Shown: positions 1 through 64,000 of the stretch, piece after piece
Layout: every line of letters starts with the position of its first letter
Position numbering within the stretch: the stretch's first letter is position 1
Source of the DNA: Thermoanaerobaculia bacterium
Lineage (GTDB): Bacteria > Acidobacteriota > Thermoanaerobaculia > Gp7-AA8
Length of the DNA stretch: 64,000 nucleotides
Assembly (NCBI GenBank): GCA_035276475.1
Contig: DATELQ010000048.1
Location: 87-64,086, forward strand
Direction: 5' to 3'
Program-made: the position numbers and the translations under genes
The notes under the pieces: model-generated
Seen by the model: only the letters and a program-made list of their open reading frames with translations
Told to the model about the DNA's origin: nothing
Database searches by the model: none

Positions 1-1
1 G

Positions 2-1213
2 CCGCTCGCGCAGCTCGACGGCGGCGGCGCCGATCCGCTCTATCGCCTCGACGACGACCGCGCCGTCCGCCAGCACGCCGCCGCGACGCTCGAGTCGCGC
101 GGTTGGCTCGCCAGCGCGCACGCGTCGTCAAAGCACAGCAACGGTATCCGCACGATCCTCCTCTTCCCGCCCTCGCTCGCCGACTCGACCGACCGCAGCC
201 TGGCCTCGCGCGAAGAAGGGGCGTCGCTGCAGTTCCGGCGCGCCACCTGGCGCCTCGGCGCCGACGCCGCGGCGCAGCGCTTCGAGGCGCGCTACTTCGA
301 CGTCGGCGGCAGCGCGCCGATCGCGGCGACCACCGCCCATCGCACGGTTCTCGCCGCCTACGCGACGGAGCGCCTGTCCCTCGGCGCGCACCTCGCGCTC
401 GTCGGCGGCCTCCGCGGCGACGCCATCCGCAACCGCGGAACGAGCGACACGGCGTGGTCGCCGCGCCTGGCGCTGCACGCCGCCGCCGGCGCGTTCACCG
501 CCTACCTCGGCGCAAGCTCCGGCTTCAAGGCGCCGACGCTCGAGCAGCTCTACGACGTCCGCCCGCTGCGTGCCTTCGGCAGCACGTTCTCGCTGGCGAA
601 TCCCGACCTCGTCCCGCAGCGCGCCCGCAGCATCGAGGCCGGCGTCGCCCATCGCGACACGCTCGGCCTCTGGCAACTCGATGCGTACTTCACCCGCGTC
701 GCGCACGAGATCGACTTCGACCCCCGCACGTTCCGCTACGGCAACATCAGCCGCAGCGAGCACCGCGGCGTCGAGGCCGCGTTCGAGCCCGCCGCCGGCG
801 CGCGCCTCGTGCCGCGCCTGACGTACACGTGGATGCGCGTCGTCTCCCGCGATGACCCCGCGCGCGCACAGCTCAAGAACATCCCCGAGCACTCCGCCTC
901 GGCGATGCTGACGGCCCACCTCCCGCTCGCCCTCGACGCGACGGCGCTCTTCGCCTGGAACGCCAACCGCTGGTTCGACGACGCCGAGTCCGTCCCCGCC
1001 CCCGCCACCCGCGCGCTGTCGCTGCGCCTCCAGCGCGCCGTGGGCCCCGCGACGCTACGCCTCGACGTAGTCAACGCCACCGCCGCGCACAACGCGGCGC
1101 TCGGCTTCGTCCTCGCAGACTTCCGCGGGCAGCCGTTCGCGTACGCCTATCCGGATGCGCGGCGGGCGGTGCGGTTGTCGATCGACTGGAGTCACCGCCG
1201 GCCGGGTACGTAA
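2..1213 (+). CDS. TonB-dependent outer-membrane receptor, C-terminal part (5' end outside window)
   Basis: Frame 2 is open from the window edge. Translation is beta-barrel-like (FKAPTLEQLY, NPDLVPQRARSIEAG, DFDPRTFRYGNISRSEHRGVE) and ends in an aromatic-rich C-terminus, as in TonB-dependent receptors. Confidence 0.75.
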   Translation, partial: PLAQLDGGGADPLYRLDDDRAVRQHAAATLESRGWLASAHASSKHSNGIRTILLFPPSLADSTDRSLASREEGASLQFRRATWRLGADAAAQRFEARYFDVGGSAPIAATTAHRTVLAAYATERLSLGAHLALVGGLRGDAIRNRGTSDTAWSPRLALHAAAGAFTAYLGASSGFKAPTLEQLYDVRPLRAFGSTFSLANPDLVPQRARSIEAGVAHRDTLGLWQLDAYFTRVAHEIDFDPRTFRYGNISRSEHRGVEAAFEPAAGARLVPRLTYTWMRVVSRDDPARAQLKNIPEHSASAMLTAHLPLALDATALFAWNANRWFDDAESVPAPATRALSLRLQRAVGPATLRLDVVNATAAHNAALGFVLADFRGQPFAYAYPDARRAVRLSIDWSHRRPGT

Positions 1214-1914
1214 AGCGAGTACGTCGCCACCTGTGCCTCCGCGTCGCCGCGCAGGCCGTAGGCGATCACTTGGTACGTTCCGGGCGTCAGCAGGCGCGCT
1301 GGGACTTCGACGGTGAAGCTGTCGCTCTTCGGCCGGCGCAACTCGCGGCTCGACCAGACGCGCTCGTGCGATGGCGTGCGGATCAGATCGAGGCGGTATG
1401 TCTGGTAGTCGGTCAGGCCGACGATCGGCACGACGAGGAGGATGGCCTCGCCGGAAGCCCCGACCGCGGGCGGCGGTTCGGCAGGGCCGCGGTTGCCCTC
1501 GGGTCGCAGTACCGTCGCCTCCGGGAGGACGTGCGGCCGTAGCGACGCCGTGCGCGTCTGCCACAGCATGGCCCCGAAGACGATGGCGAGGGCTGCTGCC
1601 GCCGCGGCGGACCAACGCCAAAACTGCAGCACGCGCGCGCCGGCGGCGCGGGTGGCGCCGCGCAGAGCATTCCATTGACGCTCCACGACGTCGTCGGGAA
1701 GCTGCTCGTCTTCGGGAGGAAAAGGTGCGGCGTAGGCACGGGCGAGCTCCGGATAGGCGACGAGCAGTTGCTGCACGCGTTCCGCGTCTTCTTTCGAAAG
1801 TTTACCGGCCTCGTAGGCGAGGAGCTCCTCGACCGTAGGCGGCTCGCCGAGCCTCGCGCGGTCGTCGGCGAGCATGGCGTCGCGGACGGCCTGCCAGTCG
1901 GATCGTGTGATCAT
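1192..1914 (-). CDS. Membrane-spanning anti-sigma factor
   Basis: ATG at 1914 overlaps the sigma gene stop (ATGA). Short cytoplasmic N-domain, one TM (WSAAAAAALAIVFGAMLW), extracytoplasmic C-domain. Positioned directly downstream of an ECF sigma gene. Confidence 0.6.
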   Translation of the reverse strand: MITRSDWQAVRDAMLADDRARLGEPPTVEELLAYEAGKLSKEDAERVQQLLVAYPELARAYAAPFPPEDEQLPDDVVERQWNALRGATRAAGARVLQFWRWSAAAAAALAIVFGAMLWQTRTASLRPHVLPEATVLRPEGNRGPAEPPPAVGASGEAILLVVPIVGLTDYQTYRLDLIRTPSHERVWSSRELRRPKSDSFTVEVPARLLTPGTYQVIAYGLRGDAEAQVATYSLYVPGRR

Positions 1915-2453
1915 GGTTTGTCTCCGAGTTGCTCGCGGAGGGTACGTTTCGCGTCCCGCAGCCGCGATTTCACGGCATCTTCGGAGATGCCGAGGATTTT
2001 GGCGATTTCTTTGTAGGTACAATTTTCGAGCGAGAGGCGAAGGCACTCCCGCTGACCCGGTGGCAGCGACTCCACCGTCTTCCGTAATTTTTCCCGCTGC
2101 ACCTCGTCTGCCTGACGATCGGCATAGTCGGGCTCTTCGGGTGCGGCCGGATCAAGGCCCAGATCGGGATTATCGATCTCGACCAACGTCACGCTCCGCT
2201 TCTGCGTGTGCCGCGCGCGAACGTAATTGAGCAGGACCGTCCGAGCGATCGCGGATAGAAAGGGCCATTCATCGTCGTTGCGAATCTGTCCCATCCGTGG
2301 ATAAAGCCGCTTGAACGTGTCCTGAGCCAGATCGTGCGATTCGTCGTCGGAGACGCCGTTGCTCCGGAAATATCGCCAGACGCGCCCATAAGACTTTCGG
2401 TAAACCGCCTCGAAGCGCTCATCGTATGGGCCGTTGCCGTCTACAATGATCAT
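1911..2453 (-). CDS. ECF (sigma-70 family) RNA polymerase sigma factor
   Basis: Region 2 (ESHDLAQDTFKRLY) and region 4 HTH (CTYKEIAKILGISEDAVKSRLRDAKRTL). Start chosen at ATG 2453 (MIIVDGNGPY); the upstream part of the ORF is Arg-rich and implausible. Confidence 0.85.
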   Translation of the reverse strand: MIIVDGNGPYDERFEAVYRKSYGRVWRYFRSNGVSDDESHDLAQDTFKRLYPRMGQIRNDDEWPFLSAIARTVLLNYVRARHTQKRSVTLVEIDNPDLGLDPAAPEEPDYADRQADEVQREKLRKTVESLPPGQRECLRLSLENCTYKEIAKILGISEDAVKSRLRDAKRTLREQLGDKP

Positions 2454-2465
2454 GGTTCCCCGCTC

Positions 2466-5400
2466 ATGAAAGCCATTGCCACCGCCTGTGCTGTATTGCT
2501 GCTGGCAGGTGCCTGCAAACCTGAAGACACCAGCGGGGGCGGCGTGTGGGGGCGAACCGTCGAGCCGCGTTTGACGACGACGCGCTCGTGGCATGTCTGC
2601 ACGCCGGAATTATCGCCGGACCGCGCCGTCGCCCAGGCTCGATGCGCCGCGCCGCCGCTGCTGAAAGGTCGCTGCGACGACGTCGTCAATTCCTACGACG
2701 AGGCGACCGCGATGCTGGTGTCGCGTCCGCAGTGCACCGACGCGGCCATTGCGGCGCTGGAAAGGTTCTCCCGCGACGACGCGGCGGCGCTGAGCGACCT
2801 GGCCGCCGCGTATTACGTTCGCGCGCAGCGGAAAGACGATCCGGCGGATCTCCTCCTGGCCTTTGACGCCGCCCAACGCGCTGTGGCCATGAAGCCGCAG
2901 CCGCCGGGCGCGCAATTCAATGCCGCATTGATCCTCCAGGCGTTGTCGCTCAATGACGACGCCATCGACGCCTGGCAACGCGCCGCGGCCGTCGAGAAAG
3001 GAGAATGGGCGGATGAAGCCCGCGGACGTCACGCGGAATTGAAGCGCGCCATGACGCAAAACCAATGGCCGCAGGTCCGGGCTCAGATCGATGCTGCCCT
3101 CGACGCGCACGACGTGGTCAGCACGCGAAGCCTCATTGCCCTTTTTCCGGCGACTGCGCAGAAGCATTTCGAGGAGGACGTGATCCCTCAATGGGGAAAC
3201 GTCGCGCAGGTAACTACGTTCGCCGAGGCCTTGTCGCAATTCTTCAATGACAACTATTTTCGCGACGTTGCCGCGAAGATCGTCCATGCGCCGTCGCCGG
3301 CGTTGCGTGAGGGCCACCTCCGATTCGCGCAGGCTCGCGCCGCTGAAGCGTCACTCGGCCCTGGGACCGCCGCACCGCTTTACGAGCAGGCGGCACGGTT
3401 GCTGCGGGAGGCTGGAAGCCCGCAGCAATTGCTTGCCCGCATCGGCCATGCCGGACAAATCCCGTTCGTCACTGACCGTTACGAGCCCTCGCGCCGGGAG
3501 CTCGATGCCGTGGCGGCCGCGGGGCCGTCTTATCCGTCAGTCATCGCCCGTGTAGAGCTGAGTCGTCTCAACGTCGATCAATTCCTCGACCGTTACGACG
3601 CGCTGTTCCGCGCCTACGAAGCAGCGATGACTGCATATGGGCGGGTCGGGGATTGGGAAGACTGTGACGCCGCGAGAGCACGCGCCCTCAGTGCGATGAC
3701 GGTCGTGGGGCTCAAGGAGCGGGTCTGGCGCGAAGCGTTCGCCGCCGTACGCGACGCGCCGCGGCTGCAGGATTCGAAGACGCGGCACCTGCTCCTCGGC
3801 ACGGCCGCCAGAGCCGCGCTCAACCTCGGTTATCCGGAGTTGGCGTTGCGCTACCAGACTATCGCCGTCAATACCGCTCCGAACACCGCACACCTCGCCA
3901 TCGCCTTGTCCGAACGCGCGCTCATTCAACTCCGCCTGCAGCGCTATGACGACGCCCAGAGAGACCTCGATTCGGCCGTTCGCGCCAATAAGAAGCTCGT
4001 CGACGACAGCGCTCGCCACGTCGTGGAGGCCCGGCTGGTGGAGGTGCAAGGGGAGAGGACATTGCAGGTCGATCCTAAGCAGGCCGTGCAGACGTTCACG
4101 CAGGCCATCGACTTGGCCTCGAACGCGGAATACACGAGTTTCCGGGCCATGCTCTTTGCGCAACGCGCCGAGGCCTACCGCCGCAGCGGGCGGCTTGCCG
4201 AGGCCGAGGCGGACATGCGTCAGTCCCTCGCCCTATTGCACGGCGAAGAGGAAGGAATGCTCGGCGGGAGAAAACGGGGACAGGACGACGATCTCTGGAA
4301 CGCCTATTTCTCGCGCTTCGAAGAGACCTACGATCTTCTGATCCGGCAATTGATCGGTCAATCGCGCTTCGACGAAGCATTCCGCTATGCCGAGCGCGCC
4401 CGCGCCTACGAGCCGCTCGACCTCGTGCGCAAACTGCCGGCGGCGCCCAAGGCCTTTCGAGCCCTCGCGGCAGACCCCGATCATCTCGACATCGGGAAAT
4501 TGAGCGAGCAGTTGCCGCCGGGTACGTTTCTCATCGAATACCGCGTCTTCGACGATCGGACGTATGCGTGGATTCTCGGCCGTGGCCTCTTCACCGGACA
4601 GTGGCTGAAGGCGGGGAGCGGTGACGTGAAGCGCTGGACGAGCGCGCTACAGAACGGATCGAGCAACAAAGAAGCCTTCGAAGCCGCTCTCGAGCCGGCC
4701 TATGAGGCGCTTCTCAAAGGGCCGCTCGAGTCCATTGGCTCCGCGACGAGGATCGTCATCGTTCCGGACCGCCATTTGCGCGGTCTTTCCTTCGCGGCGC
4801 TGCGCAACCCCGACACGAAGCCGAAGCGCTATGTCATTGAAGACCGTGTCATATCGATGTCCGGCAGTGCGCTCCTGTATGTCTTTGCCCTCCTGCGCGA
4901 CCGCGACCTAGCGCCCGACACCTCCGCGCTCCTGGTCGCCGACCCGGCCTTCAATCAGCATTCGACGCTCGGACAAGGATGGCAGCGACTGCTGTTCGCG
5001 CGGAGGGAAGCGGAGCTGATCCGAGGTTTGTATGGGTCGCCGCAGATTCTCTCGGACAAGGCGGCCACTCCCGAGGAATTCCTCCGTTTGGCCGGGAATC
5101 GCGCCGTCATTCACATCGCCGCGCACGGCGTGGTCAATGGCGGCGCTCCGTCCCAGTCCTACCTTTTGTTCAATGGCGTGCTCAATGCCGAGATGCTCAT
5201 GAACGGACTGCACACCGACAGGACCCGTCTCGTCGTCCTCGGCGCGTGCAGCAGCGCGGGCGGACTGCCGGTCGGCGCGGAAGGCATCGCTCCGCTGGTC
5301 CGGCCGATCGTCGCCGCCGGCGTGCCCGGCGTCGTCGGCGCTCTGTGGGACATCAACGACGCCACGACGGCCGACCTTCTCGTGTCTTTTCATCGTCACT

Positions 5401-5573
5401 ATCGGCAGGGCGATGACGCGGCGACGGCGCTCCGGAAGGCGCAACTCGAGATGCTCCGGAGCGACAACCCCGGCAAGACGCCGGCGCGCATCTGGGCTCC
5501 GTTTCAGGCCATCGGCTACGCCTCTTCGCCCTTCGCATCGATGGGAGACATCACGAAGGAGAAACCACCTTGA
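2466..5573 (+). CDS. Exported lipoprotein with TPR-like helical repeats and a C-terminal CHAT (caspase-like) protease domain
   Basis: Lipobox at the N-terminus (MKAIATACAVLLLAGAC). Long Ala/Leu/Arg helical repeat region. C-terminal His/Cys dyad context HIAAHGV ... LVVLGACSSAGG, typical of CHAT. Confidence 0.85.
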   Translation: MKAIATACAVLLLAGACKPEDTSGGGVWGRTVEPRLTTTRSWHVCTPELSPDRAVAQARCAAPPLLKGRCDDVVNSYDEATAMLVSRPQCTDAAIAALERFSRDDAAALSDLAAAYYVRAQRKDDPADLLLAFDAAQRAVAMKPQPPGAQFNAALILQALSLNDDAIDAWQRAAAVEKGEWADEARGRHAELKRAMTQNQWPQVRAQIDAALDAHDVVSTRSLIALFPATAQKHFEEDVIPQWGNVAQVTTFAEALSQFFNDNYFRDVAAKIVHAPSPALREGHLRFAQARAAEASLGPGTAAPLYEQAARLLREAGSPQQLLARIGHAGQIPFVTDRYEPSRRELDAVAAAGPSYPSVIARVELSRLNVDQFLDRYDALFRAYEAAMTAYGRVGDWEDCDAARARALSAMTVVGLKERVWREAFAAVRDAPRLQDSKTRHLLLGTAARAALNLGYPELALRYQTIAVNTAPNTAHLAIALSERALIQLRLQRYDDAQRDLDSAVRANKKLVDDSARHVVEARLVEVQGERTLQVDPKQAVQTFTQAIDLASNAEYTSFRAMLFAQRAEAYRRSGRLAEAEADMRQSLALLHGEEEGMLGGRKRGQDDDLWNAYFSRFEETYDLLIRQLIGQSRFDEAFRYAERARAYEPLDLVRKLPAAPKAFRALAADPDHLDIGKLSEQLPPGTFLIEYRVFDDRTYAWILGRGLFTGQWLKAGSGDVKRWTSALQNGSSNKEAFEAALEPAYEALLKGPLESIGSATRIVIVPDRHLRGLSFAALRNPDTKPKRYVIEDRVISMSGSALLYVFALLRDRDLAPDTSALLVADPAFNQHSTLGQGWQRLLFARREAELIRGLYGSPQILSDKAATPEEFLRLAGNRAVIHIAAHGVVNGGAPSQSYLLFNGVLNAEMLMNGLHTDRTRLVVLGACSSAGGLPVGAEGIAPLVRPIVAAGVPGVVGALWDINDATTADLLVSFHRHYRQGDDAATALRKAQLEMLRSDNPGKTPARIWAPFQAIGYASSPFASMGDITKEKPP

Positions 5574-6628
5574 GCTTCATTTTGAAAATTTTCTTCAGCG
5601 GTCTGATGATCTTCACCCCCAGCTCCGACGGCAACGAAATGACCGTCGTCCTCCTCGCGGCCGGCCCCAGCCACTATCTCTCGGACGGCAGCGCGCTCCA
5701 CCAGCACAAGTCCATCCTCGTCGCCCGCGCCGGCGCCTGCAGCGGAGACTGCCCGGCGCGCGACAGCGACGTGGCCCAGTTCCTCTACGCCGATCAGTCG
5801 CCGGCAACGGCGCAGGACTCCATCGAAGCGGCGGTCGGCGGCGGCGGCGCGTGGCTGCTGTCCAACTCCGACCTCTCGTTGCAGAAGGCCAGCAGCAGCG
5901 ATCCCGCGCTGCCGGCCCTCTCGATCGTCAATAACGCCCGCACGCAGTCGTCGATCATCCCGTCGACGTCGTCGCAGCGCGAAGACATCAGTTGGATCGC
6001 CGACTTGAAGCAGCTCTGCGGCTCCAGCTGCACGCTCGACTCCTCGGTTCTCGGCTCGGCGCCGCCGTCCACCGTCGTGGCGCGTTTCCATCTGCGCACC
6101 GGGCGCGTCTTCACCCAGTCGATCGCCCGCATCGGCGCGAATGTCACGCCGGTCCACTTCTCGCGGCTCGACGGCAGCGGCAGCGCGTCGTCGTATTCGC
6201 AGGCGATCGCCACCTGGGTCGGCGCCGAGATCGAGGTCTCCGGCAGCGGTATCGAGATCGTGGAGAGCAAGTTCAACGGCGATCCCGGCCGCACCATGAC
6301 TCTTACCCCCGACGCGAATCACACCATGGAGATCGCCGTCCTCGATCTTCCGCCGTTCGTTCCGCCGGCGTCGTCGAACAACGACGCACCGCAGGTCGGC
6401 AAACACTTCGAGGCCTACTACGACCTCCTGGCCAGCCCGCCCGCGAAGGAGACGCGCCTCGTCCCGCGCGCCGGCGCGCTGAGCGGTGCGCAGTACTCCA
6501 CGGTCGACTGGTCGACGGTCCATCCCACATCAGCCGTCTACTCCACGCTGCTCAACAGCCTGCGGCTGGACGTCGGGCGTGCCGCCTACAACCGCTTGCT
6601 CTGCCCTCCCGCCATCATCGAGCCGTAA
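5570..6628 (+). CDS. Uncharacterised protein, paralogous to 40217..40990
   Basis: TTG start overlaps the CHAT stop (TTGA). No recognisable domain. Shares N-terminal (FFSGLMIF) and C-terminal (HFEAYYDLLASPP..RLVPR) motifs with the product of 40217..40990. Confidence 0.6.
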   Translation: MSFILKIFFSGLMIFTPSSDGNEMTVVLLAAGPSHYLSDGSALHQHKSILVARAGACSGDCPARDSDVAQFLYADQSPATAQDSIEAAVGGGGAWLLSNSDLSLQKASSSDPALPALSIVNNARTQSSIIPSTSSQREDISWIADLKQLCGSSCTLDSSVLGSAPPSTVVARFHLRTGRVFTQSIARIGANVTPVHFSRLDGSGSASSYSQAIATWVGAEIEVSGSGIEIVESKFNGDPGRTMTLTPDANHTMEIAVLDLPPFVPPASSNNDAPQVGKHFEAYYDLLASPPAKETRLVPRAGALSGAQYSTVDWSTVHPTSAVYSTLLNSLRLDVGRAAYNRLLCPPAIIEP

Positions 6629-6652
6629 TCGTCGCTGGAGGACAGGCGATTC

Positions 6653-7051
6653 GTGCCTGTCCTCCCTTTCGCCATGAATCGAATTGCATTGGCAGTCTGC
6701 CTCTTCGCGGCCTTCTGTGCGCCGTCGCCGCGCGGCGAGCGCATCGCCGCGGCGTCGCTGCTCACGGCACATTGCGCCACGTCACGCCTGACGAAGTGGA
6801 ACATCCGCGGCCGCGCCGCCGGCGCCGACTGCAACGTTCTTCTCGTCGAGACCACTATGGTCCTGGAAGACTCGCTGGTGGAGGCCATTCACTACGGCAG
6901 CGGTGCCTACGCCGTGGTCGACGGCGGCGTGCGCCGCTTCACGCGAGAGCGCGCGTTCCGCGGTGTGGTTTACCGCGACCGCACCGGCCGCGTCTGGAGC
7001 TACGGCGATCTCACGCAAGCGGAAGCGGAGGAACTGCAGCCATGCCGCTGA
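6653..7051 (+). CDS. Small secreted hypothetical protein
   Basis: GGAGG about 10 nt upstream of GTG 6653. Signal-peptide-like N-terminus (NRIALAVCLFAAFCAPS). Overlaps the next gene by 10 nt. An alternative ATG lies at 6674. Confidence 0.5.
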   Translation: MPVLPFAMNRIALAVCLFAAFCAPSPRGERIAAASLLTAHCATSRLTKWNIRGRAAGADCNVLLVETTMVLEDSLVEAIHYGSGAYAVVDGGVRRFTRERAFRGVVYRDRTGRVWSYGDLTQAEAEELQPCR

Positions 7052-9153
7052 AGCGGATCGTCCTCGTACTCGCGCTGGTCGCGCAAACCGCGGCGGCGGC
7101 GCCGCATCGACGCGCGCTCCTCGTCGGCATCAATGACTACTCGGCGTCGCATCTGACGCCGATCCGTGCGCCGGCGTCCGGGCGCGACTGGCCGAACCTC
7201 GCGGGCGCGGTGAACGACACCGCCGCGCTGCGCGAGCTGCTCGTGCTGCTGCACGGCTTCGACGCGCGCGACGTCGTCACGCTGAACGACCAGTCGGCGA
7301 CGCGTAGCGCCATCCTCGGTGCCGCGAATCGTCTCGCCGCGACTGCGGCAAAAGACGACATCGTGCTCTTCTACTTCGCCGGCCACGGCTCGCAGAGGAG
7401 CAACTCGAAGTCCGACGAGCCCGACAAGCTCGACGAGTCGATCGTGCCGGCCGATTCGCGCCGCGGCGCCGACGACATCCGCGACAAGGAGCTCCGCCGC
7501 GTGTTCAACGCCATCCTCGACCGCGGCGCGCACCTGACCGTAATCATCGATGCCTGTCACAGCGGCTCCGGGGCGCGCGGGCTCCTCACGCTCACCCAAC
7601 CGCGCGGCATCCGCGCCGACTTGCGCGACGTCGCCGACGGCGGCGACTACGGTCCGCGCCCGGAGAACCGCGGCGCGCTCGTCATCAGCGCCGCGCACGA
7701 CGACGAAGAGGCGCGTGAAGTGCGCGACGGCCGCGAGACGATGCACGGCGCCTTCACCTGGGCCTGGATGCGCGCCATGCGCGACGCCACGGCGGACGAG
7801 ACGGCGATGGCGACGTTCACCCGTGCGCAGGCGCGGCTGCGTGCGGAGATGCCGTTTCAGAATCCCGTAATCGCCGGCGACGCCGCGCAGCGCAACACTC
7901 CGTTCCTCGGCACGCACGCGGAGGCCGCACGCACGGCCTTCGCCGTCGAGCGCGTCCGCGGCGACGGTACGGCTGTCATCTCCGGCGGCTGGGCGCACGG
8001 GATCACCGTCGGCAGCGAGCTACGCGTCGCCGGCGACCGCATGCAGCCGCCGCTCGTCGTCACGAGTCTCCTCGGCCTCGGCCGCTGCGAAGCGCGCATT
8101 CCGGCGGCGGCGCACGTGCGTAGCGGAATGCTGCTGGAGCTCGTCGGCTGGGCCGCGCCGCCGCCGCGCGTGTTGCGCATCGCCATGCCGCACGCCGACA
8201 TCGACGTCGCCGCATTCGCACGCCGCGTCGCCAAGACAGGCGTGACGTTGATTGACGATCCGACGAAGCGCACACCCGATCATGTGTTGCGCTGGGCGGG
8301 CGGGTGGTGGGAGCTCGTCGATCGCGCCGGCCGTGCAACGTCATTCGACTCACTCGCCCGACTGCACGGCTCCGTCTTCGTGCAACTCCCTGCACCGACC
8401 GAGCTGGCGAAGGCCATTGCCGGTCCCGCCGTCCTCGACGTCGTCGAGCGCGCCGAAGATGCGGACTACGTGCTCGTCGGCCGCTTCGTGCGTAATCACC
8501 TCGAGTACGCGTGGGTGCGGCCGAACGCGCAGCGCGGCATCTCCACGCTGCCGCTGCGCAGCGTCTGGCTCACCGCCACGTTCGACATCGCGCACGTCCT
8601 GCAACACCGCGCGCTCGTGCTGCACAAGATCGCCGCGTGGAGCTTTCTCGAGTCGCCGGGACGGTGGCCGTATCACCTCGTGCTGCACGGCGACCGGGAG
8701 GTCACCGATAAAGTCGCGGGCGGCGAGACGTACACGCTCGAGCTCCGCGCCACCGCACCGCTGCGCAGCGTTCCTCGGCGCCACCTCTACGTCTTCACGA
8801 TCAACCAGTACGGCGAATCGACGCTCCTCTTCCCGCTGAGCGGCTCGGTGGAGAACCACGTCCCGCTCGCCGGCGCGCCGCCCGTCATCCCGCTCCAGGC
8901 GAAGTTCCAGATTGCGAAGCCCTACGGAGTCGACACGTACTTCCTCCTGACGACGGACGAGCCGCTCACGAATCCGTGGATCCTGGAGTGGGAGGGCGTG
9001 CGCAGCGCGCCGCCGCCCACGAAGACCGCGCTCGAGCGCCTCCTTGCGCTCACCAGCTCCAGCGAGCGCGCCGCGCGCATCGTCACGCCGGCGACGTGGT
9101 CGATCGAGCGCATCGCCATCGAGTCCGTGCCGCCGCGCCGCCACAAACGCTGA
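7042..9153 (+). CDS. Secreted caspase-family (peptidase C14 / metacaspase-like) protein with long C-terminal extension
   Basis: Signal peptide (MPLKRIVLVLALVAQTAAAAP). RALLVGINDY, catalytic contexts FYFAGHGS and VIIDACHSGSG. The C-terminal region (YVFTINQYGESTLLFPL) resembles the DUF4384-type domain often fused to bacterial caspases. Confidence 0.85.
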   Translation: MPLKRIVLVLALVAQTAAAAPHRRALLVGINDYSASHLTPIRAPASGRDWPNLAGAVNDTAALRELLVLLHGFDARDVVTLNDQSATRSAILGAANRLAATAAKDDIVLFYFAGHGSQRSNSKSDEPDKLDESIVPADSRRGADDIRDKELRRVFNAILDRGAHLTVIIDACHSGSGARGLLTLTQPRGIRADLRDVADGGDYGPRPENRGALVISAAHDDEEAREVRDGRETMHGAFTWAWMRAMRDATADETAMATFTRAQARLRAEMPFQNPVIAGDAAQRNTPFLGTHAEAARTAFAVERVRGDGTAVISGGWAHGITVGSELRVAGDRMQPPLVVTSLLGLGRCEARIPAAAHVRSGMLLELVGWAAPPPRVLRIAMPHADIDVAAFARRVAKTGVTLIDDPTKRTPDHVLRWAGGWWELVDRAGRATSFDSLARLHGSVFVQLPAPTELAKAIAGPAVLDVVERAEDADYVLVGRFVRNHLEYAWVRPNAQRGISTLPLRSVWLTATFDIAHVLQHRALVLHKIAAWSFLESPGRWPYHLVLHGDREVTDKVAGGETYTLELRATAPLRSVPRRHLYVFTINQYGESTLLFPLSGSVENHVPLAGAPPVIPLQAKFQIAKPYGVDTYFLLTTDEPLTNPWILEWEGVRSAPPPTKTALERLLALTSSSERAARIVTPATWSIERIAIESVPPRRHKR

Positions 9154-9249
9154 GCCGCGGTGTCTAGAGAGCAAGCGACCTCCTCGCGAGAACGGCCGCT
9201 GCGGGCACGTGCAGCGGGCGTCCGCATCGCGACGGAGGTCGCCCATGAC

Positions 9250-9891
9250 ATGGGTTTTTATCTGCGCAAAAGCGTCGCGATCGGGCCATTCCGATTCAAC
9301 CTCTCCGGCTCCGGAGTCGGCATGTCCGTCGGCGTGCGCGGACTACGCGTCGGCAGCCGCCCGCGCGGTAACTACGTCCGCATCGGCCGCGGCAGCGTGT
9401 ATTACCAGCAGAACTTTGGCGGGCGCACGCCCGAACGGCCGCTGCAGGAGATCGCCTCGGCGGACGCCGCGCAGATCGTCGACTCCTCATCCGAACAGCT
9501 GGTGGCCGAGCTTCGCGACAAGCAACGAATGCTCCGCCGGATGCCGCTGGTTGCGATGGGCTCGGTGATCGTGATGCTGTTCGCCGCAGCGCTTCCGGCG
9601 TGGGCGTTCGTGACGCTGGCGATCATGGCGATCGTTGCGATCGCCGCAGCGCATCGCGGCGACGTGCTGCGCAAAACCTCCGTGATCGTCGACTACACCT
9701 GGCGCTACGTCAACCGCAGCGGCGGCCCCGACCGCCGCTTCAGCAACAACCCGCGCATTCCCGTCTGCCTCTACGACGAGTTGCACTTCCGCACCGCCTC
9801 CGGCCTCCACGACGTCGTACAGCTCTCGCGCAGCGGCTTGGCCGAGGGGTTTGCGGCGGCCGTGCGGCACCTCGGCGCGGTCGTCAAATGA
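9250..9891 (+). CDS. DUF4236-like membrane protein
   Basis: N-terminus MGFYLRKSVAIGPFRFNLSGSGVGMSVG matches the DUF4236 signature as I remember it. Two predicted TM helices (LVAMGSVIVMLFAAALPAWAFVTLAIMAIVAIAAA). Confidence 0.65.
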   Translation: MGFYLRKSVAIGPFRFNLSGSGVGMSVGVRGLRVGSRPRGNYVRIGRGSVYYQQNFGGRTPERPLQEIASADAAQIVDSSSEQLVAELRDKQRMLRRMPLVAMGSVIVMLFAAALPAWAFVTLAIMAIVAIAAAHRGDVLRKTSVIVDYTWRYVNRSGGPDRRFSNNPRIPVCLYDELHFRTASGLHDVVQLSRSGLAEGFAAAVRHLGAVVK

Positions 9892-12631
9892 GCCCGTCGT
9901 CGTAGCGCCTAAGCAGCGCGTCCACAATGCCGCGGTCGACCGGCGTCAATCCATTGCCGTCGCGCAGCGAGCGTAAGCCGCGCGCGACGTCAGCCGCCAC
10001 GGTCAGCCGCGGCGCGAGCGCGTCGGCGACGTTGCGGCGCAGCGCGGCGGCGTCGGCGGCGGAGAGGCGCTTCGCTGCGGCGAGCGTCGTGTCGCCGAGG
10101 GTGGCGGTGGGGATGCCGACGGCGCGGCAGAGGAGGACTTGCTCGTAGGCGGCGCGCACGGCACCGGTCACGGCGAGATCGGTCGGCAGCAAGTCGGGGA
10201 ACGCCTCGGCGGCGCGATTCGCGGCGGCGTCGTAGTGCGTGCGCATGTAGTCGATCTGGCCGATCACGTACGCGGGATAGTGCAGCGTGCGCGTCATCAC
10301 GTGCACGCGCAGCGGGTCGGGCGACCCCTTCACCTGCGCCTCGGCGAAGCGCTCGCGGAGCTGGCGCAGCCAGCGCACGTCGCTCTCGTCCGTCCACAGC
10401 GTCGCATCGCGCTGCATCGCCTTCTGCGCGTCGGCGTCGTCGTCGCGCAGCTCGATGAGCGGCGCGGCGAGGTCGGCAAGGCGTTTGAGCCGGCGGGCGA
10501 GACTCGCGGGCGCGGCGACGCTCGTCGCCGCCGCGGCCACCGTCATCGCGCGGAACGGTGCGAACGCCGACGCCGCGTACGCCGCGACGCGCGCGCGCAG
10601 CTCGTCGAGCGTCATGTGGCGCGACGCCGCGCGGCCGATCGGAAAGTCCCGCACGAACGGCTTGCGGTCCTCCGCCGTCCTCTCGTACCAGGCATCGACT
10701 TCCGTCTCGTCGACGAGCGCGATCGTCAGTCCGCCGTCGACGAGCGGCATCGTCGCCGTCGCCGCGGCGAGCTGTTCGAGCTCCTCGCGGCGCGCGCGCA
10801 GCGCAGCCTCCGCTTCCTTCGCCGACTCGTGTAGGCGGCGGAACACGGCCAGCGTGGCGCGGCGGTGGGCGACGTCGTGCTCGAACTGCAGCTCGTCGTT
10901 GTACGCGGCGTTCTTCGCCTTGTCGGTCGCGTCGATCGATCCGAGAAGGCGGGCCAGCGTCTCGCGCGCGTTGCGCACCAGCGGCGCGATCGCCGTTGCG
11001 TACTTGAACGCAGCGTGCGCGCCGAAGGCGATGAGAAAGATCGTCAGCGGCCAGCGCACTTCGATCTCGAACGCGACCTTCAGCGCGACGATCGCCGCCA
11101 CGCCGCCGGCGGCAACGCCTAAGCGGCGCCACAGCCAGGCGCGGCGCGTCTCGAGCGCCTCGCGCAGGGCCTGCTCTGCGCGCGGCTTCTGCGCGAAGAG
11201 CTCGCGGAGATGCTGCTCCTTCGCCTCGCTCTCGCCGGCGAGCCGCGCCGCCTCGGCCTCGCGCGCGGCGTTGCGCGCCGCGTTGTTCTCCGCCTCCTCG
11301 GCGAAGACGATGTCGGGGAGCTGCTGCAGCAGCGCCGCGCGCTCGCGCTCGAGCTCCGCGAGCTGCTCCGCCGCTCCTTCGGCAGCGACCGTCTCGGCGA
11401 CGAGCTTCTGATCGACGAGCATCGTCGAGAGCTCGCGCACGCGCTTCCGCGCAGCGGCGCTGGCGGCGGTGTTCGGCGTGAAGCGGACGCGCGCGTCGAG
11501 AGCCGCCGTAGCCGCGCGGATCTCCGTCACTACGTTGCGCGGCGCGGCGTCGGCGTCGTCGCGCACGTCGGGCAGCGGATCGACGAGCGCTTCGGCGAGC
11601 GCGATCGCCGGCGCGTAGCCGTCGCAGTCGAGCGCCTCGTCGATCGTGCGCGAGAGCAGCGCCGTCGTCGCCGCCGTTGCCGCGTCGCGCTGTTCGTCAA
11701 GCGTGCGGAGGTTCTTCAGATGCACCGAGTCGCGGTGCTGCTGCAGCTCGGCGCGCGCGCCGGCGATCAGCTCCTCCGCGCTGCGGGTCTTCTCTCCGAC
11801 AATCGTCTTCGGCTGAAAGCGGCGGAAGAGCGACTCGCCGCCGATGCGCGACAGCGGCAGCGCGAGCTCCTCGCCGACGATGAACTGTTTCGCCAGTAGA
11901 GGCGCGCGGCGTGCGCCCTCCGCGCCTCCGCACAACCTCCCAAACAACTCGGCGGCGAAGCGCGTCTCCAGCCGCTGCAGCGCGGCGTCACGTGGAAAGA
12001 TGAGCTCCGCGCAGCCGAACGAGCTGAACGCCGGCGACATCCCCCGCGGGTGCACGCCGGGCAGCGCGCCGCTCATCTCCGGCTCGAACGTCAGCATCCC
12101 GGCGACCGCGTCGGCGTAGGCGTCGAGCGCCGTGGCGAGCGTGCCGAACTTCACGCGCGCGCTGTTCGTCGCGTCGAGGAGCCACGCTTCGTCGAACGGC
12201 TTCGGATCCGCGCCGCTCAGTGCCTTCAGCACTCCGTAAGCCGCGGCGTAGTCGGCGTCCGTCGTCGCGCCGGCCACTTCCGGCAGCACGCAGAGCACCT
12301 CGATCGAAAAGTACGACGCCAGGCGGCGCATCTCGTAAATCGTGCGGATCTCGGCGAGCGTCCCGAGGAGCGCCGCGCGCGCGTCGCCGGCGGCGGAGAC
12401 GACCACGAGCACGAGCTCGCGCGCGCTGATGTCGTCGCGCGAGCGGAGCGCGCTGTCGGGGCGCTGGCGCTGCACGTGAATCGAGTGGATCGCTTCGGCC
12501 AGCACCGCGGCGCGGCGCCACTGCACCAGATCATCGAGACCATACGCCGCCGCCACGCGCCGCTGCACCGCCTCCGCCAGCGCAGCGGCGTCGTCGTCGA
12601 GCGCGAGAATCGTCACCGGCTTGAGCATCAC
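9884..12631 (-). CDS. Degenerate tubulin-like paralogue with central TM hairpin and Ala-rich coiled regions
   Basis: Start (GTG 12631 or ATG 12628) overlaps the upstream stop. The N-terminal ~230 aa align block by block with the upstream tubulin-like protein, but the GTP-binding motifs are replaced (ALDDDAAAL, SAAGDARA). TM hairpin GVAAGGVAAIVALKV...WPLTIFLIAFGAHAAF. Confidence 0.75.
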   Translation of the reverse strand: MMLKPVTILALDDDAAALAEAVQRRVAAAYGLDDLVQWRRAAVLAEAIHSIHVQRQRPDSALRSRDDISARELVLVVVSAAGDARAALLGTLAEIRTIYEMRRLASYFSIEVLCVLPEVAGATTDADYAAAYGVLKALSGADPKPFDEAWLLDATNSARVKFGTLATALDAYADAVAGMLTFEPEMSGALPGVHPRGMSPAFSSFGCAELIFPRDAALQRLETRFAAELFGRLCGGAEGARRAPLLAKQFIVGEELALPLSRIGGESLFRRFQPKTIVGEKTRSAEELIAGARAELQQHRDSVHLKNLRTLDEQRDAATAATTALLSRTIDEALDCDGYAPAIALAEALVDPLPDVRDDADAAPRNVVTEIRAATAALDARVRFTPNTAASAAARKRVRELSTMLVDQKLVAETVAAEGAAEQLAELERERAALLQQLPDIVFAEEAENNAARNAAREAEAARLAGESEAKEQHLRELFAQKPRAEQALREALETRRAWLWRRLGVAAGGVAAIVALKVAFEIEVRWPLTIFLIAFGAHAAFKYATAIAPLVRNARETLARLLGSIDATDKAKNAAYNDELQFEHDVAHRRATLAVFRRLHESAKEAEAALRARREELEQLAAATATMPLVDGGLTIALVDETEVDAWYERTAEDRKPFVRDFPIGRAASRHMTLDELRARVAAYAASAFAPFRAMTVAAAATSVAAPASLARRLKRLADLAAPLIELRDDDADAQKAMQRDATLWTDESDVRWLRQLRERFAEAQVKGSPDPLRVHVMTRTLHYPAYVIGQIDYMRTHYDAAANRAAEAFPDLLPTDLAVTGAVRAAYEQVLLCRAVGIPTATLGDTTLAAAKRLSAADAAALRRNVADALAPRLTVAADVARGLRSLRDGNGLTPVDRGIVDALLRRYDDGLI

Positions 12632-15375
12632 GACAGCGTCTCCATCCGCCGCACGTAGTCCTCGATGGCCACGACTTCGAGCTCCACCTGATCCTTCACC
12701 GCCGCGTCGGCCACGCCGGCCATCTGCTTCGACAGCGAGAGCGTGTACTCCTTCAGGATCGCCGCCGCGCGCGCCGCCCCTTCGCGCGTGACGATCGTGT
12801 CGATGGCCTCCTCCGCCTCAGCCACCAGCTCGCGGTTCTTCTCGAACGCCGCGTAGGCCGGCACGCGGCCCTGGCCGAGGCGGATCAAGCCGTTGTCGAC
12901 GCGCCGGCCGCTCTTCGACTTCATCGAGTACCACGCGCCGTCGCGCTTGATGATCGCGAACGGCTCGGGCGCCTGCGCCAGCGCGAACCAGCGCAGCGCT
13001 TCGCCGTCGCCGCTGCGCGGGATCAGATTCGGGATGTCCTGCCAGCGCTTGTCGACGTGATTCGAGATCACCTTGTTCGGATCGAGATAGGCGCGCTCCA
13101 TGTCGTCGATGTCCGCGAGTGCAAAGAGCGGGATGCCGGTCTTCACCTTGAACAGCAGCACGCGGTGGGCGTCGTGCGTCGACACCATCGACGGCCGCGT
13201 CGCCCCTTTCGGCACGCCCGTTTCGTACTTCGACTCCTTGAGGATCGTCGTGTCGGCGTCGGCGACGCCGTAGTGGTAGAACTCGTTGATCACCGACTGA
13301 TTGACGACCGGGATCTTGCCGGCGTCGTAGCGCCAGAGCGGTACGGCCAGGTTGTCGACGCGCTTGAGCTCCTGCGCCACGGCCTCGGCGGAGAGGCGCC
13401 CCAGGATGTCGTCCATCGTCAGCGACGTGAGCGGCGCGTAGCACGCCTGCACGAACTGGCGGACGTCCGCGTACACCTCGTCGGCGCGCAGCGTGGCCCA
13501 CTGCGCGAGCGAGCCGTTGTGGTGGTCGGCGTACCACTTCACGAAGTCCTCGCCCGTGACCTGCGGCCGCTGCGCGCCGGGATCGAACGACACCGTCTGC
13601 TCAAAGAGGCGCGACGCGCCGCGCGGATTCGTGGCGTCGAGGTACTGCTGCTCGAACTGCTTGCGCGCGGCGTTGAGGTTCTCGCGGATGCGGTAGCACG
13701 ACTGCAGGATCGACTGCGTGTGCGCGTGGAGGACGGAGTAGAGCTCCGCGGCCTTCTCCATCCGCGCGACCTTGATCGTCAGCTCCGTCTCGCGGTCGGC
13801 GAGGCCGCCGTAGACCTCGCACGCCGTCTTGATGCGCGACTCGCGCTTGAGGAACGCGCCGACGGCCTCGCCGATCTGGTCCTCGGCCGGCTTGTAGCTG
13901 AGCGCCTTGAGCTTCGCGCGCTCCTCCTTCGCCTCGCCGTCCATCATGTTCTGGTACCACTCCAGCTTCGCCTGCAGCTTCTCGAAGAAGCGCTCCGCGC
14001 GCGTGAAGCCGTTGTTGCGGTTCACGGCGGTCTCCCACCACGCGTTAATGGCGGCGACGGAGTTGTCGCGCAGGGCCTCGAAGTTCTTCGCAATCGCCTG
14101 CGCGATCTGCCGCTCCGCGCGCGAGCGGTGCGACGTGTGCAGGTTCTTGATCTCCGTGAGCGCCTTGTTGTCGAACTTGAGCTGGGCGAGCGACATCGGG
14201 AAGCGGAGCTGACCGCCGCCTTCGCGCTGGCTCAGAGACTCGATGACCTGATCGGCGTTGTCTTCGCGGAGGCGGTTGCCGTCGATGAAGCGCTGCACCT
14301 CCACCTCGACCTCGGCGTCGACGACAGCGCCGTTGAGCAGGTCGTCGTTGACGAGCCGCTTCGCGTCCTCCCACATCAGCGGCTCGAAGCTCGGCATCAC
14401 CAGCGAGGCCACGCCGAAGCTGCAGTACTGCGGCGAGCGGCCCTTCACGCGGCCGGCCGTGGCGATCTGGGTCTTGATGTTGTCGACCGCGTTCGCGCTG
14501 TCGGCGCCGATCTGCGAGCCGATCTGCACGTACATGCCGTCGGCGATGAGGCCGTAGAGGTCCTGCTGCTCGCTGACGACGCGGCCCTGTTCGTTGATGT
14601 TGTCGATGAGGTAGACGAGGTCGAACGGCGGCCGCGCCACCTCGACGCGGCGCACGCCGTAGTCGATGGTGAAGCTGCCCTTCATCGTCGAGAGGTATTC
14701 GATCTCCTTCAGTGCGCCGTACGCGTTCGGCTTCACCAGCGCGACGCCGGCGTAGCGCGTGAAGATGCCGGGGAGGAGGAGCACGCCGGTGAAGTTCGAC
14801 TGCTCGTCGCTGCCGATGATGTCGCGGGCCATGAAGGCGATGTCGAGGAACGTGCCGCTGCCGGTGCCGCCGGCGACGCTGCCGACGATGTGCACCTCCA
14901 CGCCGGCGCGCGTGGAGACCTGGAACTGATCGGCGTACATCTGCTTTTGGTTGCGGATGTTGCGCACGTCGTCGACGGCGCGGCGGATGCGGCCGTAGAC
15001 GTCGTTCGCGCGCGCGAAGAGCGCCAGGCGGCCGCGCGCCCGCACCTGTCCGGCGCCGGCGATGATCGACTGCGTCGGGATCTGCGGCGGCCACCACTCG
15101 TCGATGTGCGGATTGCCACCGTTCACGAGGGCGGCAGGATGGCCGACCTGCAGGACGAAGGTCTCGTTGTGATCGAGCTTGCCATCGACGGCCGCGGTCT
15201 CCGTGGCCGCGCCCCCCTCGGCGTTCTCGGTCGTGTCGATGGAGAGGAAGCTGATGATCGGCGGCACGAAGCCGTAGGCGTCGATGAAGCGCTTCTTGAG
15301 CTTGAGCAGCGCGCCGTAGCCGGTGCCGCCGAGGCCGATGACGACGGTGGGACGAAAAACGACGTTGTTTTTCAC
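12628..15375 (-). CDS. Tubulin/FtsZ-superfamily GTPase (Tubulin_2-like), large C-terminal helical region
   Basis: GTG 15375 overlaps the vWA gene stop (GTGA). Motif IGLGGTGYG (nt 15313..15336) and an exact tubulin signature AGGTGSG (nt 14854..14874). The longer ORF to 15777 overlaps the vWA gene and was rejected. Confidence 0.85.
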   Translation of the reverse strand: MKNNVVFRPTVVIGLGGTGYGALLKLKKRFIDAYGFVPPIISFLSIDTTENAEGGAATETAAVDGKLDHNETFVLQVGHPAALVNGGNPHIDEWWPPQIPTQSIIAGAGQVRARGRLALFARANDVYGRIRRAVDDVRNIRNQKQMYADQFQVSTRAGVEVHIVGSVAGGTGSGTFLDIAFMARDIIGSDEQSNFTGVLLLPGIFTRYAGVALVKPNAYGALKEIEYLSTMKGSFTIDYGVRRVEVARPPFDLVYLIDNINEQGRVVSEQQDLYGLIADGMYVQIGSQIGADSANAVDNIKTQIATAGRVKGRSPQYCSFGVASLVMPSFEPLMWEDAKRLVNDDLLNGAVVDAEVEVEVQRFIDGNRLREDNADQVIESLSQREGGGQLRFPMSLAQLKFDNKALTEIKNLHTSHRSRAERQIAQAIAKNFEALRDNSVAAINAWWETAVNRNNGFTRAERFFEKLQAKLEWYQNMMDGEAKEERAKLKALSYKPAEDQIGEAVGAFLKRESRIKTACEVYGGLADRETELTIKVARMEKAAELYSVLHAHTQSILQSCYRIRENLNAARKQFEQQYLDATNPRGASRLFEQTVSFDPGAQRPQVTGEDFVKWYADHHNGSLAQWATLRADEVYADVRQFVQACYAPLTSLTMDDILGRLSAEAVAQELKRVDNLAVPLWRYDAGKIPVVNQSVINEFYHYGVADADTTILKESKYETGVPKGATRPSMVSTHDAHRVLLFKVKTGIPLFALADIDDMERAYLDPNKVISNHVDKRWQDIPNLIPRSGDGEALRWFALAQAPEPFAIIKRDGAWYSMKSKSGRRVDNGLIRLGQGRVPAYAAFEKNRELVAEAEEAIDTIVTREGAARAAAILKEYTLSLSKQMAGVADAAVKDQVELEVVAIEDYVRRMETLS

Positions 15376-16490
15376 AGCTCCTCCTCGACAGGTGTCGCGG
15401 TCCGCTCGTGACCGACTCGGTTGAAGCGCAGCTTGGCGTCGCCGATCGAGATGGTGTCGGCGTCGTAGAGCGCGCTGGTGGGCGTTTCGATGTCGTTGAC
15501 GCGCAGAGAGCCGCCGCTCGCCGCGATCCACACTTCTTTGCTGCCGTTGCGCCGCTGGACGAAAAGGCGCGCGTCGCTGCCCGCGAGTGCCTCGGGCGGA
15601 ACAACGGCGCTCAGCGCGATCTCGGTCGCGGCGAGACGCGGCAAGCCGACGAACGCCGCCTCCGGCGCGACGTGCGGCTGCAGGATCTCGAGCTCGCCTT
15701 CGAGCTGATGATTCTTGCGGTGGCGCGACCACGCCAGCCAGGCGATGGCGGCAACGATCGGCAGCAGCACGAGCCAACGCAGCGGCGATGATTTGGGGAT
15801 GGGCGCCGCCGGCGGGATGGCGATGGGCGGCGGCTCGGGCTTCGGCTCGGGCAGGGAGTTGCGGATTCGCTGCGCGACCTCGGCGATCGCCTCGCGCGTC
15901 GGCGCGCGAAGTACGGTGGCGTGCTCGGCGCGGCGCGCGAATTCGTCGAGCTGCGTCTCGTGCTCGTGCTGGCCCATCGAGACGAAGAAGACGTACGTGC
16001 CGTCGACGCGGTCGAGGTTCGCCAAGATCGGCACCGGGTGCGCGATGCCGCGCACGTCCTCCTTGCCGTCGGTGAAGAGGACGACCGACTGCACGCGCGT
16101 CTTGTCGCCGCCGGCGCGCGCCGCGGCCGCGCGATCGAGTCCCTTCTGAATGGCCAGGCCGAGGTGCGTGCGGTTGCCGTTAGCCTCGAGCGCGTCGACG
16201 ATGCTGATCAGATCGTCGCGCGCTTTGCCGCGGATCTCCGTCGACGTGTGCAGGTGCGCCTCGGAGTCGAAGGTGTAGACCGCGGCCGTGTCGCCGTCGC
16301 TGGCCTCGCGCACGAATGTGGCGATGCTCTCCTTGACGTCGGGAAAGATGTTCTTGCCGCCGACGCCGCGCATCGACTTCGACGTGTCGACGAGGAAGAT
16401 CCAGTCGACCGCGCCGCGCGGCTGCGCGCGGGCGGAGACAACAATTGGAAAGAGGAGGAGTACGGCCGCTGGCACGATTCGGCGTCTCAT
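15372..16490 (-). CDS. vWA domain - TM - FHA-like domain protein
   Basis: Signal peptide (MRRRIVPAAVLLLFPIVVSARA). MIDAS motif in IFLVDTSKSM. Pro-rich linker, TM (WLVLLPIVAAIAWLAW), and a C-terminal ~100 aa beta-rich FHA-like region. The FHA assignment is the least certain part. Confidence 0.8.
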   Translation of the reverse strand: MRRRIVPAAVLLLFPIVVSARAQPRGAVDWIFLVDTSKSMRGVGGKNIFPDVKESIATFVREASDGDTAAVYTFDSEAHLHTSTEIRGKARDDLISIVDALEANGNRTHLGLAIQKGLDRAAAARAGGDKTRVQSVVLFTDGKEDVRGIAHPVPILANLDRVDGTYVFFVSMGQHEHETQLDEFARRAEHATVLRAPTREAIAEVAQRIRNSLPEPKPEPPPIAIPPAAPIPKSSPLRWLVLLPIVAAIAWLAWSRHRKNHQLEGELEILQPHVAPEAAFVGLPRLAATEIALSAVVPPEALAGSDARLFVQRRNGSKEVWIAASGGSLRVNDIETPTSALYDADTISIGDAKLRFNRVGHERTATPVEEEL

Positions 16491-16517
16491 GAACGACGGA
16501 AGACACCAGTTGGCGAC

Positions 16518-16540
16518 ATTTGTGGCGCGTCGCCACAAAT
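16518..16540. promoter_or_regulatory. Perfect 10-3-10 inverted repeat in a divergent promoter region
   Basis: ATTTGTGGCG cgt CGCCACAAAT. Lies between the vWA operon start (16490, minus) and the caspase gene start (16568, plus). Confidence 0.35.
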
Positions 16541-16567
16541 TTTCTCGGACGGTGTCATTCTCATGAC

Positions 16568-18199
16568 GTGAAGCGCTGGGTCCTCGCAGGCGTGCTTCTC
16601 TGTATCGCAACCACGACGGTCGTCGTGCCGTTCGCCTGGCGCGGCGTGCGCGGTGTGCACGTGCTGGCCGAGGAGGGGGCGAGCACGCAGTTCGATCCGC
16701 GGCAGTCGGCGGCGCTCTTTGTCGGCGTGAGCGACTTCGACGCCGCGGCGGAGGTGCCGTTCGCGGTCGACGACGCGGTCGATCTCGCGCATGCGTTCAC
16801 GCTCGTGCGGCGCTGCGGCCTCGTGCCGCCGGGCCGCGTCATCCTCATCCTGTCGAAGCGCTCTCCGGCGAAGAAGGAGTCGGGCGCGCGACTGCGCGAG
16901 TTGCGCGAGGCCGGCGTCGACATCCGTTACCAGGCCGACGTCGAGCACGTCCGCGCGGCGTTGCGCGAGCAGGCGGCGCGCGCCGGCCGCGACGGCGTGC
17001 TGATCGTCGCGCTGGCCGCGCACGGTCTTCTGCACGAGGGCAATGGCTACATCCTCGGCGCGTCGTCCTCGGTCCGCAATCTCTCGTCGATGCTGCCGAC
17101 GACAGAGTTGCTCGAGACGATCGCGTCGTCGAACGCACAACGCTCGCTCGTCTTCATCGACGCCTGCCGCGAGCGGATGACGACCGGCACGCGCTCGGTG
17201 CTGGCGAGCGCGATGAGCGCCGCGCCGCTGATGCATCGCATCGCCCACACGCGCGGGCAGGCGGTGTTCTACGCCGCCGCGCCGGGCAAGTGGGCGTACG
17301 ACGATCCCGAGGGGCGCAACGGCGTGTTCACGGAGGCGGTGATCGCCGGGATCAGTTGCGACGCCGCGAAATCACGCGGCGTGGTGACCGCGGAGACGCT
17401 CGCCGGCTTCGTCGAGCGCTACGTGCAAACGTGGATCCGCAAGAACCGCGATCCGGAGGTCGGCTCGGCCACGCAGTGGACGATGGACGGCGAGGTGCGG
17501 AACATGCCGCTGGCGCAGTGCGACGGCCCTCCTGTCGGCGGGCCCGATCGCGCGTCGTGGGAAGGGCCGATCTTATGTGCGTTCGAAAAGAACGAGCTGC
17601 TCTGGCAGCACGATGTCGGCAGCGCGATCGCGCACGCTGAAGTGGTGGACCTCGATGCCGACGGCTGGCGCGAAGTGGTTTGCGCGACGCGCCACGGCAT
17701 CACCGCGCTCGACGATCGGGGCAAGCCGCTCTGGTCCGCGCGCGAGTCGATGACGCTGACGAGCTGCCTAGTCGACGAATTCGTCTACCAGCAACGTACG
17801 AAGCACGTGGTCGCGCTGTGGAACGGCGAGCACGCCTCGCGCCTCGCCGCCTACCGCCCCGACGGCAAGCTCCTCGGCGCCTTCGACGACGACCACCGCA
17901 TCGACCGCGTGGTCTTGGCCCGCCCCACCGCCCGCCACGGCCCGAAGCTCGTCGTCACCGCCGGCAAGACGCTGATGCTCTTCGATTCGCGGCACCTCGC
18001 CGCCGGCGAGCCGCTCTGGCGCGGCCGCGTCGTGACGCGCAGCGCCATCGAGTCGCTGCAGATCGCCGACGGCAACGGCGACGGCAGGAGCGACATCGCC
18101 GTGACGACGGAGAGCGGCGCGACGGTGTACGTCGACTTCAACGGGCACGCCGTCCGCTCGACGCCGGGCGCGCGCTTCGAGCGGCTGCCGAGGCGGTGA
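16568..18199 (+). CDS. Membrane-anchored caspase-like (C14) protein with FG-GAP/beta-propeller-like C-terminal repeats
   Basis: GTG 16568 gives an N-terminal TM (VKRWVLAGVLLCIATTTVVVPFAW). His/Cys contexts IVALAAHGLL and LVFIDACRE. Repeats DLDADGWREVV and ADGNGDGRSDIAV. The track ORF begins at TTG 16520, inside the inverted repeat. Confidence 0.75.
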   Translation: MKRWVLAGVLLCIATTTVVVPFAWRGVRGVHVLAEEGASTQFDPRQSAALFVGVSDFDAAAEVPFAVDDAVDLAHAFTLVRRCGLVPPGRVILILSKRSPAKKESGARLRELREAGVDIRYQADVEHVRAALREQAARAGRDGVLIVALAAHGLLHEGNGYILGASSSVRNLSSMLPTTELLETIASSNAQRSLVFIDACRERMTTGTRSVLASAMSAAPLMHRIAHTRGQAVFYAAAPGKWAYDDPEGRNGVFTEAVIAGISCDAAKSRGVVTAETLAGFVERYVQTWIRKNRDPEVGSATQWTMDGEVRNMPLAQCDGPPVGGPDRASWEGPILCAFEKNELLWQHDVGSAIAHAEVVDLDADGWREVVCATRHGITALDDRGKPLWSARESMTLTSCLVDEFVYQQRTKHVVALWNGEHASRLAAYRPDGKLLGAFDDDHRIDRVVLARPTARHGPKLVVTAGKTLMLFDSRHLAAGEPLWRGRVVTRSAIESLQIADGNGDGRSDIAVTTESGATVYVDFNGHAVRSTPGARFERLPRR

Positions 18200-18220
18200 T
18201 CGATGCGGGCTGCATCGATC
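18198..18220. terminator. Hairpin between convergent genes
   Basis: GATCGATGC gggct GCATCGATC (9-bp stem), starting at the stop codon of the caspase-like gene. No T-tract. Confidence 0.3.
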
Positions 18221-18245
18221 TCGAGCGCGCTCCGCGTCGAGCTCT

Positions 18246-19025
18246 TCAAGCATGCTGCGGTCGTTGGAAGAAATCGACGAGCTTTCCGTACCACTCCAAA
18301 TGCGGATGAAGGTGGTCCGAGATACCCGGCACCTCGAATTTCACCGGAATCGGGTGATTGAGGTTCCATCCGACCAACCCGGCGTGATCGGTGTGCCACG
18401 TTCCAAGTGGTCTACCGAAAGCCGTCGCAGAGTGAACGGTCACTACGCCGTCGCTCGGAGCCTCGACTCCGAACCTCTCCGCGATCTCATTGAATAGGAT
18501 GGAGTCGTCCGCCTTGTCCCCGGCGATGCAATACGTTGGAACTGTGATTCCGGCCTCGCGAATCAGACTCGTCGCCTCATCAGTCAAACGCGACGCTTCA
18601 CTCTCAGTCAGATCGTGCAACGCCTTCTGATGGATCTTGATCCCGACCGCGATCGGCACCATGCCATCTTCGGATTCGCCGTGTTCCAATCGATTGGCGA
18701 CCACCGATCCAAGATATGGCGTCCCGATAGTAACGAGTGCCGCGACGCGCCCTGCGATGCCGGAAAGATTCTTCGCGATCGCGTACCGCGCATCAAGGCC
18801 GCCCATGCTGTGCGCGAAGATGTGCACCTTCTCATCTCTTGCTTCCGCGGCAATCCTGCCGGCAAGCTCCTCCGCGCGATCGGAGACCTTGCCGATCGCA
18901 TCGACCTCCGTCGCGGTCACGGTCACGTGGCGCGTGTGCTCGAGATGCTTCTTCACGCCGTTGAAGTACTCGAACCCGGCGATGCGGTCGAAGCCAAGCA
19001 CGCCGTGGGCAAGGATGATGTGCAT
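18246..19025 (-). CDS. Alpha/beta-hydrolase, lipase/esterase-like
   Basis: Nucleophile elbow FAHSMGG. N-terminal HG oxyanion context (MHIILAHGVLGF). Size and layout resemble small bacterial lipases. Confidence 0.75.
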   Translation of the reverse strand: MHIILAHGVLGFDRIAGFEYFNGVKKHLEHTRHVTVTATEVDAIGKVSDRAEELAGRIAAEARDEKVHIFAHSMGGLDARYAIAKNLSGIAGRVAALVTIGTPYLGSVVANRLEHGESEDGMVPIAVGIKIHQKALHDLTESEASRLTDEATSLIREAGITVPTYCIAGDKADDSILFNEIAERFGVEAPSDGVVTVHSATAFGRPLGTWHTDHAGLVGWNLNHPIPVKFEVPGISDHLHPHLEWYGKLVDFFQRPQHA

Positions 19026-19082
19026 GGACGGCAGTATAGGCTTGGTTCCCGGCCTCGGATTGGGCTGGTGAGCGACTTAATT

Positions 19083-19755
<673 letters not shown>

Positions 19756-19781
19756 GGCGGCGGATCATAGAATGGCTGGGC

Positions 19782-20897
19782 ATGACTGACAATGCGGCCG
19801 AGCGGCGGCGCGAGTGGCGTCTCGCGGGCATCGTCTTCTTCAGCCTCCTCACCATCGTCATCCTCTGGGCCGCCGCGCGCATCATCTGGCCCTTCATCAG
19901 CGCCATCCTCATCGGCGCCATCCTCGTCACCCTCACCTTCCCGACCTACCGGCGCGTGTGTGACAAAGTCCGCGACCGCAAGCGCCTTGCCGCGATCCTC
20001 ATGCTCCTCGGCATCACCCTCGTCCTCATCCTTCCGTTCTTCGTCATCAGCATTCTCCTCGTGCAGCAGGCCAACGGCCTCATTCAGCACCTCCAGTCCG
20101 GCGAGGCGCAGGCCATCCTGGCGCGGCTCGATCCGTCGCAGCACCTCGCGTTCGTGCGGCGCTACGTCCCCGGCTTCGACCCCGCGAACCTCAGCCCTCA
20201 GCGCCTCGTCCTGCCGGTCGTGCGCGAGCTTCCCGGCTGGGTGGCGCGGCACGGTGGTGCGGTCATCGGCGGGCTGGCCGGGCTCCTCGTCGGCTTCTTC
20301 CTCGTGCTGCTCGCGATGTACTTCTTCTACGTCGAGGGCGAGGCCATCATCACCGAGCTCGCCATCCTCTCGCCGCTGCCGGAGCGCTACGACCGCGAAT
20401 TCGCCGCGCAATTCAAAGACGTGATCGATGCCACCTTCCGCGGACATGTGCTCACGGCGCTGGCGCAGGGCGTCGTCACCATGATCGGCCTCTTCATCGC
20501 GCAGGTGCCGGGCGCCCTCTTCTGGGGCTCCGTCGCCACCGTCATCTCCCTTCTGCCGATGGTCGGCGCCGCGGTCGTGTGGGTGCCGGCGTCGATCTAC
20601 CTCTATGTGAGTGCGGCGATGGGGAAGGAGCCGTACTGGCACGCCATCTTCCTGACCATCTGGGGCCTCGTCGTCGTCTCGCTCATCGACAACGTCATTC
20701 GCCCGTGGGCGATGAAAGGCAAGTCGCAGCTCCCCGCCATCCCGCTCCTTTTCGCAGTCCTGGGCGGGATGCAGGCCTTCGGCTTCGTCGGTCTCGTCAT
20801 CGGGCCCCTCGTCTTCTCGCTGCTCATGTCGATCATCGACATCTACAAGCGCTCCTTCCGCATCCCGCACCGCCGCGCCAACGACGCCGGCGCCTGA
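19782..20897 (+). CDS. AI-2E family (PerM-like) transporter
   Basis: About 8 TM helices and a layout typical of the AI-2E family (WPFISAILIGAILV ... ALAQGVV ... IPLLFAVLGGMQAFGFVGLVIGP). Confidence 0.8.
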   Translation: MTDNAAERRREWRLAGIVFFSLLTIVILWAAARIIWPFISAILIGAILVTLTFPTYRRVCDKVRDRKRLAAILMLLGITLVLILPFFVISILLVQQANGLIQHLQSGEAQAILARLDPSQHLAFVRRYVPGFDPANLSPQRLVLPVVRELPGWVARHGGAVIGGLAGLLVGFFLVLLAMYFFYVEGEAIITELAILSPLPERYDREFAAQFKDVIDATFRGHVLTALAQGVVTMIGLFIAQVPGALFWGSVATVISLLPMVGAAVVWVPASIYLYVSAAMGKEPYWHAIFLTIWGLVVVSLIDNVIRPWAMKGKSQLPAIPLLFAVLGGMQAFGFVGLVIGPLVFSLLMSIIDIYKRSFRIPHRRANDAGA

Positions 20898-21019
20898 ATC
20901 GGGCGTCTATATCCATCGGTATATAGACGGCAAGACATCGCTGCGCTACATTGACGGCGCTGTAAAGCAATTGGTCCCGCAACGCACACAAAATTAGGGT
21001 CTCTCTCTTACCGCCGTCG

Positions 21020-24000
21020 GTGGAGGACCGCATGCAGAGTCGTTTACGCTCCTGGTGTGTCTTTTTATTGTTTGGGTTGTTTCCAGCCGCGGCGTTTGCG
21101 GCGCCGGTACGCCTCTCCACGATCACCGTCGCTCCGGGCTCGGTGACCGGCGGCACGAGCGCGACCGGCACCGCCACGCTCACCGGCGCTGCGCCGCACA
21201 ACGGCGCCGTCGTCACGCTGTCGTCGTCGAACACCGGCGTCGCGACCGTTCCGGCGAGCATCACCATCCCGCAGGGCGCCACGTCGGGGACCTTCACGGT
21301 GACGACGTCCGCCGTCGCAACGTCGACCTCCGTCACCATCACCGGCAACTACGGCGTGACGGCGACCGGCAGCTTCAGCGTGGTGCCGCCGACGCTCTCC
21401 GCCTTCTCCGTCAACCCAACGACCGCGATGGCCGTCCTCGGCAGCTCGACCGGCACCGTCACGCTCAACGGCCCCGCGCCCGCGGGCGGTCAGGTCGTCA
21501 CGCTTTCGAGCAACAACGCCGCGGCGACGCTGCCGAGCTCCGTCACCGTGGCCGCCGGCGCGACGAGCGCGAACGTCGCCATCGCCACGCATGGCGTCTA
21601 CAGCTCGACCGACGTCACCCTGACCGCGACGCTCGCGGGCAACACGCGCCTGGCCACGCTCACCGTCACGCCGTGTGTCGCCCCGGGCGCGAGCGCACCA
21701 TCGTCGTTCCCCGCCACTGACGTCAACTGGATCGACGACTCGCTCCCTGCCGGCATGACCGCGACGGGGCTGACTTGGGACACCGCGCAGAAGGCCAGCG
21801 GCGCGCAGTCGGCCACTGCCGGCAACGCCGCGGGCTTCCACGAAGTTCTCTTCACCGGCGCAACCAGCACGCTCACCATCCATCCCTCCGAAGACATGGT
21901 CACGTACGTTCTCGTGAGCGCGTGCATCGCGCCGCGCGAGATCGTGCTCGGCTGGCACACCGCCGGCGGCTCGTGGGTCAAGGCCTACTACGGCCAGTCC
22001 CTCATCGGCGGCGAAGGGAGCATGGTCTCCCTAGGCGCCGTCCCCGCGGGCGGGCAGTGGCTGCGCGTCGCCGTTCCGGCGTCGCAGCTCGGCATCGTCG
22101 GCGCGAGCGTCGACGGCTTCGACGTCCAGGCCTACGACGGCCAGCTCTGGGTCGACCGCGTCGGCAAGAGCTGCGTCCAGCCGCTGGCCACCCCCGGCGT
22201 CACGTCGAGCGACACCCTTTGGATCGACGACGTCCTTCCTGGCGGCGCCACGCTCACCGCCGGCGCGTGGGACACGAACCAGCACGCTTCCGGCACGAAG
22301 TCGATCTCGACCGGCGCGATCGCGCCGGGGCTCCACTCCATCGCCGTTGAAGATGCCACGACGACGCAGCCGGTTTACGTCGGCGAGAAGCTCGTCTTCT
22401 ACGTCCTCCTCGACATGTGCAGTCCGCCGACCGAAATGCTCGTCCGCTGGAAAAACACCTGGGGCGAGACGCGCGGCATGTATTGGGGCACCTCGCACAA
22501 CATCGGCCTCGAGGACACGAACTTCCCGCGCATCGGCGCCATGCCGTCGTCGGGGAGCTGGATTCGGATGGAAGTGCCGGCCGCGCAGTTCTACTTCGAA
22601 GACCGCTACGTGACGAGCTTCTACGTCGACACGTGGGACGGCCGCGCATGGTTCGACGGCATCGGCAAAGGCGGCGTCGGCTGCGCCACGGCCGTGGCCG
22701 CGGCGCCGAGCATCCCGCCGGGCGACACGGTGTGGATTGACGATGGGCCGCCCGCCGGCGCGAACGTTCTCGGGCACTTCGACCCGGTGCAGCACGCCAG
22801 CGGCGCCTCGTCGTTCCATATTCAATACAACGGTCCGACGACCGACCAGACCGGCTCGATTACGGGCGCGACGGCGACATTGCCGCTCGCCTTCAACGAG
22901 AACCTCGTCGCCTATGTGCTGATCAACTCCTGCGCCGCGCCGACCGAGCTCGCCCTCAAGTGGCACACGACGTCGGGCCAGACGCGCGGCGTCTACTGGG
23001 GCACGCCGCACGGCTGGGGCGAAGGAACGACGCTGACGTCGCTCGGCGCCATGCCGGCCGCCGACGTCTGGCAGCGCATCGAGGTGCCGGCCGCGCAGCT
23101 CGCGCTCGCGCAGCGGACGATCGACGGCATTTACATGGAGACGTTCGGCGGCGAAGTGTGGCTCGACCACGTCGGCAAGAACGGCACGCCGTGCTATGTC
23201 GCCACCGCCGCGCCCCCGTCGATTCCGTCGGGCGACGTGCTCTGGATCGAAGACGCGCTTCCCGCCGGCGCGACGTCGAACGCGACGTTCGACACGGCGC
23301 AGAAGGCGTCAGGCAGTCAATCGATGACGCTGACGTCGTACAACTCCGGCGATCATCAGCTGCAGGTCTCCAACGCGTCGACGCGGCTCTCCGTCGGCGC
23401 GGGCGACACGCTCGTCGCCTACGTTCTGCTGAACGAATGCGCGCCGCCGACGGAGCTCCTCCTGACGTGGCGCACGACCACGGGCTCGACCGCCGGCGCC
23501 TACTGGGGCACGCCGCACGGCCTCGGCGAAGGAACGTCGTACTTCTCGATGGGCTCCCTCCCGGCCGTCGGCACCTGGACGCGTCTCGAAGTCTCCGCGC
23601 GCCAGCTCGGCATCGAAGGACAGCTCGTCAACTCCATGACCTTTGAGAACTACGACGGCCAGGCGTGGTGGGACCACGTCGGCAAGGTTGCGTGCGCGAT
23701 GCCGCGCGCGGCCGCGCCGTCGATTCCGCCGGGCGACACGCTGTGGGTCGACGACGGCATGAACGTCGGCGGTGGCCTCAGCGGCTGCACGTTCGACAGC
23801 TCGCAGGCGGCGAGCGGCACCTACTCGTTCACGGACTCGTGGGCGATGGGGACGCACACGCTGGGGGTGACGGGCATCAACACGCCGATCACGTTCGGCG
23901 AGACGGTCGCGTTCTACGCGCTGCTCGACACCTGCTCGGCGCCGACCGAAGTGCGCCTGCAGGTCAACAGCGACCGCGGGGAAGTCGGCATCGCGTACTG

Positions 24001-26158
24001 GGGCACGCCGCACAATGAGCCGGTCGGCGCCATCAACATGGGTCCGCTCGGTCCGGCCGGCACGTGGCAGCGGCTCGAGGTCTCGGCCGCGGCGCTCAAG
24101 ATCGAATCGCGCAACGTGACGCAGGTGCAGATCCTCTACGTCGACGGCCACGCCTTCTTCGATCACCTCGGCAAGGGCGGCACGGCCTGCCCGGCGCCGA
24201 CGCCCTCCGCGGTGACGTTCCCGTCGAGCGACGTCGTCTGGGTCGACGACAGCGCGCCCGATCTCAACAGCTTCCAGTGGGACACGGCGCAGTTCGCGAG
24301 CGGCTATCGCTCCATCAGCACCTACTTCCGCTACGGCAACGCGCGCCAGAGCTTCAACCTCGGCCAGATGAATCAGCCGGTCTACGTCGGCGACTCGCTC
24401 GTCTTCTATGCGCTCCTCGACGCGTGCGCTCCGCCGACGCAGGTGAGCATCAGCGGCTGGGACAACACCGGCACGTACTTCCAGGCCTTCTGGGGTGCGC
24501 CGCTCGGCGACGAGCCCGCCGGCGCGATCAGCATGGGCGCGCTCCCGGCTGCCGGACAGTGGCAGCGGCTCGAAGTGCCGTTCTCGACCTTCCGCATCGA
24601 AGAGCACATCGTCGGACCGCTGGCGGTGAGCTACGTCGGCGGCCACGCCTGGCTCGACCGCATCGGCCGCAACGGACTCGGATGCGTGCCGCCGCACGCG
24701 GCAGCGCCGACGATTCCGTCGACGGACGTGGTCTGGGTCGACGACGACAATCCGCCGAGCGGCAGCTACTGGACCTGGGATACCTCGCAGGCGGCGAGCG
24801 GCACGAAGTCGTTCACGCTGCCGTATCAGTACGAAGGGCGCCACGACTTCAACATCGGCGTGAACGGCTCGCAGCCGGTGTACGTCGGCGACTCGCTCGT
24901 CTTCTATGCGCTCATCGATCCGTGTGCGCCGCCGACGCAGATCAGCGTAGCCGGTTGGGACAACACCGGCAGACTGTCGATGTCGTACTGGGGCACCGCG
25001 AACGGCGACGAGGCTGCGGGCGCGATCAACATGGGACCGCTCCCCGCAGCCGGTGTGTGGCAACGCTTCGAAGTGCCGCTCTCGCTGTGGCGGATCGAAG
25101 AGCACCTCCTCGGCACGCTGACGCTCAGCAACGTCAACGGCCACGTCTGGTACGACCATATTGGCCGCAACGGCGCCGGATGCGTGCCTGCGCGCGCGGC
25201 AGCGCCGGCGATTCCATCGACCGACGTAGTGTGGGTCGACGACGACAACCCGCCGAGCGGCAGCTACTGGACCTGGGATACGTCGCAAGCGGCCAGCGGC
25301 ACGAAGTCATTCACGCTGCCGTACCAGTACGAGGGGCGTCACGACTTCAACATCGGCGTGAATGGCTCGCAGCCCGTGTACGTCGGCGACTCGCTGGTCT
25401 TCTACGCCTTGATCGATTCGTGTGCGCCGCCGACGCAGATCAGTGTCGGCGGTTGGGACAACACCGGCCGGTTCTCGATGTCGTACTGGGGCACGGCGAA
25501 CGGCGACGAGGCCCCCGGCGCGATCAACATGGGCCCGCTCCCCGCAGCCGGTGTTTGGGTTCGCTTCGAAGTGCCGATGTCGTCGTGGCGGATCGAAGGA
25601 CACCTCCTCGGCACGCTGACGCTCAGCAACGTCAACGGCCACGTCTGGTACGACCATATCGGCCGCAACGGAGCCGGGTGCGTTCCGCCGCAGGCGGCAG
25701 CGCCGACGATGCCGTCGACCGACGTCGTCTGGTTCGACGACGGTACGACCGGCGACTGGATGCTCGACACCTCGCAGGCAGCGAGCGGCACGACGTCGTT
25801 CACGCGGCCCTACCAGTACGAAGGACGCCACGAGTTCAACTTCGGCCAGATCGCCCAGCCGATCGCCGCCGGCGAGAAGCTCGTGTTCTACGTGCTGGTC
25901 GATCCGTGCGCACCCCCGACGCAGATCAACATCGCCGGCTGGTCGAGCGGACGCCTCGTCTCCGCCTATTGGGGCACCGCGAACGGCGACGAGGCCGATG
26001 GCGCGATCAATGTCGGCTCCGTCCCCGCCGCCGGCTCGTGGCAGCGTTTGGAAGTCCCGGCCGCAACGCTCGGCATCGAAGGCGCGCAGCTCGACACGCT
26101 GGTGCTTTCGAATGTGGGCGGGCACGCCTGGTACGATCACATCGGGAAATCGCAGTAG
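21020..26158 (+). CDS. Giant secreted repeat protein: two Ig-like Thr/Ala-rich modules plus nine ~166-aa repeats of unrecognised type
   Basis: Signal peptide (WCVFLLFGLFPAAAFA). Repeat consensus: W[IV]DD..P.G....WDT.Q.ASG..S ... LV.YVL...CAPPTE ... YWGT ... G.LP..G.W.R.EVP ... W.DH.GK...C. Confidence 0.85.
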   Translation: MEDRMQSRLRSWCVFLLFGLFPAAAFAAPVRLSTITVAPGSVTGGTSATGTATLTGAAPHNGAVVTLSSSNTGVATVPASITIPQGATSGTFTVTTSAVATSTSVTITGNYGVTATGSFSVVPPTLSAFSVNPTTAMAVLGSSTGTVTLNGPAPAGGQVVTLSSNNAAATLPSSVTVAAGATSANVAIATHGVYSSTDVTLTATLAGNTRLATLTVTPCVAPGASAPSSFPATDVNWIDDSLPAGMTATGLTWDTAQKASGAQSATAGNAAGFHEVLFTGATSTLTIHPSEDMVTYVLVSACIAPREIVLGWHTAGGSWVKAYYGQSLIGGEGSMVSLGAVPAGGQWLRVAVPASQLGIVGASVDGFDVQAYDGQLWVDRVGKSCVQPLATPGVTSSDTLWIDDVLPGGATLTAGAWDTNQHASGTKSISTGAIAPGLHSIAVEDATTTQPVYVGEKLVFYVLLDMCSPPTEMLVRWKNTWGETRGMYWGTSHNIGLEDTNFPRIGAMPSSGSWIRMEVPAAQFYFEDRYVTSFYVDTWDGRAWFDGIGKGGVGCATAVAAAPSIPPGDTVWIDDGPPAGANVLGHFDPVQHASGASSFHIQYNGPTTDQTGSITGATATLPLAFNENLVAYVLINSCAAPTELALKWHTTSGQTRGVYWGTPHGWGEGTTLTSLGAMPAADVWQRIEVPAAQLALAQRTIDGIYMETFGGEVWLDHVGKNGTPCYVATAAPPSIPSGDVLWIEDALPAGATSNATFDTAQKASGSQSMTLTSYNSGDHQLQVSNASTRLSVGAGDTLVAYVLLNECAPPTELLLTWRTTTGSTAGAYWGTPHGLGEGTSYFSMGSLPAVGTWTRLEVSARQLGIEGQLVNSMTFENYDGQAWWDHVGKVACAMPRAAAPSIPPGDTLWVDDGMNVGGGLSGCTFDSSQAASGTYSFTDSWAMGTHTLGVTGINTPITFGETVAFYALLDTCSAPTEVRLQVNSDRGEVGIAYWGTPHNEPVGAINMGPLGPAGTWQRLEVSAAALKIESRNVTQVQILYVDGHAFFDHLGKGGTACPAPTPSAVTFPSSDVVWVDDSAPDLNSFQWDTAQFASGYRSISTYFRYGNARQSFNLGQMNQPVYVGDSLVFYALLDACAPPTQVSISGWDNTGTYFQAFWGAPLGDEPAGAISMGALPAAGQWQRLEVPFSTFRIEEHIVGPLAVSYVGGHAWLDRIGRNGLGCVPPHAAAPTIPSTDVVWVDDDNPPSGSYWTWDTSQAASGTKSFTLPYQYEGRHDFNIGVNGSQPVYVGDSLVFYALIDPCAPPTQISVAGWDNTGRLSMSYWGTANGDEAAGAINMGPLPAAGVWQRFEVPLSLWRIEEHLLGTLTLSNVNGHVWYDHIGRNGAGCVPARAAAPAIPSTDVVWVDDDNPPSGSYWTWDTSQAASGTKSFTLPYQYEGRHDFNIGVNGSQPVYVGDSLVFYALIDSCAPPTQISVGGWDNTGRFSMSYWGTANGDEAPGAINMGPLPAAGVWVRFEVPMSSWRIEGHLLGTLTLSNVNGHVWYDHIGRNGAGCVPPQAAAPTMPSTDVVWFDDGTTGDWMLDTSQAASGTTSFTRPYQYEGRHEFNFGQIAQPIAAGEKLVFYVLVDPCAPPTQINIAGWSSGRLVSAYWGTANGDEADGAINVGSVPAAGSWQRLEVPAATLGIEGAQLDTLVLSNVGGHAWYDHIGKSQ
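24698..25693 (+). repeat. Near-identical tandem duplication (2 x 498 nt) inside the giant gene
   Basis: Units 24698..25195 and 25196..25693 encode 166-aa repeats that differ at 11 positions by my count. Other units of the same protein are far more diverged. Confidence 0.75.
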
Positions 26159-26167
26159 CCGCAATTT

Positions 26168-26200
26168 CAGGGAGCGCCGGCCGCGGGCCGGCGCTCCCTG
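26168..26200 (+). terminator. Strong GC hairpin downstream of the giant gene
   Basis: CAGGGAGCGCCGGCC gcg GGCCGGCGCTCCCTG (15-bp perfect stem), 10 nt after the stop codon. No T-tract, which is common in high-GC genomes. Confidence 0.55.
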
Positions 26201-26495
26201 GGAGGCCAAAACGGGGTGAAAACAATCATTTCCGTCACTCCTACGTATAGAACGTCCGCCTTCAGCAACGGACGTTCGCCCCGAAGTGACAGTTGGGCGT
26301 GACTTCCTGCCAGGAGGGACGTAGATTTGAGATCGATTCGGCTCCCCCACCCGATCCGTGGTGCTGTTTCGAATCAACCACATGTCTCGTCAAACCAGGC
26401 AGTAAGGCCGGAGGCAGACAGGTCAGGAACGGATGAGAACGTGAGGTTCGGGGCCCTGGCCCCAGCTTTGAACCGAACGGTCTCGGGAGAATGGC

Positions 26496-26762
26496 ATGGC
26501 GATCTTGGACTTCATCGAGCGGCTGATCAACGCCGTCTACTCCACTCCCAATCCGCAAGTCGGCACGTATTTCCGCGACCTCCGCGTCGTGCCGAAGCCG
26601 CAGGCGCCGGACGACGACGACTCCATGTACCATCACGAGCCGGAGACGAACGACGACAAGCTGCTGCTCGCCGCCACGGCGATTCCGGCGGCGACGGCGA
26701 AGGCACCGCGGTTGTCGGCGCGCGACTCGGAACCGGTGTCTGCGGCGATGGGCAGACGTTAG
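26496..26762 (+). CDS. Small acidic hypothetical protein
   Basis: GGGAGA Shine-Dalgarno-like sequence upstream. Third-codon positions are overwhelmingly G/C, which argues for coding. No recognisable domain. Confidence 0.5.
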   Translation: MAILDFIERLINAVYSTPNPQVGTYFRDLRVVPKPQAPDDDDSMYHHEPETNDDKLLLAATAIPAATAKAPRLSARDSEPVSAAMGRR

Positions 26763-26791
26763 ACCGCCGCGAGATTGGTGGAGGCCGATAA

Positions 26792-27982
26792 ATGGAGGTC
26801 GGCCTTCACTTCATCGGCTACATTCTCGCGTTCTTCTTCGCCTTCCTCTATTTCCCGTACCTCGCCTTCAAGACGGGTGCGGAGTACACGGTCGACCTCG
26901 GGCGGCGGCGCGACAGCGGTGAGATCGCGCAGTTCTTCGCCGCGGTGATCCCGTCGTCGATCCTGAATCTGCTCACCGTCTTCTGGGCATGGTTCGGACG
27001 CGCCGTCGGCGCCTGCCGCTGGGATGCGTCGCTCGATTACTCCGTCGTGGCGGCGACGATCTCCGAACGGAAAGAAGAGATTCAGAAGTTCATCGTGGAC
27101 GGGACGCGCCGCCCGCTGTTGCTGACGTATCTCGCCGTTCTCATGATCGTGTCGCTGCTGAGCGGCCTCTGTTACGGCTATGCCTTCAAGCGCGTGACCG
27201 AGCGGCCGTTGCTTCGCGACCGCATCCCCCTCCGCGACGGCAGTTACAAAGGTCTGCGCAAGCTCCTGCACGTCATCGTCTGGATCTTTCGTATCGTGCT
27301 GTGGCTGATGCTCGAGACCGTGGCGCTCTTCTCGTATTTCCTCTGGCATCCGCTCTTTCACGAGGAGGTCATTGCCCTTTTTCCGTGGTCGGTGCAGAAG
27401 CCGTGGCTGTTCGTGCGGATGCACAACGATCGTTTGTATTACGGGTGCTTCGTTCGTTACGACAAGTCGTCGACCGGTGACATCGAGAGCATCACCATCG
27501 GCGAGGTTCGTCGTTACTGCTACAACGAGGTCGACAAGTGTCTCGCCGATGGACGGCTGCCGCTCTCGTCGTTTCAGGGAAATCTGCGCATCAACACGAA
27601 TGAGATCGCCGACATCCACAATGTGCCGAAAGACCATTTCGTTCACATTCAAGAGCGCTACCGGCGGGAGATGATCCGGCGGCTCGCGCGCGAGCTGCTG
27701 ACCGCCTTCGCCGGCCGAAAACAGATCCGGGTTGACGACATCTACGTCGAGCACGCCGGTGTCAACGAGCTCTCCCGCCACCGTTATCGGCTGGCGCTCC
27801 GCAAGCTGGAAGAGCTGAAGTTCATCCGAATCTACCCTCCGACGCTCGGTTTGGAAGGCGCGAACGTGCCGGACGACGCGGCACTCGTCGATTTCCCGCC
27901 GCGCGTGCCGAGCGTGCTGAAAACGTCGTGGCCGATTCCAGGCGACGACCTGCTGCCGTCCGGGATCTCACCGCAGCCTTAA
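26792..27982 (+). CDS. Hypothetical membrane protein (about 4 TM helices plus a ~200-aa cytoplasmic domain)
   Basis: GGAGG upstream. TM helices (FIGYILAFFFAFLYFPYLAF, LLLTYLAVLMIVSLLSGLCYGYAF, VIVWIFRIVLWLMLETVALFSYFLW). C-terminal soluble region has no motif I recognise. Confidence 0.65.
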   Translation: MEVGLHFIGYILAFFFAFLYFPYLAFKTGAEYTVDLGRRRDSGEIAQFFAAVIPSSILNLLTVFWAWFGRAVGACRWDASLDYSVVAATISERKEEIQKFIVDGTRRPLLLTYLAVLMIVSLLSGLCYGYAFKRVTERPLLRDRIPLRDGSYKGLRKLLHVIVWIFRIVLWLMLETVALFSYFLWHPLFHEEVIALFPWSVQKPWLFVRMHNDRLYYGCFVRYDKSSTGDIESITIGEVRRYCYNEVDKCLADGRLPLSSFQGNLRINTNEIADIHNVPKDHFVHIQERYRREMIRRLARELLTAFAGRKQIRVDDIYVEHAGVNELSRHRYRLALRKLEELKFIRIYPPTLGLEGANVPDDAALVDFPPRVPSVLKTSWPIPGDDLLPSGISPQP

Positions 27983-28133
27983 AGCACCCCCCGCCTGTAA
28001 CAACTGAAACGAAATCCCCCTCCACCGTCACTAATCGGCTAACACAACTGCCCCATTTACCGTCCAAGGTGTGAAAAAAGGGGAAGCCGAGCCGATACTT
28101 TAGGGTTAAACCGGCGTCCAACCGAAAACGATC

Positions 28134-29228
28134 ATGCGTGCTACGACTGCTGCCGCACTCGTCCTCCTCACGAGCGGATGCTTTTTCGGCTACCGAGAGG
28201 TGCCGAAGGCGTCGCAGACCCACCACGGGACCTTTGTCGACGATATGGTCCTGACCGGCGAGCTCAACGCTGCGTCCGGCTCCACCATCGCCATGCCTCG
28301 GCTGCCGCAGTGGCAGACCTCCATCAAATGGATCGCCACTGACGGCGTGCAGGTCAAGGAAGGCGACCCCGTCGTCGAGCTCGACAACGGGCCGTTCTCC
28401 AGCAACCTCGACGCGAAGAAGCAGGCCGTCGTGCAGGCCGAGCAGCAGCTTGCGCAGAAGCAGGCGCAATGGTCGGCCGACATCGCCCAGAAAGAGATCG
28501 AGGCGGAGCGGAAGCGCGTCGACCTCGACAAGGCCAAGCTCGACGCCGCCGTGCCAAAAGAAGTGCTGTCGCTGCGCGAGTATGAGGACCGGCAGACGAA
28601 GTTCAAGCGCGCCACCGTTGAATACGACAAAGCGCGCGACCTTCTCCGATCGCAAAAGGCCGGCGTCCAGGCCGATGCCGCGAACGAGCAGGTCGCCCTC
28701 GATCGCGCCCGCCGCGAGCTGCAGGAAGCCGAGGACGCCATCGTCTCGCTCACCCTGCGCGCGCCGCGGGGCGGCCTCGTCGTCATCAAGGACCATCCGT
28801 GGGAAGGGCGCAAGTTCCAGGTCGGCGATCCGGCGTGGGTCGGCTTTCCGCTCGCCGCCATCCCTGAGCCGTCGTCGCTCCGCGTTGAAGCGGCCCTCGC
28901 CGACGTCGACGATGGCCGCGTCCGCGTCGGCATGCCTGCGAGCGTCATCCTCGACGCCTATCCCTCCACCACCTACACCGGCCGCGTGACCGAGATCTCC
29001 GCCGTCGCGCAGGAGAGCGCGCGCGCCTCCATGCGCCGCGCCTTCCGTGTCATCGTCGCCCTCGACAAAATCGAGCCGGGGCGCATGCGGCCCGGTCTCT
29101 CCGCGCGGGTCATGATCCGTCGTGACCAGCGTCCGAACGCGACGCTCATCTCGCGCGCCGACATCGTCGGGCGCAAAGACCTGAAGCTCGGCCCCTGCAA
29201 CGCCCAGGACTGCGTGGTGCTGCCATGA
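28134..29228 (+). CDS. HlyD/MFP-family periplasmic adaptor, lipoprotein (paralogue 1)
   Basis: Lipobox LLTSGC. Lipoyl-like half (VKEGDPVVELD), long coiled-coil hairpin, then LRAPRGGLVV and a beta-barrel region. Confidence 0.8.
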   Translation: MRATTAAALVLLTSGCFFGYREVPKASQTHHGTFVDDMVLTGELNAASGSTIAMPRLPQWQTSIKWIATDGVQVKEGDPVVELDNGPFSSNLDAKKQAVVQAEQQLAQKQAQWSADIAQKEIEAERKRVDLDKAKLDAAVPKEVLSLREYEDRQTKFKRATVEYDKARDLLRSQKAGVQADAANEQVALDRARRELQEAEDAIVSLTLRAPRGGLVVIKDHPWEGRKFQVGDPAWVGFPLAAIPEPSSLRVEAALADVDDGRVRVGMPASVILDAYPSTTYTGRVTEISAVAQESARASMRRAFRVIVALDKIEPGRMRPGLSARVMIRRDQRPNATLISRADIVGRKDLKLGPCNAQDCVVLP

Positions 29229-30460
29229 TCCGACTCCGTTATCTCATCCCCTTTGCCATCGCCGTCCTCTTCATCGGCGGCGCGTGGACCTTCCGCAACC
29301 AGCTCGCCGCCGACCGTCAGGGCGAGTGGGTGAACGTCTCGCGCGGCGACCTCGCCACCGGCGTCGACGTCACCGGCACGCTGGCATCGGCCGAGGCGGG
29401 GAGCTTCGGCCCGCCGCAGCTCGCCGACGTCTGGGACTACAAGATCGCGATGATGGCGCCCGAGGGCACCGAAGTCACGACCGGCCAGCCCATCCTCGGC
29501 TTCGACGTCAGCGAATTGCAGAAGCGCCTCGACGAAAAGAGCGCCGAGGCCGAGCAGGCGCGCAAAGAGATCGAGAAGCGCCGCGCCGACCTCCGCCTCA
29601 AGCGCGAGGACGAGCGGCTCAACCTCGCCGAGGCCCAGGCCAAGCTGCGCAAGACTGAGCTCAAACTCGAGACGCCCTCCGACATCATCGGCGTCAAAGA
29701 GCGGAAGCAAGTCGAGCTCGACTTCGCGTTGGCCAAGCGCGAAGTCGCGCAGATCGGCGCGCGCATCCACGACCTCGAGAGCGCCGCGGCCGCGGAGATC
29801 GCGCTGCTGGAGAGCAAGTTCCAGCGCGCCTCCGCCATCGTCGCCGAGACCAAGGACTCGATCAACAAGATGACCGTGCGCGCGCCGCGCGCCGGCACCG
29901 TCGTCTACTCGCAGAACTGGCGCGGCGAGAAGAAGAAGGTCGGCGACACCTGCTGGAAGGCCGAGCGGGTGATGGAGATCCCAGACCTGAAGCGGATGAT
30001 CGCCAAGGGCGACGTCGACGAGATCGACGCCGGCAAAGTTGCGGTCGGTCAGCGCGTGGCGCTGCGCCTCGATGCCCATCCCGACGACGAGATCCGCGGC
30101 ACGATCTCCAGCGCCGCGACGACGGTGCAGCTCCAGCAGAACACGCGCGATCCGCTGAAAGTGCTGAAGGTCGAGATCCGCCTCGACAAGAGCGATCCGG
30201 CGTCGATGCGCCCGGGGATGCGCTTCCAGGGAACGGTCGAGCTGGCGCGCTCCAAGAACGCCATCCTCGTCCCGCGCGAGGCGGTCTTCGTCTCGCCAAG
30301 CGGGGCCACCGCGGTCCGCCGCAGCGTCCTCGGCGTCGAGACGGTGACGCTGAAGGTCGGCAAGCAGAACGACAAGGTCGTGGAAGTGCTGGGCGGGCTG
30401 CGCGACGGCGACAAGGTGTTGATTCCGAAGAAGGCCGACGAGAAGGAGAAGTCTTCGTGA
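29225..30460 (+). CDS. HlyD/MFP-family periplasmic adaptor, TM-anchored (paralogue 2)
   Basis: ATGA overlap with the previous gene. N-terminal TM (YLIPFAIAVLFIGGAW), coiled coil, VRAPRAGTVVY. Confidence 0.8.
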   Translation: MIRLRYLIPFAIAVLFIGGAWTFRNQLAADRQGEWVNVSRGDLATGVDVTGTLASAEAGSFGPPQLADVWDYKIAMMAPEGTEVTTGQPILGFDVSELQKRLDEKSAEAEQARKEIEKRRADLRLKREDERLNLAEAQAKLRKTELKLETPSDIIGVKERKQVELDFALAKREVAQIGARIHDLESAAAAEIALLESKFQRASAIVAETKDSINKMTVRAPRAGTVVYSQNWRGEKKKVGDTCWKAERVMEIPDLKRMIAKGDVDEIDAGKVAVGQRVALRLDAHPDDEIRGTISSAATTVQLQQNTRDPLKVLKVEIRLDKSDPASMRPGMRFQGTVELARSKNAILVPREAVFVSPSGATAVRRSVLGVETVTLKVGKQNDKVVEVLGGLRDGDKVLIPKKADEKEKSS

Positions 30461-31644
30461 AGCGGATCGCGCTCGCGCTACTCCTTGCCGCCGGCTGCCA
30501 TCGCGCCGCCGACGTCCCGGTCTACAAAGTCGTGCCGACGCGCTTCGCGCGGCGCGTCACGTCCGAGGGGAACCTGAAGGCGAAGAATGCGGCGACTGTC
30601 AACGCGCCGCAGCAGGCGGATTTCGGGCCGCTGAAAGTCGCATGGATCGCCGCGGACGGCACGCTGCTGAAGAAGGGCGACCTCGTGGCGCGCTTCGACG
30701 CCACGGACTTCAACCTCCTCCTCCGCACCGGCAACGAGGACCTCGCCACCGCCGGCAACAAGCGGACGAAGACCGATGTCGACGCCAAGACGACGCGCAC
30801 GAACCTGCAGCGCGACGCCAAGCAGGCCGAGGCCGAGCTCCTGTCGGCGCGCATGTTCCGCTTCGACGACGCCGAGGTTTTCTCGCGCTACCAGCGCATC
30901 GAGTCGCAGGTCGACGAGCAGTTCGCCTCGGACAAAAAGACGCACGCGAACGCCGTCATGGGCGTGCGCGAGACGCTGTCCGCCGCCGACCTCGCCCTCA
31001 TTGAGATCGAGAAGAAGAAGGCGGACCTCAAAGTCCGCAACGCCAATCAGGGACTGAGCTCGCTGGAAGTGCGCTCGCCGTACGACGGCATCCTCGTGCT
31101 GCAGCGCGACTGGCGCGGCGACGTGCCGCGCGTCGGCTCGACGCTGTGGCGCGGCTCGCCGATCGGCGAGGTGCCCGACCTGCGCGAGATGAAGGCCGAG
31201 GTCTTCGTGCTCGAGGCCGACGCCGCCGGCATCGCCGTCGGGCAGAAGGCCACGCTCACCCTCGAGTCGCAGCCGGGCGTCGCGTACACCGGCAAGATCT
31301 CCCAGATCGACAAGCTGGCCCGGCCGCGCTTCCGCGGCGTGCCGGTGCAGTACTTCGGCGTCACCGTGCTCCTCGACAAGTCGGATCCGAACGTGATGAA
31401 GCCGGGCGCGCGCGTCAAAGCGGTGCTGCAGGTCGAGGACATCGCCAACGCCTTCTCGATCCCGCGGCAGTCGCTGTTCGAGAAGAACGGCAAGAAGGTC
31501 GTCTACGTCAAGCACGGCGCGAAGTTCGATCCGGTCGAGGTGACGATCCTGACCTCGACGCCGGGCCGCGTGGTGGTGACGAAGGGCGTAACGAAGGGCG
31601 ACGAGCTCGCGCTCGTGAACGTGAACAAAGATGATTCCCGCTGA
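30457..31644 (+). CDS. HlyD/MFP-family periplasmic adaptor, lipoprotein (paralogue 3)
   Basis: GTGA overlap with the previous gene. Lipobox LLLAAGC. Coiled coil, VRSPYDGILVL. Confidence 0.8.
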   Translation: MKRIALALLLAAGCHRAADVPVYKVVPTRFARRVTSEGNLKAKNAATVNAPQQADFGPLKVAWIAADGTLLKKGDLVARFDATDFNLLLRTGNEDLATAGNKRTKTDVDAKTTRTNLQRDAKQAEAELLSARMFRFDDAEVFSRYQRIESQVDEQFASDKKTHANAVMGVRETLSAADLALIEIEKKKADLKVRNANQGLSSLEVRSPYDGILVLQRDWRGDVPRVGSTLWRGSPIGEVPDLREMKAEVFVLEADAAGIAVGQKATLTLESQPGVAYTGKISQIDKLARPRFRGVPVQYFGVTVLLDKSDPNVMKPGARVKAVLQVEDIANAFSIPRQSLFEKNGKKVVYVKHGAKFDPVEVTILTSTPGRVVVTKGVTKGDELALVNVNKDDSR

Positions 31645-32827
31645 GATCTTCGCAACGGCAGTCGGCAATCTCGCCGCGCGCAAGCTGCGCACGGCGCTGA
31701 CGATGCTCGGCATGGTCTTCGGCGTCGGCGCGGTGATCGCGATGCTGTCGATCGGCGCCGGCGGCGAGCAGAAGGCGCTCGAAGCGATCGGCCGCCTCGG
31801 GCTGCAAAACGTCCTCGTCAAGGCGAAGGAAGTGAAGCCGGAGGACCGCCAGGAGCTGCGCAAGAAGTCGCTCGGCGTCTCGCTGCGCGACGGCGAAGCG
31901 ATCGCCGAGGCGGTGCCGAACGTGGAGCGCGTGCTGCCGCGCGTCGAGGTGAAGGCGTACAAGATCCTCGCGACCGGCGGCAAGGCCAAGGGGAAAGTCC
32001 TCGGGCTCTCCGCCGACTACGCCACCGTCGCCGACGTGCCGATCGCCGAGGGGCGCTTCTTCGATAAGCAGGACCAGGCCCAGCACGCGCAGGTCGCGGT
32101 CGTCGGGCCGTCGATCCGCCGCGATCTCTTCGGCTACGGCCCTGCGATCGGGAAGCTGGTGAAGATCAACGACGTCTGGCTCGAAGTGATCGGCACGCTG
32201 CGCGGCGACGGTATCGAGAAAGAGATCTGGATCCCGGTGTCGACGGCGATGCGCAAGTTCGATCGCGATCCGCTCGACGCGCCGGTGGACGAGCTGGTGG
32301 TGAAGGTGAAGGACGGCGTGTCGACGAAGGAGACGGCGGACCTGATCCGGCCGCTGCTCGACCGGCTGCACGGCGGCGCGGACGACTACGAGATCGTGAT
32401 CCCCGAGGCGCTTTTGGAGCAGCGGCGGCAGACGCAGCGGATCTTCAACATCGTCATGGGCTCGATCGCCGGGATCTCGCTCCTCGTCGGCGGCATCGGC
32501 ATCATGAACATCATGCTGGCCTCGGTGATGGAACGGACGCGCGAGATCGGCGTCCGGCGCGCCATCGGCGCGCGCCGCGTCGACATCCGCGCGCAGTTCG
32601 TGATCGAGTCGTTCGCCATCTCGCTGCTCGGCGGCGTGACGGGGGTGATCATCGGCATCTTGCTGGCGAAGATCGTCGCCGCGTACGCCGGCTGGCCGAC
32701 GGTGATCACGTTCACCTCGCTCATCGTCTCGACGGGAGTGTCGATGACGGTGGGGCTGGTGTCGGGGCTGTATCCGGCAACGCGGGCGGCGGAGTTGGAT
32801 CCGATCGAGGCGTTGCGGTACGAATGA
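31631..32827 (+). CDS. MacB/FtsX-type ABC transporter permease (no ATPase domain)
   Basis: N-terminal TM (LRTALTMLGMVFGVGAVIAML), large periplasmic domain, C-terminal FtsX triad with the conserved REIGVRRAIGA motif. Confidence 0.85.
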   Translation: MIPAEIFATAVGNLAARKLRTALTMLGMVFGVGAVIAMLSIGAGGEQKALEAIGRLGLQNVLVKAKEVKPEDRQELRKKSLGVSLRDGEAIAEAVPNVERVLPRVEVKAYKILATGGKAKGKVLGLSADYATVADVPIAEGRFFDKQDQAQHAQVAVVGPSIRRDLFGYGPAIGKLVKINDVWLEVIGTLRGDGIEKEIWIPVSTAMRKFDRDPLDAPVDELVVKVKDGVSTKETADLIRPLLDRLHGGADDYEIVIPEALLEQRRQTQRIFNIVMGSIAGISLLVGGIGIMNIMLASVMERTREIGVRRAIGARRVDIRAQFVIESFAISLLGGVTGVIIGILLAKIVAAYAGWPTVITFTSLIVSTGVSMTVGLVSGLYPATRAAELDPIEALRYE

Positions 32828-33252
32828 GCGTCGTCCGGACGCTCACGGCCGACGAGCTTGCGAGCTACGCCGGCGTCTATCGTACCGGCTCGGAATGGGT
32901 CGTGTATGGATGCGTCATGGCCGTGTTGGGCGTCATGTTTTTCGGTATCGTCATGACGACCGCGGCGCAACTGGCGCTGCCGCCGTGGCTTTCCATCGGT
33001 CTCGCGTCGGCAGCTGCAAGCGCGGCCATCGCCGCGATCGTCGTGCAGGCGCGATCGTTCACGGTGATCGACGCGGAGAGCATCCGCTACGAGTCGCCGC
33101 TTCGTTTCCTGAGCTGGTCCGTGCCATTGAAAGACATCGTTCGATGCGAAGTGATCTCCCGGCGCGCAAAGGAGCTGCGCATCGTGACGGCGACGCGCAC
33201 CCGCACGATCAACCTGACGTACGAGCAATGGGCTCTGTTGCGGTACGAGTAG
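32824..33252 (+). CDS. Small membrane protein (2 TM helices plus a PH-like soluble tail)
   Basis: ATGA overlap with the permease gene. Two hydrophobic helices followed by a beta-rich ~60 aa. Confidence 0.5.
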   Translation: MSVVRTLTADELASYAGVYRTGSEWVVYGCVMAVLGVMFFGIVMTTAAQLALPPWLSIGLASAAASAAIAAIVVQARSFTVIDAESIRYESPLRFLSWSVPLKDIVRCEVISRRAKELRIVTATRTRTINLTYEQWALLRYE

Positions 33253-33258
33253 GGTCGC

Positions 33259-33999
33259 TCACTTGATCCGCTGATACGTGTTCTGCAGCGAATCCTGCGT
33301 GATCGTGGCGGCGCCGTCGCTCTTGACCACGGTCTCGTGCTTAGGCGTCTCGACGACGTAGCTCCATCCGCACGGGAGGGTGAGCTTATTGGCGAGCTTG
33401 TCGAGTTGGCCGATCGTGAGCGTCGGATCGACGGTCCGCGAATACGACTGCATGATGTACGTGCGCGCGGGGCTCACGTTCGCGTCCACGAGCTTGTACA
33501 CCGGCCTGTTCGCGGCGTAGGTGTAGATGGTGTTGCGAGTGATGGTGGTCTCGGTGTACGGCCGTTGCGTGTGGCTGGCATACCAGGCTCCAGGAGGAAG
33601 CTCGGCCGTCGCGATCGGTTTCATCTCCAGGCCGTCGATCGACAGGGGAGTGCCCTTGGTGTCGATCGTGACCTCGTCCATCACCCAGGCGCGCGGGCCG
33701 TTCATGATCACTTCGTCGATCCGATACTCGCGGATGAGATTCTTCGGATCGATGGCTTCCCATTTCGCCGGCGGGCAATGGTTCAGAGAGGTCGTGTTGT
33801 AAACGCAGGCCTTTGCCTGCTGCCCGACGGCGTGCATCAACAGGATCTCGCAATAGCGATAGTCGCGCATGTCGGACATCGAGTTCGGAGTCTTGAGCGA
33901 CTCGATGTGGCAGGGCAGCGGTTTTCTCTTGGGCGAAGGGGCAGCGAGGGCGAGGAGAACCGCGAGCGCGAGGGACGGGTTGATCATGATGGAGGTCAT
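33259..33999 (-). CDS. Secreted hypothetical protein
   Basis: Signal peptide (MINPSLALAVLLALAAPSP). Four Cys residues. No recognised domain. Confidence 0.6.
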   Translation of the reverse strand: MTSIMINPSLALAVLLALAAPSPKRKPLPCHIESLKTPNSMSDMRDYRYCEILLMHAVGQQAKACVYNTTSLNHCPPAKWEAIDPKNLIREYRIDEVIMNGPRAWVMDEVTIDTKGTPLSIDGLEMKPIATAELPPGAWYASHTQRPYTETTITRNTIYTYAANRPVYKLVDANVSPARTYIMQSYSRTVDPTLTIGQLDKLANKLTLPCGWSYVVETPKHETVVKSDGAATITQDSLQNTYQRIK

Positions 34000-34034
34000 G
34001 ATATCCCTCCGTGGTGCCGCGGGTGGACGAATAC

Positions 34035-34109
34035 GTTGTTAGGTTCTTAGGTTCTTAGGTTTCGTTGCATGGCAAACTTAAGAACCTAACAACTTAACAA
34101 CCTAAGAAC
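34035..34109. promoter_or_regulatory. AT-rich imperfect palindrome built from GGTTCTTA-type units
   Basis: Left arm GTTGTTAGGTTCTTAGGTTCTTAGGTT. Right arm AACTTAAGAACCTAACAACTTAACAACCTAAGAAC. Lies in the divergent region between 33999 (minus) and 34114 (plus). Confidence 0.4.
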
Positions 34110-34113
34110 TCTC

Positions 34114-35370
34114 ATGGCCTCTCTCGGCTGGCGCCATCTCACTGAGGACGACAAGTCCACCATCGCCCGCGGCGTCCGCGACGGCGTCGCCTACGGCGGG
34201 CCCTTCCACGCCGAGATCTATCCCGCCGACCGCTGCAACATCGACTGCTTCTTCTGCTCGACCGCGGCGATCCGCGGGAACGACGAGCTGCCGCTGTCGC
34301 GCATCGAAGAGTTGATGGCGGAGCTGAAGGAGGCCGGTACGCGGTCGGTGCGGCTGGCCGGCGGCGGGGAGCCGCTCTTTCATCGCAAGACGAAGGACAT
34401 GCTGCGCGCGATCGCCGCGGCGAAGCTGCCGATCGAGAACATCACCACGAACGCGGTGCTCCTCGGCGACGAGGTCGCATCGATCCTCATCGACCGCTGC
34501 GACGAGATCACCGTCAGCCTGAACACGGCCGACCCGGAGTCGTACGCCTCGATGATGCAGACGCCGGCGCGCAACTTCGAGCGCGTGCTGCACAACGTCC
34601 GCAATCTCCTCGAGGAGCGCCGCCGCCAGAGCGCGAAGTCGCCGCTCATCGAGCTGCAGTTCCTCGTCTGGCGCGACAACTACAAGACGATCCCGCGCAT
34701 GTACGAGCTGGCCCGCGAGCTCGACGTCGACTCGATCATCTTCAACGGCCTTGGGTTTCTCCGTCCCGACCAGATGATGAGCGCGGAGCAGACGGCGGAG
34801 ATGATGCGGCTCTACGAAGAGGTCGTGCGCATCGACGAGTACCGCCGCATCGCCATCATCGACAGCTACGAGCAGGACATCCGCCCGCAGCTCGCGGAGA
34901 TGAACGCGCGCATTCAGGCGGAGCGCAACGCCCGCGGCACGTTCGGCCGGCTCGCGCACTTTGTCACGCGCCGCGACGTGCCGCTCGTGCAGAAGATCCA
35001 GCATCACCGCAAAGTGGCCAAGCTGCAGAAGATCGACCGCGAGCTGGCCGGCCTCGACGAGCCGTGCCTCATCGGCTGGCACTCGCTCGTCGTCCGCACG
35101 ACCGGGATGATCGCCCCCTGCTGCATCCTGCAGGCGAGCCCCCTCGGCAACATCTTCAAGGAGTCGGTGCGCGAGGTCTGGTACGGCGAGGGCTACGCGC
35201 GCTTCCGCAGCGAGCTGTCGCGGATCATCCGCGAGCGCGCCGCGTGGTCGCACGACGCGCAGGCGGACCGGACTGTGGTGCCGATGTGCGGGGGGAAGGC
35301 CGCGGAGATCTGTCCGATCAAGAGCTTCTACTACCGGACGGATGTGCCGTTCGTCCGCGCTATCCAATAA
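34114..35370 (+). CDS. Radical SAM protein with a C-terminal Cys-rich (SPASM/twitch-like) region
   Basis: CNIDCFFC (Cx3Cx2C) near the N-terminus and the GGGEPL glycine motif. C-terminal cysteines lie in GMIAPCC and PMCGGKAAEICP. Confidence 0.8.
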   Translation: MASLGWRHLTEDDKSTIARGVRDGVAYGGPFHAEIYPADRCNIDCFFCSTAAIRGNDELPLSRIEELMAELKEAGTRSVRLAGGGEPLFHRKTKDMLRAIAAAKLPIENITTNAVLLGDEVASILIDRCDEITVSLNTADPESYASMMQTPARNFERVLHNVRNLLEERRRQSAKSPLIELQFLVWRDNYKTIPRMYELARELDVDSIIFNGLGFLRPDQMMSAEQTAEMMRLYEEVVRIDEYRRIAIIDSYEQDIRPQLAEMNARIQAERNARGTFGRLAHFVTRRDVPLVQKIQHHRKVAKLQKIDRELAGLDEPCLIGWHSLVVRTTGMIAPCCILQASPLGNIFKESVREVWYGEGYARFRSELSRIIRERAAWSHDAQADRTVVPMCGGKAAEICPIKSFYYRTDVPFVRAIQ

Positions 35371-35383
35371 AATCGCGCGCGCT

Positions 35384-36697
35384 ATGCGCCGCCTGCTCTT
35401 TCTTCTCCTCTTCGTCGCCACGGCCGCATCGGCCGCGATCGCCCCGCTCAACTACCGCCACCGCACGCTCGCCAACGGCCTCGACTTCTACTCCGTCGAG
35501 GACCATTCCACGCCGGCGGTCGGCATCCAAATCACCTACCGCGTCGGCTCGAAGGACGATCCGCCGCACCGCAGCGGCTTCGCGCACCTCTTCGAGCATC
35601 TGATGTTCAAGTCGACCGCGCACATGAAGGCGGAGATGATTGACCGCCTCACCGAGGACGTCGGCGGCGAGAACAACGCCTCGACGGGCGACGACGTCAC
35701 GATCTATTACGAGACCGTGCCGTCGAACTACCTCCGCACCCTGCTGTGGGCCGAGGGCGACCGCATGGCGTCGCTCAACGTCGACGAGGCCAACTTCAAG
35801 TCGGAGCGCGAGGTCGTCAAGGAAGAGTTCCGCACCGGCGTGCTCGGGCCGCCGTACGGGTTGTTCTACTACTCGATCGACAAAGACTCGTACGCCAAGC
35901 ATCCGTACAAGCGGCCGACCATCGGATCCATCGAAGATCTGGATGCCGCCACGCTCGCCGACGTGCAGGCCTTCCACCGCACGTTCTACCGCCCCGACAA
36001 CGCCATACTCATCGTCTCCGGCGACTTCGATCCGAAGCAGCTCGACGCCTGGGTCGACGAGTACCTCGGCGCGATCCCGAAGCCGTCGACGCCGATCCCG
36101 CGCGTGACCGCGGCCGAGCCGCCGCGCGCGAAGGAGAAGCGCTTCGACGAGCATGGCCCGAACGTGCCGCTGCCGGCGATCGCGATTACCTGGCTGATCC
36201 CGCCGGCGGAGAACGCCGACGCTGAGCCGCTGACGATCGCCGAGGCGGTGCTCGGCAGCGGCGAGTCGTCGCGGCTGTACCAGTCGCTCATCTATCGCCA
36301 GCAGATCGCGCAGGACGTCAACGCCGACGCCGACCTCCGCATGAGCACGGGGCTCTTCGCCGTCACGGCGACGCTGGCCAGCGGCAAGACCACCGCCGCG
36401 GTCGAGAAGGCACTGCGCAGCGAAGTGAAGAAATTGATCGATGGCAACGTCACGGCGACGGAGCTGGAGAAGGCGAAGAACTTCGTCATCACCGCCGCGC
36501 TGCGCCGTCGGGAGACGACGCTCGGCAAGGGCTCGGCCGTGCGCGACGCTGTGATCTATCACCACGACGCCAGCTACGCGAACCGTGGCCTTGACCGCCT
36601 GCAGGCCGTCACCGCCGCGGACGTGCAGCGCGTGGCCAAGAAGTACCTGGCCGGGAAACCGGTCGTCATTACCTATACCGCCGGAGGTGCGAAGTGA
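35384..36697 (+). CDS. M16 (pitrilysin/insulinase) family zinc peptidase, active subunit
   Basis: Signal peptide. Inverted zinc motif HLFEH within GFAHLFEHLMFKST. Confidence 0.85.
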   Translation: MRRLLFLLLFVATAASAAIAPLNYRHRTLANGLDFYSVEDHSTPAVGIQITYRVGSKDDPPHRSGFAHLFEHLMFKSTAHMKAEMIDRLTEDVGGENNASTGDDVTIYYETVPSNYLRTLLWAEGDRMASLNVDEANFKSEREVVKEEFRTGVLGPPYGLFYYSIDKDSYAKHPYKRPTIGSIEDLDAATLADVQAFHRTFYRPDNAILIVSGDFDPKQLDAWVDEYLGAIPKPSTPIPRVTAAEPPRAKEKRFDEHGPNVPLPAIAITWLIPPAENADAEPLTIAEAVLGSGESSRLYQSLIYRQQIAQDVNADADLRMSTGLFAVTATLASGKTTAAVEKALRSEVKKLIDGNVTATELEKAKNFVITAALRRRETTLGKGSAVRDAVIYHHDASYANRGLDRLQAVTAADVQRVAKKYLAGKPVVITYTAGGAK

Positions 36698-38076
36698 AGG
36701 CGCTGCTGCTTGCACTGTTCGCAGTCGCACAGATCGAAACGACGCCGCCCCCGCCCGCGCCGCCGCGGCCGGTGCAGATCCCGAAGCCGTCGGAGACGAC
36801 GCTGCCGAACGGGCTGCGCGTGATCGTCGTGGAGAAGCACAGCGTGCCGCTCGTGGCCGCGCGCCTCCTGGTGCGGAGCGGCACGGAGGCCGATCCGGCC
36901 GAGCTCCCCGGCCTCGCCGACATGACGGCGACGCTCTTGACGAAGGGGACGAAGACGCGCAGCGCCGAGCAGATCGCCCGCGAAGTCGAGGCCCTCGGCG
37001 CGACGCTCGATAGCGGCGCGGGGTGGGACAGCTCCTTCGTCGCCGTGAGCGTGATGTCGTCGAAGCTGCCGAAGGCGATGGCCTACATGGCTGACGTCGT
37101 GCGCAATCCGACGTTCTCGAATGAGGAGCTCGAACGCGAGCGGCAGCAACTGCTCGACTCGATCCGCGTCGCGCTGAAGCAGCCGCGATCGCTGGCGCGG
37201 CGCGTGGCCGCGCAGGTCGTCTTCGGCGGCCTGACCTACAGCCGCATCGGCGCGACGCTGGAGTCGGCGCAGAGGATGAAGCGCGCGGACCTCGTCGCGT
37301 TCCACAAAAGCAACTACGAGCCGTACAACGCCATCCTCGTTCTCGCCGGCGACATCACGCCGGCCGCGGCGAAGAAACTCGCTGAGGAAAACTTCGGCTC
37401 GTGGAAGTCGGACCAGACCGGCGGGCACGGCTTCGTGCCCGGACAGTACCCCGGGCCGCGCGTCGTCGTCGTCGATCTGCCGAACGCGGGGCAGGCGGTG
37501 GTCGCCGTGTCGCGCCTCGGCCTGAAGCGCACCGACCCGCAGTACGTGCTCGCGCAGGTCGCGAACTCGGTCCTGGGCGGCGGCTACTCATCGCGCCTGA
37601 ACCTGGAGATCCGCGTGAAGCGCGGCCTCACGTACGGCGCCGGCAGCGGCTTCGATTTCCGCGCCCAGCAAGGACCGTTCACGGCGACGGTGCAGACGAA
37701 GAACGAGTCGGCCGCGGAGGTGGCGAAGCTGATCGTGCAGGAGATGGAGCGGATGGCCGCGGAGCCGGTTCCCGCGGACGAGCTGACGCCGCGCAAGGCG
37801 ACGCTCATCGGCCAGTTCGCGCGCTCGCTGGAGACGAACGCAGGGCTCGCGCGCCGCGTCGGCGAGCTGGCGGTCTATAACATCGACCTCGGCGAGATCG
37901 ACCGCTACATCCCCGCCGTCGAGTCGGTGACGGCCGCGCAGGTCGAGCAGTTCGCCAAGGAGCACCTCGGCGGCCAATCCTCGATCGTCATCGTCGGCGA
38001 CGCCAAGAAGATGCTCGACGCGGTGAAGAAGGAGTTTCCGCAGGCGGAGGTGTGGCGGGCCAGCGAGGTGAAGTAG
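36694..38076 (+). CDS. M16 family peptidase, non-catalytic subunit
   Basis: GTGA overlap with the upstream M16 gene. M16 fold layout, but HxxEH is absent at the equivalent position (LADMTATLLTKGT). Confidence 0.8.
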   Translation: MKALLLALFAVAQIETTPPPPAPPRPVQIPKPSETTLPNGLRVIVVEKHSVPLVAARLLVRSGTEADPAELPGLADMTATLLTKGTKTRSAEQIAREVEALGATLDSGAGWDSSFVAVSVMSSKLPKAMAYMADVVRNPTFSNEELERERQQLLDSIRVALKQPRSLARRVAAQVVFGGLTYSRIGATLESAQRMKRADLVAFHKSNYEPYNAILVLAGDITPAAAKKLAEENFGSWKSDQTGGHGFVPGQYPGPRVVVVDLPNAGQAVVAVSRLGLKRTDPQYVLAQVANSVLGGGYSSRLNLEIRVKRGLTYGAGSGFDFRAQQGPFTATVQTKNESAAEVAKLIVQEMERMAAEPVPADELTPRKATLIGQFARSLETNAGLARRVGELAVYNIDLGEIDRYIPAVESVTAAQVEQFAKEHLGGQSSIVIVGDAKKMLDAVKKEFPQAEVWRASEVK

Positions 38077-38090
38077 GGTAGGATTTTTCC

Positions 38091-39011
38091 ATGCGAAAAA
38101 TTCTGGTGGTCCTGGCCCTGCTCTCCGTCTGCTCGTCGAGCGCGTACGCCTGGAGCGCCGAGGGGCATCGCATCGTCTGCCGCATCGCCTACGACCAGCT
38201 CACCGCGGAGGAGCAGCACAAGGTCGACGCGCTGGTGAAGGGCTACAAGACGCCGCCCGACAACGACCTGCAGATCGAGAGTTACGCTGACGCGTGCGTC
38301 TTCCCCGACGTCGCGGCCGGCCGGGCCGAGAGAGAGAAGGTCGCGAGCAGCCCGTGGCTGCAGTACAAGCAATTCAAGCGGAAGCACTTCATCAACGTCG
38401 ACCGCGGCACGACCATGGTCACGGAGTCGGCGTGCCACGACGACTGCGTGCTGAGCGGCATCGCCTCGCAGGCGCAGCTCCTGAAGTCCGGCGCGACCGA
38501 GCAGGAGCGCGCCGAGGGGCTGATCTTCCTCGGGCACTTCGTCGGCGACGTCCACCAGCCGCTGCACGTCAGCTTCGAGAGCGACCAGGGCGGCAACCTC
38601 CTTCGCCCGATCACCGGCGGCTTCTATCCGATCCCGCCGAAGCGGGAAGGCCAGACCGAGGAGCCGCAGCTGAATCTGCACTCGGTGTGGGACGGCGCGA
38701 TCCTCCGCAAGGTCATCGCGGAGCCGGGGTGGAAGGCGTTCGCCGACGCGCTGTCGAAGAAGATCACGGCCGAGCAGAAGTCGACATGGGCGGCCGCGCC
38801 GCCGCTGGAGTGGGCGCAGGAGTCGTACGACATCACGACGTTGAAGGACATGCAGTACTGCAAGCGAGCGAACGGGCAGTGCGAGGCGTTCGGCAACGGC
38901 CGCGTGCTCGGCTCGGAGTACCAGCAGGAGTTTCTTCCGGTCGTCGAGACGCGGCTGCAGGAGGCCGGCGTGCGCTTAGCGGCGATGATTCACGAGGCGT
39001 TAGCGCACTAG
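38091..39011 (+). CDS. S1/P1-family nuclease, secreted
   Basis: Signal peptide followed by WSAEGHRIV (mature N-terminal Trp). HFVGDVHQPLH zinc-ligand motif. Confidence 0.85.
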   Translation: MRKILVVLALLSVCSSSAYAWSAEGHRIVCRIAYDQLTAEEQHKVDALVKGYKTPPDNDLQIESYADACVFPDVAAGRAEREKVASSPWLQYKQFKRKHFINVDRGTTMVTESACHDDCVLSGIASQAQLLKSGATEQERAEGLIFLGHFVGDVHQPLHVSFESDQGGNLLRPITGGFYPIPPKREGQTEEPQLNLHSVWDGAILRKVIAEPGWKAFADALSKKITAEQKSTWAAAPPLEWAQESYDITTLKDMQYCKRANGQCEAFGNGRVLGSEYQQEFLPVVETRLQEAGVRLAAMIHEALAH

Positions 39012-40031
39012 GCCGCGCTTCGTCGTCAGGTACACCGCGAACGATCCGAGCCAGTGCCCGCCTTCGTAGTGCTCGCCCGTCACCGAGGCGAGGCCGGCGT
39101 CGCGGTGCGCCTTCGCCATCGCCGTGAGAGCGGCGCGGCGGGGGCTCGACTTCGGCAGGCCGGAGACGATCCCTTCGAGCATCCAGGCGCGGCTGAGATT
39201 CAGGCCGTCGAGGTGGGCGAGGCGCGGGTCGCTCGGATCGGTCACGACCTCGGGTTTGATCGACAGCGTCGGCAAGAACTTGTCGAACCACGCCGCGAAC
39301 TCCTTCGGCGGCATCACGCGCCGCATTGCATCGGCCTCGGCGAGGCACGGCGAGAGGAAATCCTCGCCGGAGGGCTCGTAGGCGATCGGGCAGTTGCGAT
39401 CGTGCGCATAGAACTCGCGGATCTTCGACGCCACGAGCGGGTCGTGGCCGTAGTCGTAGATCAGCCCGAGGGCGAAGGCGGTTTGCGAGTGCTCGCCGCT
39501 GCGGATCGGGTGCGACAGCTTCGGCAGCCACGCCTTCAGTCGATCCACCGCCGCGCTCTCCAGCGGTTTCAGCGTCGCGGAGAGCTCCGGGTCCCACTCG
39601 CGCAGCTCCGCGGCGAGCTGCAGCAGCCACGCGAGGCCGTACGGCCGCTCGAAGCTGGCGCGCCCTTCGCCGCGCAGATATTGCGCCTCGCGCGCGATGT
39701 GCTCGGGCGTGATGCTCTCGCGCAGTGCGGCGCGCGCGTCGGCGTCGAACGGCGCGTCGGGGAACGTTCGCGCCAGGCGCGCCAGCAGCCAATGCCCGTG
39801 CACCGATGAGTGCCAGTCGTAGCAGCCGTAGAACGCCGGCGTGAGCTCGAGCGGCGGCGCGACGTCTTTGTCCGACGTCATCGAGTGCGAGATCTTGTTC
39901 GGATACTCCTTGTGCACGCAGGCGAGAGCGAGCTTGGCGAAGCGCTCCGCGGCCTTCGCATCGAAGTCGGCGGCGGTGGCGGTGGTCGTGGTGGTCGTGA
40001 GGAGGAGAAGGGCGAGCGTCAGTCGCGTCAT
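39000..40031 (-). CDS. DUF2891-like secreted protein
   Basis: Signal peptide. The motif YGCYDWHSSVHGHW matches my memory of DUF2891. Not verified. Confidence 0.55.
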   Translation of the reverse strand: MTRLTLALLLLTTTTTTATAADFDAKAAERFAKLALACVHKEYPNKISHSMTSDKDVAPPLELTPAFYGCYDWHSSVHGHWLLARLARTFPDAPFDADARAALRESITPEHIAREAQYLRGEGRASFERPYGLAWLLQLAAELREWDPELSATLKPLESAAVDRLKAWLPKLSHPIRSGEHSQTAFALGLIYDYGHDPLVASKIREFYAHDRNCPIAYEPSGEDFLSPCLAEADAMRRVMPPKEFAAWFDKFLPTLSIKPEVVTDPSDPRLAHLDGLNLSRAWMLEGIVSGLPKSSPRRAALTAMAKAHRDAGLASVTGEHYEGGHWLGSFAVYLTTKRGLVR

Positions 40032-40216
40032 CGGTGAATGTGCATCACGATATACCCGATGAGCGCCAGGGCCAGGACGATGATGATGACGATGGCCACG
40101 AGGCTCTGGCGCGACGAGCCGCTCGAGGCGCTGTGCTCCACGATCACCTTGCGGCGGACGTATTCGTCGTCTTCAGGTTCCGGCATCGCCGGATGAGGCA
40201 GCAAGGGGAGTGCCAC
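40028..40216 (-). CDS. Small single-TM protein
   Basis: Sits between two co-directional genes with stop/start overlaps. C-terminal TM (LVAIVIIIVLALALIGYIVM). Confidence 0.4.
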   Translation of the reverse strand: MALPLLPHPAMPEPEDDEYVRRKVIVEHSASSGSSRQSLVAIVIIIVLALALIGYIVMHIHR

Positions 40217-40990
40217 TCAGGGGAAGCGCGTGTTCGAGCAGTCCACGTCGAGATCCGCGGTCAACCGTGGGGGCACTACGATGACCGGCTTCGTTGCCAG
40301 CGGCAGCGCAGACAGCTCGTAGAACAGTGTTTCATGGTGCATGGCAGTGCTTCCCGCCGCCGGCTCGTTGATCATGCGCAGCTCGATCAAGTCGTCGTCC
40401 TTGAACACGATGCGGTGCCACGACGTCTCGCCGAACTGGCGAACGAGTAGTTCCGGCCGTGCGATCGTGCCATCGAGGAAAACCTCGCGGGCGAATGGCC
40501 GCTCGCCGCGATTCTCGAAGTCGGGCTCGTAGCGCGCCCTTGTCTCGAACGCTGTCGCTGAGAGATACCCGGCTGGCAGCTCCATCGTCGCGGAGACGAC
40601 ACCGGAGAGATCATCGCGCAGCGTGTGCATTTCGCCGTTCGTGACCGTGTGCAGGTGCGGAACGATCGTGTCGAACGAGCCGCCCGGCGCGTAACGCGCG
40701 CGCCCGGCGCCGGGGAAGCGCAGCTCGATGTCGGACAGCTCGAGGACGCAGTCGCCGCGGTCGCAACTCAGCGCGACGTCGGACGAGACGACCGACGCCT
40801 GCGGCATGTGCAGCGCAGCGTGGTGCAGCATGTGCCCGCTGCCGCGCATCGCCACGGCGCGTGGCGCGTGCTGCCCGTCGAAGATGTGGCAGATCACACC
40901 GGAGAAGCTGATGTGGACTTCCGTGCCGCGGTGTGCCGCGGGCGCGGACGCAAGAATGGCCGCGAAGACGAGGAACGTGAGCTTGCGCAT
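40217..40990 (-). CDS. Secreted uncharacterised protein, paralogue of 5570..6628
   Basis: ATG 40990 gives a signal peptide (MRKLTFLVFAAILASAPAA). Shares the motifs ISFSGVICHIF and HHETLFYELSALP...VVPPR with the 5570 product. Confidence 0.6.
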   Translation of the reverse strand: MRKLTFLVFAAILASAPAAHRGTEVHISFSGVICHIFDGQHAPRAVAMRGSGHMLHHAALHMPQASVVSSDVALSCDRGDCVLELSDIELRFPGAGRARYAPGGSFDTIVPHLHTVTNGEMHTLRDDLSGVVSATMELPAGYLSATAFETRARYEPDFENRGERPFAREVFLDGTIARPELLVRQFGETSWHRIVFKDDDLIELRMINEPAAGSTAMHHETLFYELSALPLATKPVIVVPPRLTADLDVDCSNTRFP

Positions 40991-41000
40991 GGAGAACAAC

Positions 41001-42194
41001 TTAGCGCCGCAGCAGCCGCGACGTCCAGGCGAAGATCGGAATCGAGAAGCAACTCAGCGCCGCCGCCGCGAGGAACGCGCGCCCGAGGCCGTAGCGCTGG
41101 CCGATCGCGCCGAGGGTGAACGAGCCGGTGGCGATGCCGGTGTCGAACGCCCACATGATCGAGCCGAACGTCCGCGCGCGCCGCGCCGGGTCGGTGTTGT
41201 TCACGATGAACGTCGCGATCGCGGGATACGCGGCGCCCCAGCCGAGGCCGAAGACGATCGCCGAGATCGTCATCAGAGTGCGCGTCGTGGCGAAGCCGAG
41301 CATCGCGAACGCGATCGGCACCATCGCCAGGGCGGGGTAGAGCAGCACCTTCGTGGGGATGCGGTCGAACAGGTGCGAGAAGAAGAGGCGGAGGATGACG
41401 ATCGTGATCGCGTACACCGTCAGATAGATCGACTTCGGCTCGACGTGCCGCTGCACTGCGAGCAGTGCCGCGTAGCTGGTCACGCCGCCGTAGCCGAACG
41501 ACGCCACCGTCATCGTCAGCGTGATCCGGATGACCCGCCAGTCCCACGCCTCGGCCAGCGCCCCCTGGTGCCGCTCGTGCGGCTTCGTCGGGTCGTGGAT
41601 GAAGAGCGCGCCCACCGTCATGACCACCGACAACGACGCCATCTCCAAGCAGAGCGTCAGCCATCCGAAGTGAAAGACCCACAGCCCGAACGCCGGCGCC
41701 ATGGAGACGGCCAGGATGCTGGCGAGCCCCCAGTACGCCAGGCCCTGCGCGCGCCGCGACTCGGGGATGTAGTCGGTCATGATTGCCGACGATGACGACA
41801 ACAGTCCCGACCAGAGCGCGCCATGAATCACGCCGACGCCGAGGAGCACGACGATGTTCGTGATGACGCCGTACGCGACGGAGAAGACGCAGAAGGCAAT
41901 CGATGCGACGAGGAGCAGACGGCGCCGGCCGACGCGGTCGCCGAGCGTCCCCATGAGCGGCGCGGAGAAGGCGCTGGCGAGCGTGTAGACGGAGAGGAAC
42001 CAGCCGGCCGCGGCGGTGGAGCCACCGAGGTCGATGATGCGGAATGGGATGGCCGGCAGCAGTTGGAACGCCGAAAAAAATGTGACGAAGGAATAGAGCC
42101 AGAGGCTGGCGAAGCGCGGCGTGATGAGGCGGTCGGGGGTGGCCATCGGACGGCGGATTTTACTGAGAATCGAGAGCGTTACCGGCTGCGTCAT
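41001..42194 (-). CDS. MFS transporter
   Basis: About 12 TM helices and an MFS loop motif (GTLGDRVGRRRLL). Start is uncertain (ATG 42194 or 42146). The Arg-rich upstream part of the ORF was rejected. Confidence 0.8.
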   Translation of the reverse strand: MTQPVTLSILSKIRRPMATPDRLITPRFASLWLYSFVTFFSAFQLLPAIPFRIIDLGGSTAAAGWFLSVYTLASAFSAPLMGTLGDRVGRRRLLLVASIAFCVFSVAYGVITNIVVLLGVGVIHGALWSGLLSSSSAIMTDYIPESRRAQGLAYWGLASILAVSMAPAFGLWVFHFGWLTLCLEMASLSVVMTVGALFIHDPTKPHERHQGALAEAWDWRVIRITLTMTVASFGYGGVTSYAALLAVQRHVEPKSIYLTVYAITIVILRLFFSHLFDRIPTKVLLYPALAMVPIAFAMLGFATTRTLMTISAIVFGLGWGAAYPAIATFIVNNTDPARRARTFGSIMWAFDTGIATGSFTLGAIGQRYGLGRAFLAAAALSCFSIPIFAWTSRLLRR

Positions 42195-43035
42195 GAAGGT
42201 GAAGCGGGCAGCGAAGTACGGGTTCTGTTCGGGCGTGCGCATCGCCGACCTCAAGGTGAAGCGCTTCGCCGCCGCCGGCGGACGCGGCGCGATTCTCGGC
42301 CAGGTGGTCCACAACGAGCGCGTGGTCGAGGAGATGGAGACCCTCGGCGTGCGCACGGTGGAGTCGATCGACGCCGTGAGCGAGCCGACGATCGTCTTTT
42401 CCGCGCACGGCGTGCCGCCGTCGTATCACGAGACGGCCAAGACGAGCGGCCTGAAGATCCTCGACACCACCTGCAAGTTCGTCTACGACATCCACCGCGA
42501 GTCGCGCGACGCATTGGGCGCCGACTACCACCTCATCTTCATCGGCGACCCGAAGCACCGCGAGGTCGTCGGCTACACGAACGACCTCGACCCCGCCTCG
42601 TACCACATCATCTCCACGACCGCCGAGGCGGAGTCGATCGACTGGTCGCGCTACCCGAGGCTGAAGATCTTCTACCAGACCACCCTCAACGCCGAGGAGT
42701 TCGAGGACGTGGTGCGGATCATCGAGCGCCGCGCCGCGCAGGTCGAGCGCGCCGACACGATCTGCTACGCCACGAAGGAGAACCAGGACGCCGCGCGCGT
42801 GCTGGCCCACGATCCCGACGTCGACGTCATCGTCATCATCGGCGGCAAGAAGAGCGCGAACACGAAGCACCTCTGGGAGATCTGCCGCGAGAAGAAGCCG
42901 GCCTATCTCGTGCAGGGCGCCGACGACTTGGAGTCGGCATGGTTCGACGGAGCGAGCACGGTCGGCGTGACGGCGGGAGCGTCGACGCCCGACTACGTGA
43001 TCGAAGAAGTGGAGAAGCGGATCGAGGGGATGTAG
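42193..43035 (+). CDS. ispH: 4-hydroxy-3-methylbut-2-enyl diphosphate reductase
   Basis: YGFCSGV, HNERVV, SAHGV and conserved Cys positions. Length ~280 aa. Typical LytB/IspH. Confidence 0.9.
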   Translation: MKVKRAAKYGFCSGVRIADLKVKRFAAAGGRGAILGQVVHNERVVEEMETLGVRTVESIDAVSEPTIVFSAHGVPPSYHETAKTSGLKILDTTCKFVYDIHRESRDALGADYHLIFIGDPKHREVVGYTNDLDPASYHIISTTAEAESIDWSRYPRLKIFYQTTLNAEEFEDVVRIIERRAAQVERADTICYATKENQDAARVLAHDPDVDVIVIIGGKKSANTKHLWEICREKKPAYLVQGADDLESAWFDGASTVGVTAGASTPDYVIEEVEKRIEGM

Positions 43036-43040
43036 CGCCG

Positions 43041-43826
43041 ATGATTCCTCTCCGCACATGGCTCGCGATCGCGGCTTTGATGATCGCGGCGAGCGGCTCC
43101 GCGGCCGACCTGAACTGCAAGGGGCCGAGCAACGTCGAGCAATTCAAATACTCGTGGCGCCTGCGCGGCGGGCTGTCGTGGGTGGCGGGACTGGTGTTCC
43201 CCACCTCGGGCGTCGGCGAGATGAAGACGACGTATCCGAAGGAAGGGGAGACGCTGATCGATTCGTCGCTCCTCCTGACGTCGAAGGTGCCAGGGTTCTA
43301 CGCCTACGAGACGCAGATCGACGAGAACACGCAGAAGACGATGACGACGTACCACGGCTACGCGTGGAAGAACAAGTCGCGCAAGGAGCGGACGAGCTTC
43401 GACTACGCGCGCAAGGTGGCGCTGACGCACAAGGAGACGCCGGAGAAGCAGTGGGACCGCACCGATCCGCTGCCGCCCGAGCAGATCCACGACATCCTGG
43501 CGGCGATCTATTACATCCGCCAGAACGCGATGAACATCCGCGGCCCGGTGAACGCGAATATCTTCTCGGACGGCGAGCTCTATCCGGTGATCCTCCGCCC
43601 CGACGAGCGGCGCACGTTCAACATCGGCGGGCAGAACGTCGGCGCGCTCGGCTTCGCGATCGTCGATGCGCCGGGCGGGCGGAAGTGGCCGGGCGGGGTG
43701 AAGGTGTGGATCTCCGAGGACCCGCGCAGGATTCCGTTCCGGATCGAGATCCAGCAGAGCATGGCCTCGCTGCAGTTGGAGCTGACGAGCGTGGAGTCGT
43801 GCGCGTTCATGCAAGCGAGCAAATAG
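43041..43826 (+). CDS. Secreted DUF3108-like protein
   Basis: Signal peptide (WLAIAALMIAASGSAA). Beta-rich sequence resembling DUF3108 as I recall it. Only the last 262 codons of the long track ORF 41823..43826 are credible. Confidence 0.55.
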   Translation: MIPLRTWLAIAALMIAASGSAADLNCKGPSNVEQFKYSWRLRGGLSWVAGLVFPTSGVGEMKTTYPKEGETLIDSSLLLTSKVPGFYAYETQIDENTQKTMTTYHGYAWKNKSRKERTSFDYARKVALTHKETPEKQWDRTDPLPPEQIHDILAAIYYIRQNAMNIRGPVNANIFSDGELYPVILRPDERRTFNIGGQNVGALGFAIVDAPGGRKWPGGVKVWISEDPRRIPFRIEIQQSMASLQLELTSVESCAFMQASK

Positions 43827-43860
43827 TGCTGAGTGCTGAGTTCTGAGTGCTGAGTGTTCG
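43826..43860 (+). repeat. Heptanucleotide tandem repeat (GTGCTGA, 4 copies plus 1 degenerate)
   Basis: gtgctga gtgctga gttctga gtgctga gtgttcg. Spans the stop codon of 43041..43826 and the GTG start of 43847..44287. Confidence 0.7.
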
Positions 43861-44287
43861 CACCTCGCGGTTGTTGCTCGAGCCGCTGACGGTCGCACAT
43901 GCGCCGGCGATGTTCTCGCTGCTCAGCGATCTTGCGCTCTATGCTCCACCCTCCCTAGAGCATCTGCAGCGTGTGTACGCGCAACTCGAGACGCGGCGCT
44001 CGCCGGATGGGACGGAGGAGTGGCTGAACTGGATCGTGCTGCGCGACGGTGAGGTGATCGGGTTCGTGCAGGCGACCATCTACACGGACCGCAGTGCCAA
44101 CGTCGCCTACGTCTTCGGCCGCTCGCATTGGGGACACGGCTACGCCATCGAGGCGGTGACAGCCATGCTGGCGCAACTCGACGGCTGCAAGTTTTTCGCG
44201 ACGGTGGACGCGGGCAATGCGCGGTCGATTCGGTTGCTGGAGCGCTTGGGATTCCGGCACGTCGAGGGCGAGCGGTACGAGCGCTAG
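43847..44287 (+). CDS. GNAT-family N-acetyltransferase (RimJ/RimL-like)
   Basis: TSRLLLEPLT N-terminus and an acetyl-CoA binding region (HWGHGYAIEAV ... NARSIRLLERLGF). Confidence 0.8.
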   Translation: MLSVRTSRLLLEPLTVAHAPAMFSLLSDLALYAPPSLEHLQRVYAQLETRRSPDGTEEWLNWIVLRDGEVIGFVQATIYTDRSANVAYVFGRSHWGHGYAIEAVTAMLAQLDGCKFFATVDAGNARSIRLLERLGFRHVEGERYER

Positions 44288-44697
44288 ACCCTGGCCGCCT
44301 GCGTCGGCGTCCCCAACCCGCAGAACAGTCCCACCAGGTCGAGGAGCTCCGCCACGTGGAACGGCTTCTCCAGCACCGCGGCGGGGCGCAGCTCCGGCTC
44401 CGTCGTCTCGAGCTTGTACGCCGAGATCACGATCACCGGCGACTCCTGGCGCGTTCTGCGGAACCACCGCAGCCACTCATGGCCGTCCATGCGGGGCATG
44501 GCCAGGTCGAGGATCACCAGGAGGATGTCGGGGTTCTGCTCGACGAGCGGGATGGCCTGCTGGCCGTCGGGCGCGGTCAGCACCTCGAACCCGTACGGCG
44601 ACAGCAAATCGCGATACGAGGCCAGGAGCTTCGCATCGTCGTCGATGATCAGAAGCTTCCTCAGTTTGAACGGTTTTCGACTCGCTCGTATCGGCAC
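44284..44697 (-). CDS. Stand-alone response-regulator receiver domain
   Basis: GTG 44697 lies 1 nt after the upstream stop. LLIIDDD, phospho-acceptor context VILDLAMPRMDG, and a conserved K (LEKPF). No output domain. Confidence 0.75.
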   Translation of the reverse strand: MPIRASRKPFKLRKLLIIDDDAKLLASYRDLLSPYGFEVLTAPDGQQAIPLVEQNPDILLVILDLAMPRMDGHEWLRWFRRTRQESPVIVISAYKLETTEPELRPAAVLEKPFHVAELLDLVGLFCGLGTPTQAARV

Positions 44698-44698
44698 T

Positions 44699-45703
44699 CT
44701 AGGACGCGTCCGACTGCAAACCGCGTACCTTGAGAGAGAAGCGCGCCGGGTCGTAGCGCAGCGCCAGGAGCTTTCCCTTGTGCACGTCGACTTCGCGCGG
44801 CACGACGACGTGGAGGATGAGCCCGCCCGTGAGGAGGCCGTAGAGGTGCCAGCGGCCGTCGCGGAACGACGCCTCCTCGATGCCGAAGATGAGATCGGAG
44901 TCCTCGCCCTTCGCCGCGATGGCAAAATCATCCGGCCGCGCCAGGGCCACGCCGCTGCCTTGGAACGGTGCGTCGGCTTCCCACGTGCCGATCGCCGAGG
45001 TGACGCTGCGGCCGCGGATCTCGATCGGGATGACGTTCACGTCGCCCGTCGCCATCGCCGCCGCCGCCGACTGCGGGGCGGCAAAAACCTCCGAGGGGAC
45101 GCCGACCTGCGCGACGCGCCCCTGGTCGAGCACCACGACGCGGTCGCAGAGCCCGAGCTCGACCGGCGACGCCGGTGCGCTGATCACCGTCGTCCCGGCG
45201 ACGCGGAGCGTGCGGGCGATGTCGTCGGCCAGCGTCGCCACGGTCGACGGATTGGCAAGCTCCAGCAGCCGGTCCGCGACAAGGATCGCTGGCTTGAGCA
45301 GCTCGATGCGCGCCAGGTTTGCGCGCGTCCGCTCCGTCGAGGACAGCGTACCAAGCCGCCGGTCGAGCAAAAAGCTTAGCTTCCACTTCTCCGCCGCGAG
45401 CTCGAACTCGTGATGGCGATCTTCGCGGTCGAGCGACCGTGCGCGCACCGCGGCGATCAAGAGGTACCGCACCGACCAGCGCTCCGGCGCGTCGAGCGAC
45501 GACGTGACGTAGAGCAGCGGCCGGCGGCTGCGGCGCAGCGCGCTCACGTCGCGCGCCCCGATGCGCACCGTGCCGCGCGCGTCGCCGGCGAGCACGCGCA
45601 ACAGCGTCGACGCGCCGCACGCCGGCGGGCCGATGACCGCGGTGTGCGTGCTTTTCGGGAAGACGAGCGTTACGCCTTCAACGACGGCGGCGACGTCGAG
45701 CAC
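44699..45703 (-). CDS. ABC-ATPase-fold protein with degenerate catalytic motifs and a TOBE-like C-terminal domain
   Basis: Walker A reads GPPACGAST (Lys lost). Signature reads LSSTER. Walker B reads ILVADR. The overall MalK/PotA-like order is retained. Confidence 0.75.
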   Translation of the reverse strand: MLDVAAVVEGVTLVFPKSTHTAVIGPPACGASTLLRVLAGDARGTVRIGARDVSALRRSRRPLLYVTSSLDAPERWSVRYLLIAAVRARSLDREDRHHEFELAAEKWKLSFLLDRRLGTLSSTERTRANLARIELLKPAILVADRLLELANPSTVATLADDIARTLRVAGTTVISAPASPVELGLCDRVVVLDQGRVAQVGVPSEVFAAPQSAAAAMATGDVNVIPIEIRGRSVTSAIGTWEADAPFQGSGVALARPDDFAIAAKGEDSDLIFGIEEASFRDGRWHLYGLLTGGLILHVVVPREVDVHKGKLLALRYDPARFSLKVRGLQSDAS

Positions 45704-45712
45704 CCGCGCAGT

Positions 45713-46144
45713 TTACGGTTTCCGGCGCATGTTCGGCCGCATCTGCTGCCCTTCGAGGCGGTCGAGCACATTGCGCATGCGCTGCCACTGCGCGTCGGTC
45801 AAGACGCCGCGCATGTCGACGAGCATCATCAGCTCTCGCTCGAAGAGCCGGCCGCGGGCGACGTTGAGCCGCGACGCGGCGGCTTGCACGGCGCGGCGGT
45901 CGAGCTGGGGCCGGTCGAGCTCCGCGCGCAGCGCGATGTTCTGTTTCTCGACCTCGGCGCGCGCATCGATCAAGTCGCTCGAGGCCCCGCGCCAGACGTT
46001 TTCGAGCTTCTCCTGCTGCTCGGTGCTGAGGCTGAGAACGTTCACGATCTCCGGTTTGCGCCACCACTTGCCGGGCGGCAGATCAGCCGCCAGCGTCGAG
46101 CTCGCGATCAAAATCGCGAGAAGCGCGAGGGCGAACCGCTTCAC
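45713..46144 (-). CDS. Spy/CpxP-family periplasmic protein (LTxxQ repeats)
   Basis: GTG 46144 overlaps the upstream stop (GTGA). Signal peptide. LSTEQQEKL and LTDAQWQRM motifs. Confidence 0.7.
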   Translation of the reverse strand: MKRFALALLAILIASSTLAADLPPGKWWRKPEIVNVLSLSTEQQEKLENVWRGASSDLIDARAEVEKQNIALRAELDRPQLDRRAVQAAASRLNVARGRLFERELMMLVDMRGVLTDAQWQRMRNVLDRLEGQQMRPNMRRKP

Positions 46145-46629
46145 AGCTTGCTCCCCTTCGGCGCCTCGCTCTTCGCGTCGCCCCACGTCTCCCACTGCAC
46201 GAGGCCGTGGAAGTCTTTCAGCTCGTCGGACTGCCAGGCATCGTGGGCAACCGAGTCGTTGGCCGGAACGCTGAACGCCGGAGGAGGCGGCACCGGTTTG
46301 TCGACGGTCCGATACACCACCGTCCCGCCGAGGACGAACGCCAGCACTGCGGCGGCGGCGACGCGCCAGGTGCGGCGCACGCTGTCGCCGCGATGCTTCT
46401 GCGCGTCGATGCCGCGCGTGATCAGCATCCGCTGCCGCGTCCAGAACGTCTGCGGCTTCTGGTCGGCGTCGCACGCGGCCAGGCTGCGCAGCTTCCGCTC
46501 CAGCCGCTCGTAGCGCGCGGCGCAGTCGCTGCACGCGGCCAGGTGCAGCATCACCGGCATCGACTCGCCGGGCTGCGTGTAGTACGTCTCGAGCAGCTCT
46601 GCTTCACTGTAGTGTTTCATCGTCGGCAT
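46141..46629 (-). CDS. Anti-sigma factor (zf-HC2-like), single TM
   Basis: HLAACSDCAARYERL zinc-finger-like motif. TM (VAAAAVLAFVLGGTVVY). Follows an ECF sigma gene. Start is ATG 46629 or 46620. Confidence 0.65.
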   Translation of the reverse strand: MPTMKHYSEAELLETYYTQPGESMPVMLHLAACSDCAARYERLERKLRSLAACDADQKPQTFWTRQRMLITRGIDAQKHRGDSVRRTWRVAAAAVLAFVLGGTVVYRTVDKPVPPPPAFSVPANDSVAHDAWQSDELKDFHGLVQWETWGDAKSEAPKGSKL

Positions 46630-47245
46630 TCCCTTGGTTTCTAACCCTCCACTCGGCAAGCTCCTTCCGGATCTTGTGGACGGCGCGGAACAGATGTGCG
46701 CGCACCGTGCCGGCCGCGAGCCCGAGCAGCTCGGCGATCTCTTCGAGCGGGCGCTCCTCGTAGTGGCGCAGCCGGAAGATGACTTTCTGCTGCGCGGAGA
46801 GCTTTTGCTGCGCCCGCTCGATGGCCACGCGGAGCTGCCGGGCCATGATCTCACGCTCCGGATCGGGGCGCTCATCGACCGGCTCGAAGAGCAGGGTGCG
46901 GTCGTCGTCGTCCTCGGCACCGGTGAAGAGGCTGATGAATTTGCGGCGGCGGAGGAAGTCGCGCGAGCGGTTGATGGCGATGCGGGTGAGCCACGTCTCG
47001 AACTCGGAGCGTCCCTGGAAGCGGCCGAGGTGGGTGTAGGCCTGGATGAAGGTGTCCTGGGTGATGGTGTCAGCCTCGGTTTCATCGCGGACGATGGCGT
47101 AGGCGACGCGGAAGATCTTGCGCTGGAAGCGCTCGACGAGGGCGGCGTACGCGCCGCCGTCGCCCCCGAGCGTGCGGGCGATGAGCTCCTGATCGGCCGG
47201 GGCTTCGTTGAACTGGCTCACGCGGATGGGCACAACGTTTCCCAC
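46604..47245 (-). CDS. ECF sigma factor (RpoE-like)
   Basis: Region 2 (EADTITQDTFIQAY) and region 4 (RPLEEIAELLGLAAGTVRAHLFRAVHKIR). Confidence 0.85.
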   Translation of the reverse strand: MGNVVPIRVSQFNEAPADQELIARTLGGDGGAYAALVERFQRKIFRVAYAIVRDETEADTITQDTFIQAYTHLGRFQGRSEFETWLTRIAINRSRDFLRRRKFISLFTGAEDDDDRTLLFEPVDERPDPEREIMARQLRVAIERAQQKLSAQQKVIFRLRHYEERPLEEIAELLGLAAGTVRAHLFRAVHKIRKELAEWRVRNQGNADDETLQ

Positions 47246-47305
47246 GCTGGTTTGACGAGGTTGGGGGCGAAGCGTTTACGCCTTAGTGTAAGGTAGCGCC
47301 GGTCC

Positions 47306-48898
47306 ATGAAACGCCTCACGGATGCGCTCGCCGCGGGCGCCCTCTTCATCGCCTCGCTCGTCGTCTACCGCAAGATCCTCCGGCTCTGGTGGATGTACGA
47401 CGACCCCTTTCTCGTCAATCTGTTGCGCCAATTCTCCCTCCCGCAGTCGCTCTACGCCCGCGACCTCTACCACGCCCTCGGGCGTCCGATCTTCAACCCG
47501 CTGCTGATGTTCTCGCTCAAGGCCGATCTCCTGGCGTTCGGCCTCGACACGACGCGGCTCTACGTCCACCACCTCATCGCCTTCGCCCTCATCCCGCCGC
47601 TCCTGTACCTGCTCTGCCGGCTCTGGACGCCGCCCTTGGCGTCGCTGGCGACGGCGGGGACGGCGCTCGTCGCCGGGCCGACGCTCGAGGTCGTCCCGCA
47701 GTTGATGCTGCGGCACTACATCGAGGGGGGTGTCTTCGCGCTCGCGGCGGCGATTCTCTTCGTCCTGGCGGTCCGGCGCGCGAACGGATGGCTCCTCACC
47801 GCCGCCTCCGCCCTCCTTTATCTATCTGCCGCGGCGGCGAAGGAGGTCTACGCGCCGCTGATTCTCGTCCTGCTGGTGGTGCCGGAGGGGACATGGCGGC
47901 AGCGGATCCGCCTCCTGATCCCGCACGCCGTCGCCGCGGCGATCTTCGGCATCTGGCGGATCGCAGTCGTCGGCACGTCGGTGAAGCCGTTCGGCTTCGT
48001 CGAGCCGCCGTCGCGGCGGCCGATCTCGATCGCCACCGTGCCGTTCCGGGCCATCCGCCAGTTCGCGAACAGCGGGAGCGCGGCAGGGTGGGCGATGCTC
48101 GTGGCGGTGCTGCTCTGCGCTTTGATCGTGGTCGTGCGGATGCCGCGCGCGCGGATCGTCGCCGCCGCCGCGATCGTCGCCGTCGTCGCGCCGCTGATCC
48201 CCGTCTCCGGCGAGATGAACCCGCGGTGGGCGTTCGCGCCGTGGCTCCTGGCCGTCGTGGCCATCGCGTTCCTCGCCCGCGCTCTCCCGCGCGGCGGCGC
48301 AGTCGCCGCGCTCGTGGTGCTCGGCATCGCTTTGGTCGACTACCGCGTCGAATGGCCGCCCGCGTACCGCCGCTTCCTCCGCATCAGCGACGAAGGCCGC
48401 GTGTTCTCGCTCCTCGGCGAGAACGACGTGATCCACAACCCCATCGGCACGCCGACGACGCTGATGGAGATCGGGAAGCTGACGGGCTCGAAGGCGCGCG
48501 CGCTGTACGACGACTTCCCGCTCTGCGACGATCCGAATTTCCGCGTCGGCCGCATCTTCGAGTTCGACCCCGTGCGGCGCGAGGTGGCGGAGACGACGCG
48601 CGCCGCGGCGGCGCGGTCGTGCGCGTCGATCCGCCGCATGCCGCTCGCGCTCGATCTGCACTTCGAGCGCGACGGGTCGTTCTTCTGGACGGCGGGGCCG
48701 TACCGCGACGGGCAGTACACGTTCATCCTGATCGACGGACTGCTCGCCTACGACGTGCCGCGCGAGGCCGGCTTCCGCGCCGACGGCTTCGAGCACTTCA
48801 ATCTGCGTGTGCGCTACACGTCGCCGCAGGGTTGGAAGACGTACTCGCCGATGCTGACGGTGGACTCGAAGAACGGCCCGCTGAGGTTCCGCCAATGA
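47306..48898 (+). CDS. Polytopic membrane protein with a C-terminal soluble domain (possible GT-C-like glycosyltransferase)
   Basis: About 9-11 TM helices. Acidic motif in the first loop (WWMYDDPF). The functional assignment is speculative. Confidence 0.6.
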   Translation: MKRLTDALAAGALFIASLVVYRKILRLWWMYDDPFLVNLLRQFSLPQSLYARDLYHALGRPIFNPLLMFSLKADLLAFGLDTTRLYVHHLIAFALIPPLLYLLCRLWTPPLASLATAGTALVAGPTLEVVPQLMLRHYIEGGVFALAAAILFVLAVRRANGWLLTAASALLYLSAAAAKEVYAPLILVLLVVPEGTWRQRIRLLIPHAVAAAIFGIWRIAVVGTSVKPFGFVEPPSRRPISIATVPFRAIRQFANSGSAAGWAMLVAVLLCALIVVVRMPRARIVAAAAIVAVVAPLIPVSGEMNPRWAFAPWLLAVVAIAFLARALPRGGAVAALVVLGIALVDYRVEWPPAYRRFLRISDEGRVFSLLGENDVIHNPIGTPTTLMEIGKLTGSKARALYDDFPLCDDPNFRVGRIFEFDPVRREVAETTRAAAARSCASIRRMPLALDLHFERDGSFFWTAGPYRDGQYTFILIDGLLAYDVPREAGFRADGFEHFNLRVRYTSPQGWKTYSPMLTVDSKNGPLRFRQ

Positions 48899-49587
48899 TC
48901 CGCCTGCACGCCGACCCCGCCGCGCTGCACGACGCGTATCGCATCGCGCAGCCGTTCCCGCACGCGGTGCTCGACGGGCTCTTCGACGACGAGGAGCTCG
49001 ACGCGGTGCTGGCCGAGTTCCCCTCGCCGGAGCAGATGCGCTGGCTGCGCTTCGACACACCCCAGGAGAAGAAGCTCGGGTTCTTCCACGCCATGAGCGA
49101 GATCCCGCCGCGCATCCGCAGGTTTCTCGACGCGCTGAACGGCTTCGAAATGCTGACGTTCCTCGAGGAGCTCACCGGCATCGACGGGCTGATCCCCGAC
49201 CCGTACTTCGGTGGCGGCGGCGTGCACCAGATCGAGGCCGGCGGCTACCTGAAGATCCACGCCGACTTCAATGTCCATCCGAAGCTGCGCCTCGACCGCC
49301 GCCTGAACATGCTGATCTATCTCAATCGCGATTGGCGCGACGAATACGGCGGCCACCTCGAGCTGTGGGACGCATCGATGCGCGGCTGCGTGCAGCGGAT
49401 CCTGCCGGTTTTCAATCGGACGGTGATTTTCTCGACGACAGATACGTCGTTCCACGGCCACCCGTACCCGCTCACCCCCCCGCCCGGCGAGACGCGCAAG
49501 TCGGTGTCGCTCTACTACTACACGGCGGGACGACCGCAGGAGGAGCGCTCCGCGCCGCACGACACGATTTTCAGGGAGCCGGTGTAG
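48895..49587 (+). CDS. 2OG-Fe(II) oxygenase (prolyl-hydroxylase-like)
   Basis: ATGA overlap with the upstream gene. HxD in LKIHADF, distal His in SFHGHP, Arg in RKSVSLYYY. Confidence 0.8.
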   Translation: MIRLHADPAALHDAYRIAQPFPHAVLDGLFDDEELDAVLAEFPSPEQMRWLRFDTPQEKKLGFFHAMSEIPPRIRRFLDALNGFEMLTFLEELTGIDGLIPDPYFGGGGVHQIEAGGYLKIHADFNVHPKLRLDRRLNMLIYLNRDWRDEYGGHLELWDASMRGCVQRILPVFNRTVIFSTTDTSFHGHPYPLTPPPGETRKSVSLYYYTAGRPQEERSAPHDTIFREPV

Positions 49588-49689
49588 CCAGTCGCAGCCG
49601 GCGTCCCGCCGGCCGCCGCGGCGCCGTCTCGGCGCCGGGGCGGCGGGGACGCCGTCTGTCCGGCCGGCGAGGACGCTGGCTGCGACTAC
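49585..49689. other. Long imperfect GC-rich inverted repeat (~105 nt) between convergent genes
   Basis: GTAGCCAGTCGCAGCCGGCGTCCCGCCGGCCG ... CGGCCGGCGAGGACGCTGGCTGCGACTAC, with an inner hairpin GCGCCgtctcGGCGC. Confidence 0.35.
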
Positions 49690-49811
49690 GCGATCCCCGC
49701 CCGCGGCGCTTTGTGAAGCCCGAGGAGGTAGACCTGCGAGGAGCCGGGATAGCGAACTTGAAGCTCGGGGACCAGTTTGCGCGACAGGTTCTGGTCGAGC
49801 AGCAACTTCAC
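49686..49811 (-). pseudogene. Truncated DUF5615-type (PIN-like toxin) remnant
   Basis: GTG 49811 overlaps the DUF433 stop (GTGA). Encodes VKLLLDQNLSRKLVPELQVRYPGSSQVYLLGL, then stops at 41 codons. From memory, full-length family members are about 110 aa. Confidence 0.5.
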
Positions 49812-50032
49812 TCTCGCGCCGCCGGCGGCCGGCCTTCACGATCGGCGGCGAAACTGAGGCAGGCCAGGATGTCCTCGTGCGTGAGCTCTGGAAAATCGTC
49901 GAGGACTTCCTGCTCGGTCATGCCCGAGGCGAGGTAGGAGAGCACGTCGTACACCGTGATCCGCATCCCGCGGATGCAAGGCTGCCCGCCGCGTTTGCCT
50001 GGCTCGATCGTGATGATGCTCTGGTAGTCCAT
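49808..50032 (-). CDS. DUF433-family (antitoxin-like) protein
   Basis: GKRGGQPCIRGMRITVYDVL ... EDILACLSFA is the typical DUF433 core. Confidence 0.8.
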   Translation of the reverse strand: MDYQSIITIEPGKRGGQPCIRGMRITVYDVLSYLASGMTEQEVLDDFPELTHEDILACLSFAADREGRPPAARE

Positions 50033-50044
50033 GTCTTTCTCAGT

Positions 50045-50932
50045 TTACGCGATCCGCGCCGCCCGCCCGGCCAGCCACACCCCCGCGAAGATCATCACCC
50101 CCGCGACGATTGCCACCGCCCGGATCTGCTCGCCGAGGAACATCGCGGCGAGCATCACGGTCATGACCGGCTGCAGGTAGGTGTACGCCGCCACGAGCGA
50201 GCTGTCGGTGTGCGCGAGCGCCCAGGCGTTGAGCAGGTACGCGGCGATCGTCGGGCCGGCGATCACGAACGCGAGCGACAGCCACGCCCCCGGCGGAATC
50301 GCGCGCCAGTTCAGGCGCAGCATCGGCACGGCGGCGATCGGCAGCATCACCACTGCGGCGATCGCGAACATCCTCGCCACCACGCGCAGCGGCGACAAGC
50401 GCGCCATGTCGCGCTTCGACAGCACGAGGAACAGCGCGTAGGCGAGCGAGTTGCCGATGATCAGAAGATCGCCCAGGAGCGACTTTGTCGCGCCGCCGAA
50501 GCCCTCGCCGCCGACCACTGTCAGCGCCCCCGCCGCGGCGAGCGCGATCCCGGCGATCTTCATCGCCGTCACATGCTCTTCACCGAACACCATCGCCGCG
50601 CCGAGCGTGAAGACCGGCACGGCCGTGATCAGAATCGCCGCGACGTGCGCCGACGTCAGCGCCAGGCCGGCCAGGAACATCGACTGATTGATCACCACGC
50701 CGAGGAGCGAGTAGAGCGCGACGCGCTTGAAGTCGGCGCGCGAGAGCGGCGCCGCGCCGCGGATCAGCGCATTCATCACGATCGCCGCGCCGAGCACGCG
50801 CAGGTACGCGAACGTGAACGGATCGAACGACGACATGCCGAGCTTCGACACGACGTAGTTCACCGCGAAGAGGAAGTTGACGGTGAAGAGTGCGAGGTGA
50901 ATGACGCCGCGGCTAGGACTCAAGCCACACAT
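50045..50932 (-). CDS. DMT-superfamily (EamA) transporter
   Basis: 10 TM helices as two EamA halves. Overlaps the upstream gene end by 20 nt. Confidence 0.85.
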   Translation of the reverse strand: MCGLSPSRGVIHLALFTVNFLFAVNYVVSKLGMSSFDPFTFAYLRVLGAAIVMNALIRGAAPLSRADFKRVALYSLLGVVINQSMFLAGLALTSAHVAAILITAVPVFTLGAAMVFGEEHVTAMKIAGIALAAAGALTVVGGEGFGGATKSLLGDLLIIGNSLAYALFLVLSKRDMARLSPLRVVARMFAIAAVVMLPIAAVPMLRLNWRAIPPGAWLSLAFVIAGPTIAAYLLNAWALAHTDSSLVAAYTYLQPVMTVMLAAMFLGEQIRAVAIVAGVMIFAGVWLAGRAARIA

Positions 50933-53900
50933 CCGCGTAGCGCACCGGCGGCGGCACCAGCGACGTCCGCAGCCCGCGCACGCTCGGCTTGTGCAGCACG
51001 AAGAAGCGCTCGTGGAACAGCGGCACCAGCGGCGCCTCCTCGACCACGCCGCGGTCGAGCTGGCGGTAGATCTCCGCGCGGCGGTCCATGTCGTTCGTGC
51101 GGCGCGCCTCCAGCATCAGCGCGTCCCAGTCGTTGCGATGGAAGTGGAAGCCGCGCAGCGAATTCGCGTCGGAGTGGAAAAACACGTAGAAGAAATTGTC
51201 GGAGTCGGGGAAGTCGGCGTACCAGTTGCCGCAGAAAACGAGCCCGTGCCCGGCCGTGTTCAGCGGCTTGCGCGCCTCCACCGCCGAGTGCTCGCTGACG
51301 CTCACCTCGATCCCCACCGCGGCCAGGTCCTCGAGGATCAGCGCGAGCTGCCCGGAGTTGCGGAACTCGTCCGTGTCCCACGTCCGGTAATTCACGCGGA
51401 ACCCGCCGCCGTAGCCGGCTTGGCGCAGCAGCGTGCGCGCGCGCTCGGGGTCGTAGTCGTAGCCGCGCAGACTGGCGTCGTAGCCGAGGAGGCCGGGCGG
51501 CAGCAGCGCGCGCGAGATCACGCCGAGGCCGGCGAAAACCTCGTTGTTGATCCGGTCGCGATTGATCGCGTAGTTGATCGCCTGGCGCACCTCGCGCTTG
51601 TTGAACGGCGCCACCGAGCAGTCGTAGCCGAAGTACGACGTGTGCAACTGCACCGTCGTCAGCATGTACGGCGCGTAGCGCGGATCCTCGCGCAGCTCCG
51701 ACACCATCTTCAGCGGCACGCCGTGGGCGATGTCGATCTCCCCGCGCAGGAATGCCTCCGCCACGTCGCGGAAGCTGCGCAGGTCGAGGCGGAATGTCAG
51801 CTCGTCGAGGTGTGGCATGCCCGGAACGTAGTAGTCGCGGTTGCGGCGCATCCGCACGTGCTTCCCTTCGACCGCCTCCTCGACCTTGAACGGCCCCGCG
51901 CCGGCGGGGTTGAGCCGGAAGTGCTCGCGGTCGCGCGCCTCCTCGGCCGGGATGATCACCGTCTCGTTCATCGTCAGGAGCGAGAGGAAGAACGCCAGCG
52001 GCTCGTCGAGCGTGATGTCGACCGTGTAGGCGTCGCGCTCGACGATGCCGGCCAGGCGGCGCGTGCGCCCTTCGAGCACGTCCTTCGCCCCGCGCACGTT
52101 GAGGAGCAGCCACGACGCGCCGGAGGCGTTCTCCGGCAAGAGCGTGCGCACGAGCGAGTCGTGCACGTCCTTCGCCTCGAAGAGCCGCCCGTTCGAGAAG
52201 CGCACGCCGCGGCGGAGATGGAAGCGGTAGACGTGCCCCTGCTCGAGCACCTCCCACCGCTCGGCCATGCCGGGCATCAGCTCCGCCCCTTCGCCGTAGA
52301 CGACGAGATTCGAGTGCACCGCCTTCGACATGTAGCCGAGCGCCGCGGCGCCGATGTAAATCGGATCGAACGTCAGTTGCTGCCACAGCACCGTCGACGT
52401 CGCGATCGCGCCGCCTTCGCTCGGCGACGGCAGCGTGAAGCGGCCGAGCTCCGAGCCGAGCAGCGTCGACTCGTGCGACAGCGTGTTCGCCATCTGATTG
52501 AGATCCGAGATCGAGACGTTCGACTCGCGCGTGGCCTGCTGCACCACGCCCATCGCCTTCACGATCGCGGACGACTCCGTGGCCAGGATCGACGTCGCCT
52601 CGAGCACGTTCTGCACGAGGCCCATCACGTTCTCCATGGCCTTGCTGATGGCCCGGCTGCCGGTCTCCTGCTCCGACATGGCCCGCTTGAGGTGCTTCGT
52701 GTAGTCGCGCACCGTGGCGGCCTGCTCGCCGACTTTGCGCGACGTCTGCGACTGCTGCTGCGTCGCCGTCGCCGTCTGCTGCACCATCTTCGTCACTTCT
52801 TCGATGGCCGCCGTGGCCGCGGCGCTGCCGCGCGCCTGCTCCTCGGTCGCACGCGCGATCTCGCCGATCGAGTTCGTCGAGCGCGCGGTGAGGTCGAGGA
52901 TCTTGTCGAGCACCTGCTCGGCGCGCGCGGTGAGGCCGACGCCGTCGGCGACGCGGTCGGCGCTGAGGGTCATCTGCTCCGCGGCGCGGTCGACGGCGCG
53001 CTGCACGTTCTGGATCAGCGTGCGGATCTCGTCGGTCGAAACCGAGGTGCGCTCGGAGAGGTCGCGGATCTCGTCGGCGACCACGGCGAAGCCTTTGCCG
53101 CGCTCGCCCGCCTGCGCGGCGATGATGGCGGCGTTGAGCGCGAGGAGGTTCGTCTGCCCGGCGATCTCGTCGATCACGCGCACGATCTCGCCGATCTCCT
53201 GCGAGCGCGCAGCGAGCTCGCCGAGCGCGTTCTTGGCCTCGTCGACGGCGTCCTCGATCTTGCGCATGCCGTCGACCGTCCCCTTGACCGCCTCGCGCCC
53301 TTCGTTCGCCGCGTCCTTCACGTACCGCGCGAGCTCGCTCGACGACTTTGCCGACTTCCCGATCTCCTCGGTCGTGGCATTCATCTCCACCATCGAGCTC
53401 GCCGTCTGCAGCGCGAACGACGAGAACGACTCCGTGTTCGTCGCCACTTGATTGATCGACGCCGACATCTCCTCGAACGCGCTCGCCGTCTGGTCGACGA
53501 AGTCGGAGAGCGTGTCGGCGATGCGGCCCACTTCTTCGATCGACGCCGACATCTCCAGGACGGACGTCGACGTCTCCTCGGCGTTGGCGGAGAGCTCTTC
53601 CATCGACGTGCGCACGTTGTTGATCGACTGGTCGATCTGGCTGACCGACGCGGATGTCGTCTCCGTCGACACCAGCTGCTCGCCGGCGCTCTTGGCCAGG
53701 ATCCGCGAGCGGCCGCTGATCTGGTTGCTGACGGTGGAGACGTCGGTGGCGAGTTGGCCGAAGCGGCGGATGGTGCGCTCGAGGTTGGAGACGAGGGCGC
53801 GCATCGCGTCGGCCATGCGCGTCGACTGCGCCGCCGAGCGGATGTCGTTCGCGCTCAGGGAGAGGTCGCCGCCGGTGATGCGGTGGAGGAGCTGGATCGC

Positions 53901-54107
53901 GGAGTCGCGGCGCTGGACGATGGTGCGCAGCCAGAGCTGGAAGAAGGTGATGCAAATGCCGCTGGCGACGAGGGCGGCCAGCATGATGCGCCACCAGAGC
54001 GCGAAGGTCATCGCGCCGATGAACCAGAGGAAAGAGCCGAAGAGAACGATGCAGACAACGACGAGCACCCACATCTGCTGTGCGCGACCGAAGCGCCGTC
54101 CGTTCAT
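50913..54107 (-). CDS. Methyl-accepting chemotaxis protein fused to a C-terminal family-5 solute-binding (DppA/OppA-like) domain
   Basis: ATG 54107. TM hairpin, then MA domain with the invariant tip EIAGQTNLLALNAAIIAAQAGERGKGFAVVADEIRDLSERT. The following ~520 aa are SBP_bac_5-like (RFSNGRLFEAKDV, YYVPGMPHLDELTF, INYAINRD). Confidence 0.85.
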   Translation of the reverse strand: MNGRRFGRAQQMWVLVVVCIVLFGSFLWFIGAMTFALWWRIMLAALVASGICITFFQLWLRTIVQRRDSAIQLLHRITGGDLSLSANDIRSAAQSTRMADAMRALVSNLERTIRRFGQLATDVSTVSNQISGRSRILAKSAGEQLVSTETTSASVSQIDQSINNVRTSMEELSANAEETSTSVLEMSASIEEVGRIADTLSDFVDQTASAFEEMSASINQVATNTESFSSFALQTASSMVEMNATTEEIGKSAKSSSELARYVKDAANEGREAVKGTVDGMRKIEDAVDEAKNALGELAARSQEIGEIVRVIDEIAGQTNLLALNAAIIAAQAGERGKGFAVVADEIRDLSERTSVSTDEIRTLIQNVQRAVDRAAEQMTLSADRVADGVGLTARAEQVLDKILDLTARSTNSIGEIARATEEQARGSAAATAAIEEVTKMVQQTATATQQQSQTSRKVGEQAATVRDYTKHLKRAMSEQETGSRAISKAMENVMGLVQNVLEATSILATESSAIVKAMGVVQQATRESNVSISDLNQMANTLSHESTLLGSELGRFTLPSPSEGGAIATSTVLWQQLTFDPIYIGAAALGYMSKAVHSNLVVYGEGAELMPGMAERWEVLEQGHVYRFHLRRGVRFSNGRLFEAKDVHDSLVRTLLPENASGASWLLLNVRGAKDVLEGRTRRLAGIVERDAYTVDITLDEPLAFFLSLLTMNETVIIPAEEARDREHFRLNPAGAGPFKVEEAVEGKHVRMRRNRDYYVPGMPHLDELTFRLDLRSFRDVAEAFLRGEIDIAHGVPLKMVSELREDPRYAPYMLTTVQLHTSYFGYDCSVAPFNKREVRQAINYAINRDRINNEVFAGLGVISRALLPPGLLGYDASLRGYDYDPERARTLLRQAGYGGGFRVNYRTWDTDEFRNSGQLALILEDLAAVGIEVSVSEHSAVEARKPLNTAGHGLVFCGNWYADFPDSDNFFYVFFHSDANSLRGFHFHRNDWDALMLEARRTNDMDRRAEIYRQLDRGVVEEAPLVPLFHERFFVLHKPSVRGLRTSLVPPPVRYADVWLES

Positions 54108-54137
54108 CTCTCCACGCGATGCTACCATCAGCCCGCT

Positions 54138-55013
54138 TTGAACGACTACTTCGCCGCGCGGCGGTCGCTCATCGACGAGCATCTCCGCGCGCTGGCCGGG
54201 CGCGCCGGCGCCCCGAAGCCGCTGGCCGAGCCGCTGCGGCGCGCGTTCACCTCGCCGGGGAAACGGGTGCGCGGGATCCTCACGCTGGCGGTGGGGGAGT
54301 CGTGCGGGGCGAAGCCGGAAAAGCTCCTCGACGCCGCCGCGGCGATGGAGATGATCCACACGTCGTCGCTGATCCTCGACGACCTGCCGGCGATGGACGA
54401 CGCGCAGCTCCGCCGCGGCGCCCCGACGCTGCACCGCGAGTTCGGCGAAGACCTGGCCATTCTCTCCTCGGTGGCGTTGCTGAATCACGCCTACGGGCTG
54501 GTGGCGCGCAATCACGCGGCGACGTCGCCGCGGCAGTGGCCGATGCAGCAGGTTCTGAAGCGCGTCGTGGATGCCGTCGGCTTCGACGGCACGATCGCGG
54601 GGGAGGCCGTCGACCTGCACAGCGAAGGCTCTGCCTTGGACTTCGACACGTTGGAATTCATCCACTCGCGCAAGACCGGCGCGCTGTTCGTCGCGGCCGC
54701 TGCCGTCGGCGGGATGCTGGCGAACATCTCGCCCGCGGCGTTGTCGCGCATCGAGACGTTCGCGAAGAACCTCGGCCTGGCGTTCCAGATCACGGACGAC
54801 GTGCTCGACGTCGTCGGCACGCCGGAAGTCCTCGGCAAGGATGTGGGGAAGGACGCGCAGCGCCTGACGTTCGTGAAGCTCGCCGGCGTGGACGGCGCGC
54901 GCAAGCTGAGCGAGGAGCTGGTGGAGACGTCGCTCGCGGCGATCTCGAACCTCGGGCCGGGCGCGACGCCGCTGCGGGAGCTGGCCGTGCTGGTGCGCGA
55001 TCGCGTGAAGTAG
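54138..55013 (+). CDS. Polyprenyl (geranylgeranyl/farnesyl) diphosphate synthase
   Basis: TTG 54138 (no in-frame ATG nearby). FARM motif LILDDLPAMDD and SARM motif ITDDVLD. The rest of track ORF 50901..55013 is antisense shadow. Confidence 0.85.
   Translation: MNDYFAARRSLIDEHLRALAGRAGAPKPLAEPLRRAFTSPGKRVRGILTLAVGESCGAKPEKLLDAAAAMEMIHTSSLILDDLPAMDDAQLRRGAPTLHREFGEDLAILSSVALLNHAYGLVARNHAATSPRQWPMQQVLKRVVDAVGFDGTIAGEAVDLHSEGSALDFDTLEFIHSRKTGALFVAAAAVGGMLANISPAALSRIETFAKNLGLAFQITDDVLDVVGTPEVLGKDVGKDAQRLTFVKLAGVDGARKLSEELVETSLAAISNLGPGATPLRELAVLVRDRVK
54872..55013 (+). repeat. Left copy of the direct repeat (functional 3' end of the polyprenyl synthase gene)
   Basis: Aligns with 57702..57834. 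A 47-nt identical core (GAGGAGCTGGTGGAG...CTCGGGCC) is followed by mostly synonymous third-position mismatches. Confidence 0.8.
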
Positions 55014-55116
55014 CTACGCTGAGCTCTACTTGTCTGCGGTTCCATTCCCTCATGGGCACCAATACTTTCTCTCTGGATTCGCCTTATAAGTTCGCCCTAT
55101 ACTTCTGCCACGCCCG

Positions 55117-56646
55117 ATGTCTGTAATTCGGAGAATTGTGCTCGTAGATGAGCCGCGGCATTCCCTATGGCAGCAGGTCACTGCGGAGCTCGACCGTATC
55201 TTGTCGGCGGCCGCCGCAGAGGTTCAGAGCGATATCGAAGTTCGAATTGCGTTAAATCCTGTTTCCGAGGTTCCGACGTGCTTCATCGGTCATGCGGCTT
55301 CCCGCGAGTGGAAAACCCCGATTGACGATGCCAACGGAGAGCACTGCTGGATACTTACCTCAGGTGGTGCACTCTCCGACGAAGAGGTGGTGTTCGACGG
55401 CGACCGGGTTCTCAGACTCTCCCATGTCTATAGCCGGGTGCCTCACTTTCACGATTGGTTTTTGGCTTGGATTCATGCAGGACTGGATCGACAACATTTT
55501 CGTCAGATTGCCGGCGAGCTCATTCAACCTACCAGCCGCAACGTCATTTCCGTTTGCCGCCGTCTGCAGATTACTGCGACATCGTTGCATGCGATCACCG
55601 GCAGCGCCCTCGCTGCGGTACGGAGCCGACCTTCGGCTGAAGCGGAGATTATCGACTGGGCGGTGGAAGGCATTCAACTTGCGCTCGCCGATACGGATCT
55701 TCACGAGGTCAACGTCGATTACACATTCCTGCGTTTCGCCGTAAAGGACAAGGATCTCTCCAAACGGTTGCGACACGTTTTTCACCCTCGAACGGGTGCT
55801 GTCGTCCATGCCGTCGAATGGACACGTGCCGCCGGCGATCTTGAGCGACTGGACAAGGCGCTGGCGAACGGCTTGTCTTGGCTAGCCGCGGTTGTTTCCG
55901 GAGAGCTGAACCTCCAGGATCAATTGTGTAAGCTCGAAGATCAGTTACGGGTGGTTGTTTTTGCGTTAGCGCGTTTGGCCCGTGGCCGCAGCATTCGTTC
56001 TTCTCGTTTTGTTTCCATCGTCCAGTCCGAGTGGGCTGTGCATGTACTGCGAACCGCTGTCGCGTTGACATATCCGCCTGCCGATGATAGCCGCTGGTTG
56101 ATCGGCAACTATGGTCATACACCGCTGCATCCCGGTGCGTTGCAGGAAACGGCTTTGGTGCGAGCGGCAGCGGACGTGGAGCTTTTGAGGCGACTGCTGT
56201 CATTTGATGTCGAAAGGGCATCCGTTGTTCATGAAGGCAACAATCGACTAATGGCCATTGTGCCTATGATCGATTTGATCGATCGGTTCCGTGCGCCTGA
56301 ACACCTTCTGCGTCGACAGAACGCCTTGCAGCGTTTGACAGACATCGCCGCGAATTTGGAATCGAACCCGCCGCGGATCATCGAGTTCCTGACGACTCTC
56401 GAAACTCGTGGCTTCCAGATGACAACTGTTTTCCGCAGAGAATCCGAGGATGCCATCGCTGCGCTCCGGCGATTGCCCCGGCACCTCGGCATCCTGAAAT
56501 CAAATGATTCTAGAGAAGCGGTCGAGGCGATCCGTGCCGATATGAGGCTGATACGCAATACCCTATCGACAATTCGTTCGACGCAGACCTTTGGCTTTTC
56601 CGTCGTCGATCTTCACTCGTCATTGATGGACGGGCGAGGCCGCTGA
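55117..56646 (+). CDS. Hypothetical 509-aa protein, no recognisable domain (islet gene 1)
   Basis: Only long ORF on this strand here. Its stop overlaps the next gene's start (TGATG). Mostly helical-looking sequence. No motif I can name. Confidence 0.7.
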   Translation: MSVIRRIVLVDEPRHSLWQQVTAELDRILSAAAAEVQSDIEVRIALNPVSEVPTCFIGHAASREWKTPIDDANGEHCWILTSGGALSDEEVVFDGDRVLRLSHVYSRVPHFHDWFLAWIHAGLDRQHFRQIAGELIQPTSRNVISVCRRLQITATSLHAITGSALAAVRSRPSAEAEIIDWAVEGIQLALADTDLHEVNVDYTFLRFAVKDKDLSKRLRHVFHPRTGAVVHAVEWTRAAGDLERLDKALANGLSWLAAVVSGELNLQDQLCKLEDQLRVVVFALARLARGRSIRSSRFVSIVQSEWAVHVLRTAVALTYPPADDSRWLIGNYGHTPLHPGALQETALVRAAADVELLRRLLSFDVERASVVHEGNNRLMAIVPMIDLIDRFRAPEHLLRRQNALQRLTDIAANLESNPPRIIEFLTTLETRGFQMTTVFRRESEDAIAALRRLPRHLGILKSNDSREAVEAIRADMRLIRNTLSTIRSTQTFGFSVVDLHSSLMDGRGR

Positions 56647-57686
56647 TGACGACTGTCCATATTCCAGTTAATCCGTTCACTACAGATACTGCAAGGTTGT
56701 CGGTAGCAAAAATCATCGATCGTGACGCGGAACTGTTGAAGCTGCGCGAAGCGCTTTTGCTGCATCGCGAGAACGTGCTTGTGGTTGGTGAAAGCGGGAT
56801 CGGCAAAACGTGTTTGTTGCGTAAGTTCAGAAACGAATTGCAGGCGCAGAACGCCGTTTCCATTCTCATGGTCGAGATTGGCCCGGATGCATTGTCGGAG
56901 GGGGCGTCGAAGTTTCTCGCGAACGTAACGCTCCGTATCTTCAGCGCGGCGGCAGCTCGGCTCTTCAACTTATCGCCGTCCGCACTGCTTACCGGCTTAA
57001 TGTCGGAGATGGATATTACCAGGCGTACCAAAAGCAAGCTAAATCACTTCCTGAAGCTGTTCGCACTCATTAGGCCCGATGTTACGAAACTCACAATCAG
57101 TCGCACGAATGATGCGGGGGTATCTTTTGGCGCGTCCGTCAAGCTTGCCGAGACGATGTCGACCACGCGCGACGTCGGTGGGCTGTCGTCGTTCGAGTTC
57201 ATGGAGCTGACGGCCGAACTACTTCAGATCCTCGCACAAGACGGCATCACACAAGTGGTCGTTTTCGGGGACGAAGCAAATCATTTGAAACCCGAAACAG
57301 AGGTCGAACTGATCTTGCACAATTTAGAAGCTTTCGCGGAGAGGAACGTTTTGTTCGTGCTCACCATGAGACCTGATTTGCTCCGTGCCACATCCGCGCT
57401 CCACGCCGCCTTCCCCTCGCTATGCGAAGTGGCTGCATTCAGCTACGAGAAGCTCGAGGAGTTACTTCGAGCATATGCCTTATGTGAATGCTCGGCCACG
57501 CACGTCAGCTTCAGCGAATCGATCGCTCAAGAGGTCCTTCAGGTTTCGCAGGGCCATCCACGGCAGGTTCAGATTCTAGGGCAGAAAATGTGGGCACGGG
57601 CGTTCGCCGCCGAGCGTGCGATTGCGACGGTTGAAGACCTACTCCACGCGATCCGGGAAGTCTATACATTGTCGCCCAGGCTGTAA
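56646..57686 (+). CDS. P-loop NTPase, AAA_16/Orc1-Cdc6/STAND-like (islet gene 2)
   Basis: IDRDAELLKLREALL...VLVVGESGIGKTCLLRKF (Walker A) and VVVFGDEANHL (Walker B). About 346 aa with no effector domain. Confidence 0.8.
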   Translation: MTTVHIPVNPFTTDTARLSVAKIIDRDAELLKLREALLLHRENVLVVGESGIGKTCLLRKFRNELQAQNAVSILMVEIGPDALSEGASKFLANVTLRIFSAAAARLFNLSPSALLTGLMSEMDITRRTKSKLNHFLKLFALIRPDVTKLTISRTNDAGVSFGASVKLAETMSTTRDVGGLSSFEFMELTAELLQILAQDGITQVVVFGDEANHLKPETEVELILHNLEAFAERNVLFVLTMRPDLLRATSALHAAFPSLCEVAAFSYEKLEELLRAYALCECSATHVSFSESIAQEVLQVSQGHPRQVQILGQKMWARAFAAERAIATVEDLLHAIREVYTLSPRL

Positions 57687-57701
57687 CCGGTCCCATTGAC
57701 C

Positions 57702-57834
57702 CGTGAAGCGGACGGCACGGGCAAGTCGAGCGGAGGAGCTGGTGGAGACGTCGCTCGCGGCGATCTCGAACCTCGGGCCCGGCGCCACGCCGCTGCGGGA
57801 GCTGGCGGTGCTGGTGCGCGACCGCGTCAGGTGA
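57702..57834 (+). pseudogene. Decayed duplicate of the polyprenyl synthase 3' end (right direct repeat)
   Basis: Same sequence as 54872..55013 with a 10-nt deletion, a 1-nt insertion and point changes. An in-frame TGA lies just upstream (57697) and there is no start codon. Abuts the queA stop. Confidence 0.8.
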
Positions 57835-58564
57835 TCAGCATGCTGTCGCCGAAGAGGTCGAAGCGATAGCGGCGGCGAACGAGCTGGCGATACGCCGTCA
57901 GCGTCAGTTCCTTTCCCGCGAAAGCGACGACCATGGCCAGGTGGCTCGATCGCGGCTGGTGGAGGTTCGTGAGCATGGCGTCGACGATGCGGAAGCGGTA
58001 ACCCGGATGGATATAGAGGTCCGTCCAGCCGCTGCCGGGCCGCGCTTTCGTCGCTTCGAGCGTGCGCACGACGGTGGTTCCCACCGCCACCACCCGCCCG
58101 CCGCGGCGGCGCGCGGCGAGGATGGCGCGCGAGGCCGCGGGGGTGACTTCGTACCACTCGGCCGGGACTTCGTGCTCTTCGAGGCGCTTCGTCCGGATGT
58201 CGCGGTATTGACTGAGCTCGGTGAGGCCGATGTGCAGCGTGATCGCGGCGACCTCCACGCCCTTCGCGCGCAGGCGGTCGAGGAGGTCGGTCGTGAAGTG
58301 CAGGCCGGCCGAGGGGATCTCCAGCGAGCCGGGCTTCGTCGCGTAGACGCTGCGGTAGCGCTCCGACTTGCGCTTCATGTTGCGGTGCTGCGGCGCGAAG
58401 CGGTGGCCGAAGCGCTCGAGCAGCGGCACGAAGTCGCCGTCGTGTTCGAAGCGCGCCAGCCAGAGGTCGTCGACGCTCGGCGCGCGTCGCCCGCCCGGAA
58501 GCCGCCCCGGCACGAAGCTGATGAGACGGCGCGGCAGACGGAAGTCGAGCTCCGCGGTGTCCAT
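57827..58564 (-). CDS. queA: S-adenosylmethionine:tRNA ribosyltransferase-isomerase, unusually short form
   Basis: Conserved QueA blocks: RYRSVYA, SAGLHFT, ITLHIGL, VAVGTTVVRTLE, NLHQPRSS, YRFDLFGDSMLI. Only 245 aa. Confidence 0.7.
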   Translation of the reverse strand: MDTAELDFRLPRRLISFVPGRLPGGRRAPSVDDLWLARFEHDGDFVPLLERFGHRFAPQHRNMKRKSERYRSVYATKPGSLEIPSAGLHFTTDLLDRLRAKGVEVAAITLHIGLTELSQYRDIRTKRLEEHEVPAEWYEVTPAASRAILAARRRGGRVVAVGTTVVRTLEATKARPGSGWTDLYIHPGYRFRIVDAMLTNLHQPRSSHLAMVVAFAGKELTLTAYRQLVRRRYRFDLFGDSMLIT

Positions 58565-58648
58565 AAGGGTATTGTTGCCGATTTCCGCCGTGGAATGTCC
58601 CGGAGGGAACTGTGTTATCTTCCCGCGCCGCAGTTGCCTGCCTCGTAA

Positions 58649-58724
<76 letters not shown>

Positions 58725-58738
58725 CCGAGTCGATCGAG

Positions 58739-59095
58739 CTAGTGACGACCGCTGCGATGCAGCGGCTTCGTGCCGGTCTTCTTAGTCTCCGGATTCACAT
58801 TTCCCTTTGTCGACCAGTTGTCGCTCTTCGTGTCATTCGCACGCGTTCGATTGTGAGGCTCGACGCGCGTCCCTTTCTTCGTGACATAGCCGTTCACGTG
58901 GACCTTGTCGGGGGTGCTTGTTCTCGTGCCGTGGACCTGTTTGTGGCCGCTTCCGTGTGCGCCGCCGCCTCGGGTGTGACCGTTGCCTCGGGTATGACCG
59001 CCGCCGCGGCGGCCGCCTCCATGTCCGCCGCGCGCGAACGCGGGAACGGCAATCAAGACGATCGACATCAGGCATGCGGCGAGTGCTTTGGTCAT
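58739..59095 (-). CDS. Small secreted Gly/His/Lys-rich protein
   Basis: Signal peptide (LMSIVLIAVPAFA), then GGHGGGRRGGGHTRGNGHTRGGGAHGSGH. Confidence 0.5.
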   Translation of the reverse strand: MTKALAACLMSIVLIAVPAFARGGHGGGRRGGGHTRGNGHTRGGGAHGSGHKQVHGTRTSTPDKVHVNGYVTKKGTRVEPHNRTRANDTKSDNWSTKGNVNPETKKTGTKPLHRSGRH

Positions 59096-59185
59096 GGTCT
59101 TTCCTCCATGAGGAGGTAGACACCGCGGCGTGACTTTTGTGGCTGCGATTGGGAAGGGAAAACCTCCGCCGCGTCACTCCTAGGA

Positions 59186-60565
59186 GTGAGGGACCCCATG
59201 CCTCGCTATCGCGTGACCATCGCCGGCAAAACCTACGATGCCATGGCGGATCTCGTCCGACGGCACCGGCTCGGCATTGCCGGCCATACGGGCAAGAAGG
59301 CCCGCCGCGGCTACGTCGTCGACGCCTTTGCCGACTCTGCGCAAATCGAGGCGCTGAAGTCCGCCGGCTATCAGGTCGACGTGCACGAAGACGTACGTGA
59401 AGCGGGCGGGCGGCGGCAGGCGGAGGTCCGGTCCTTGGCTGTGCATGCCGCGGCTGCGCCGGGCGGCGTTGCCGCGGCGAATCAATACCTCAATGTCGAC
59501 GACGTCGAGAGCTCGCTGGGGAGGCTGGCCGGCGGGCCCAATGGTGCGTTCACAGAGCTCATTTCACTTCCCAATACGACGTGGGAAGGGCGGGCGTGCC
59601 ATGCTCTGCGCATCGGGAAAGGAAATCAGGGCGGGCGGCCGGGCATCTTCTTACTCGGAGGGATCCATGCCCGCGAATGGGGGAGCGCCGATATTCTGAT
59701 CAACTTCGTCGAGCAGCTTTGCGACGCGTTCCGCCTCCATACCGGCATCACCCTCGGCGGTATGAGCTTCACTGCGGCGCAAATCCAGGACATCGTCAAT
59801 GACAAGGACGTCTACGTTTTCCCGCAGGCGAATCCCGACGGCCGCCATTACAGTATGACGACGGCTCCCGATTGGCGCAAAAATCGGCGACCGGCGCCGG
59901 CGGGCAGCAGCGATCCGAACTGCGTCGGCGTGGATCTCAATCGCAACTACGATTTCCTTTGGAGATATACGACGCACTTCGCGCCCAACGCGCCGGTCGC
60001 GAACTCCACCGATCCTTGCGATCCCGAGGTTTATATCGGTCCGTCGGCGGTCTCGGAGCCGGAGACCAAGAACGTCGTATGGATGTTCGACCGCTTTCCC
60101 AATATCCGCTTCTTCGCCGACGTCCACAGTTACTCGGAAGACATTCTTTACAACTGGGGCGACGATCAGGATCAGAGCAAGCAACCGCAGAAGAATTTTC
60201 TCAACCCGGCATTCGACGGAAAGCGCGGCGTGGCCAACGACACCGCGTACAAGGAATTCATCCCGGCAGCGGACAAGACGGCAGCCGTCAAGCTTGCGAA
60301 AGAAATGCGCGCGGCAATCAAGGCCGTGCGCGGCCGCAATTACACCGTCATGCAGTCGATGAGCCTCTATCCAACCGCGGGAGCGTCGGACGATTACGCA
60401 TACAGCCGCCATCTCGCCGATCCCGCCAAGCCGAAAGTCTTTTCATACACAATCGAGTGGGGGAGCCCGGACAACGAGACGCCGTTCCATCCTCCCTATC
60501 CGGAGATGAAGCAGATCATCCGGGAGATCACGGCGGCACTGCTCCAGTTCTGTCTGCGCGCGTGA
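59186..60565 (+). CDS. M14-family zinc carboxypeptidase
   Basis: GGIHAREWGS (HxxE zinc site), GVDLNRNY, and a later His (ADVHSYS). An alternative start lies at ATG 59198. Confidence 0.8.
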   Translation: MRDPMPRYRVTIAGKTYDAMADLVRRHRLGIAGHTGKKARRGYVVDAFADSAQIEALKSAGYQVDVHEDVREAGGRRQAEVRSLAVHAAAAPGGVAAANQYLNVDDVESSLGRLAGGPNGAFTELISLPNTTWEGRACHALRIGKGNQGGRPGIFLLGGIHAREWGSADILINFVEQLCDAFRLHTGITLGGMSFTAAQIQDIVNDKDVYVFPQANPDGRHYSMTTAPDWRKNRRPAPAGSSDPNCVGVDLNRNYDFLWRYTTHFAPNAPVANSTDPCDPEVYIGPSAVSEPETKNVVWMFDRFPNIRFFADVHSYSEDILYNWGDDQDQSKQPQKNFLNPAFDGKRGVANDTAYKEFIPAADKTAAVKLAKEMRAAIKAVRGRNYTVMQSMSLYPTAGASDDYAYSRHLADPAKPKVFSYTIEWGSPDNETPFHPPYPEMKQIIREITAALLQFCLRA

Positions 60566-60570
60566 CGCGT

Positions 60571-60807
60571 CTACATCGTCAACCGCTCAATGTCCGCGAC
60601 GACCGACTCGCTCGGGCCTTTGCCGATCATCACGTTGAGCATGGGTCGGATGTCTTCGATGAGCCTGGGGACGTGCGCGGCGGTCAAGTGCTCCTGATCG
60701 GGGACGCCGACCTTCTTCGCGAACGAGCGGAGGGTCATCTTGGCCACGTGCGGCCCGAGGTGGACGGACAGCTTGGAGAGCACCGTTTCGGCGATCGGCT
60801 CAGGCAT
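60571..60807 (-). CDS. Small hypothetical protein
   Basis: Overlaps the upstream 7-TM gene end by 8 nt. No motif recognised. Confidence 0.4.
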   Translation of the reverse strand: MPEPIAETVLSKLSVHLGPHVAKMTLRSFAKKVGVPDQEHLTAAHVPRLIEDIRPMLNVMIGKGPSESVVADIERLTM

Positions 60808-61504
60808 CGGCGCTCGCTCCTTTCATGGCCCGATGCGCGGCGAACGACTGCGTCGCGGCCGCAGCGGCGTTGAACATCGTGGCCACGGCCACGCCGGCCG
60901 TGCGGATCAGGCGCAGCGCGTCGGCGCCGCCGCCGAACGCGCCGGCGATCGACGTCGCGCCGGTATTGATCATCCATCCGACGACCGAGACGGCCAGAAA
61001 GCCGAAGATCCAGGAGAGCCGGCCGCCGCGCAGCGCCAGCGTACTCATGGCCAACGGGGCGATGAGGGTAAAGGTGATGACGTCGGCGAGCACGGAGATC
61101 AGCGCGCCGGGCTGCAGCGAACCGGAACGGAGTGCCTGCCACTGCGCCAGGAGCGAGACATGGCAGAGCGCGATCGCCACCGCCAGCGCCGCCGCCGTCA
61201 GGAGGATCCGCTTCGCCGCCGACATCAGGTATCCGATCCCCGCGGCGGAGAGCACGCGCGCCATCAGCCAGTACGCGGCGATCTGTGCGAGGTTCGCGGC
61301 GATCAGCGTGGCGTTCAGCGCCAGCGTGGCGTCGGGCGCGGCGCGGCGGAGGACGTAGTTGACGAGGAGAAGCAGAAACTCGAGCGAGAAGAGCGCCCAG
61401 GCCCGGCCGAGGTGCTCGTGCCACCAGGCGAACTTCGCCGCCGCCGTGCCGGCTGCGACCGCAGCGAGCGCGTAGAGAACGATTCGGACGAGGAAGAACG
61501 ACAT
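60800..61504 (-). CDS. Hypothetical 7-TM membrane protein
   Basis: Seven hydrophobic segments by eye. No recognised family. Confidence 0.6.
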   Translation of the reverse strand: MSFFLVRIVLYALAAVAAGTAAAKFAWWHEHLGRAWALFSLEFLLLLVNYVLRRAAPDATLALNATLIAANLAQIAAYWLMARVLSAAGIGYLMSAAKRILLTAAALAVAIALCHVSLLAQWQALRSGSLQPGALISVLADVITFTLIAPLAMSTLALRGGRLSWIFGFLAVSVVGWMINTGATSIAGAFGGGADALRLIRTAGVAVATMFNAAAAATQSFAAHRAMKGASADA

Positions 61505-61575
61505 CTCGCCATCATAGATGAACGATGCCGTTCACGCATGGGGGGGTAGTCGGCGCCGCCGATGCGAGAGTGCAT

Positions 61576-61882
61576 GTCCATGGACGTTCAAACGCGTCGG
61601 ACGAGCGCATTCTCCGGCGCTGCGGACGCACGATTGCGTCGGGATCACGGAAGCGCGCAATCCATGGACATTTTCGTCGTCGATTCGCGTCCGCGTTCGG
61701 CATCCATGGACGTTGGATCGCGTGTGCGACCTCCGTCAACGCAATCCATGGACGTTCGAATGCTTCGACGAGCTCAGTTTCTGATGCTTTCGGACGCGCG
61801 ATTGCGTTGGAATCGCACAAACACGACATCCATGGACGTTTAAATGTGATCCGGCGTCAGATTCACGACATCCATGGACATT
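61576..61882 (+). repeat. Phased array of six 13-bp motifs RTCCATGGACRTT (42-bp register)
   Basis: Copies start at 61576, 61660, 61702, 61744, 61828 and 61870. Spacings are 84, 42, 42, 84 and 42. Degenerate GGACG-containing units occupy the skipped registers at 61618 and 61786. Confidence 0.85.
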
Positions 61883-61926
61883 TAATCGATACCGGAGGAC
61901 AACCTCGTGCGTCGTATTGATGAATC

Positions 61927-62169
61927 ATGACGCTACGACGTGGCATCGATCGAGACGCAGCACGCTTCGGCGCGATCGTTCGACGTCTGCGCGAGAAGAA
62001 AGGCTGGACTCTCGTTCAGTTCGGACGAAAAGCCGACATGCATCCCTCGTATCTCAGCACTCTCGAACGGGGAGCCAACACGCCGTCGCTGACGTGCATC
62101 CTTCATTTGGCAAAAGTCTTCGACGTCGAGGCGTGGACGATCATTGCGGAGATTGAAGGTCTGTCGTAG
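61927..62169 (+). CDS. XRE-family helix-turn-helix transcriptional regulator
   Basis: LREKKGWTLVQFGRKADMHPSYLSTLERGANTPSL is a typical HTH_3 core. 80 aa. Confidence 0.8.
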   Translation: MTLRRGIDRDAARFGAIVRRLREKKGWTLVQFGRKADMHPSYLSTLERGANTPSLTCILHLAKVFDVEAWTIIAEIEGLS

Positions 62170-62752
62170 CCTGCAATCGAATCAACGCCCCATTGACGCT
62201 CGCCCCGGCATCGGACAAAAGAAACCCGATCGTCTCCGCCACCCGTTCCAGCGGCACGCGCGGGGCGTCGGGCATCGCTTTGCGCGAAGCGGGCGTGTCG
62301 AGCGTTCCGGGGAGGAGGGCGTTCGCGGTGATCGGCGTTCCGGCGAGCTCCGCGGCGGTCATCTCGATCAGGGCGTTGAGCGCGGTCTTCGACACCACGT
62401 ACGCCGCGGCGCCGGCGGACTTCGTGATCGTCGCCTCGGAGCTGATGGCGACGATGCGGCCAGGTTGGTCGCGGCGCATGGCGGCGAGCGTCGCGCGGAT
62501 GGCGCGGAAGGCGAGCGTGAGATTGAGCGACATCATTCGGTCCCACGTTTCCGCTGAGATTCCGCCCGCGTAGCCGCCGGCCATGTGCACGAGGCCGTAC
62601 GGCGCGCCGTTTCTGGCGACGGCGGCGCGGAGCGTTTCGTCGGTTGCGAAGTCGTCGCGGCCGAGGAGCACGCAGTCGTAGTCGCGCGCGAGGCGCCCCA
62701 CGACCGTCGTGCCGAGGCCGCCGGTGCCGCCGGTGACGATCAGCGTTTTCAT
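62141..62752 (-). CDS. Short-chain dehydrogenase/reductase (SDR)
   Basis: TGGTGGLG cofactor motif and YVVSK catalytic motif. Confidence 0.8.
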   Translation of the reverse strand: MKTLIVTGGTGGLGTTVVGRLARDYDCVLLGRDDFATDETLRAAVARNGAPYGLVHMAGGYAGGISAETWDRMMSLNLTLAFRAIRATLAAMRRDQPGRIVAISSEATITKSAGAAAYVVSKTALNALIEMTAAELAGTPITANALLPGTLDTPASRKAMPDAPRVPLERVAETIGFLLSDAGASVNGALIRLQATTDLQSPQ

Positions 62753-64000
62753 GCGAGGCTCATCGTAACGCGCAAAATCTCACCGACGCTCCACGCCTGG
62801 GCGATGCAGCCGCGCGGGTGGTGGGGTGGGGCGCCGTCGAAAATCTCGGGGATGCTGCCGGACGACCAGTCGATGCCGCTCAAGATTTGCCGCGCCTCGG
62901 CGCGGCCGGCGTCGCCGCGCACGCGCACGAGCGCGTCGATGTACGCGCCGAGGAGCCACGGCCAGACCGTGCCCTGATGGTAGGCGGCGTCGCGCTCGCG
63001 CGGACCGCCGATGTACGTCCCGACGAAGCGCGGATCGCGCGGCGACAGCGTGCGGAGGCCAGCGGGGGTGAGGAGATGCTCTTCGACGACGGCGAGGACG
63101 CTCGCGGCGTCGGCGCCGTCGAGAAGCGGGAAGGGGAGGCCGATGGCGAAGATCTGATTGGGGCGGATGCTCGCGTCACCCATGACGTCGTCGAGATACT
63201 GGCCGTTCCAGAACACCTCGCGGAAGCGAGTGCGCACGCGCGCGGCGCGGTCGCGCAGAAGAGCGCTGTCGTCGAGTGCCGCGAGAATCGACAGCGCGTT
63301 GAACCAAAGCGCGTTGATCTCCACCGCTTTGCCGTTGCGCGGCGTGACCACCCAGTCGCCGACCTTCGCGTCCATCCAGGTCAGCTGATCGCCGGCGGCG
63401 CCGGCGACGAGCAGCCCGTCATTGTCTTCGTGAATGTTGTGGCGCGTGCCGCGCGTGTGCCACGCCACGATGTCGCGCAACACGGGGAGCAGCACCTCGC
63501 GCACGAATGCCTCGTCGCCCGTCGCTTCGAGGTAGCGCCACGCCGCGACGAAGAACCAGAGCGTGGCGTCGGCGGTGTTGTACTCCGGCGGCTCGCCGCC
63601 GTCGGGGAAGCGATTCGGCAGCATCCCTTCGCTCACGCACTCCGCGTATGCGCGGAGGATCCGCCGCGCGTCGTCGAAGCGGCCGGTGGCGAGGCAGAGG
63701 CCGGGAAGGGCGATCATCGTGTCGCGTCCCCAGTCGGTGAACCAGTGATAGCCGGCGATGATCGACCTTCCGTCCGCGCCGCGGCGGACGATGAATTGAT
63801 CGGCAGCGAGGTTCACGCCGTTGCGGCGCTGCCGCTCCGCGTCGAGGAGCGCGAGGCCGTCGCGGCCGCGCGGATCGTCGACCGAGGCGATCACGGCGAG
63901 CCGGCCCCCGGGCGACAGCGTGCGCGTGAGCGTCCCGGGCGTGAAGAGATCCTCGTGCGCCTCGAGGCCGCGCTCCTCTTCGATCGCGTATTCGAAGCGG
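62749..64000 (-). CDS. Glycogen debranching enzyme / amylo-alpha-1,6-glucosidase family (5' end outside window)
   Basis: GYHWFTDWGRDTMIALPGL, MLPNRFPD, and the (alpha/alpha)6-barrel layout. The frame stays open to the window edge upstream of the track start at 63894. Confidence 0.85.
   Translation of the reverse strand, partial: RFEYAIEEERGLEAHEDLFTPGTLTRTLSPGGRLAVIASVDDPRGRDGLALLDAERQRRNGVNLAADQFIVRRGADGRSIIAGYHWFTDWGRDTMIALPGLCLATGRFDDARRILRAYAECVSEGMLPNRFPDGGEPPEYNTADATLWFFVAAWRYLEATGDEAFVREVLLPVLRDIVAWHTRGTRHNIHEDNDGLLVAGAAGDQLTWMDAKVGDWVVTPRNGKAVEINALWFNALSILAALDDSALLRDRAARVRTRFREVFWNGQYLDDVMGDASIRPNQIFAIGLPFPLLDGADAASVLAVVEEHLLTPAGLRTLSPRDPRFVGTYIGGPRERDAAYHQGTVWPWLLGAYIDALVRVRGDAGRAEARQILSGIDWSSGSIPEIFDGAPPHHPRGCIAQAWSVGEILRVTMSLA

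Follow-up and report, generated by a model that had tools for sequence, protein, structure and literature searches.

The three genes G1, G2 and G3 form a self-contained FtsZl1 cassette in the genome of a member of the Thermoanaerobaculia (Acidobacteriota). They lie in this order and tightly coupled on the minus strand (16490..9884) of the analyzed window, a stretch of 64,000 nucleotides. The FtsZl1 family itself is known, as it was predicted computationally in 2010 (Makarova & Koonin, Biol Direct 5:33, PMC2875224), and the statement in the preliminary description of our locus that non-FtsZ tubulin families had been recorded beside vWA genes is correct. What the locus adds is architectural insight. 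Three elements that the description of 2010 does not contain are new here: G3 is an FtsZl1 paralogue without GTP-binding loops that carries a membrane hairpin on a helical stalk, the vWA protein G1 has a tail which, judged from profile matches below the significance thresholds, is FHA-like, and the order of the trio is kept across lineages while a linkage to caspase and CHAT genes is confined to the Acidobacteriota. Orthologues of the three genes are alr2042-alr2043-alr2044 in Nostoc PCC 7120 and Ava_4733-Ava_4732-Ava_4731. Both gene sets are listed in Additional file 5 of PMC2875224, in which the third gene is annotated only as 'coiled-coil'. The authors left function and polymerization of FtsZl1 as unknown, and the literature searched contained neither an experimental study of the family nor a paper mentioning alr2042, alr2043, alr2044, Ava_4731 or Ava_4732. 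Within the tubulin/FtsZ superfamily, FtsZl1 is one of the branches that have diverged furthest. The trio represents a minimal, portable three-gene version of the system with an apparent division of labor, in which G1 is the sensor or anchor on the outside, G2 the conserved and predicted active GTPase, and G3 the membrane-inserted copy without GTP motifs.

For the function of the cassette, the most likely reading, to which we give about an even chance, is a GTP-regulated assembly of G2 and G3 on the inner membrane that is coupled via G1 to a ligand outside. G3 would be anchored in the inner membrane such that its two globular domains face the cytoplasm. It would recruit G2 through a tubulin-type contact or a contact of the C-terminal domains, and the two proteins would form a membrane-bound heterodimer or co-polymer. 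This assembly would be controlled by GTP binding and hydrolysis of G2. The G1 ectodomain may bind a metal-dependent ligand or partner and thereby couple the assembly to the outside, with the cytoplasmic tail of G1 contacting G2 or G3, and the output might be a local reshaping or reorganization of the inner membrane. In Acidobacteriota, the cassette is linked in addition to exported caspase and CHAT proteases, which would share their site of action with the vWA ectodomain. A role of FtsZl1 in 'membrane remodelling' was already proposed in 2010 (PMC2875224). This prediction, vague before, is now testable, particularly since the genetically tractable Nostoc/Anabaena PCC 7120 carries alr2042-alr2044. 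If the model is true, dynamin-like and mitofusin machines would have a counterpart with a tubulin fold in this cassette, which would at the same time provide a prokaryotic heterodimer of an active and an inactive tubulin tied directly to the membrane.

G1 (15372..16490, 372 aa) encodes a signal peptide, a vWA ectodomain, one transmembrane (TM) helix and the FHA-like tail, as deduced from Pfam, the position of its orthologues and the public gene call, which has the identical ATG start. G2 (12628..15375, 915 aa) encodes an FtsZl1/Tubulin_2 GTPase with a helical stalk and a C-terminal domain (Pfam, AlphaFold, Foldseek). Its GTG start overlaps the TGA stop codon of G1 by 4 nt (ctGTGAaa), and the sequence GAGGAGGAG is located immediately 5' of this GTG. 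G3 (9884..12628, 914 aa), the membrane-anchored G2 paralogue without GTP motifs (hhalign, AlphaFold, Foldseek), begins with an ATG that overlaps the G2 stop codon (TGATG). An alternative GTG one codon upstream would create a GTGA overlap, but the ATG is favored because the orthologues start with MLKP. The linkage of the trio by GTGA and G-TGA-TG overlaps, which had been proposed initially, is thus borne out by the sequence. It also recurs in related loci, the 4-nt overlap of G1 and G2 being present in 23 of the 26 scorable loci of the Thermoanaerobaculia type. An exact-sequence database look-up of G2 and G3 returned no record.

G2 belongs to the FtsZl1 (Tubulin_2) family of the tubulin/FtsZ superfamily and has intact phosphate-binding loops. 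The match to Pfam Tubulin_2 (PF13809; aa 11-329, 14389..15345) is far beyond chance (E=8.3e-63, 213.2 bits, cutoff 27). Within this domain, the T1 motif GLGGTGYG (aa 14-21, 15313..15336) and the T4 tubulin signature AGGTGSG (14854..14874) were found exactly as reported beforehand. From Acidobacteriota to Nostocales, no variation is seen in T1 (GLGGTG), a T3-like AGAGQ, T4 (AGGTGSG), N261 and N295/D298/N299, so that G2 looks like an active GTPase. The protein shares with FtsZl1 not only the Pfam score but also the tripartite architecture and the adjacent vWA gene with signal peptide, TM helix and MIDAS, and the architecture of the AlphaFold models of G2 and G3 agrees with that described for FtsZl1 in PMC2875224. 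In the G2 model (pLDDT 72), a helical, coiled-coil stalk comprises aa 405-582 (13630..14163) and reaches a pLDDT of 85-95. Foldseek matched the model with probability 1.0 to CetZ (3zid, E=1.4e-3), phage TubZ (3v3t, E=1.3e-2) and gamma-tubulin (7m2z, E=3.4e-2) over approximately 310 columns. The TM-scores, normalized to the target, were 0.38-0.50 overall and 0.46-0.50 for 3zid and 3v3t; it has to be considered that these E-values are modest and that the query is a predicted model. Together with the Pfam result, the structural matches substantiate the initial suggestion that the second gene encodes a tubulin-like GTPase. At the sequence level, similarity of G2 to canonical tubulins is limited to the signature motif. 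Hmmsearch with full-length and N-terminal G2 profiles against PDB sequences did not detect any tubulin or FtsZ (the top matches, pseudoazurin and a response regulator with E~0.1, were regarded as noise), and hhalign of the N-terminal profile with an approximate sequence of E. coli FtsZ gave an alignment of no more than 24 columns, located around T4 (E=0.027). The published link of FtsZl1 to the tubulin superfamily is an HHpred match of another family member, Huta_2051, with E=1.4e-5 (PMC2875224). CetZ, TubZ and PhuZ are the best structural matches of the G2 GTPase domain, but they do not possess the stalk, the C-terminal domain, a vWA partner or a membrane-anchored paralogue and have no sequence-profile link to G2. 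Within the class, G2 is the most conserved protein of the trio (76-92% identity, compared to about 50-60% for G1 and G3), which fits a catalytic core with adaptor partners.

The third gene had been described as a tubulin-like partner inserted into the membrane by a TM hairpin. Both properties were supported, even though the GTP-binding loops have been lost. Profile alignments and models identify G3 as a paralogue that has diverged from G2 but is related to it over the entire length: hhalign connected the N-terminal domains with 97.7% probability (E=2.4e-12, 165 columns) and the C-terminal domains with 79.9% (E=1.4e-5, 171 columns). The G3 protein of the window is placed outside Tubulin_2 by the Pfam threshold because its score of 12 bits (E=0.12) falls short of the cutoff of 27; weak matches to this family were obtained for 23 of 32 G3 orthologues. 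Foldseek aligned the AlphaFold model (pLDDT 85) with many alpha- and beta-tubulins (probability 0.97-1.0, E~1e-2, TM-score ~0.3), where again the query is a predicted model and the E-values are modest. In the pseudo-tubulin domain (aa 1-235, 11924..12628; hhalign and multi-lineage alignment), T1 is replaced by ALDDDA and T4 by SAAGD-AR, and the T1/T4 glycines are missing in all three lineages examined. Due to the loss of these loops, G3 is predicted to be a pseudo-GTPase and not a second GTPase.

In tubulins, the T7 face of one subunit of the alpha/beta heterodimer completes the active site of the other. G2 and G3 resemble alpha/beta-tubulin and BtubA/BtubB in that two tubulin-fold paralogues are adjacent and only one is competent for hydrolysis, and a similar complementation might apply to them. 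However, alpha-tubulin still binds GTP whereas G3 lacks the GTP-binding loops, each of the two proteins contains approximately 600 extra residues, and G3 is inserted into the membrane. In an alternative reading, G2 might be a non-filamentous, GTP-controlled switch or scaffold which forms a fixed heterodimer with the pseudo-GTPase G3 at the membrane and relays an outside signal from G1 to downstream targets, without any remodeling of the membrane. Makarova and Koonin could not identify T6-H7-T7 and the FtsZ C-terminal domain in FtsZl1 and doubted for this reason that the proteins form filaments (PMC2875224), a view shared by a review of 2011. Moreover, the extra residues of G2 and G3 could block longitudinal contacts, and with T1 and T4 of G3 presumably unable to bind GTP, a polymer would be limited to special geometries. 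On the other hand, the Foldseek alignments of G2 and G3 with whole chains of tubulin, TubZ and CetZ cover about 300 columns, suggesting that more than the nucleotide-binding half has been kept. Where T7 would be expected, G2 has the candidate loop ANAVDNIK with the invariant N295/D298/N299 (within aa 287-323, a region modeled with pLDDT <50), and G3 has an EPExSG loop that is conserved according to hhalign and the multi-lineage alignment. We regard a switch without filaments as unlikely compared to an assembly of G2 and G3 on the membrane.

The stalk of G3 forms a long antiparallel helical hairpin in the AlphaFold model (aa 419-622, 10763..11374) with two helices (419-520 and 525-622) of about 100 residues each. 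Its tip (aa 502-551, 10976..11125) is hydrophobic, both here and in the orthologues. Hydropathy analysis revealed two hydrophobic segments (aa 502-524 and 530-548) with Arg-rich flanks, whose position is conserved in all lineages. Bacterial dynamin-like pairs and mitofusins show the same arrangement, including the organization as operon pairs, a GTPase head, a helical stalk, a membrane hairpin or paddle and both ends in the cytoplasm. The G2 stalk even matched the Campylobacter DLP1/2 structure 5oxf in Foldseek. Nevertheless, the similarity is architectural only, since these GTPases have a dynamin/TRAFAC fold and not a tubulin fold. The hairpin of the window protein is only weakly hydrophobic (KD 1.5-1.8), with Lys and Glu among its residues, so that its insertion could be conditional.

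Conditional insertion would also suit a conflict system mediating immunity or programmed cell death, which is the main rival to the model of membrane reorganization. Here, an invader or damage would be sensed by the vWA ectodomain or by cytoplasmic parts, and a GTP-dependent assembly of G2 and G3 would cluster the G3 hairpins, leading to permeabilization or depolarization of the inner membrane in the manner of an abortive-infection effector, with the proteases of the Acidobacteriota as co-effectors or trigger. In line with this, the G3 stalk and its hydrophobic tip resemble alpha-pore-forming toxins of the ClyA family (MakA, AhlB, SmhB) with Foldseek probabilities of 0.8-0.96, but such matches are generic to long helical hairpins and were likewise obtained with G2, despite its lack of a hydrophobic tip. 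When the hairpin was compared to Holin-X, PycTM and SLATT, the matches were weak, mixed and below threshold, and its classification as one of these 2TM effectors was rejected.

G1 carries all elements that had been assigned to its N-terminal part. A Sec-type signal peptide (aa 1-24, ...VVSARA/QP, 16419..16490) was recognized by direct reading and by a hydrophobic segment at aa 4-23. The vWA domain (aa 31-205, 15876..16400) matched Pfam VWA with E=3.5e-17 (63.6 bits, cutoff 23.8), besides VWA_2 and VWA_3, and its DxSxS MIDAS motif is intact (D35-T-S-K-S39, DTSKS, 16374..16388). The motif, in the form DTS[KQAGR]S, is present in every G1 orthologue scored. A Kyte-Doolittle scan detected one TM helix (aa 234-255, 15726..15791), found at the equivalent position in the orthologues, with the basic residues SRHRKNH after it. 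The predicted topology, with the vWA domain outside the inner membrane and the tail of approximately 110 aa inside, is in accord with the signal peptide, the presence of one TM helix and the positive-inside rule, and so is the earlier assumption that the protein spans the membrane.

The nature of this tail (aa 261-365, 15396..15710) is less clear. A C-terminal FHA-like module had been suggested, and this part of the claim stands insofar as sub-threshold profile matches consistently point to FHA, whereas Pfam FHA gave no match to the G1 protein of the window at E<=0.01. Among the orthologues, FHA was hit in 3 of 15 and MU2_FHA in 5 of 15 (Pfam E~0.02-0.04). A search of PDB sequences with a profile of the tail family yielded 11 matches, ten of which were FHA domains (E=0.08-1.1). 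Since these matches agree with each other, the putative domain is best described as FHA-like, although it stays below significance for any single sequence. A homologue search seeded with the tail profile returned only fragments of G1 orthologues, one of them labeled as FHA protein by JGI, and phmmer with the tail against 1.84 billion representative proteins detected G1-like C-termini and a few repetitive proteins but no canonical FHA protein. The C-terminal half of the tail can be aligned to the xNGTxVNGxxvxxxxLxxGDxixiGxxxlxF region of the mycobacterial FHA proteins Rv1747, GarA and FhaA. By contrast, their N-terminal half with the Arg (GR) and Ser (SxxH) residues of the phosphothreonine site is not alignable to the tail family, and the Asn of NGT is not conserved, the G1 tails having K, G or S at this position when aligned to Rv1747 and GarA. 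Invariant residues in the tail alignment are L3, G5, P12, L23, L49 and G67. The cassette contains no kinase. A link to FHA exists elsewhere in the family, as FHA proteins and kinase-fused FtsZl1 genes are neighbors in Planctomycetes (PMC2875224). YscD/EscD of type III secretion systems cross the membrane once and combine periplasmic domains with an FHA-like domain in the cytoplasm. Like these, G1 would have a small beta-rich cytoplasmic module beside its TM helix.

The order and strand of the trio are kept in essentially all 80 loci inspected, which come from three lineages (Thermoanaerobaculia, other Acidobacteriota and Nostocales), and in nearly all of them the upstream neighbor of G2 is a G1 orthologue. 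The trio is thus conserved in other genomes, a point on which its initial interpretation depended. The distribution is patchy, and full-length relatives of Nostocales and Acidobacteriota share 40-43% identity. Unrelated genes flank the trio in Nostocales and in locus L028, which, together with the kept order and the conserved overlaps, favors a functional unit of the three genes. The membership in the FtsZ/tubulin superfamily might suggest a system for cell division or cell shape, acting in place of FtsZ or alongside it. This is very improbable, though, given that FtsZl1 normally co-occurs with conventional FtsZ (PMC2875224), that the distribution is patchy, the 1.84 billion representative proteins containing no more than 46 relatives of the G1 tail, and that no linkage to division or cell-wall genes was apparent in any locus inspected. 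An Rfam scan detected two tRNAs and nothing else; as an island marker, tRNA adjacency was inconsistent across loci.

The patchy distribution, the divergence between Nostocales and Acidobacteriota and the unrelated flanks are features that a conflict system would also exhibit. Kaur et al. (2020, eLife 9:e52696) described GAP1-N2 DO-GTPase conflict systems of Firmicutes and Actinobacteria in which tubulin and vWA modules are embedded. Multicellular bacteria are enriched for these systems, some of which contain SLATT 2TM pore effectors. As in our cassette, there are tubulin-coiled coil fusions, two per locus in Firmicutes, and a membrane protein with an extracellular vWA domain. The authors read tubulin-vWA modules as conflict systems and not as housekeeping, which counts against our preferred model. 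However, Pfam revealed neither a DO-GTPase with zinc ribbons nor GAP1 or FNIII next to the trio in the window, L054 and L028, nor effector-associated domains in the window, and the genes stand alone in Nostocales as well. G1, G2 and G3 had no match in PADLOC-DB 2.0, an NCBIfam scan of the three proteins gave nothing informative, and both the unusually strong conservation of G2 and the apparently vertical inheritance of the cassette within the class argue against a conflict system.

Further evidence comes from the neighboring genes. The preliminary description regarded the operon as bracketed by three clan-CD proteases. Three such proteins indeed exist in the window (CHAT, E=6.9e-52; Peptidase_C14, E=2.6e-22 and E=8.2e-13), but they are specific to Acidobacteriota and do not belong to the conserved cassette. 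A membrane-anchored caspase (Peptidase_C14) with an FG-GAP propeller is encoded divergently from G1 on the plus strand (16568..18199). Convergent to the trio lies a gene for an exported caspase of 703 aa with a signal peptide (7042..9153, plus strand), in an operon with CHAT (2466..5573) and DUF4236 (9250..9891), all identified by Pfam and gene call. A homologue of the caspase/FG-GAP gene is located within 10 kb of the trio in approximately 16 of the 19 Thermoanaerobaculia loci with adequate flanks, despite changing positions (upstream and divergent, or downstream) and wider flanks that are not conserved. This association favors a conflict system, as does the best NCBIfam match of the caspases, 'caspase, EACC1-associated type'. 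On the other hand, no caspase or CHAT gene was found near the Nostocales cassettes. In PADLOC-DB 2.0, the flanking caspases and CHAT matched the generic 'caspase' and BovA models only. Taken together, we consider a conflict system rather unlikely and GTP-regulated reorganization of the membrane the better supported function. Still more speculative, and quite unlikely in our view, is an integrin-like outside-in device. A ligand or protease acting on the vWA domain would signal through the FHA-like tail to a GTP-driven assembly of the active tubulin and the pseudo-tubulin, by which the G3 tip would be inserted or clustered as a permeabilizing or severing effector for regulated cell death or immunity. 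The triggers might be the exported caspases of the Acidobacteriota, one of which is fused to an FG-GAP propeller, the module that accompanies vWA domains in integrins.

The region around the trio was also inspected for regulatory signals. No sigma-70-like promoter was detected, and shuffled sequence contained terminator-like sites at least as frequently. The 77-bp intergenic region between the divergent G1 and caspase genes contains a perfect 10-bp inverted repeat (16518..16540). As it is absent from the 80 related loci, and matches to it with up to three mismatches occur in the window with a frequency of about chance, the repeat is a candidate operator of uncertain status.

The trio of G1 (vWA domain, one TM helix and cytoplasmic tail), G2 (GTPase) and G3 (membrane-hairpin partner) is located on the minus strand between 16490 and 9884. 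The window has a G+C content of about 68%, and the closest relatives of its proteins carry Thermoanaerobaculia or Acidobacteriota names. G1 (16490..15372, 372 aa) begins with an ATG, a start on which an independent public gene call agrees. The GTG start of G2 at 15375 overlaps the G1 stop codon within ctGTGAaa and is immediately preceded by GAGGAGGAG. For G3, the sequence points to the ATG at 12628 (TGATG) as the most likely start; the N-termini of its orthologues read MLKP or MPKP. The linkage of the genes by overlapping stop and start codons, claimed in a preliminary description, is therefore present at both junctions. The 4-nt G1/G2 overlap was found again in 23 of 26 scorable Thermoanaerobaculia-type loci, while other lineages show a gap of 35-135 nt and no overlap.

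A homologue scan with G2, restricted to one genome per species, revealed 128 relatives, and 80 loci were retained. G2 identities were 76-91% within Thermoanaerobaculia, 52-56% in Blastocatellia and Pyrinomonadaceae and 40-43%, over the full length, in Nostocales. Conservation of the trio in other genomes had been proposed as a check, and the same order and strand were indeed observed across Thermoanaerobaculia, other Acidobacteriota and Nostocales, in essentially all of the 80 loci possessing sufficient flanks. In every case G2 was the most conserved of the three, as illustrated by G1/G2/G3 identities of 61/83/56% at the related locus L002 and of about 42/42/25% in Nostoc. Since the flanks outside Thermoanaerobaculia consist of unrelated housekeeping genes, the trio is a self-contained cassette. 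In Dulcicalothrix desertica PCC 7102 (locus L054, 9986-12715), the ORF of the G2 orthologue ends at 12292 (768 aa) while the protein match runs to 12715, possibly due to a frameshift or a sequencing error.

The assignment of G2 to the tubulin-like proteins was borne out by both profile and structure comparisons. G2 matched Pfam Tubulin_2 (PF13809) with E=8.3e-63 and 213 bits (cutoff 27). This model represents the "FtsZ-like 1" (FtsZl1) family of Makarova and Koonin (2010; PMC2875224), an equation likewise made by a 2023 study. The AlphaFold model (pLDDT 72) comprises an alpha/beta head, a confident helical stalk (aa 405-582) and a C-terminal domain. In Foldseek searches of the PDB, the top matches were CetZ (3zid; E=1.4e-3, target-normalised TM-score 0.46), phage TubZ (3v3t; TM-score 0.50, normalised likewise) and gamma-tubulin (7m2z), all with probability 1.0. 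HMM searches of PDB sequences with G2 profiles found no canonical tubulin, and hhalign against E. coli FtsZ aligned the T4 motif alone. Thus, the connection to canonical tubulins is at the fold or profile-profile level only. The expected tubulin signature AGGTGSG is exact at 14874..14854, and GLGGTGYG covers aa 14-21. Invariant in Acidobacteriota and Nostocales are T1 (GLGGTG), a T3-like AGAGQ, T4 (AGGTGSG), N261 and a loop with N295, D298 and N299. By analogy with FtsZ, the nucleotide pocket appears to be intact and the latter loop is a candidate T7, which falls into a low-confidence region of the model. A second, lesser alternative to GTP-governed assembly is that G2 serves as a switch without polymerisation; it draws on the 2010 study, in which T6-H7-T7 was not found, and has to be weighed against this candidate loop. 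At G2 aa 807-859 (12799-12957), the model of the RecA C-terminal domain (PF21096) scores 26.8 bits, just short of its cutoff of 27; many G2 orthologues show this match, too, in their precomputed Pfam annotation.

G3 did not match any Pfam family above threshold, yet it is a paralogue of G2. Using alignments from three lineages, hhalign paired G3 aa 66-236 with G2 aa 152-349 (probability 97.7%, E=2.4e-12) and the C-terminal domains, G3 635-816 and G2 602-787, with a probability of 79.9% (E=1.4e-5). Weak Tubulin_2 matches were detected in 23 of 32 G3 orthologues, and a cyanobacterial orthologue attained E=7.7e-4. The confident AlphaFold model of G3 (pLDDT 85, pTM 0.63) retrieved dozens of alpha- and beta-tubulin chains with Foldseek (probability ~1.0, E~1e-2, ~290 columns). 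Opposite G2 AGGTGSG, G3 has SAAGD-AR, and opposite GLGGTG it has ALDDDA (ALDPHS in cyanobacteria). As the glycine-rich GTP loops are kept by G3 in none of the three aligned lineages, the protein is an ancient pseudo-GTPase; its T7-equivalent loop, T(F/A)EPExSGAL, is almost invariant. In the model, the helices 419-520 and 525-622, each about 100 residues long, make up an antiparallel hairpin, whose tip consists of the hydrophobic segments 502-524 and 530-548. This pair, which together with the paralogy substantiates the earlier view of G3 as a tubulin-like partner with a TM hairpin, is found at the same position in all lineages, with Kyte-Doolittle values of 2.4-3.2 in Blastocatellia and Nostocales versus 1.5-1.8 in the window. 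On either side it is flanked by Arg-rich stretches, which speaks for a cytoplasmic position of both globular ends.

G1 possesses an N-terminal signal peptide, a Pfam VWA domain (aa 31-205, E=3.5e-17) with the intact MIDAS motif DTSKS and a single TM helix (aa 234-255) directly followed by basic residues, in agreement with what had been read from the sequence. These features predict an external vWA domain and a cytoplasmic location for the final ~115 residues. The tail belongs to a small separate family: a search of 1.84 billion representative proteins yielded only 46 relatives, almost exclusively C-termini of G1-sized proteins, the remainder being a few large repetitive proteins. The FHA-like module formerly assigned to it was upheld in part. 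A profile of 18 diverse members gave 11 matches to PDB sequences, ten of them FHA domains (Rv1747, GarA/Rv1827, Mb1858, FhaA/TB39.8), but with E=0.08-1.1 and covering the C-terminal half alone. Pfam FHA was detected in three and MU2_FHA in five of 15 tail members (E~0.02-0.04), and the Asn of the phosphothreonine-binding motif NGT is not kept in the family. Given these weak matches and the non-conserved Asn, the tail is named FHA-like, short of a proven FHA domain, and it probably does not bind phosphothreonine.

All three clan-CD proteases reported around the operon were confirmed by Pfam. On the plus strand, a CHAT lipoprotein gene (2466..5573) opens an operon continuing with genes for 352 aa (5570-6628) and 132 aa (6653-7051), an exported caspase with signal peptide (7042..9153) and a DUF4236 membrane protein (9250..9891). 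Its gene junctions overlap or nearly do so, and it is convergent with G3. An ECF sigma factor gene (1911..2453) occupies the minus strand, with a 240-aa gene (1192-1914) as its neighbour. Both units, sigma factor and operon, are seen in public gene calls and the sequence, and together they resemble a module for exported proteolysis that is controlled by extracytoplasmic stress. The third protease, a membrane-anchored caspase with FG-GAP propeller (16568..18199, plus strand), is divergent from G1. Of the 19 Thermoanaerobaculia loci whose flanks were long enough, about 16 encode a homologue of this caspase no more than 10 kb away from the trio; in ten it is divergent and on the upstream side, in others it is found downstream. 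Its persistence near the trio in varying positions, amid wider flanks that show no conservation, suggests that the two are functionally linked within Acidobacteriota. No caspase or CHAT genes were found beside the Nostocales cassettes, so the caspase neighbourhood proposed earlier holds for Acidobacteriota only.

All three proteases look exported, which would bring them and the vWA ectodomain into one compartment. An FG-GAP propeller and a vWA domain make up the head pairing of integrins. The divergent caspase has its membrane anchor at the N-terminus, and if so placed, its FG-GAP part and the G1 vWA domain (15876-16400) would both be periplasmic; an integrin-like pairing of the two is an idea only. 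The 77-bp region between G1 (ATG 16490) and the caspase gene (start 16568) has in its middle a 10-bp inverted repeat without mismatches, ATTTGTGGCG-3 nt-CGCCACAAAT (16518-16540), a possible operator or 5'-UTR hairpin that none of the 80 related loci shares. A DUF4236 gene adjoins the G3 3' end in many Thermoanaerobaculia (loci L003, L005, L008, L010, L017, L021, L024 and L026) at ~15.4-16.1 kb, in L005 at ~6.2-6.7 kb. In the majority of loci it shares the strand of the trio, as a fourth gene would, but the window and L001 have it in inverted orientation behind the caspase.

The proposed mechanism goes beyond the established domain identities, G2/G3 paralogy, loss of the G3 GTP loops, predicted topology and cassette conservation. 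G3 would hold G2 at the inner membrane via a contact of the tubulin type or of the C-terminal domains, assembly would be governed by the GTP turnover of G2, G1 would connect the G2/G3 assembly to a ligand outside, and the output would be membrane remodelling. Bacterial dynamin-like pairs and mitofusins resemble the cassette in having a GTPase head, a long stalk, a membrane hairpin and paired paralogues, and the G2 stalk matches the DLP1/2 structure 5oxf (Foldseek). The main rival to membrane remodelling is a system for conflict or cell death. In Firmicutes and Actinobacteria, Kaur et al. (2020) assigned modules of tubulin plus vWA to DO-GTPase conflict systems, but here DO-GTPase, GAP1 and FNIII components are missing and G1-G3 gave no PADLOC match. 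The caspase/CHAT linkage and the patchy distribution would suit such a system, whereas the strong conservation of G2 speaks against it. Also in its favour, stalk and tip of G3 resemble ClyA-family pore-forming toxins (Foldseek); a further point against it is that the likeness of the hairpin to known 2TM effectors is non-specific.

The same cassette is formed by alr2042 (vWA, 608 aa), alr2043 (FtsZl1, 910 aa) and alr2044 (1015 aa) in Nostoc PCC 7120, and likewise by Ava_4733, Ava_4732 and Ava_4731. These genes are included in Additional file 5 of Makarova and Koonin (2010; PMC2875224), the third noted merely as "coiled-coil". The literature search found neither a paper naming these locus tags nor experimental studies on FtsZl1, whose function was given as unknown in a 2011 review; the earlier statement that non-FtsZ tubulin-like families beside vWA genes had been noted computationally and left uncharacterised was accurate. 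The FtsZl1 family, its vWA linkage and the cassette itself are therefore prior art. New are the recognition of the third gene as a membrane-inserted pseudo-tubulin paralogue, the putative FHA-like tail of the vWA protein and the protease linkage specific to Acidobacteriota.

Elsewhere in the window, a tRNA-Asp(GTC) gene (19083-19159, minus strand) follows about 0.9 kb past the caspase/FG-GAP gene; a second tRNA gene, tRNA-Phe(GAA), is at 58649-58724 (plus strand). A conserved tRNA-linked integration site was rejected, since related loci have other tRNAs or none nearby. A 1712-aa ORF (21020-26158, plus strand; 1708 aa in the public gene call) had no Pfam or NCBIfam match. Three tandem HlyD-family genes, a MacB/FtsX-type permease, a radical SAM/SPASM enzyme and two M16 peptidases (28134-38076, plus strand) are reminiscent of a cluster for the maturation and export of peptides.

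Follow-up and report, generated by a model that had tools for sequence, protein, structure and literature searches.

A candidate two-gene defence module, a bare AAA+ ATPase with a partner of a putative new family, on a foreign islet of a Thermoanaerobaculia bacterium

STAND/ORC-like AAA+ ATPases are recurrent components of defence systems; BREX has the STAND/ORC-Cdc6-type AAA+ proteins BrxB, BrxF (iSTAND), and BrxC as separate subunits (PMC12839542). Avs and NLR-like STAND proteins, which also belong to the STAND/ORC-Cdc6 assemblage of P-loop NTPases and also occur in defence islands, join everything in one polypeptide: Avs proteins are 1,000 to 2,000 aa long and have the effector at the N terminus and the sensor at the C terminus. 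Septu (PtuAB), Gabija (GajAB), PARIS (AriAB), and SIR2-HerA are mobile operons of an NTPase and a partner found in defence islands, with ABC/OLD- or HerA/FtsK-type ATPases and nuclease or NADase partners. NTP-dependent conflict systems with caspase or CHAT effectors were reportedly described by Kaur et al. in 2020. Outside defence, the transposition genes of IS21 (IstA/IstB) and of Tn7-like elements (TniB/TnsC) include a larger 5′ gene that overlaps an AAA+ gene.

The locus studied here lies in a contig of a Thermoanaerobaculia bacterium, of which a stretch of 64,000 nucleotides (the window) was analysed. It consists of two genes on the + strand, gene 1 (55117..56646), which encodes a partner protein of 509 aa, and gene 2 (56646..57686), which encodes a predicted ATPase of 346 aa. 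At their junction, which reads CGCTGATGACGA, the last base of the gene 1 stop codon (TGA) is also the first base of the gene 2 start codon (ATG), a 1-nt overlap of the form TGATG. Between the stop codon of an upstream polyprenyl synthase gene (ips) and the start of gene 1 lies a 103-nt, AT-richer leader (55014..55116, + strand), which marks the left boundary of a low-GC islet; scans of this leader found no consensus sigma-70 promoter, attC site, or Rfam element. A short 3′ tail (57687..57712, + strand) follows the stop of gene 2. The islet (55014–57712) has a GC content of 0.552, the minimum among all 2.7-kb windows of the 64 kb (mean, 0.666; sd, 0.028), and GC3 is 0.59 in gene 1 and 0.65 in gene 2 versus 0.90 to 0.95 in flanking genes; its composition is clearly foreign. 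The initial annotation had described two overlapping open reading frames as the sole content of a compositionally foreign islet. Both the coordinates and the composition bear this out, with the addition that the insertion also spans a queA fragment of native-like GC.

Gene 2 is predicted to encode a minimal AAA+ ATPase of the AAA_22/AAA_16, ORC/Cdc6-STAND-like type, with Pfam scores of 37.2 bits for PF13401 (AAA_22; cut-off, 27) and 34.3 bits for PF13191 (AAA_16; cut-off, 32.6). Its Walker A (GESGIGKT, residues 47 to 54) and Walker B (VVFGDE, residues 205 to 210, in the context VVFGDEANH) motifs are kept in 10 of 10 aligned relatives. It also has an N-motif (NPFT), a conserved GHPR(E/Q)IQ motif at residues 303 to 309, and, assigned by position, candidate sensor-1 and sensor-2 residues, T240 in FVLT and R306 in GHPRQ. 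The C-terminal part, a putative helical lid, gives weak matches to TIGR03015 over residues 201 to 339 (E of 5e-8, far under its cut-off) and to the NB-ARC helical region over residues 261 to 323 (E of 3e-4), and the protein also weakly matches NACHT, NB-ARC, and nSTAND1/3. Neither Pfam nor the alignment reveals a sensor or effector domain past the ATPase core and putative lid, as had been read from the motifs at the outset. Two narrower assignments were rejected. As an ORC1/Cdc6 initiator, gene 2 scores 17 bits against the cut-off of 181 for TIGR02928, at the P-loop alone, and no winged-helix domain was detected; as an NLR/Avs-type STAND NTPase, its 346 aa include neither a fused C-terminal sensor or repeat region nor an N-terminal effector.

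Compared with the systems described above, the pair shares parts with several and its full layout with none of those in the libraries searched. Like Avs, it has a fast-evolving non-ATPase part that could act as the sensor; unlike Avs, it puts all non-ATPase parts on a second protein, in which no effector is recognisable, and the PADLOC and NCBIfam Avs models match gene 2 at the P-loop alone (E of 0.02 to 0.06). As in BREX, gene 2 is a small, separate STAND/ORC-type protein, and in one relative (L096) the pair lies directly 5′ of brxF-brxC. Yet the Walker motifs of BrxB and BrxF are degenerate whereas those of gene 2 are intact and conserved, all other loci have the pair without BREX, and no PADLOC Brx model matches. 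The two-gene layout recalls Septu, Gabija, PARIS, and SIR2-HerA, but gene 2 is of the AAA_22/AAA_16 type, the PtuA, GajA, and HerA models match its P-loop alone (E > 0.01), and gene 1 appears to be of a new family. The faint nSTAND-type matches of gene 2, together with a CHAT or caspase neighbour in two relatives and a NACHT-HEAT neighbour in one, recall the caspase/CHAT conflict systems, with the difference that the protease is not in the core module of the pair. Overall, no system in PADLOC-DB v2.0.0 (2023) matched, the top matches (E of 0.003 to 0.08) covering P-loop segments alone, and no anti-phage model of NCBIfam (2026) did (DS41_1, DS8, and Avs4 all with E > 0.01), in line with the first impression that the pair corresponds to no named system. 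Judged against these libraries, its description as an undescribed candidate defence module is credible.

The likeness to transposition genes raises the alternative that the pair mobilises a small novel transposable or integrative element, with gene 2 as an IstB/TniB/TnsC-like helper and gene 1 as a new transposase or recombinase. A larger gene overlapping an AAA+ gene in a ~2.7-kb unit resembles istA-istB of IS21, gene 2 weakly matches TniB (Pfam; E of 8.7e-4), IstB (NCBIfam; E of 0.06), and TnsC (its top PDB sequence match; E of 0.005), and the islet was inserted although it has no integrase. However, these matches fall under the family cut-offs and mostly cover the P-loop alone, and the pair lacks a transposase domain, terminal inverted repeats (those at the islet ends were not above shuffled controls), a short target duplication, and multiple copies, with no second copy in the window. 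The flanks are instead ~120-nt duplications of a host gene. For gene 1, whose length varies widely in the family, neither Pfam nor the Foldseek matches listed give a signature or fold of DDE, HUH, serine, or tyrosine recombinases. At other loci the pair is carried passively by other mobile elements, within attC sites or beside classical integrases. We consider this alternative very improbable.

Gene 1 has no significant match in Pfam, NCBIfam, PADLOC (top match, E of 0.078), or PDB sequences, and Foldseek searches of PDB and BFVD with confident models as queries found nothing at E ≤ 0.001. The initial view that it lies outside characterised families thus holds across these searches, and its relatives would define a new protein family. 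In a confident AF2 model, residues 1 to ~135 form a flavodoxin-like alpha/beta domain, and residues ~136 to 509 are all-helical. The N-domain holds the family-invariant residues W18, C55, H59, [ST]82-G83, F111, W114, and W118, along with Y105-x-R107, and its C-x3-H, [ST]-G-[GA], and Y-G-R-E motifs are invariant in the family. Judging from where the strands are predicted, H59, [ST]82-G83, Y105, and R107 are expected at the C-terminal ends of strands 3 to 5, and the predicted secondary-structure layout suggests that the conserved residues of the domain cluster in one pocket. The helical part has a conserved PPxDDxRxLI loop at ~318 to 329. Family members range from 162 to 547 aa, with a lineage-variable C-terminal part that extends about 25 to 400 residues past the N-domain.

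Several assignments of gene 1 were tried and rejected. H59, [ST]82, Y105, and R107 recall D57, T87, Y106, and K109 of CheY, which suggested a receiver domain; the N-domain profile, though, aligned with five receiver domains at an hhalign probability of 0.2%, the model is without helices 2 and 4, and Foldseek receiver matches reached only E of ~0.3. Neither a caspase-like Cys/His or Ser/His dyad fold nor TIR or SLOG appeared among the Foldseek matches listed; the same holds for HEPN (Rx4-6H), and the R-x-H spacing is unconserved. In neither protein of the pair did Pfam, PADLOC, NCBIfam, or, for gene 1, Foldseek reveal a recognisable nuclease, protease, TIR, SIR2, or membrane domain.

Among the ~15 billion proteins of the collections searched, about 20 metagenomic loci belong to the family, all in assemblies from uncultured samples. 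Relatives of gene 1 were found by exhaustive search; word-indexed searches, with a single sequence or a profile, returned the query itself and fragments. A motif scan for gene 1 in 185,579 species genomes gave zero relatives, GenBank plasmids and phages held no match to either protein, and IMG/VR viral contigs matched gene 2 at the P-loop level alone. A 1,976-aa repeat protein (P0016) that matched gene 1 with E of 1e-7 was discarded as spurious and repeat-driven. Genome-based catalogues missed the family because it is confined to uncultured environmental bacteria, and because it is so rare, its neighbourhood statistics come from few cases. The hosts are soil Acidobacteriota and others of 42 to 67% GC, and the distribution is patchy and extremely sporadic.

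Whether homologues of the two genes stay together had been raised as a check on the initial reading, and they do: a gene 1 member lies immediately 5′ of a gene 2 homologue, on the same strand, in all 19 of the loci with upstream DNA or gene calls at hand. The divergences of the two proteins are tightly correlated (Mantel r = 0.92, p of ~2e-4): gene 1 and gene 2 co-evolve. In one comparison (L007 versus L099), dN/dS was 0.35 for gene 1 and 0.10 for gene 2, values that show purifying selection on both and faster evolution of gene 1. Both open reading frames are real genes, with homologues under purifying selection. The nearest relative copy is decaying and is clearly a pseudogene pair.

How the pair entered this genome can be read from its flanks. 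The islet lies between two imperfect direct copies of the ips 3′ end, ~120 nt each and 94% identical over 100 nt. The left copy (54893..55011, + strand), as aligned with the right copy and with relatives, is the current in-frame end of ips, whose DRVK-TAG ending reaches 55013. The right copy (57713..57832, + strand) is a pseudo-3′ end, frameshifted by a 1-nt insertion, that ends in DRVR-TGA like that of a relative (L058), and it is probably the original ips end pushed away by the insertion. A tRNA-Phe (GAA) gene (58649..58724, + strand) serves as a landmark: it lies 48 to 410 nt 3′ of ips in 17 of 21 related genomes with the ips to tRNA-Phe (+) order, while the distance in the window is 3,636 nt. 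Comparison with these genomes shows that an N-terminally truncated queA fragment (57827–58564, − strand) is also part of the whole insertion between ips and tRNA-Phe. The pair is absent from 49 of 49 related Thermoanaerobaculia loci. These alignments indicate a Campbell-type insertion into the ips 3′ end: the module would have come in as a ~2.8-kb unit that recombined at the end of the polyprenyl synthase gene beside tRNA-Phe, an event that would have doubled ~120 nt of the gene and given it a new end. The direct repeats are att-like and sit at a gene 3′ end adjoining tRNA-Phe; inspection of open reading frames and Pfam matches found no integrase gene in the islet itself.

Such surroundings would also suit an inert remnant of a formerly larger island that has lost its function. 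The islet lacks an integrase and a recognisable promoter or terminator (promoter, terminator, and Rfam scans gave nothing beyond chance, tRNA-Phe excepted), the truncated queA and the frameshifted ips fragment adjoin it, and the closest relative copy is a pseudogene pair. Yet both reading frames in the window are full length, and nothing is lost from the family-invariant residues, the two Walker motifs, or the 1-nt coupled junction, so that we give the remnant reading little credence.

Elsewhere, the pair travels in several kinds of mobile context. In one integron array, recovered in three data sets (L003, L004, and L098), it is exactly one cassette between consecutive attC sites. The array has seven attC-like sites, whose ends read GTCTAAC...GTTAGAC; of 23 predicted pairs, 7 show compensatory changes, and the sites score E of 1e-14 to 1e-21 with a covariance model. 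The model built from L003 found no attC near the islet of the window, and L094 offers an ambiguous hairpin alone as a candidate. In L103, the pair lies in a tRNA-Met-linked integrase island with a resolvase and ArdC and adjoins a tyrosine recombinase; in one relative, it adjoins a transposase. A tRNA-like 3′ end considered 5′ of the decayed copy (L102) was unsupported by ARAGORN or Rfam. A separate 2024 bioRxiv study reportedly found phage-defence systems in integron cassettes. That integron cassettes serve as a reservoir of such systems is documented, and integron arrays also stockpile toxin-antitoxin (TA) cassettes (bioRxiv 10.64898/2026.03.17.712381).

Proximity of relatives to known defence genes, a further check proposed at the outset, was seen at several loci. 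SIR2-HerA lies 49 nt 5′ of the pair in L100 and L099 (PADLOC E of 7e-118 and 4e-232), a type II restriction endonuclease and methyltransferase lie 59 nt 3′ of it in L094, followed by three tyrosine recombinases, and type 3 BREX BrxF-BrxC lie 252 nt 3′ of it in L096. A convergent gene for a CHAT or caspase-family peptidase adjoins the pair in 2 of ~19 loci, and a NACHT-HEAT gene does in one; the protease neighbour occurs neither in the window nor in the integron cassette and therefore falls outside the core module. In contrast, the window, the P0013 contig, L093, and L010 show ordinary or signalling neighbours and no defence genes.

These last loci bear on the proposal that the pair is a cellular regulatory or signalling unit, an ATP-dependent switch with an adaptor, unrelated to conflicts and acquired by chance. 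In L093, the pair lies 3′ of a MASE1 gene and a PAS-GGDEF gene, the latter with a 4-nt overlap, housekeeping genes surround it in the window and the P0013 contig, and the generic flavodoxin-like fold of the gene 1 N-domain occurs in many signalling domains. The extremely sporadic spread, the foreign composition, the carriage by an integron and islands, the recurrence of defence neighbours, and the failure of the receiver-domain alignment all argue against this proposal, which we find improbable.

A selfish maintenance or addiction module, TA-like or stabilising, would be kept by mobile elements since it is hard to lose and not for any protection from phages. It would fit the constant, compact, overlapping two-gene unit, the presence in integron arrays and integrase islands and beside a transposase, and the lack of a recognisable effector in either protein. 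However, at 346 and 162 to 547 aa the proteins far exceed the usual size of TA pairs, antitoxins do not usually carry an intact AAA+ motor, the closest relative copy decayed without obvious constraint, and the neighbours are specifically defence systems. On balance, addiction seems rather unlikely, with the proviso that it overlaps the defence reading because many defence systems are themselves TA-like.

Strict synteny, co-evolution, cassette mobility, defence-island neighbours, patchy spread, and the foreign islet together lead us to favour, at somewhat better than even chances, a self-contained conflict module of two components that moves horizontally and is most likely directed against phages or mobile elements. 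The initial proposal of a defence-type candidate is thereby supported by the integron cassette, the defence neighbours, and the integrase islands, with function inferred from context. By analogy, gene 2 could serve as a nucleotide-driven switch or oligomerisation platform and gene 1 as its obligate, faster-evolving partner. The flavodoxin-like N-domain of gene 1 would couple to the ATPase and may form a small pocket for catalysis or ligand binding (H59, [ST]82-G83, Y105, and R107), and the lineage-variable helical part would provide sensing or output. A more specific version, in which a bare ORC/STAND-type ATPase controls a partner whose N-domain is a new effector or signalling enzyme (the C-x3-H, [ST]-G-G, Y-G-R-E pocket) in a new anti-phage or anti-plasmid system, is possible but doubtful. 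If true, it would amount to a split, minimal NLR-type immunity with a biochemical output new to bacterial defence.

If the pair does act in defence, it adds a compact two-gene module with a partner to which no protein of known function or structure is related. Known effectors give no clue to the output mechanism, and it is in such cases that new immune biochemistry usually comes to light. The pair would also present a STAND/ORC-type ATPase reduced to its motor, with sensing and output on a separate, rapidly evolving protein, a split useful to dissect how such switches are triggered. If it does not, the locus would still be a well-delimited 2.8-kb integrase-less insertion that remade the 3′ end of a host gene. 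The family is an example of what remains hidden in small islets and in the integron cassettes of metagenomes.

Gene 1 (509 aa; 55117-56646) and gene 2 (346 aa; 56646-57686) were found on the plus strand exactly where the initial annotation had placed them, and they meet at CGCTGATGACGA, with one nucleotide common to the stop codon of gene 1 and the start codon of gene 2. The surrounding islet (55014-57712) has a GC content of 0.552, the minimum among all 2.7-kb windows of the 64 kb (mean, 0.666; standard deviation, 0.028), and third-position GC is 0.59 in gene 1 and 0.65 in gene 2 versus 0.90 to 0.95 in the flanking genes. The islet is genuine, and its composition, already described as foreign, lies far off the local background.

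Upstream of the islet is a polyprenyl synthase gene (ips) ending at 55013. About 120 nt of its 3′ end are present twice: the left copy (54893-55011) ends DRVK-TAG and runs directly into the AT-richer islet, and the right copy (57713-57832) ends DRVR-TGA, like the relative L058. Over 100 nt, the two share 94% identity; a 1-nt insertion breaks the frame of the right copy. This is the pattern expected if a circular unit of ~2.8 kb with an ips-like segment joined the chromosome by a Campbell-type single crossover; after such an event, the incoming DNA would now supply the end of the ips gene. The islet has no integrase and no terminal inverted repeats, and there is no second copy within the window. 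That the pair represents the transposition machinery of a novel element is highly improbable, since element ends are absent and the two genes behave as cargo.

The ips protein is 65 to 84% identical to those of uncultured Thermoanaerobaculia (Acidobacteriota) genomes, which places the host in this group. Gene 1, gene 2, and an adjacent queA fragment are found in none of 49 related Thermoanaerobaculia loci. In 21 of these loci, a tRNA-Phe gene follows ips on the same strand, 48 to 410 nt away in 17 and 569 to 3,679 nt away in 4; the spacing in the window is 3,636 nt. Since the related loci lack the pair and queA and mostly have a shorter spacing, the insertion comprises the low-GC islet, the displaced ips end, and the truncated queA. 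The latter, a tRNA ribosyltransferase-isomerase gene (57827-58564, minus strand) truncated at its N terminus (Pfam Queuosine_synth positions 119-322 of 322), sits between the displaced ips end and tRNA-Phe and has native-like composition (GC, 0.69; GC3, 0.90). It is a second component of the insertion, as none of the 49 related genomes has queA there.

Just 3′ of tRNA-Phe, GC dips to 0.55-0.62 at 58500-59250, 59750-60500, and 61500-62250. The dips cover a Gly/His-rich ORF of 118 aa (58739-59095, minus strand), the gene of an M14 carboxypeptidase (59186-60565), and, at 61512-61920, small ORFs that match nothing in Pfam. Other acquired segments may be present in the tRNA-Phe region. On the other side of the islet, an ORF of 1,250 aa (50913-54665, minus strand) combines a methyl-accepting chemotaxis signaling domain with a family-5 solute-binding protein domain, an unusual fusion kept in related Thermoanaerobaculia genomes at ~77-80% nucleotide identity.

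Gene 2 matches AAA_22 and AAA_16 above the Pfam cutoffs and, more weakly, NACHT, NB-ARC, nSTAND1/3, ATPase_2, and TniB. Its NCBIfam matches are all subthreshold (an ExeA-like PEP-CTERM ATPase over residues 201-339; ORC1/Cdc6, IstB, and Avs4 over the P-loop), and the top PDB sequence match, TnsC (E value, 0.005), is confined to the P-loop. An alignment of ten relatives revealed (near-)invariant motifs: an N-terminal NPF-x-x-x-T, Walker A (G-x-x-G-[IV]-G-K-T-C-L-L-[RK]-K), Walker B (F-[GA]-D-E-A-N-H), and, as candidates for sensors 1 and 2 by position, F-V-[FL]-T and G-x-P-R-[EQ]-[IVL]-Q. Given the Pfam matches and the conservation of these motifs, gene 2 encodes a minimal and presumably active AAA+ ATPase that belongs to the ORC/Cdc6-STAND assemblage and has neither sensor nor effector domain, in agreement with its first description as a minimal P-loop NTPase.

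The partner protein encoded by gene 1 could initially be assigned to no nuclease, protease, TIR, SIR2, or membrane family, and the database searches bear this out. Scanned singly, the window protein and ten relatives gave no significant match in Pfam, NCBIfam, or PADLOC, and a family profile found nothing among PDB sequences. When 1.84 billion representative proteins were searched exhaustively with phmmer, ten matches had an E value of ≤0.001: the window protein, six full-length relatives (509-547 aa), two fragments from a single decayed copy, and a repeat protein that we rejected as spurious. An AlphaFold2 model from this small alignment was confident (mean pLDDT, 81.4; pTM, 0.62), as was that of residues 1-143 alone (pLDDT, 86.8; pTM, 0.85); ~135 N-terminal residues form a five-stranded alpha/beta domain, and the remainder is helical. 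At an E value of ≤0.001, Foldseek found no PDB match for the full-length or N-domain model and no BFVD match for the full-length model. The N-domain bears only a generic likeness to flavodoxin-like folds such as MdaB, lumazine synthase, PTS IIB, and receiver domains (best E value, 0.012; TM score, 0.3-0.5); a receiver-domain reading was put to the test and rejected. Both the protein family and the fold family of the partner are new.

Across 13 to 16 diverse relatives, W18, C55, H59, G83, F111, W114, W118, F128, and L135 of the N-domain are invariant, and all but one have Y105-G-R-E after strand 5. The C-x3-H motif (C55, H59) lies on strand 3 and [ST]-G-[GA] (G83) after strand 4. Given their predicted positions at the C-terminal ends of strands 3-5, H59, [ST]82-G83, Y105, and R107 are likely to surround a single pocket.

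With gene 2 as the query, a word-indexed search yielded eight metagenomic homologs, and about a dozen further loci came from scanning 241 million metagenome records for a motif. In all 19 distinct loci with an examinable upstream region (DNA was read for 17; gene calls only were used for the P0013 and P0009 contigs, named after their proteins), a gene 1 family member directly precedes the ATPase gene in the same orientation and either overlaps it or ends no more than about 30 nt before it, so the two genes are syntenic elsewhere. The partner occurs in long forms of 509-547 aa (window, L009, L010, L092/093, and the P0013 contig), in short forms of ~300-340 aa (L002, L003/004/098, L007, L008, L094/095, L096/097, L099/100, and L105), and as an N-domain-only form of 162 aa (L103/104); it is fragmentary or cut by the contig end in L001, L090, L005/091/102, and the P0009 contig. 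The P0013 contig has the exact window architecture (513 aa plus 345 aa, 1-nt overlap). Pairwise divergence of the partner N-domain tracks that of the ATPase (Mantel r = 0.92, P of about 2e-4), and a comparison of L007 with L099 indicates purifying selection on both genes, with a dN/dS of 0.35 for the faster partner versus 0.10 for the ATPase. No third gene is conserved around the pair across the loci. Directly 3′ of the pair in L010 (3367-3581) is a 21-nt tandem repeat of about 10 copies (consensus, TCGATCAGATCCGCATCGAAA), which may be coding on the minus strand.

A 2024 preprint reportedly describes integron cassettes as rich in phage-defense systems. In L003, and in L004 and L098, assembled independently, every gene is set apart by a ~70-nt imperfect palindrome with GTCTAAC...GTTAGAC ends and 23 predicted pairs, 7 with compensatory changes (covariance-model E values, 1e-14 to 1e-21). 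These palindromes are integron attC sites, and the short-form pair fills exactly one cassette. The array (L003 100-7288) has seven attC sites; the proteins of its six other cassettes (155-324 aa) have no Pfam match. In L103, the pair is a low-GC segment adjoining a tyrosine integrase and tRNA-Met, on an island that also carries a resolvase and ArdC. A selfish addiction or maintenance module, which would serve only its own persistence, is an unlikely reading of the pair. A motif scan of 185,579 species genomes recovered no member of the family, and none turned up among GenBank plasmids and phages or IMG/VR viral contigs.

The nearest relative of the window copy (L005/091/102; 73-75% nucleotide identity) has decayed: it carries frameshifts, has lost ~630 bp of gene 1, and has a truncated ATPase gene adjoined by a probable Mutator-family transposase gene. 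That the window genome, too, holds an inert remnant is improbable. Where the ATPase gene breaks off, the copy is followed by a 428-aa ORF (L102 1621-2907; also L005); a pooled Pfam scan points to it, by elimination, as the probable transposase. The decayed copy is preceded by a sequence (L102 1-130) ending GGTTCAATTCC...CACCA that resembles the 3′ part of a tRNA or tmRNA gene truncated where the contig stops; it is called by neither ARAGORN nor Rfam.

The pair repeatedly adjoins canonical defense systems. It begins 49 nt after a SIR2-HerA system in L100 and L099 (PADLOC E values, 7e-118 and 4e-232), and in L096, brxF-brxC of a type 3 BREX locus lie 252 nt past its end. In L094, a convergent type II restriction enzyme and methyltransferase lie 59 nt from the pair end, followed by three tyrosine recombinase genes. 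These consecutive ORFs of 608, 536, and 361 aa (12663-17323, minus strand) resemble a recombinase-in-trio element; matches to the phage-integrase family were obtained for the first two and, on the strength of a pooled scan, are assumed for the third. The pair also neighbors a CHAT peptidase in L001, a caspase-family peptidase on the P0006 contig, a NACHT-HEAT protein in L002, and a transposase on the P0009 contig; no defense- or mobility-type neighbors occur in the window, on the P0013 contig, in L093, or in L010. In L093 (6180-8383), the pair follows two genes of the same orientation, for a MASE1 membrane sensor and a PAS-PAS-GGDEF diguanylate cyclase; the cyclase stop codon and the partner start overlap by 4 nt. 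An operon link to c-di-GMP signaling is one reading and coincidence another; a cellular signaling pair is, overall, as improbable as an inert remnant.

Several features together point, at somewhat better than even likelihood, to an accessory conflict module that most likely acts against phages or mobile elements: the two genes are strictly paired and coevolve, they travel as a single integron cassette and within integrase islands, they repeatedly lie immediately beside three different canonical defense systems, their distribution is patchy with gain and decay, and their composition is foreign. Integron cassettes are rich in phage-defense systems (10.64898/2026.03.17.712381). Neither PADLOC v2 nor the NCBIfam anti-phage models contain a system that matches the pair, which thus appears undescribed in those catalogs; the proposal of an undescribed two-gene defense-type system corresponding to no named one is considerably strengthened by the comparative evidence, and the pair is still a candidate.

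Neither protein has a recognizable effector. STAND/ORC-type switches act in immunity (PMC12839542), and by analogy, the ATPase may be a nucleotide-dependent switch or assembly platform. The N-domain, the sole part conserved in all partner forms, is proposed to bind the ATPase and could contain a pocket for catalysis or a ligand, and the variable, fast-evolving helical tail is the best sensor candidate. The pair is a candidate NTPase-plus-partner defense-island module, a known type of arrangement with a new partner family. It is a clean, compact, and experimentally tractable candidate; however, many new candidate systems are being put forward, and this one is very rare and restricted to uncultured bacteria.

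Follow-up and report, generated by a model that had tools for sequence, protein, structure and literature searches.

The controller (C) proteins of R-M systems exert autogenous control from operators upstream of their own genes, acting at a C-box of about 35 bp in which two palindromic operators lie around a GTG spacer, typically 17–18 nt from the start codon; the genes are often leaderless and are not always R-M linked (PMC2632904). In F, the sopC locus is built of 43-bp direct repeats, 12 in number, and each of them contains a 16-bp inverted repeat to which SopB binds (PMC3177203). RcoLS20, an XRE autoregulator from pLS20, recognises an 8-bp motif that is present in 7 + 4 copies within a divergent promoter region; it binds them cooperatively, and both represses and activates its own promoter (PMC4207663). 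The phage P2 C repressor is a small HTH protein that reads direct rather than inverted repeats (PMC2995052), which shows that XRE-like dimers can read sites in the same orientation. We describe a row of phased sites that has features in common with each of these systems. It was found in a 64,000-nucleotide stretch of Thermoanaerobaculia DNA (hereafter the window) and occupies, as originally predicted, the 422-bp divergent gap between a 7-TM ORF (60800-61504, - strand) and an XRE ORF (61927-62169, + strand). The features of the locus are the following.

60800..61504, - strand: membrane-protein gene, 234 aa, polytopic according to hydropathy, divergent from the XRE gene
61522..61563, + strand: possible ninth, degenerate register with TTCACG-CATGG at 61531-61541; doubtful, 7 of 13 positions fit
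61564..61899, + strand: array proper, eight 42-bp registers, delimited from the register print-out, repeat families and composition
61576..61588, + strand: site F1, GTCCATGGACGTT, exact pattern match
61623..61639, + strand: unit I1 in a skipped register, CGGACGCACGATTGCGT, repeat family D3
61660..61672, + strand: site F2, ATCCATGGACATT, exact match
61702..61714, + strand: site F3, ATCCATGGACGTT, exact match
61744..61756, + strand: site F4, ATCCATGGACGTT, exact match
61791..61807, + strand: unit I2 in a skipped register, CGGACGCGCGATTGCGT, repeat family D3
61828..61840, + strand: site F5, ATCCATGGACGTT, CCATGG at -97 from the XRE ATG
61870..61882, + strand: site F6, proximal, ATCCATGGACATT, CCATGG at -55 from the XRE ATG
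61907..61930, + strand: upstream mini-ORF of seven codons, GTG...TGA, VRRIDES, read from the sequence
61927..62169, + strand: XRE-family HTH gene, 80 aa, Pfam HTH_31 and HTH_3, presumed binder of the array

A pattern scan of the 64-kb window returned six exact + strand matches to RTCCATGGACRTT, starting at 61576, 61660, 61702, 61744, 61828 and 61870, precisely where the original prediction had placed them, and no exact copy elsewhere in the window. With up to two mismatches allowed, the sole match beyond the array is at 19017; the observed count was not reached in any of 100 dinucleotide shuffles, all of which stayed below 10 matches. Half of the CCATGG hexamers in the window (6 of 12) fall in the array, the GC content of which is 57%, versus 67% for the window. 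All start-to-start spacings measure 42 or 84 bp, as had been claimed (84, 42, 42, 84 and 42 bp), and the order of the 42-bp registers is F1, I1, F2, F3, F4, I2, F5, F6. The two skipped registers do hold related units, since I1 and I2 have CGGACGCnCGATTGCGT in common (at 61623-61639 and 61791-61807) and belong to a pair of 51-nt repeats that are 78% identical and offset by 168 bp. Unit I1 is without the CCATGG core, has kept only the arm-like flanks, and reads as a degenerate or inverted unit. The weaker match reported one register upstream, ACGCATGGGGGGG at 61534, agrees with the 13-mer at 7 positions only and cannot count as a site; conservation of positions 61522-61563 is uninformative because the DNA there is 95% conserved with L154, a locus from a sister strain (loci are denoted here by L numbers).

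The sequences between the motifs had been described as unrelated to each other, which is roughly correct for the six F units taken together: outside the 13-mer, their identity is 0.31 versus a null value of 0.256 (z 2.8). It does not apply to the neighbouring units F3/F4 (0.52) and F5/F6 (0.59), which have the most similar flanks, a remnant of old tandem duplications. The core, by comparison, is identical at 13 of 13 positions in all F sites of the window, with the flanks at 31% identity. The combination of invariant cores with near-random flanks indicates that the cores are under strong constraint and that the remainder has drifted since an old tandem duplication.

Related genomes had been suggested as the place to look for the same array and neighbours. 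When 185,579 species genomes were scanned for two copies of TCCATGGAC placed 42 bp apart, 117 loci were obtained, among them L061, L066 and L070 from Thermoanaerobaculia/Acidobacteriota, in which the array precedes an XRE homologue with 48–53% identity; further loci were added by genomic-context look-ups and a metagenome scan. The array was thereby found at about 20 non-identical loci, on soil-metagenome and Thermoanaerobaculia contigs, as a row of CCATGGAC on the XRE strand directly upstream of an XRE orthologue (48–99% identity), and the neighbours otherwise differ. In the window and L154 the flanking genes code for a membrane protein and an SDR; elsewhere they include LivFG-type ABC transporter genes with a gene for an HD-CE/HATPase protein, HEAT-repeat/T2SSE ATPases with PilT-, PilX- and pilin-like genes, or accC, CorA, Usp and an eCIS-core protein. 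Between these contexts, DNA similarity is confined to the stretch from within the array to the XRE stop codon; the conserved unit is therefore the array plus the XRE gene, which is the only gene that consistently accompanies the array among the compared loci. XRE homologues that have no array are present in L129, L133 and L140. A Thermoanaerobaculia MAG contains, at L112 3300-3700, about seven CCATGGAC-like sites in both orientations and with irregular spacing, downstream of an amidohydrolase-like gene and with no XRE gene alongside; it may be an orphan or decayed array.

The 234-aa membrane protein has 5–7 hydrophobic segments by hydropathy and matches no family in Pfam or NCBIfam. Its gene adjoins the array only in the window and in the sister strain L154, and on this ground it was rejected as the partner of the array. 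The proposal that the array is the divergent control region of the 7-TM and XRE genes was therefore too local; the 7-TM gene is an incidental local neighbour outside the conserved module, although in this genome it may still come under the control of the distal sites. In L154 the membrane-protein gene and the array are separated by an insertion of about 360 bp, and an RRM_1 gene with a 77-aa ORF (about 800 bp) is inserted exactly at the XRE/SDR junction. At this junction in the window, the 3' end of the XRE ORF shares 29 bp with that of the convergent SDR ORF (62141-62169).

Several further observations concern the surroundings of the module, here and elsewhere. In the window, a low-GC stretch (55117-57686, 0.57 versus about 0.67) lies just upstream of tRNA-Phe (58649-58724) and contains two ORFs, one of 509 aa for which Pfam gave nothing and one for a 346-aa AAA_22/AAA_16 (weak NACHT) ATPase; the stretch is possibly an island or a defence-like cassette. 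Directly after the tRNA gene is a 118-aa ORF (58739-59095, - strand), Gly/His/Arg-rich (GGHGGGRRGGGHTRGNGHTRGGGAHGSGH) with a signal-like N-terminus, for which Pfam gave no match. In L122/L123, L134, L136, L137 and L139, which represent several XRE clades, the module is flanked by HEAT-repeat proteins that are fused to, or encoded before, T2SSE (PilB/PilT-type) ATPases. Pilin-like genes (PilX_N, N_methyl) are close by, and an ancestral link of the module to a type-IV-pilus-like cluster is possible. In L120 (4265-7132, also in L121) the gene for a 955-aa HD-CE / HATPase_c_3 protein begins 22 bp after the XRE gene; the protein matches the C-terminal part of the PADLOC model RT_UG24 (DRT), which makes the gene defence-like, and it is possibly under XRE control. 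The sequencing run X1, from the sample in which the whole window stretch is present, contains two more modules, one L121-like and one accC-linked and L061-like. The module contigs 1, 4 and 5 of this run have similar assembler depths (13.5, 16.9 and 16.6), so that one genome may carry several modules with the same core site.

Across the loci, 100 sites with 80 adjacent spacings were surveyed. Spacings of 42 bp occur 40 times, 43 bp 13 times, 41 bp once, 84–87 bp 20 times, 127–129 bp three times and 170 bp twice, with exceptions of 66 and 105 bp, and 95%–98% of the spacings are within 2 bp of a multiple of 42–42.5 bp, a distance that corresponds to four turns of B-DNA. Arrays carry 6–9 sites and span 250–400 bp. 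The extended consensus, caTtCACG.cATCCATGGACATttGAATGcG (also written aTTCACGnnATCCATGGACAyyTGAATg), is a near-palindrome of about 28 bp with the outer arms ATTCA/TGAAT; the left arm is one base longer, which makes the site directional. In the XRE-linked arrays the sites are always on the XRE strand and the last CCATGG is at -55 or -34 from the ATG, the -55 position being common to the window, L154, L118, L155, L134, L139 and L145. The arrays of some clades consist of forward sites and inverted, degenerate copies (GTGAGCCATGGACAC / GTGTCCCGGGCTCAC) in turn, one every 42 bp; comparable alternating units are present in L134, L136 and L145, and the I units of the window look like the same kind.

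The closest comparison is with L154, whose XRE protein is 99% identical and whose flanking genes are 91–95% identical at the DNA level. When its array is aligned with that of the window, the cores are invariant, the rest is about 80% identical, and there are two indels of exactly 42 columns; this pattern is a phylogenetic footprint. The same kind of array length difference is seen in contigs from other soil samples, and the exact 42-bp indels imply that unit number changes by whole units with the register kept. Between XRE clades, the bases beside the invariant CCATGGAC vary (ATCCATGGACGTT, ATCCATGGACAT, GTGAGCCATGGACACATGA and GTGATCCATGGACAC), a distribution that fits co-evolution of protein and site but is confounded by shared ancestry.

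The XRE protein stands alone, with 80 aa and matches to Pfam HTH_31 and HTH_3; a protein search returned 30 relatives (73–99% identity) in soil metagenomes and a Thermoanaerobaculia MAG. Compared with solved structures, the profile of the family is best matched by C.AhdI (E 1e-9) and C.BclI (E 1.3e-9), followed by SinR and DdrO. The PADLOC models that match the protein are HTH_VI, capH and Control_protein (E 2e-6 for the last). An AF2 model is a five-helix bundle with pLDDT 88.6, for which C.BclI is the best fold match (TM 0.79–0.83), with ClgR, C.AhdI and SinR as further matches. Both the sequence comparisons and the model place the protein closest to the R-M controller (C) proteins.

Based on these observations, the array is probably a helically phased, autoregulatory operator array to which the adjacent XRE protein would bind, the array and the gene together forming a self-contained module. 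This reading is supported by the linkage of the array to the XRE gene in unrelated contexts at a fixed strand and distance from the ATG, and autoregulation in particular by the C-like fold, given that the C family acts on operators upstream of its own genes. In the mechanism that we propose, the XRE protein would bind each 42-bp unit, and the 42–43-bp spacing of four helical turns would bring the bound proteins onto one face of the DNA. The proximal site, 34–55 bp before the start codon, would lie where, judging from position, a promoter is expected. Occupancy of the row would then set transcription of the XRE gene and of a context-dependent neighbour, here possibly the divergent membrane-protein gene, and gain or loss of whole units would tune the threshold of the switch. 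The part of the original prediction that proposed a same-face, multi-site array of the adjacent XRE protein is thus strongly supported by the conservation of linkage, strand and ATG distance across contexts; the parts that offered an iteron or a centromere are not, for reasons given below. An 80-aa HTH dimer normally covers about 20 bp, and direct cooperativity across 42 bp is accordingly not obviously within reach, a gap that the 28-bp extended unit may, speculatively, narrow. No additional target sites for the XRE protein were seen outside the array in the 64-kb window.

A bolder and rather unlikely extension is that the module is a portable nucleoprotein device, in which the XRE protein would polymerise on one face of 6–9 phased sites and unit number would act as a threshold, a timer or a decoy sink, or would serve the silencing or insulation of a neighbouring accessory gene; several such modules might coexist and cross-talk. 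Candidate accessory genes beside the modules are type-IV-pilus-like clusters, the defence-like HD-CE/HATPase gene and transporters.

Between the array and the XRE gene, the window has a mini-ORF of sequence GTG CGT CGT ATT GAT GAA TCA TGA, the stop codon of which overlaps the XRE ATG (TCATGA), with GGAGGA at 61894-61899, 7 nt ahead of the mini-ORF. L154, L155 and L118 retain the mini-ORF (M/V-R-R-I/T-D/G-E/K-S), which begins with ATG or GTG, but do not retain the GGAGGA. The mini-ORF resembles the N-terminus of the XRE protein (MT.RR.ID). Its 21 nt match the difference between the -55 and -34 positions of the last site in different clades. With regard to a leaderless mRNA, TAnnnT is found 6–7 nt before the XRE ATG in L066, L070, L134, L136 and L145; the window clade has a seven-codon uORF instead, and SD-like sequences precede the XRE gene in other clades. 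A promoter scan of the region gave no sigma-70 consensus promoter, and -10 candidates chosen by eye were dropped as evidence since they differ inconsistently between clades. The sequencing runs that contain the locus are DNA metagenome runs only.

The genome scan also recovered arrays from other phyla. Arrays with a 42-bp period around GTCCATGGAC are present in MAGs of Tannerella, Prevotella, Polyangiaceae and Eggerthellaceae (Bacteroidota, Myxococcota and Actinomycetota), and a similar perfect 42-bp repeat is present in one viral contig. These are near-perfect repeats of the whole unit, with no XRE homologue and no neighbours common across genomes, and were rejected as relatives; they are probably coincidental products of the search pattern, unrelated to the array of the window. 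Many other matches in the scan are coding repeats of 21 bp or 15 bp. The 42-bp repeats of the Tannerella MAGs are at L022, L025, L029, L049, L072 and L115, those of the Prevotella MAG at L009, L014 and L040, and those of the Polyangiaceae MAG, which are near conserved unknown genes and a Cas4-Cas1 fusion, at L007, L026 and L081. Repeats of the GTCCATGGAC palindrome (for example GGAATTGTCCATGGACAATTCC) occur at several loci per MAG, often at contig ends.

The operator reading has to be weighed against explanations in which the row of sites serves another molecule. An unlinked factor (a nucleoid-associated protein, a global regulator or a CCATGG-specific, methylation-sensitive switch) might bind the array, with the XRE gene merely regulated. 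A core that is a short CCATGG-containing palindrome, invariant across XRE clades that are only 48–53% identical, is what such a factor could leave behind, and 42 bp is a wide spacing for an 80-aa HTH dimer. We nevertheless consider this explanation unlikely, since the array is tied exclusively to this XRE family, the XRE gene is the sole conserved partner across contexts, the flanking bases vary with XRE clade, and the concentration of 6 of the 12 CCATGG copies of the window in the array is unlike a genome-wide site. The array might instead act as RNA, either a structured 5' leader or a small RNA, in which self-complementary UCCAUGGA or GGA motifs would pair or would sequester an RNA-binding protein in a CsrB-like manner. 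Its constant orientation relative to the XRE gene and the self-complementarity of the motif would suit such a role, as would the conserved mini-ORF between the array and the ATG (with an SD in the window), which implies that transcription starts at or before the last unit. Yet positions 61400-62000 have no Rfam match at E≤1 (matches at the gathering threshold of Rfam 15 in the window are two tRNAs only), the XRE strand does not fold better than shuffled sequences (z -1.5), and the value for the opposite strand (z -2.4) is driven by the palindromic cores. Moreover, the B-DNA-like phase of 42–43 bp is conserved with whole-unit indels, the spacers drift with no visible compensatory pattern, and near-palindromic units are as expected for duplex DNA bound by a dimer, all of which makes an RNA role quite improbable.

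The remaining explanations fare worse. The resemblance in form to sopC of F, the low GC of the module (57% versus 67% for the window) in varied contexts and a tRNA-Phe 3 kb upstream could suggest a sopC-like centromere, or replication iterons, of an integrated plasmid or mobile element, both of which had been offered in the original prediction. However, no ParA, ParB, Rep, integrase or relaxase gene was found in the 3' part of the window or within 3–4 kb of the other modules examined. Neither the XRE protein nor the array has close relatives in 72,556 plasmids (PLSDB) or in IMG/VR viral contigs, the identity of the XRE protein to PLSDB entries being at most 43% with no match to the array. There is also no AT-rich unwinding region, and the neighbours are ordinary chromosomal genes, so that this origin is very improbable. 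The sites might also be no more than a neutral tandem repeat or a dispersed REP-like element that lacks a specific function, which would be in line with the existence of 42-bp tandem repeats of the same 8-9-mer in unrelated phyla and one viral contig. Such repeats, however, are near-perfect over the whole unit and have no XRE gene, whereas here the cores are invariant and the flanks near-random, with register, orientation and ATG distance kept across XRE proteins down to 48% identity; the motif is not dispersed in the 64-kb window, all exact copies being within one array, and neutrality is extremely improbable. Finally, ORF 61525-61920 stays open for 131 codons and could be taken to encode a protein of 14-aa repeats, the more so as gene callers place ORFs over the arrays of relatives (48–189 aa on either strand, for example L118 3573-3977, L119 2878-3291, L154 914-1483 and L122 3663-3809). 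This protein has next to no chance of being real and was excluded as a candidate. GC3 is 0.55–0.63 in all four array ORFs versus 0.76–0.90 in neighbouring genes, 43-bp spacings shift the frame of the sites in 8 of 10 related arrays, stop codons interrupt every frame of most arrays, and opposite strands are called for identical DNA in L118 and L119; Pfam gives PAAR_motif only, below threshold (E 0.0025). The region is non-coding, and the hypothetical proteins called over the arrays are in all likelihood artefacts of annotation.

In their textbook form, autoregulated XRE and controller proteins work as switches with two operators. If the operator reading is true, a row of 6–9 operators locked to a four-turn phase, with a unit number that varies between strains, would be an unusual form of an ordinary gene switch, and would provide a ready system for studying the effects of site number and helical phase on cooperativity and threshold behaviour, as well as the roles of small orphan C-like regulators outside R-M. 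The module is conserved across a poorly studied soil phylum, the Acidobacteriota, and it yields a rule for annotation, as spurious ORFs of 130–190 aa are repeatedly called over such arrays. No account of an operator row phased at 42 bp for a C-like XRE protein came up in a limited search of the literature.

Comparison with the known systems places the locus between several of them. Like the XRE protein of the window, the R-M controller proteins C.AhdI, C.BclI, C.PvuII and C.Esp1396I are stand-alone XRE HTH proteins, of 74–82 aa. Their C-box, however, is a single element of about 35 bp, whereas here 6–9 sites follow at intervals of 42–43 bp; the sites are unlike the C-box GACT..AGTC, the nearest CCATGG is at -34 or -55, and no R-M gene or domain was found among the called or scanned neighbours at the loci examined. 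The gene is thus C-like in size and fold and has neither the C-box nor the R-M linkage of that family. With sopC of F the array shares a tandem period of about 43 bp, one inverted-repeat HTH site per unit (here a near-palindrome of about 28 bp) and a variable number of units. In sopC, whole units are repeated, on a plasmid, beside sopAB and with a binder of the ParB family; here the core alone is conserved, the context is chromosomal rather than plasmid or prophage, there is no partition NTPase or ParB partner, and the neighbouring regulator is an 80-aa XRE protein. As to iterons, there is no Rep gene, and the array, at 57% GC, contains no AT-rich block. RcoLS20, from a conjugative plasmid, is tetrameric and larger than the XRE protein of the window; the motifs that it binds have irregular spacing and are divided between two operators, which form a loop over 75 bp, with no 42-bp periodic row. 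The phage P2 C repressor acts on just two repeats, as part of a phage immunity switch. The array belongs to none of these classes and is closest in form to sopC of F and closest in logic to RcoLS20 and to the autoregulation of C proteins.
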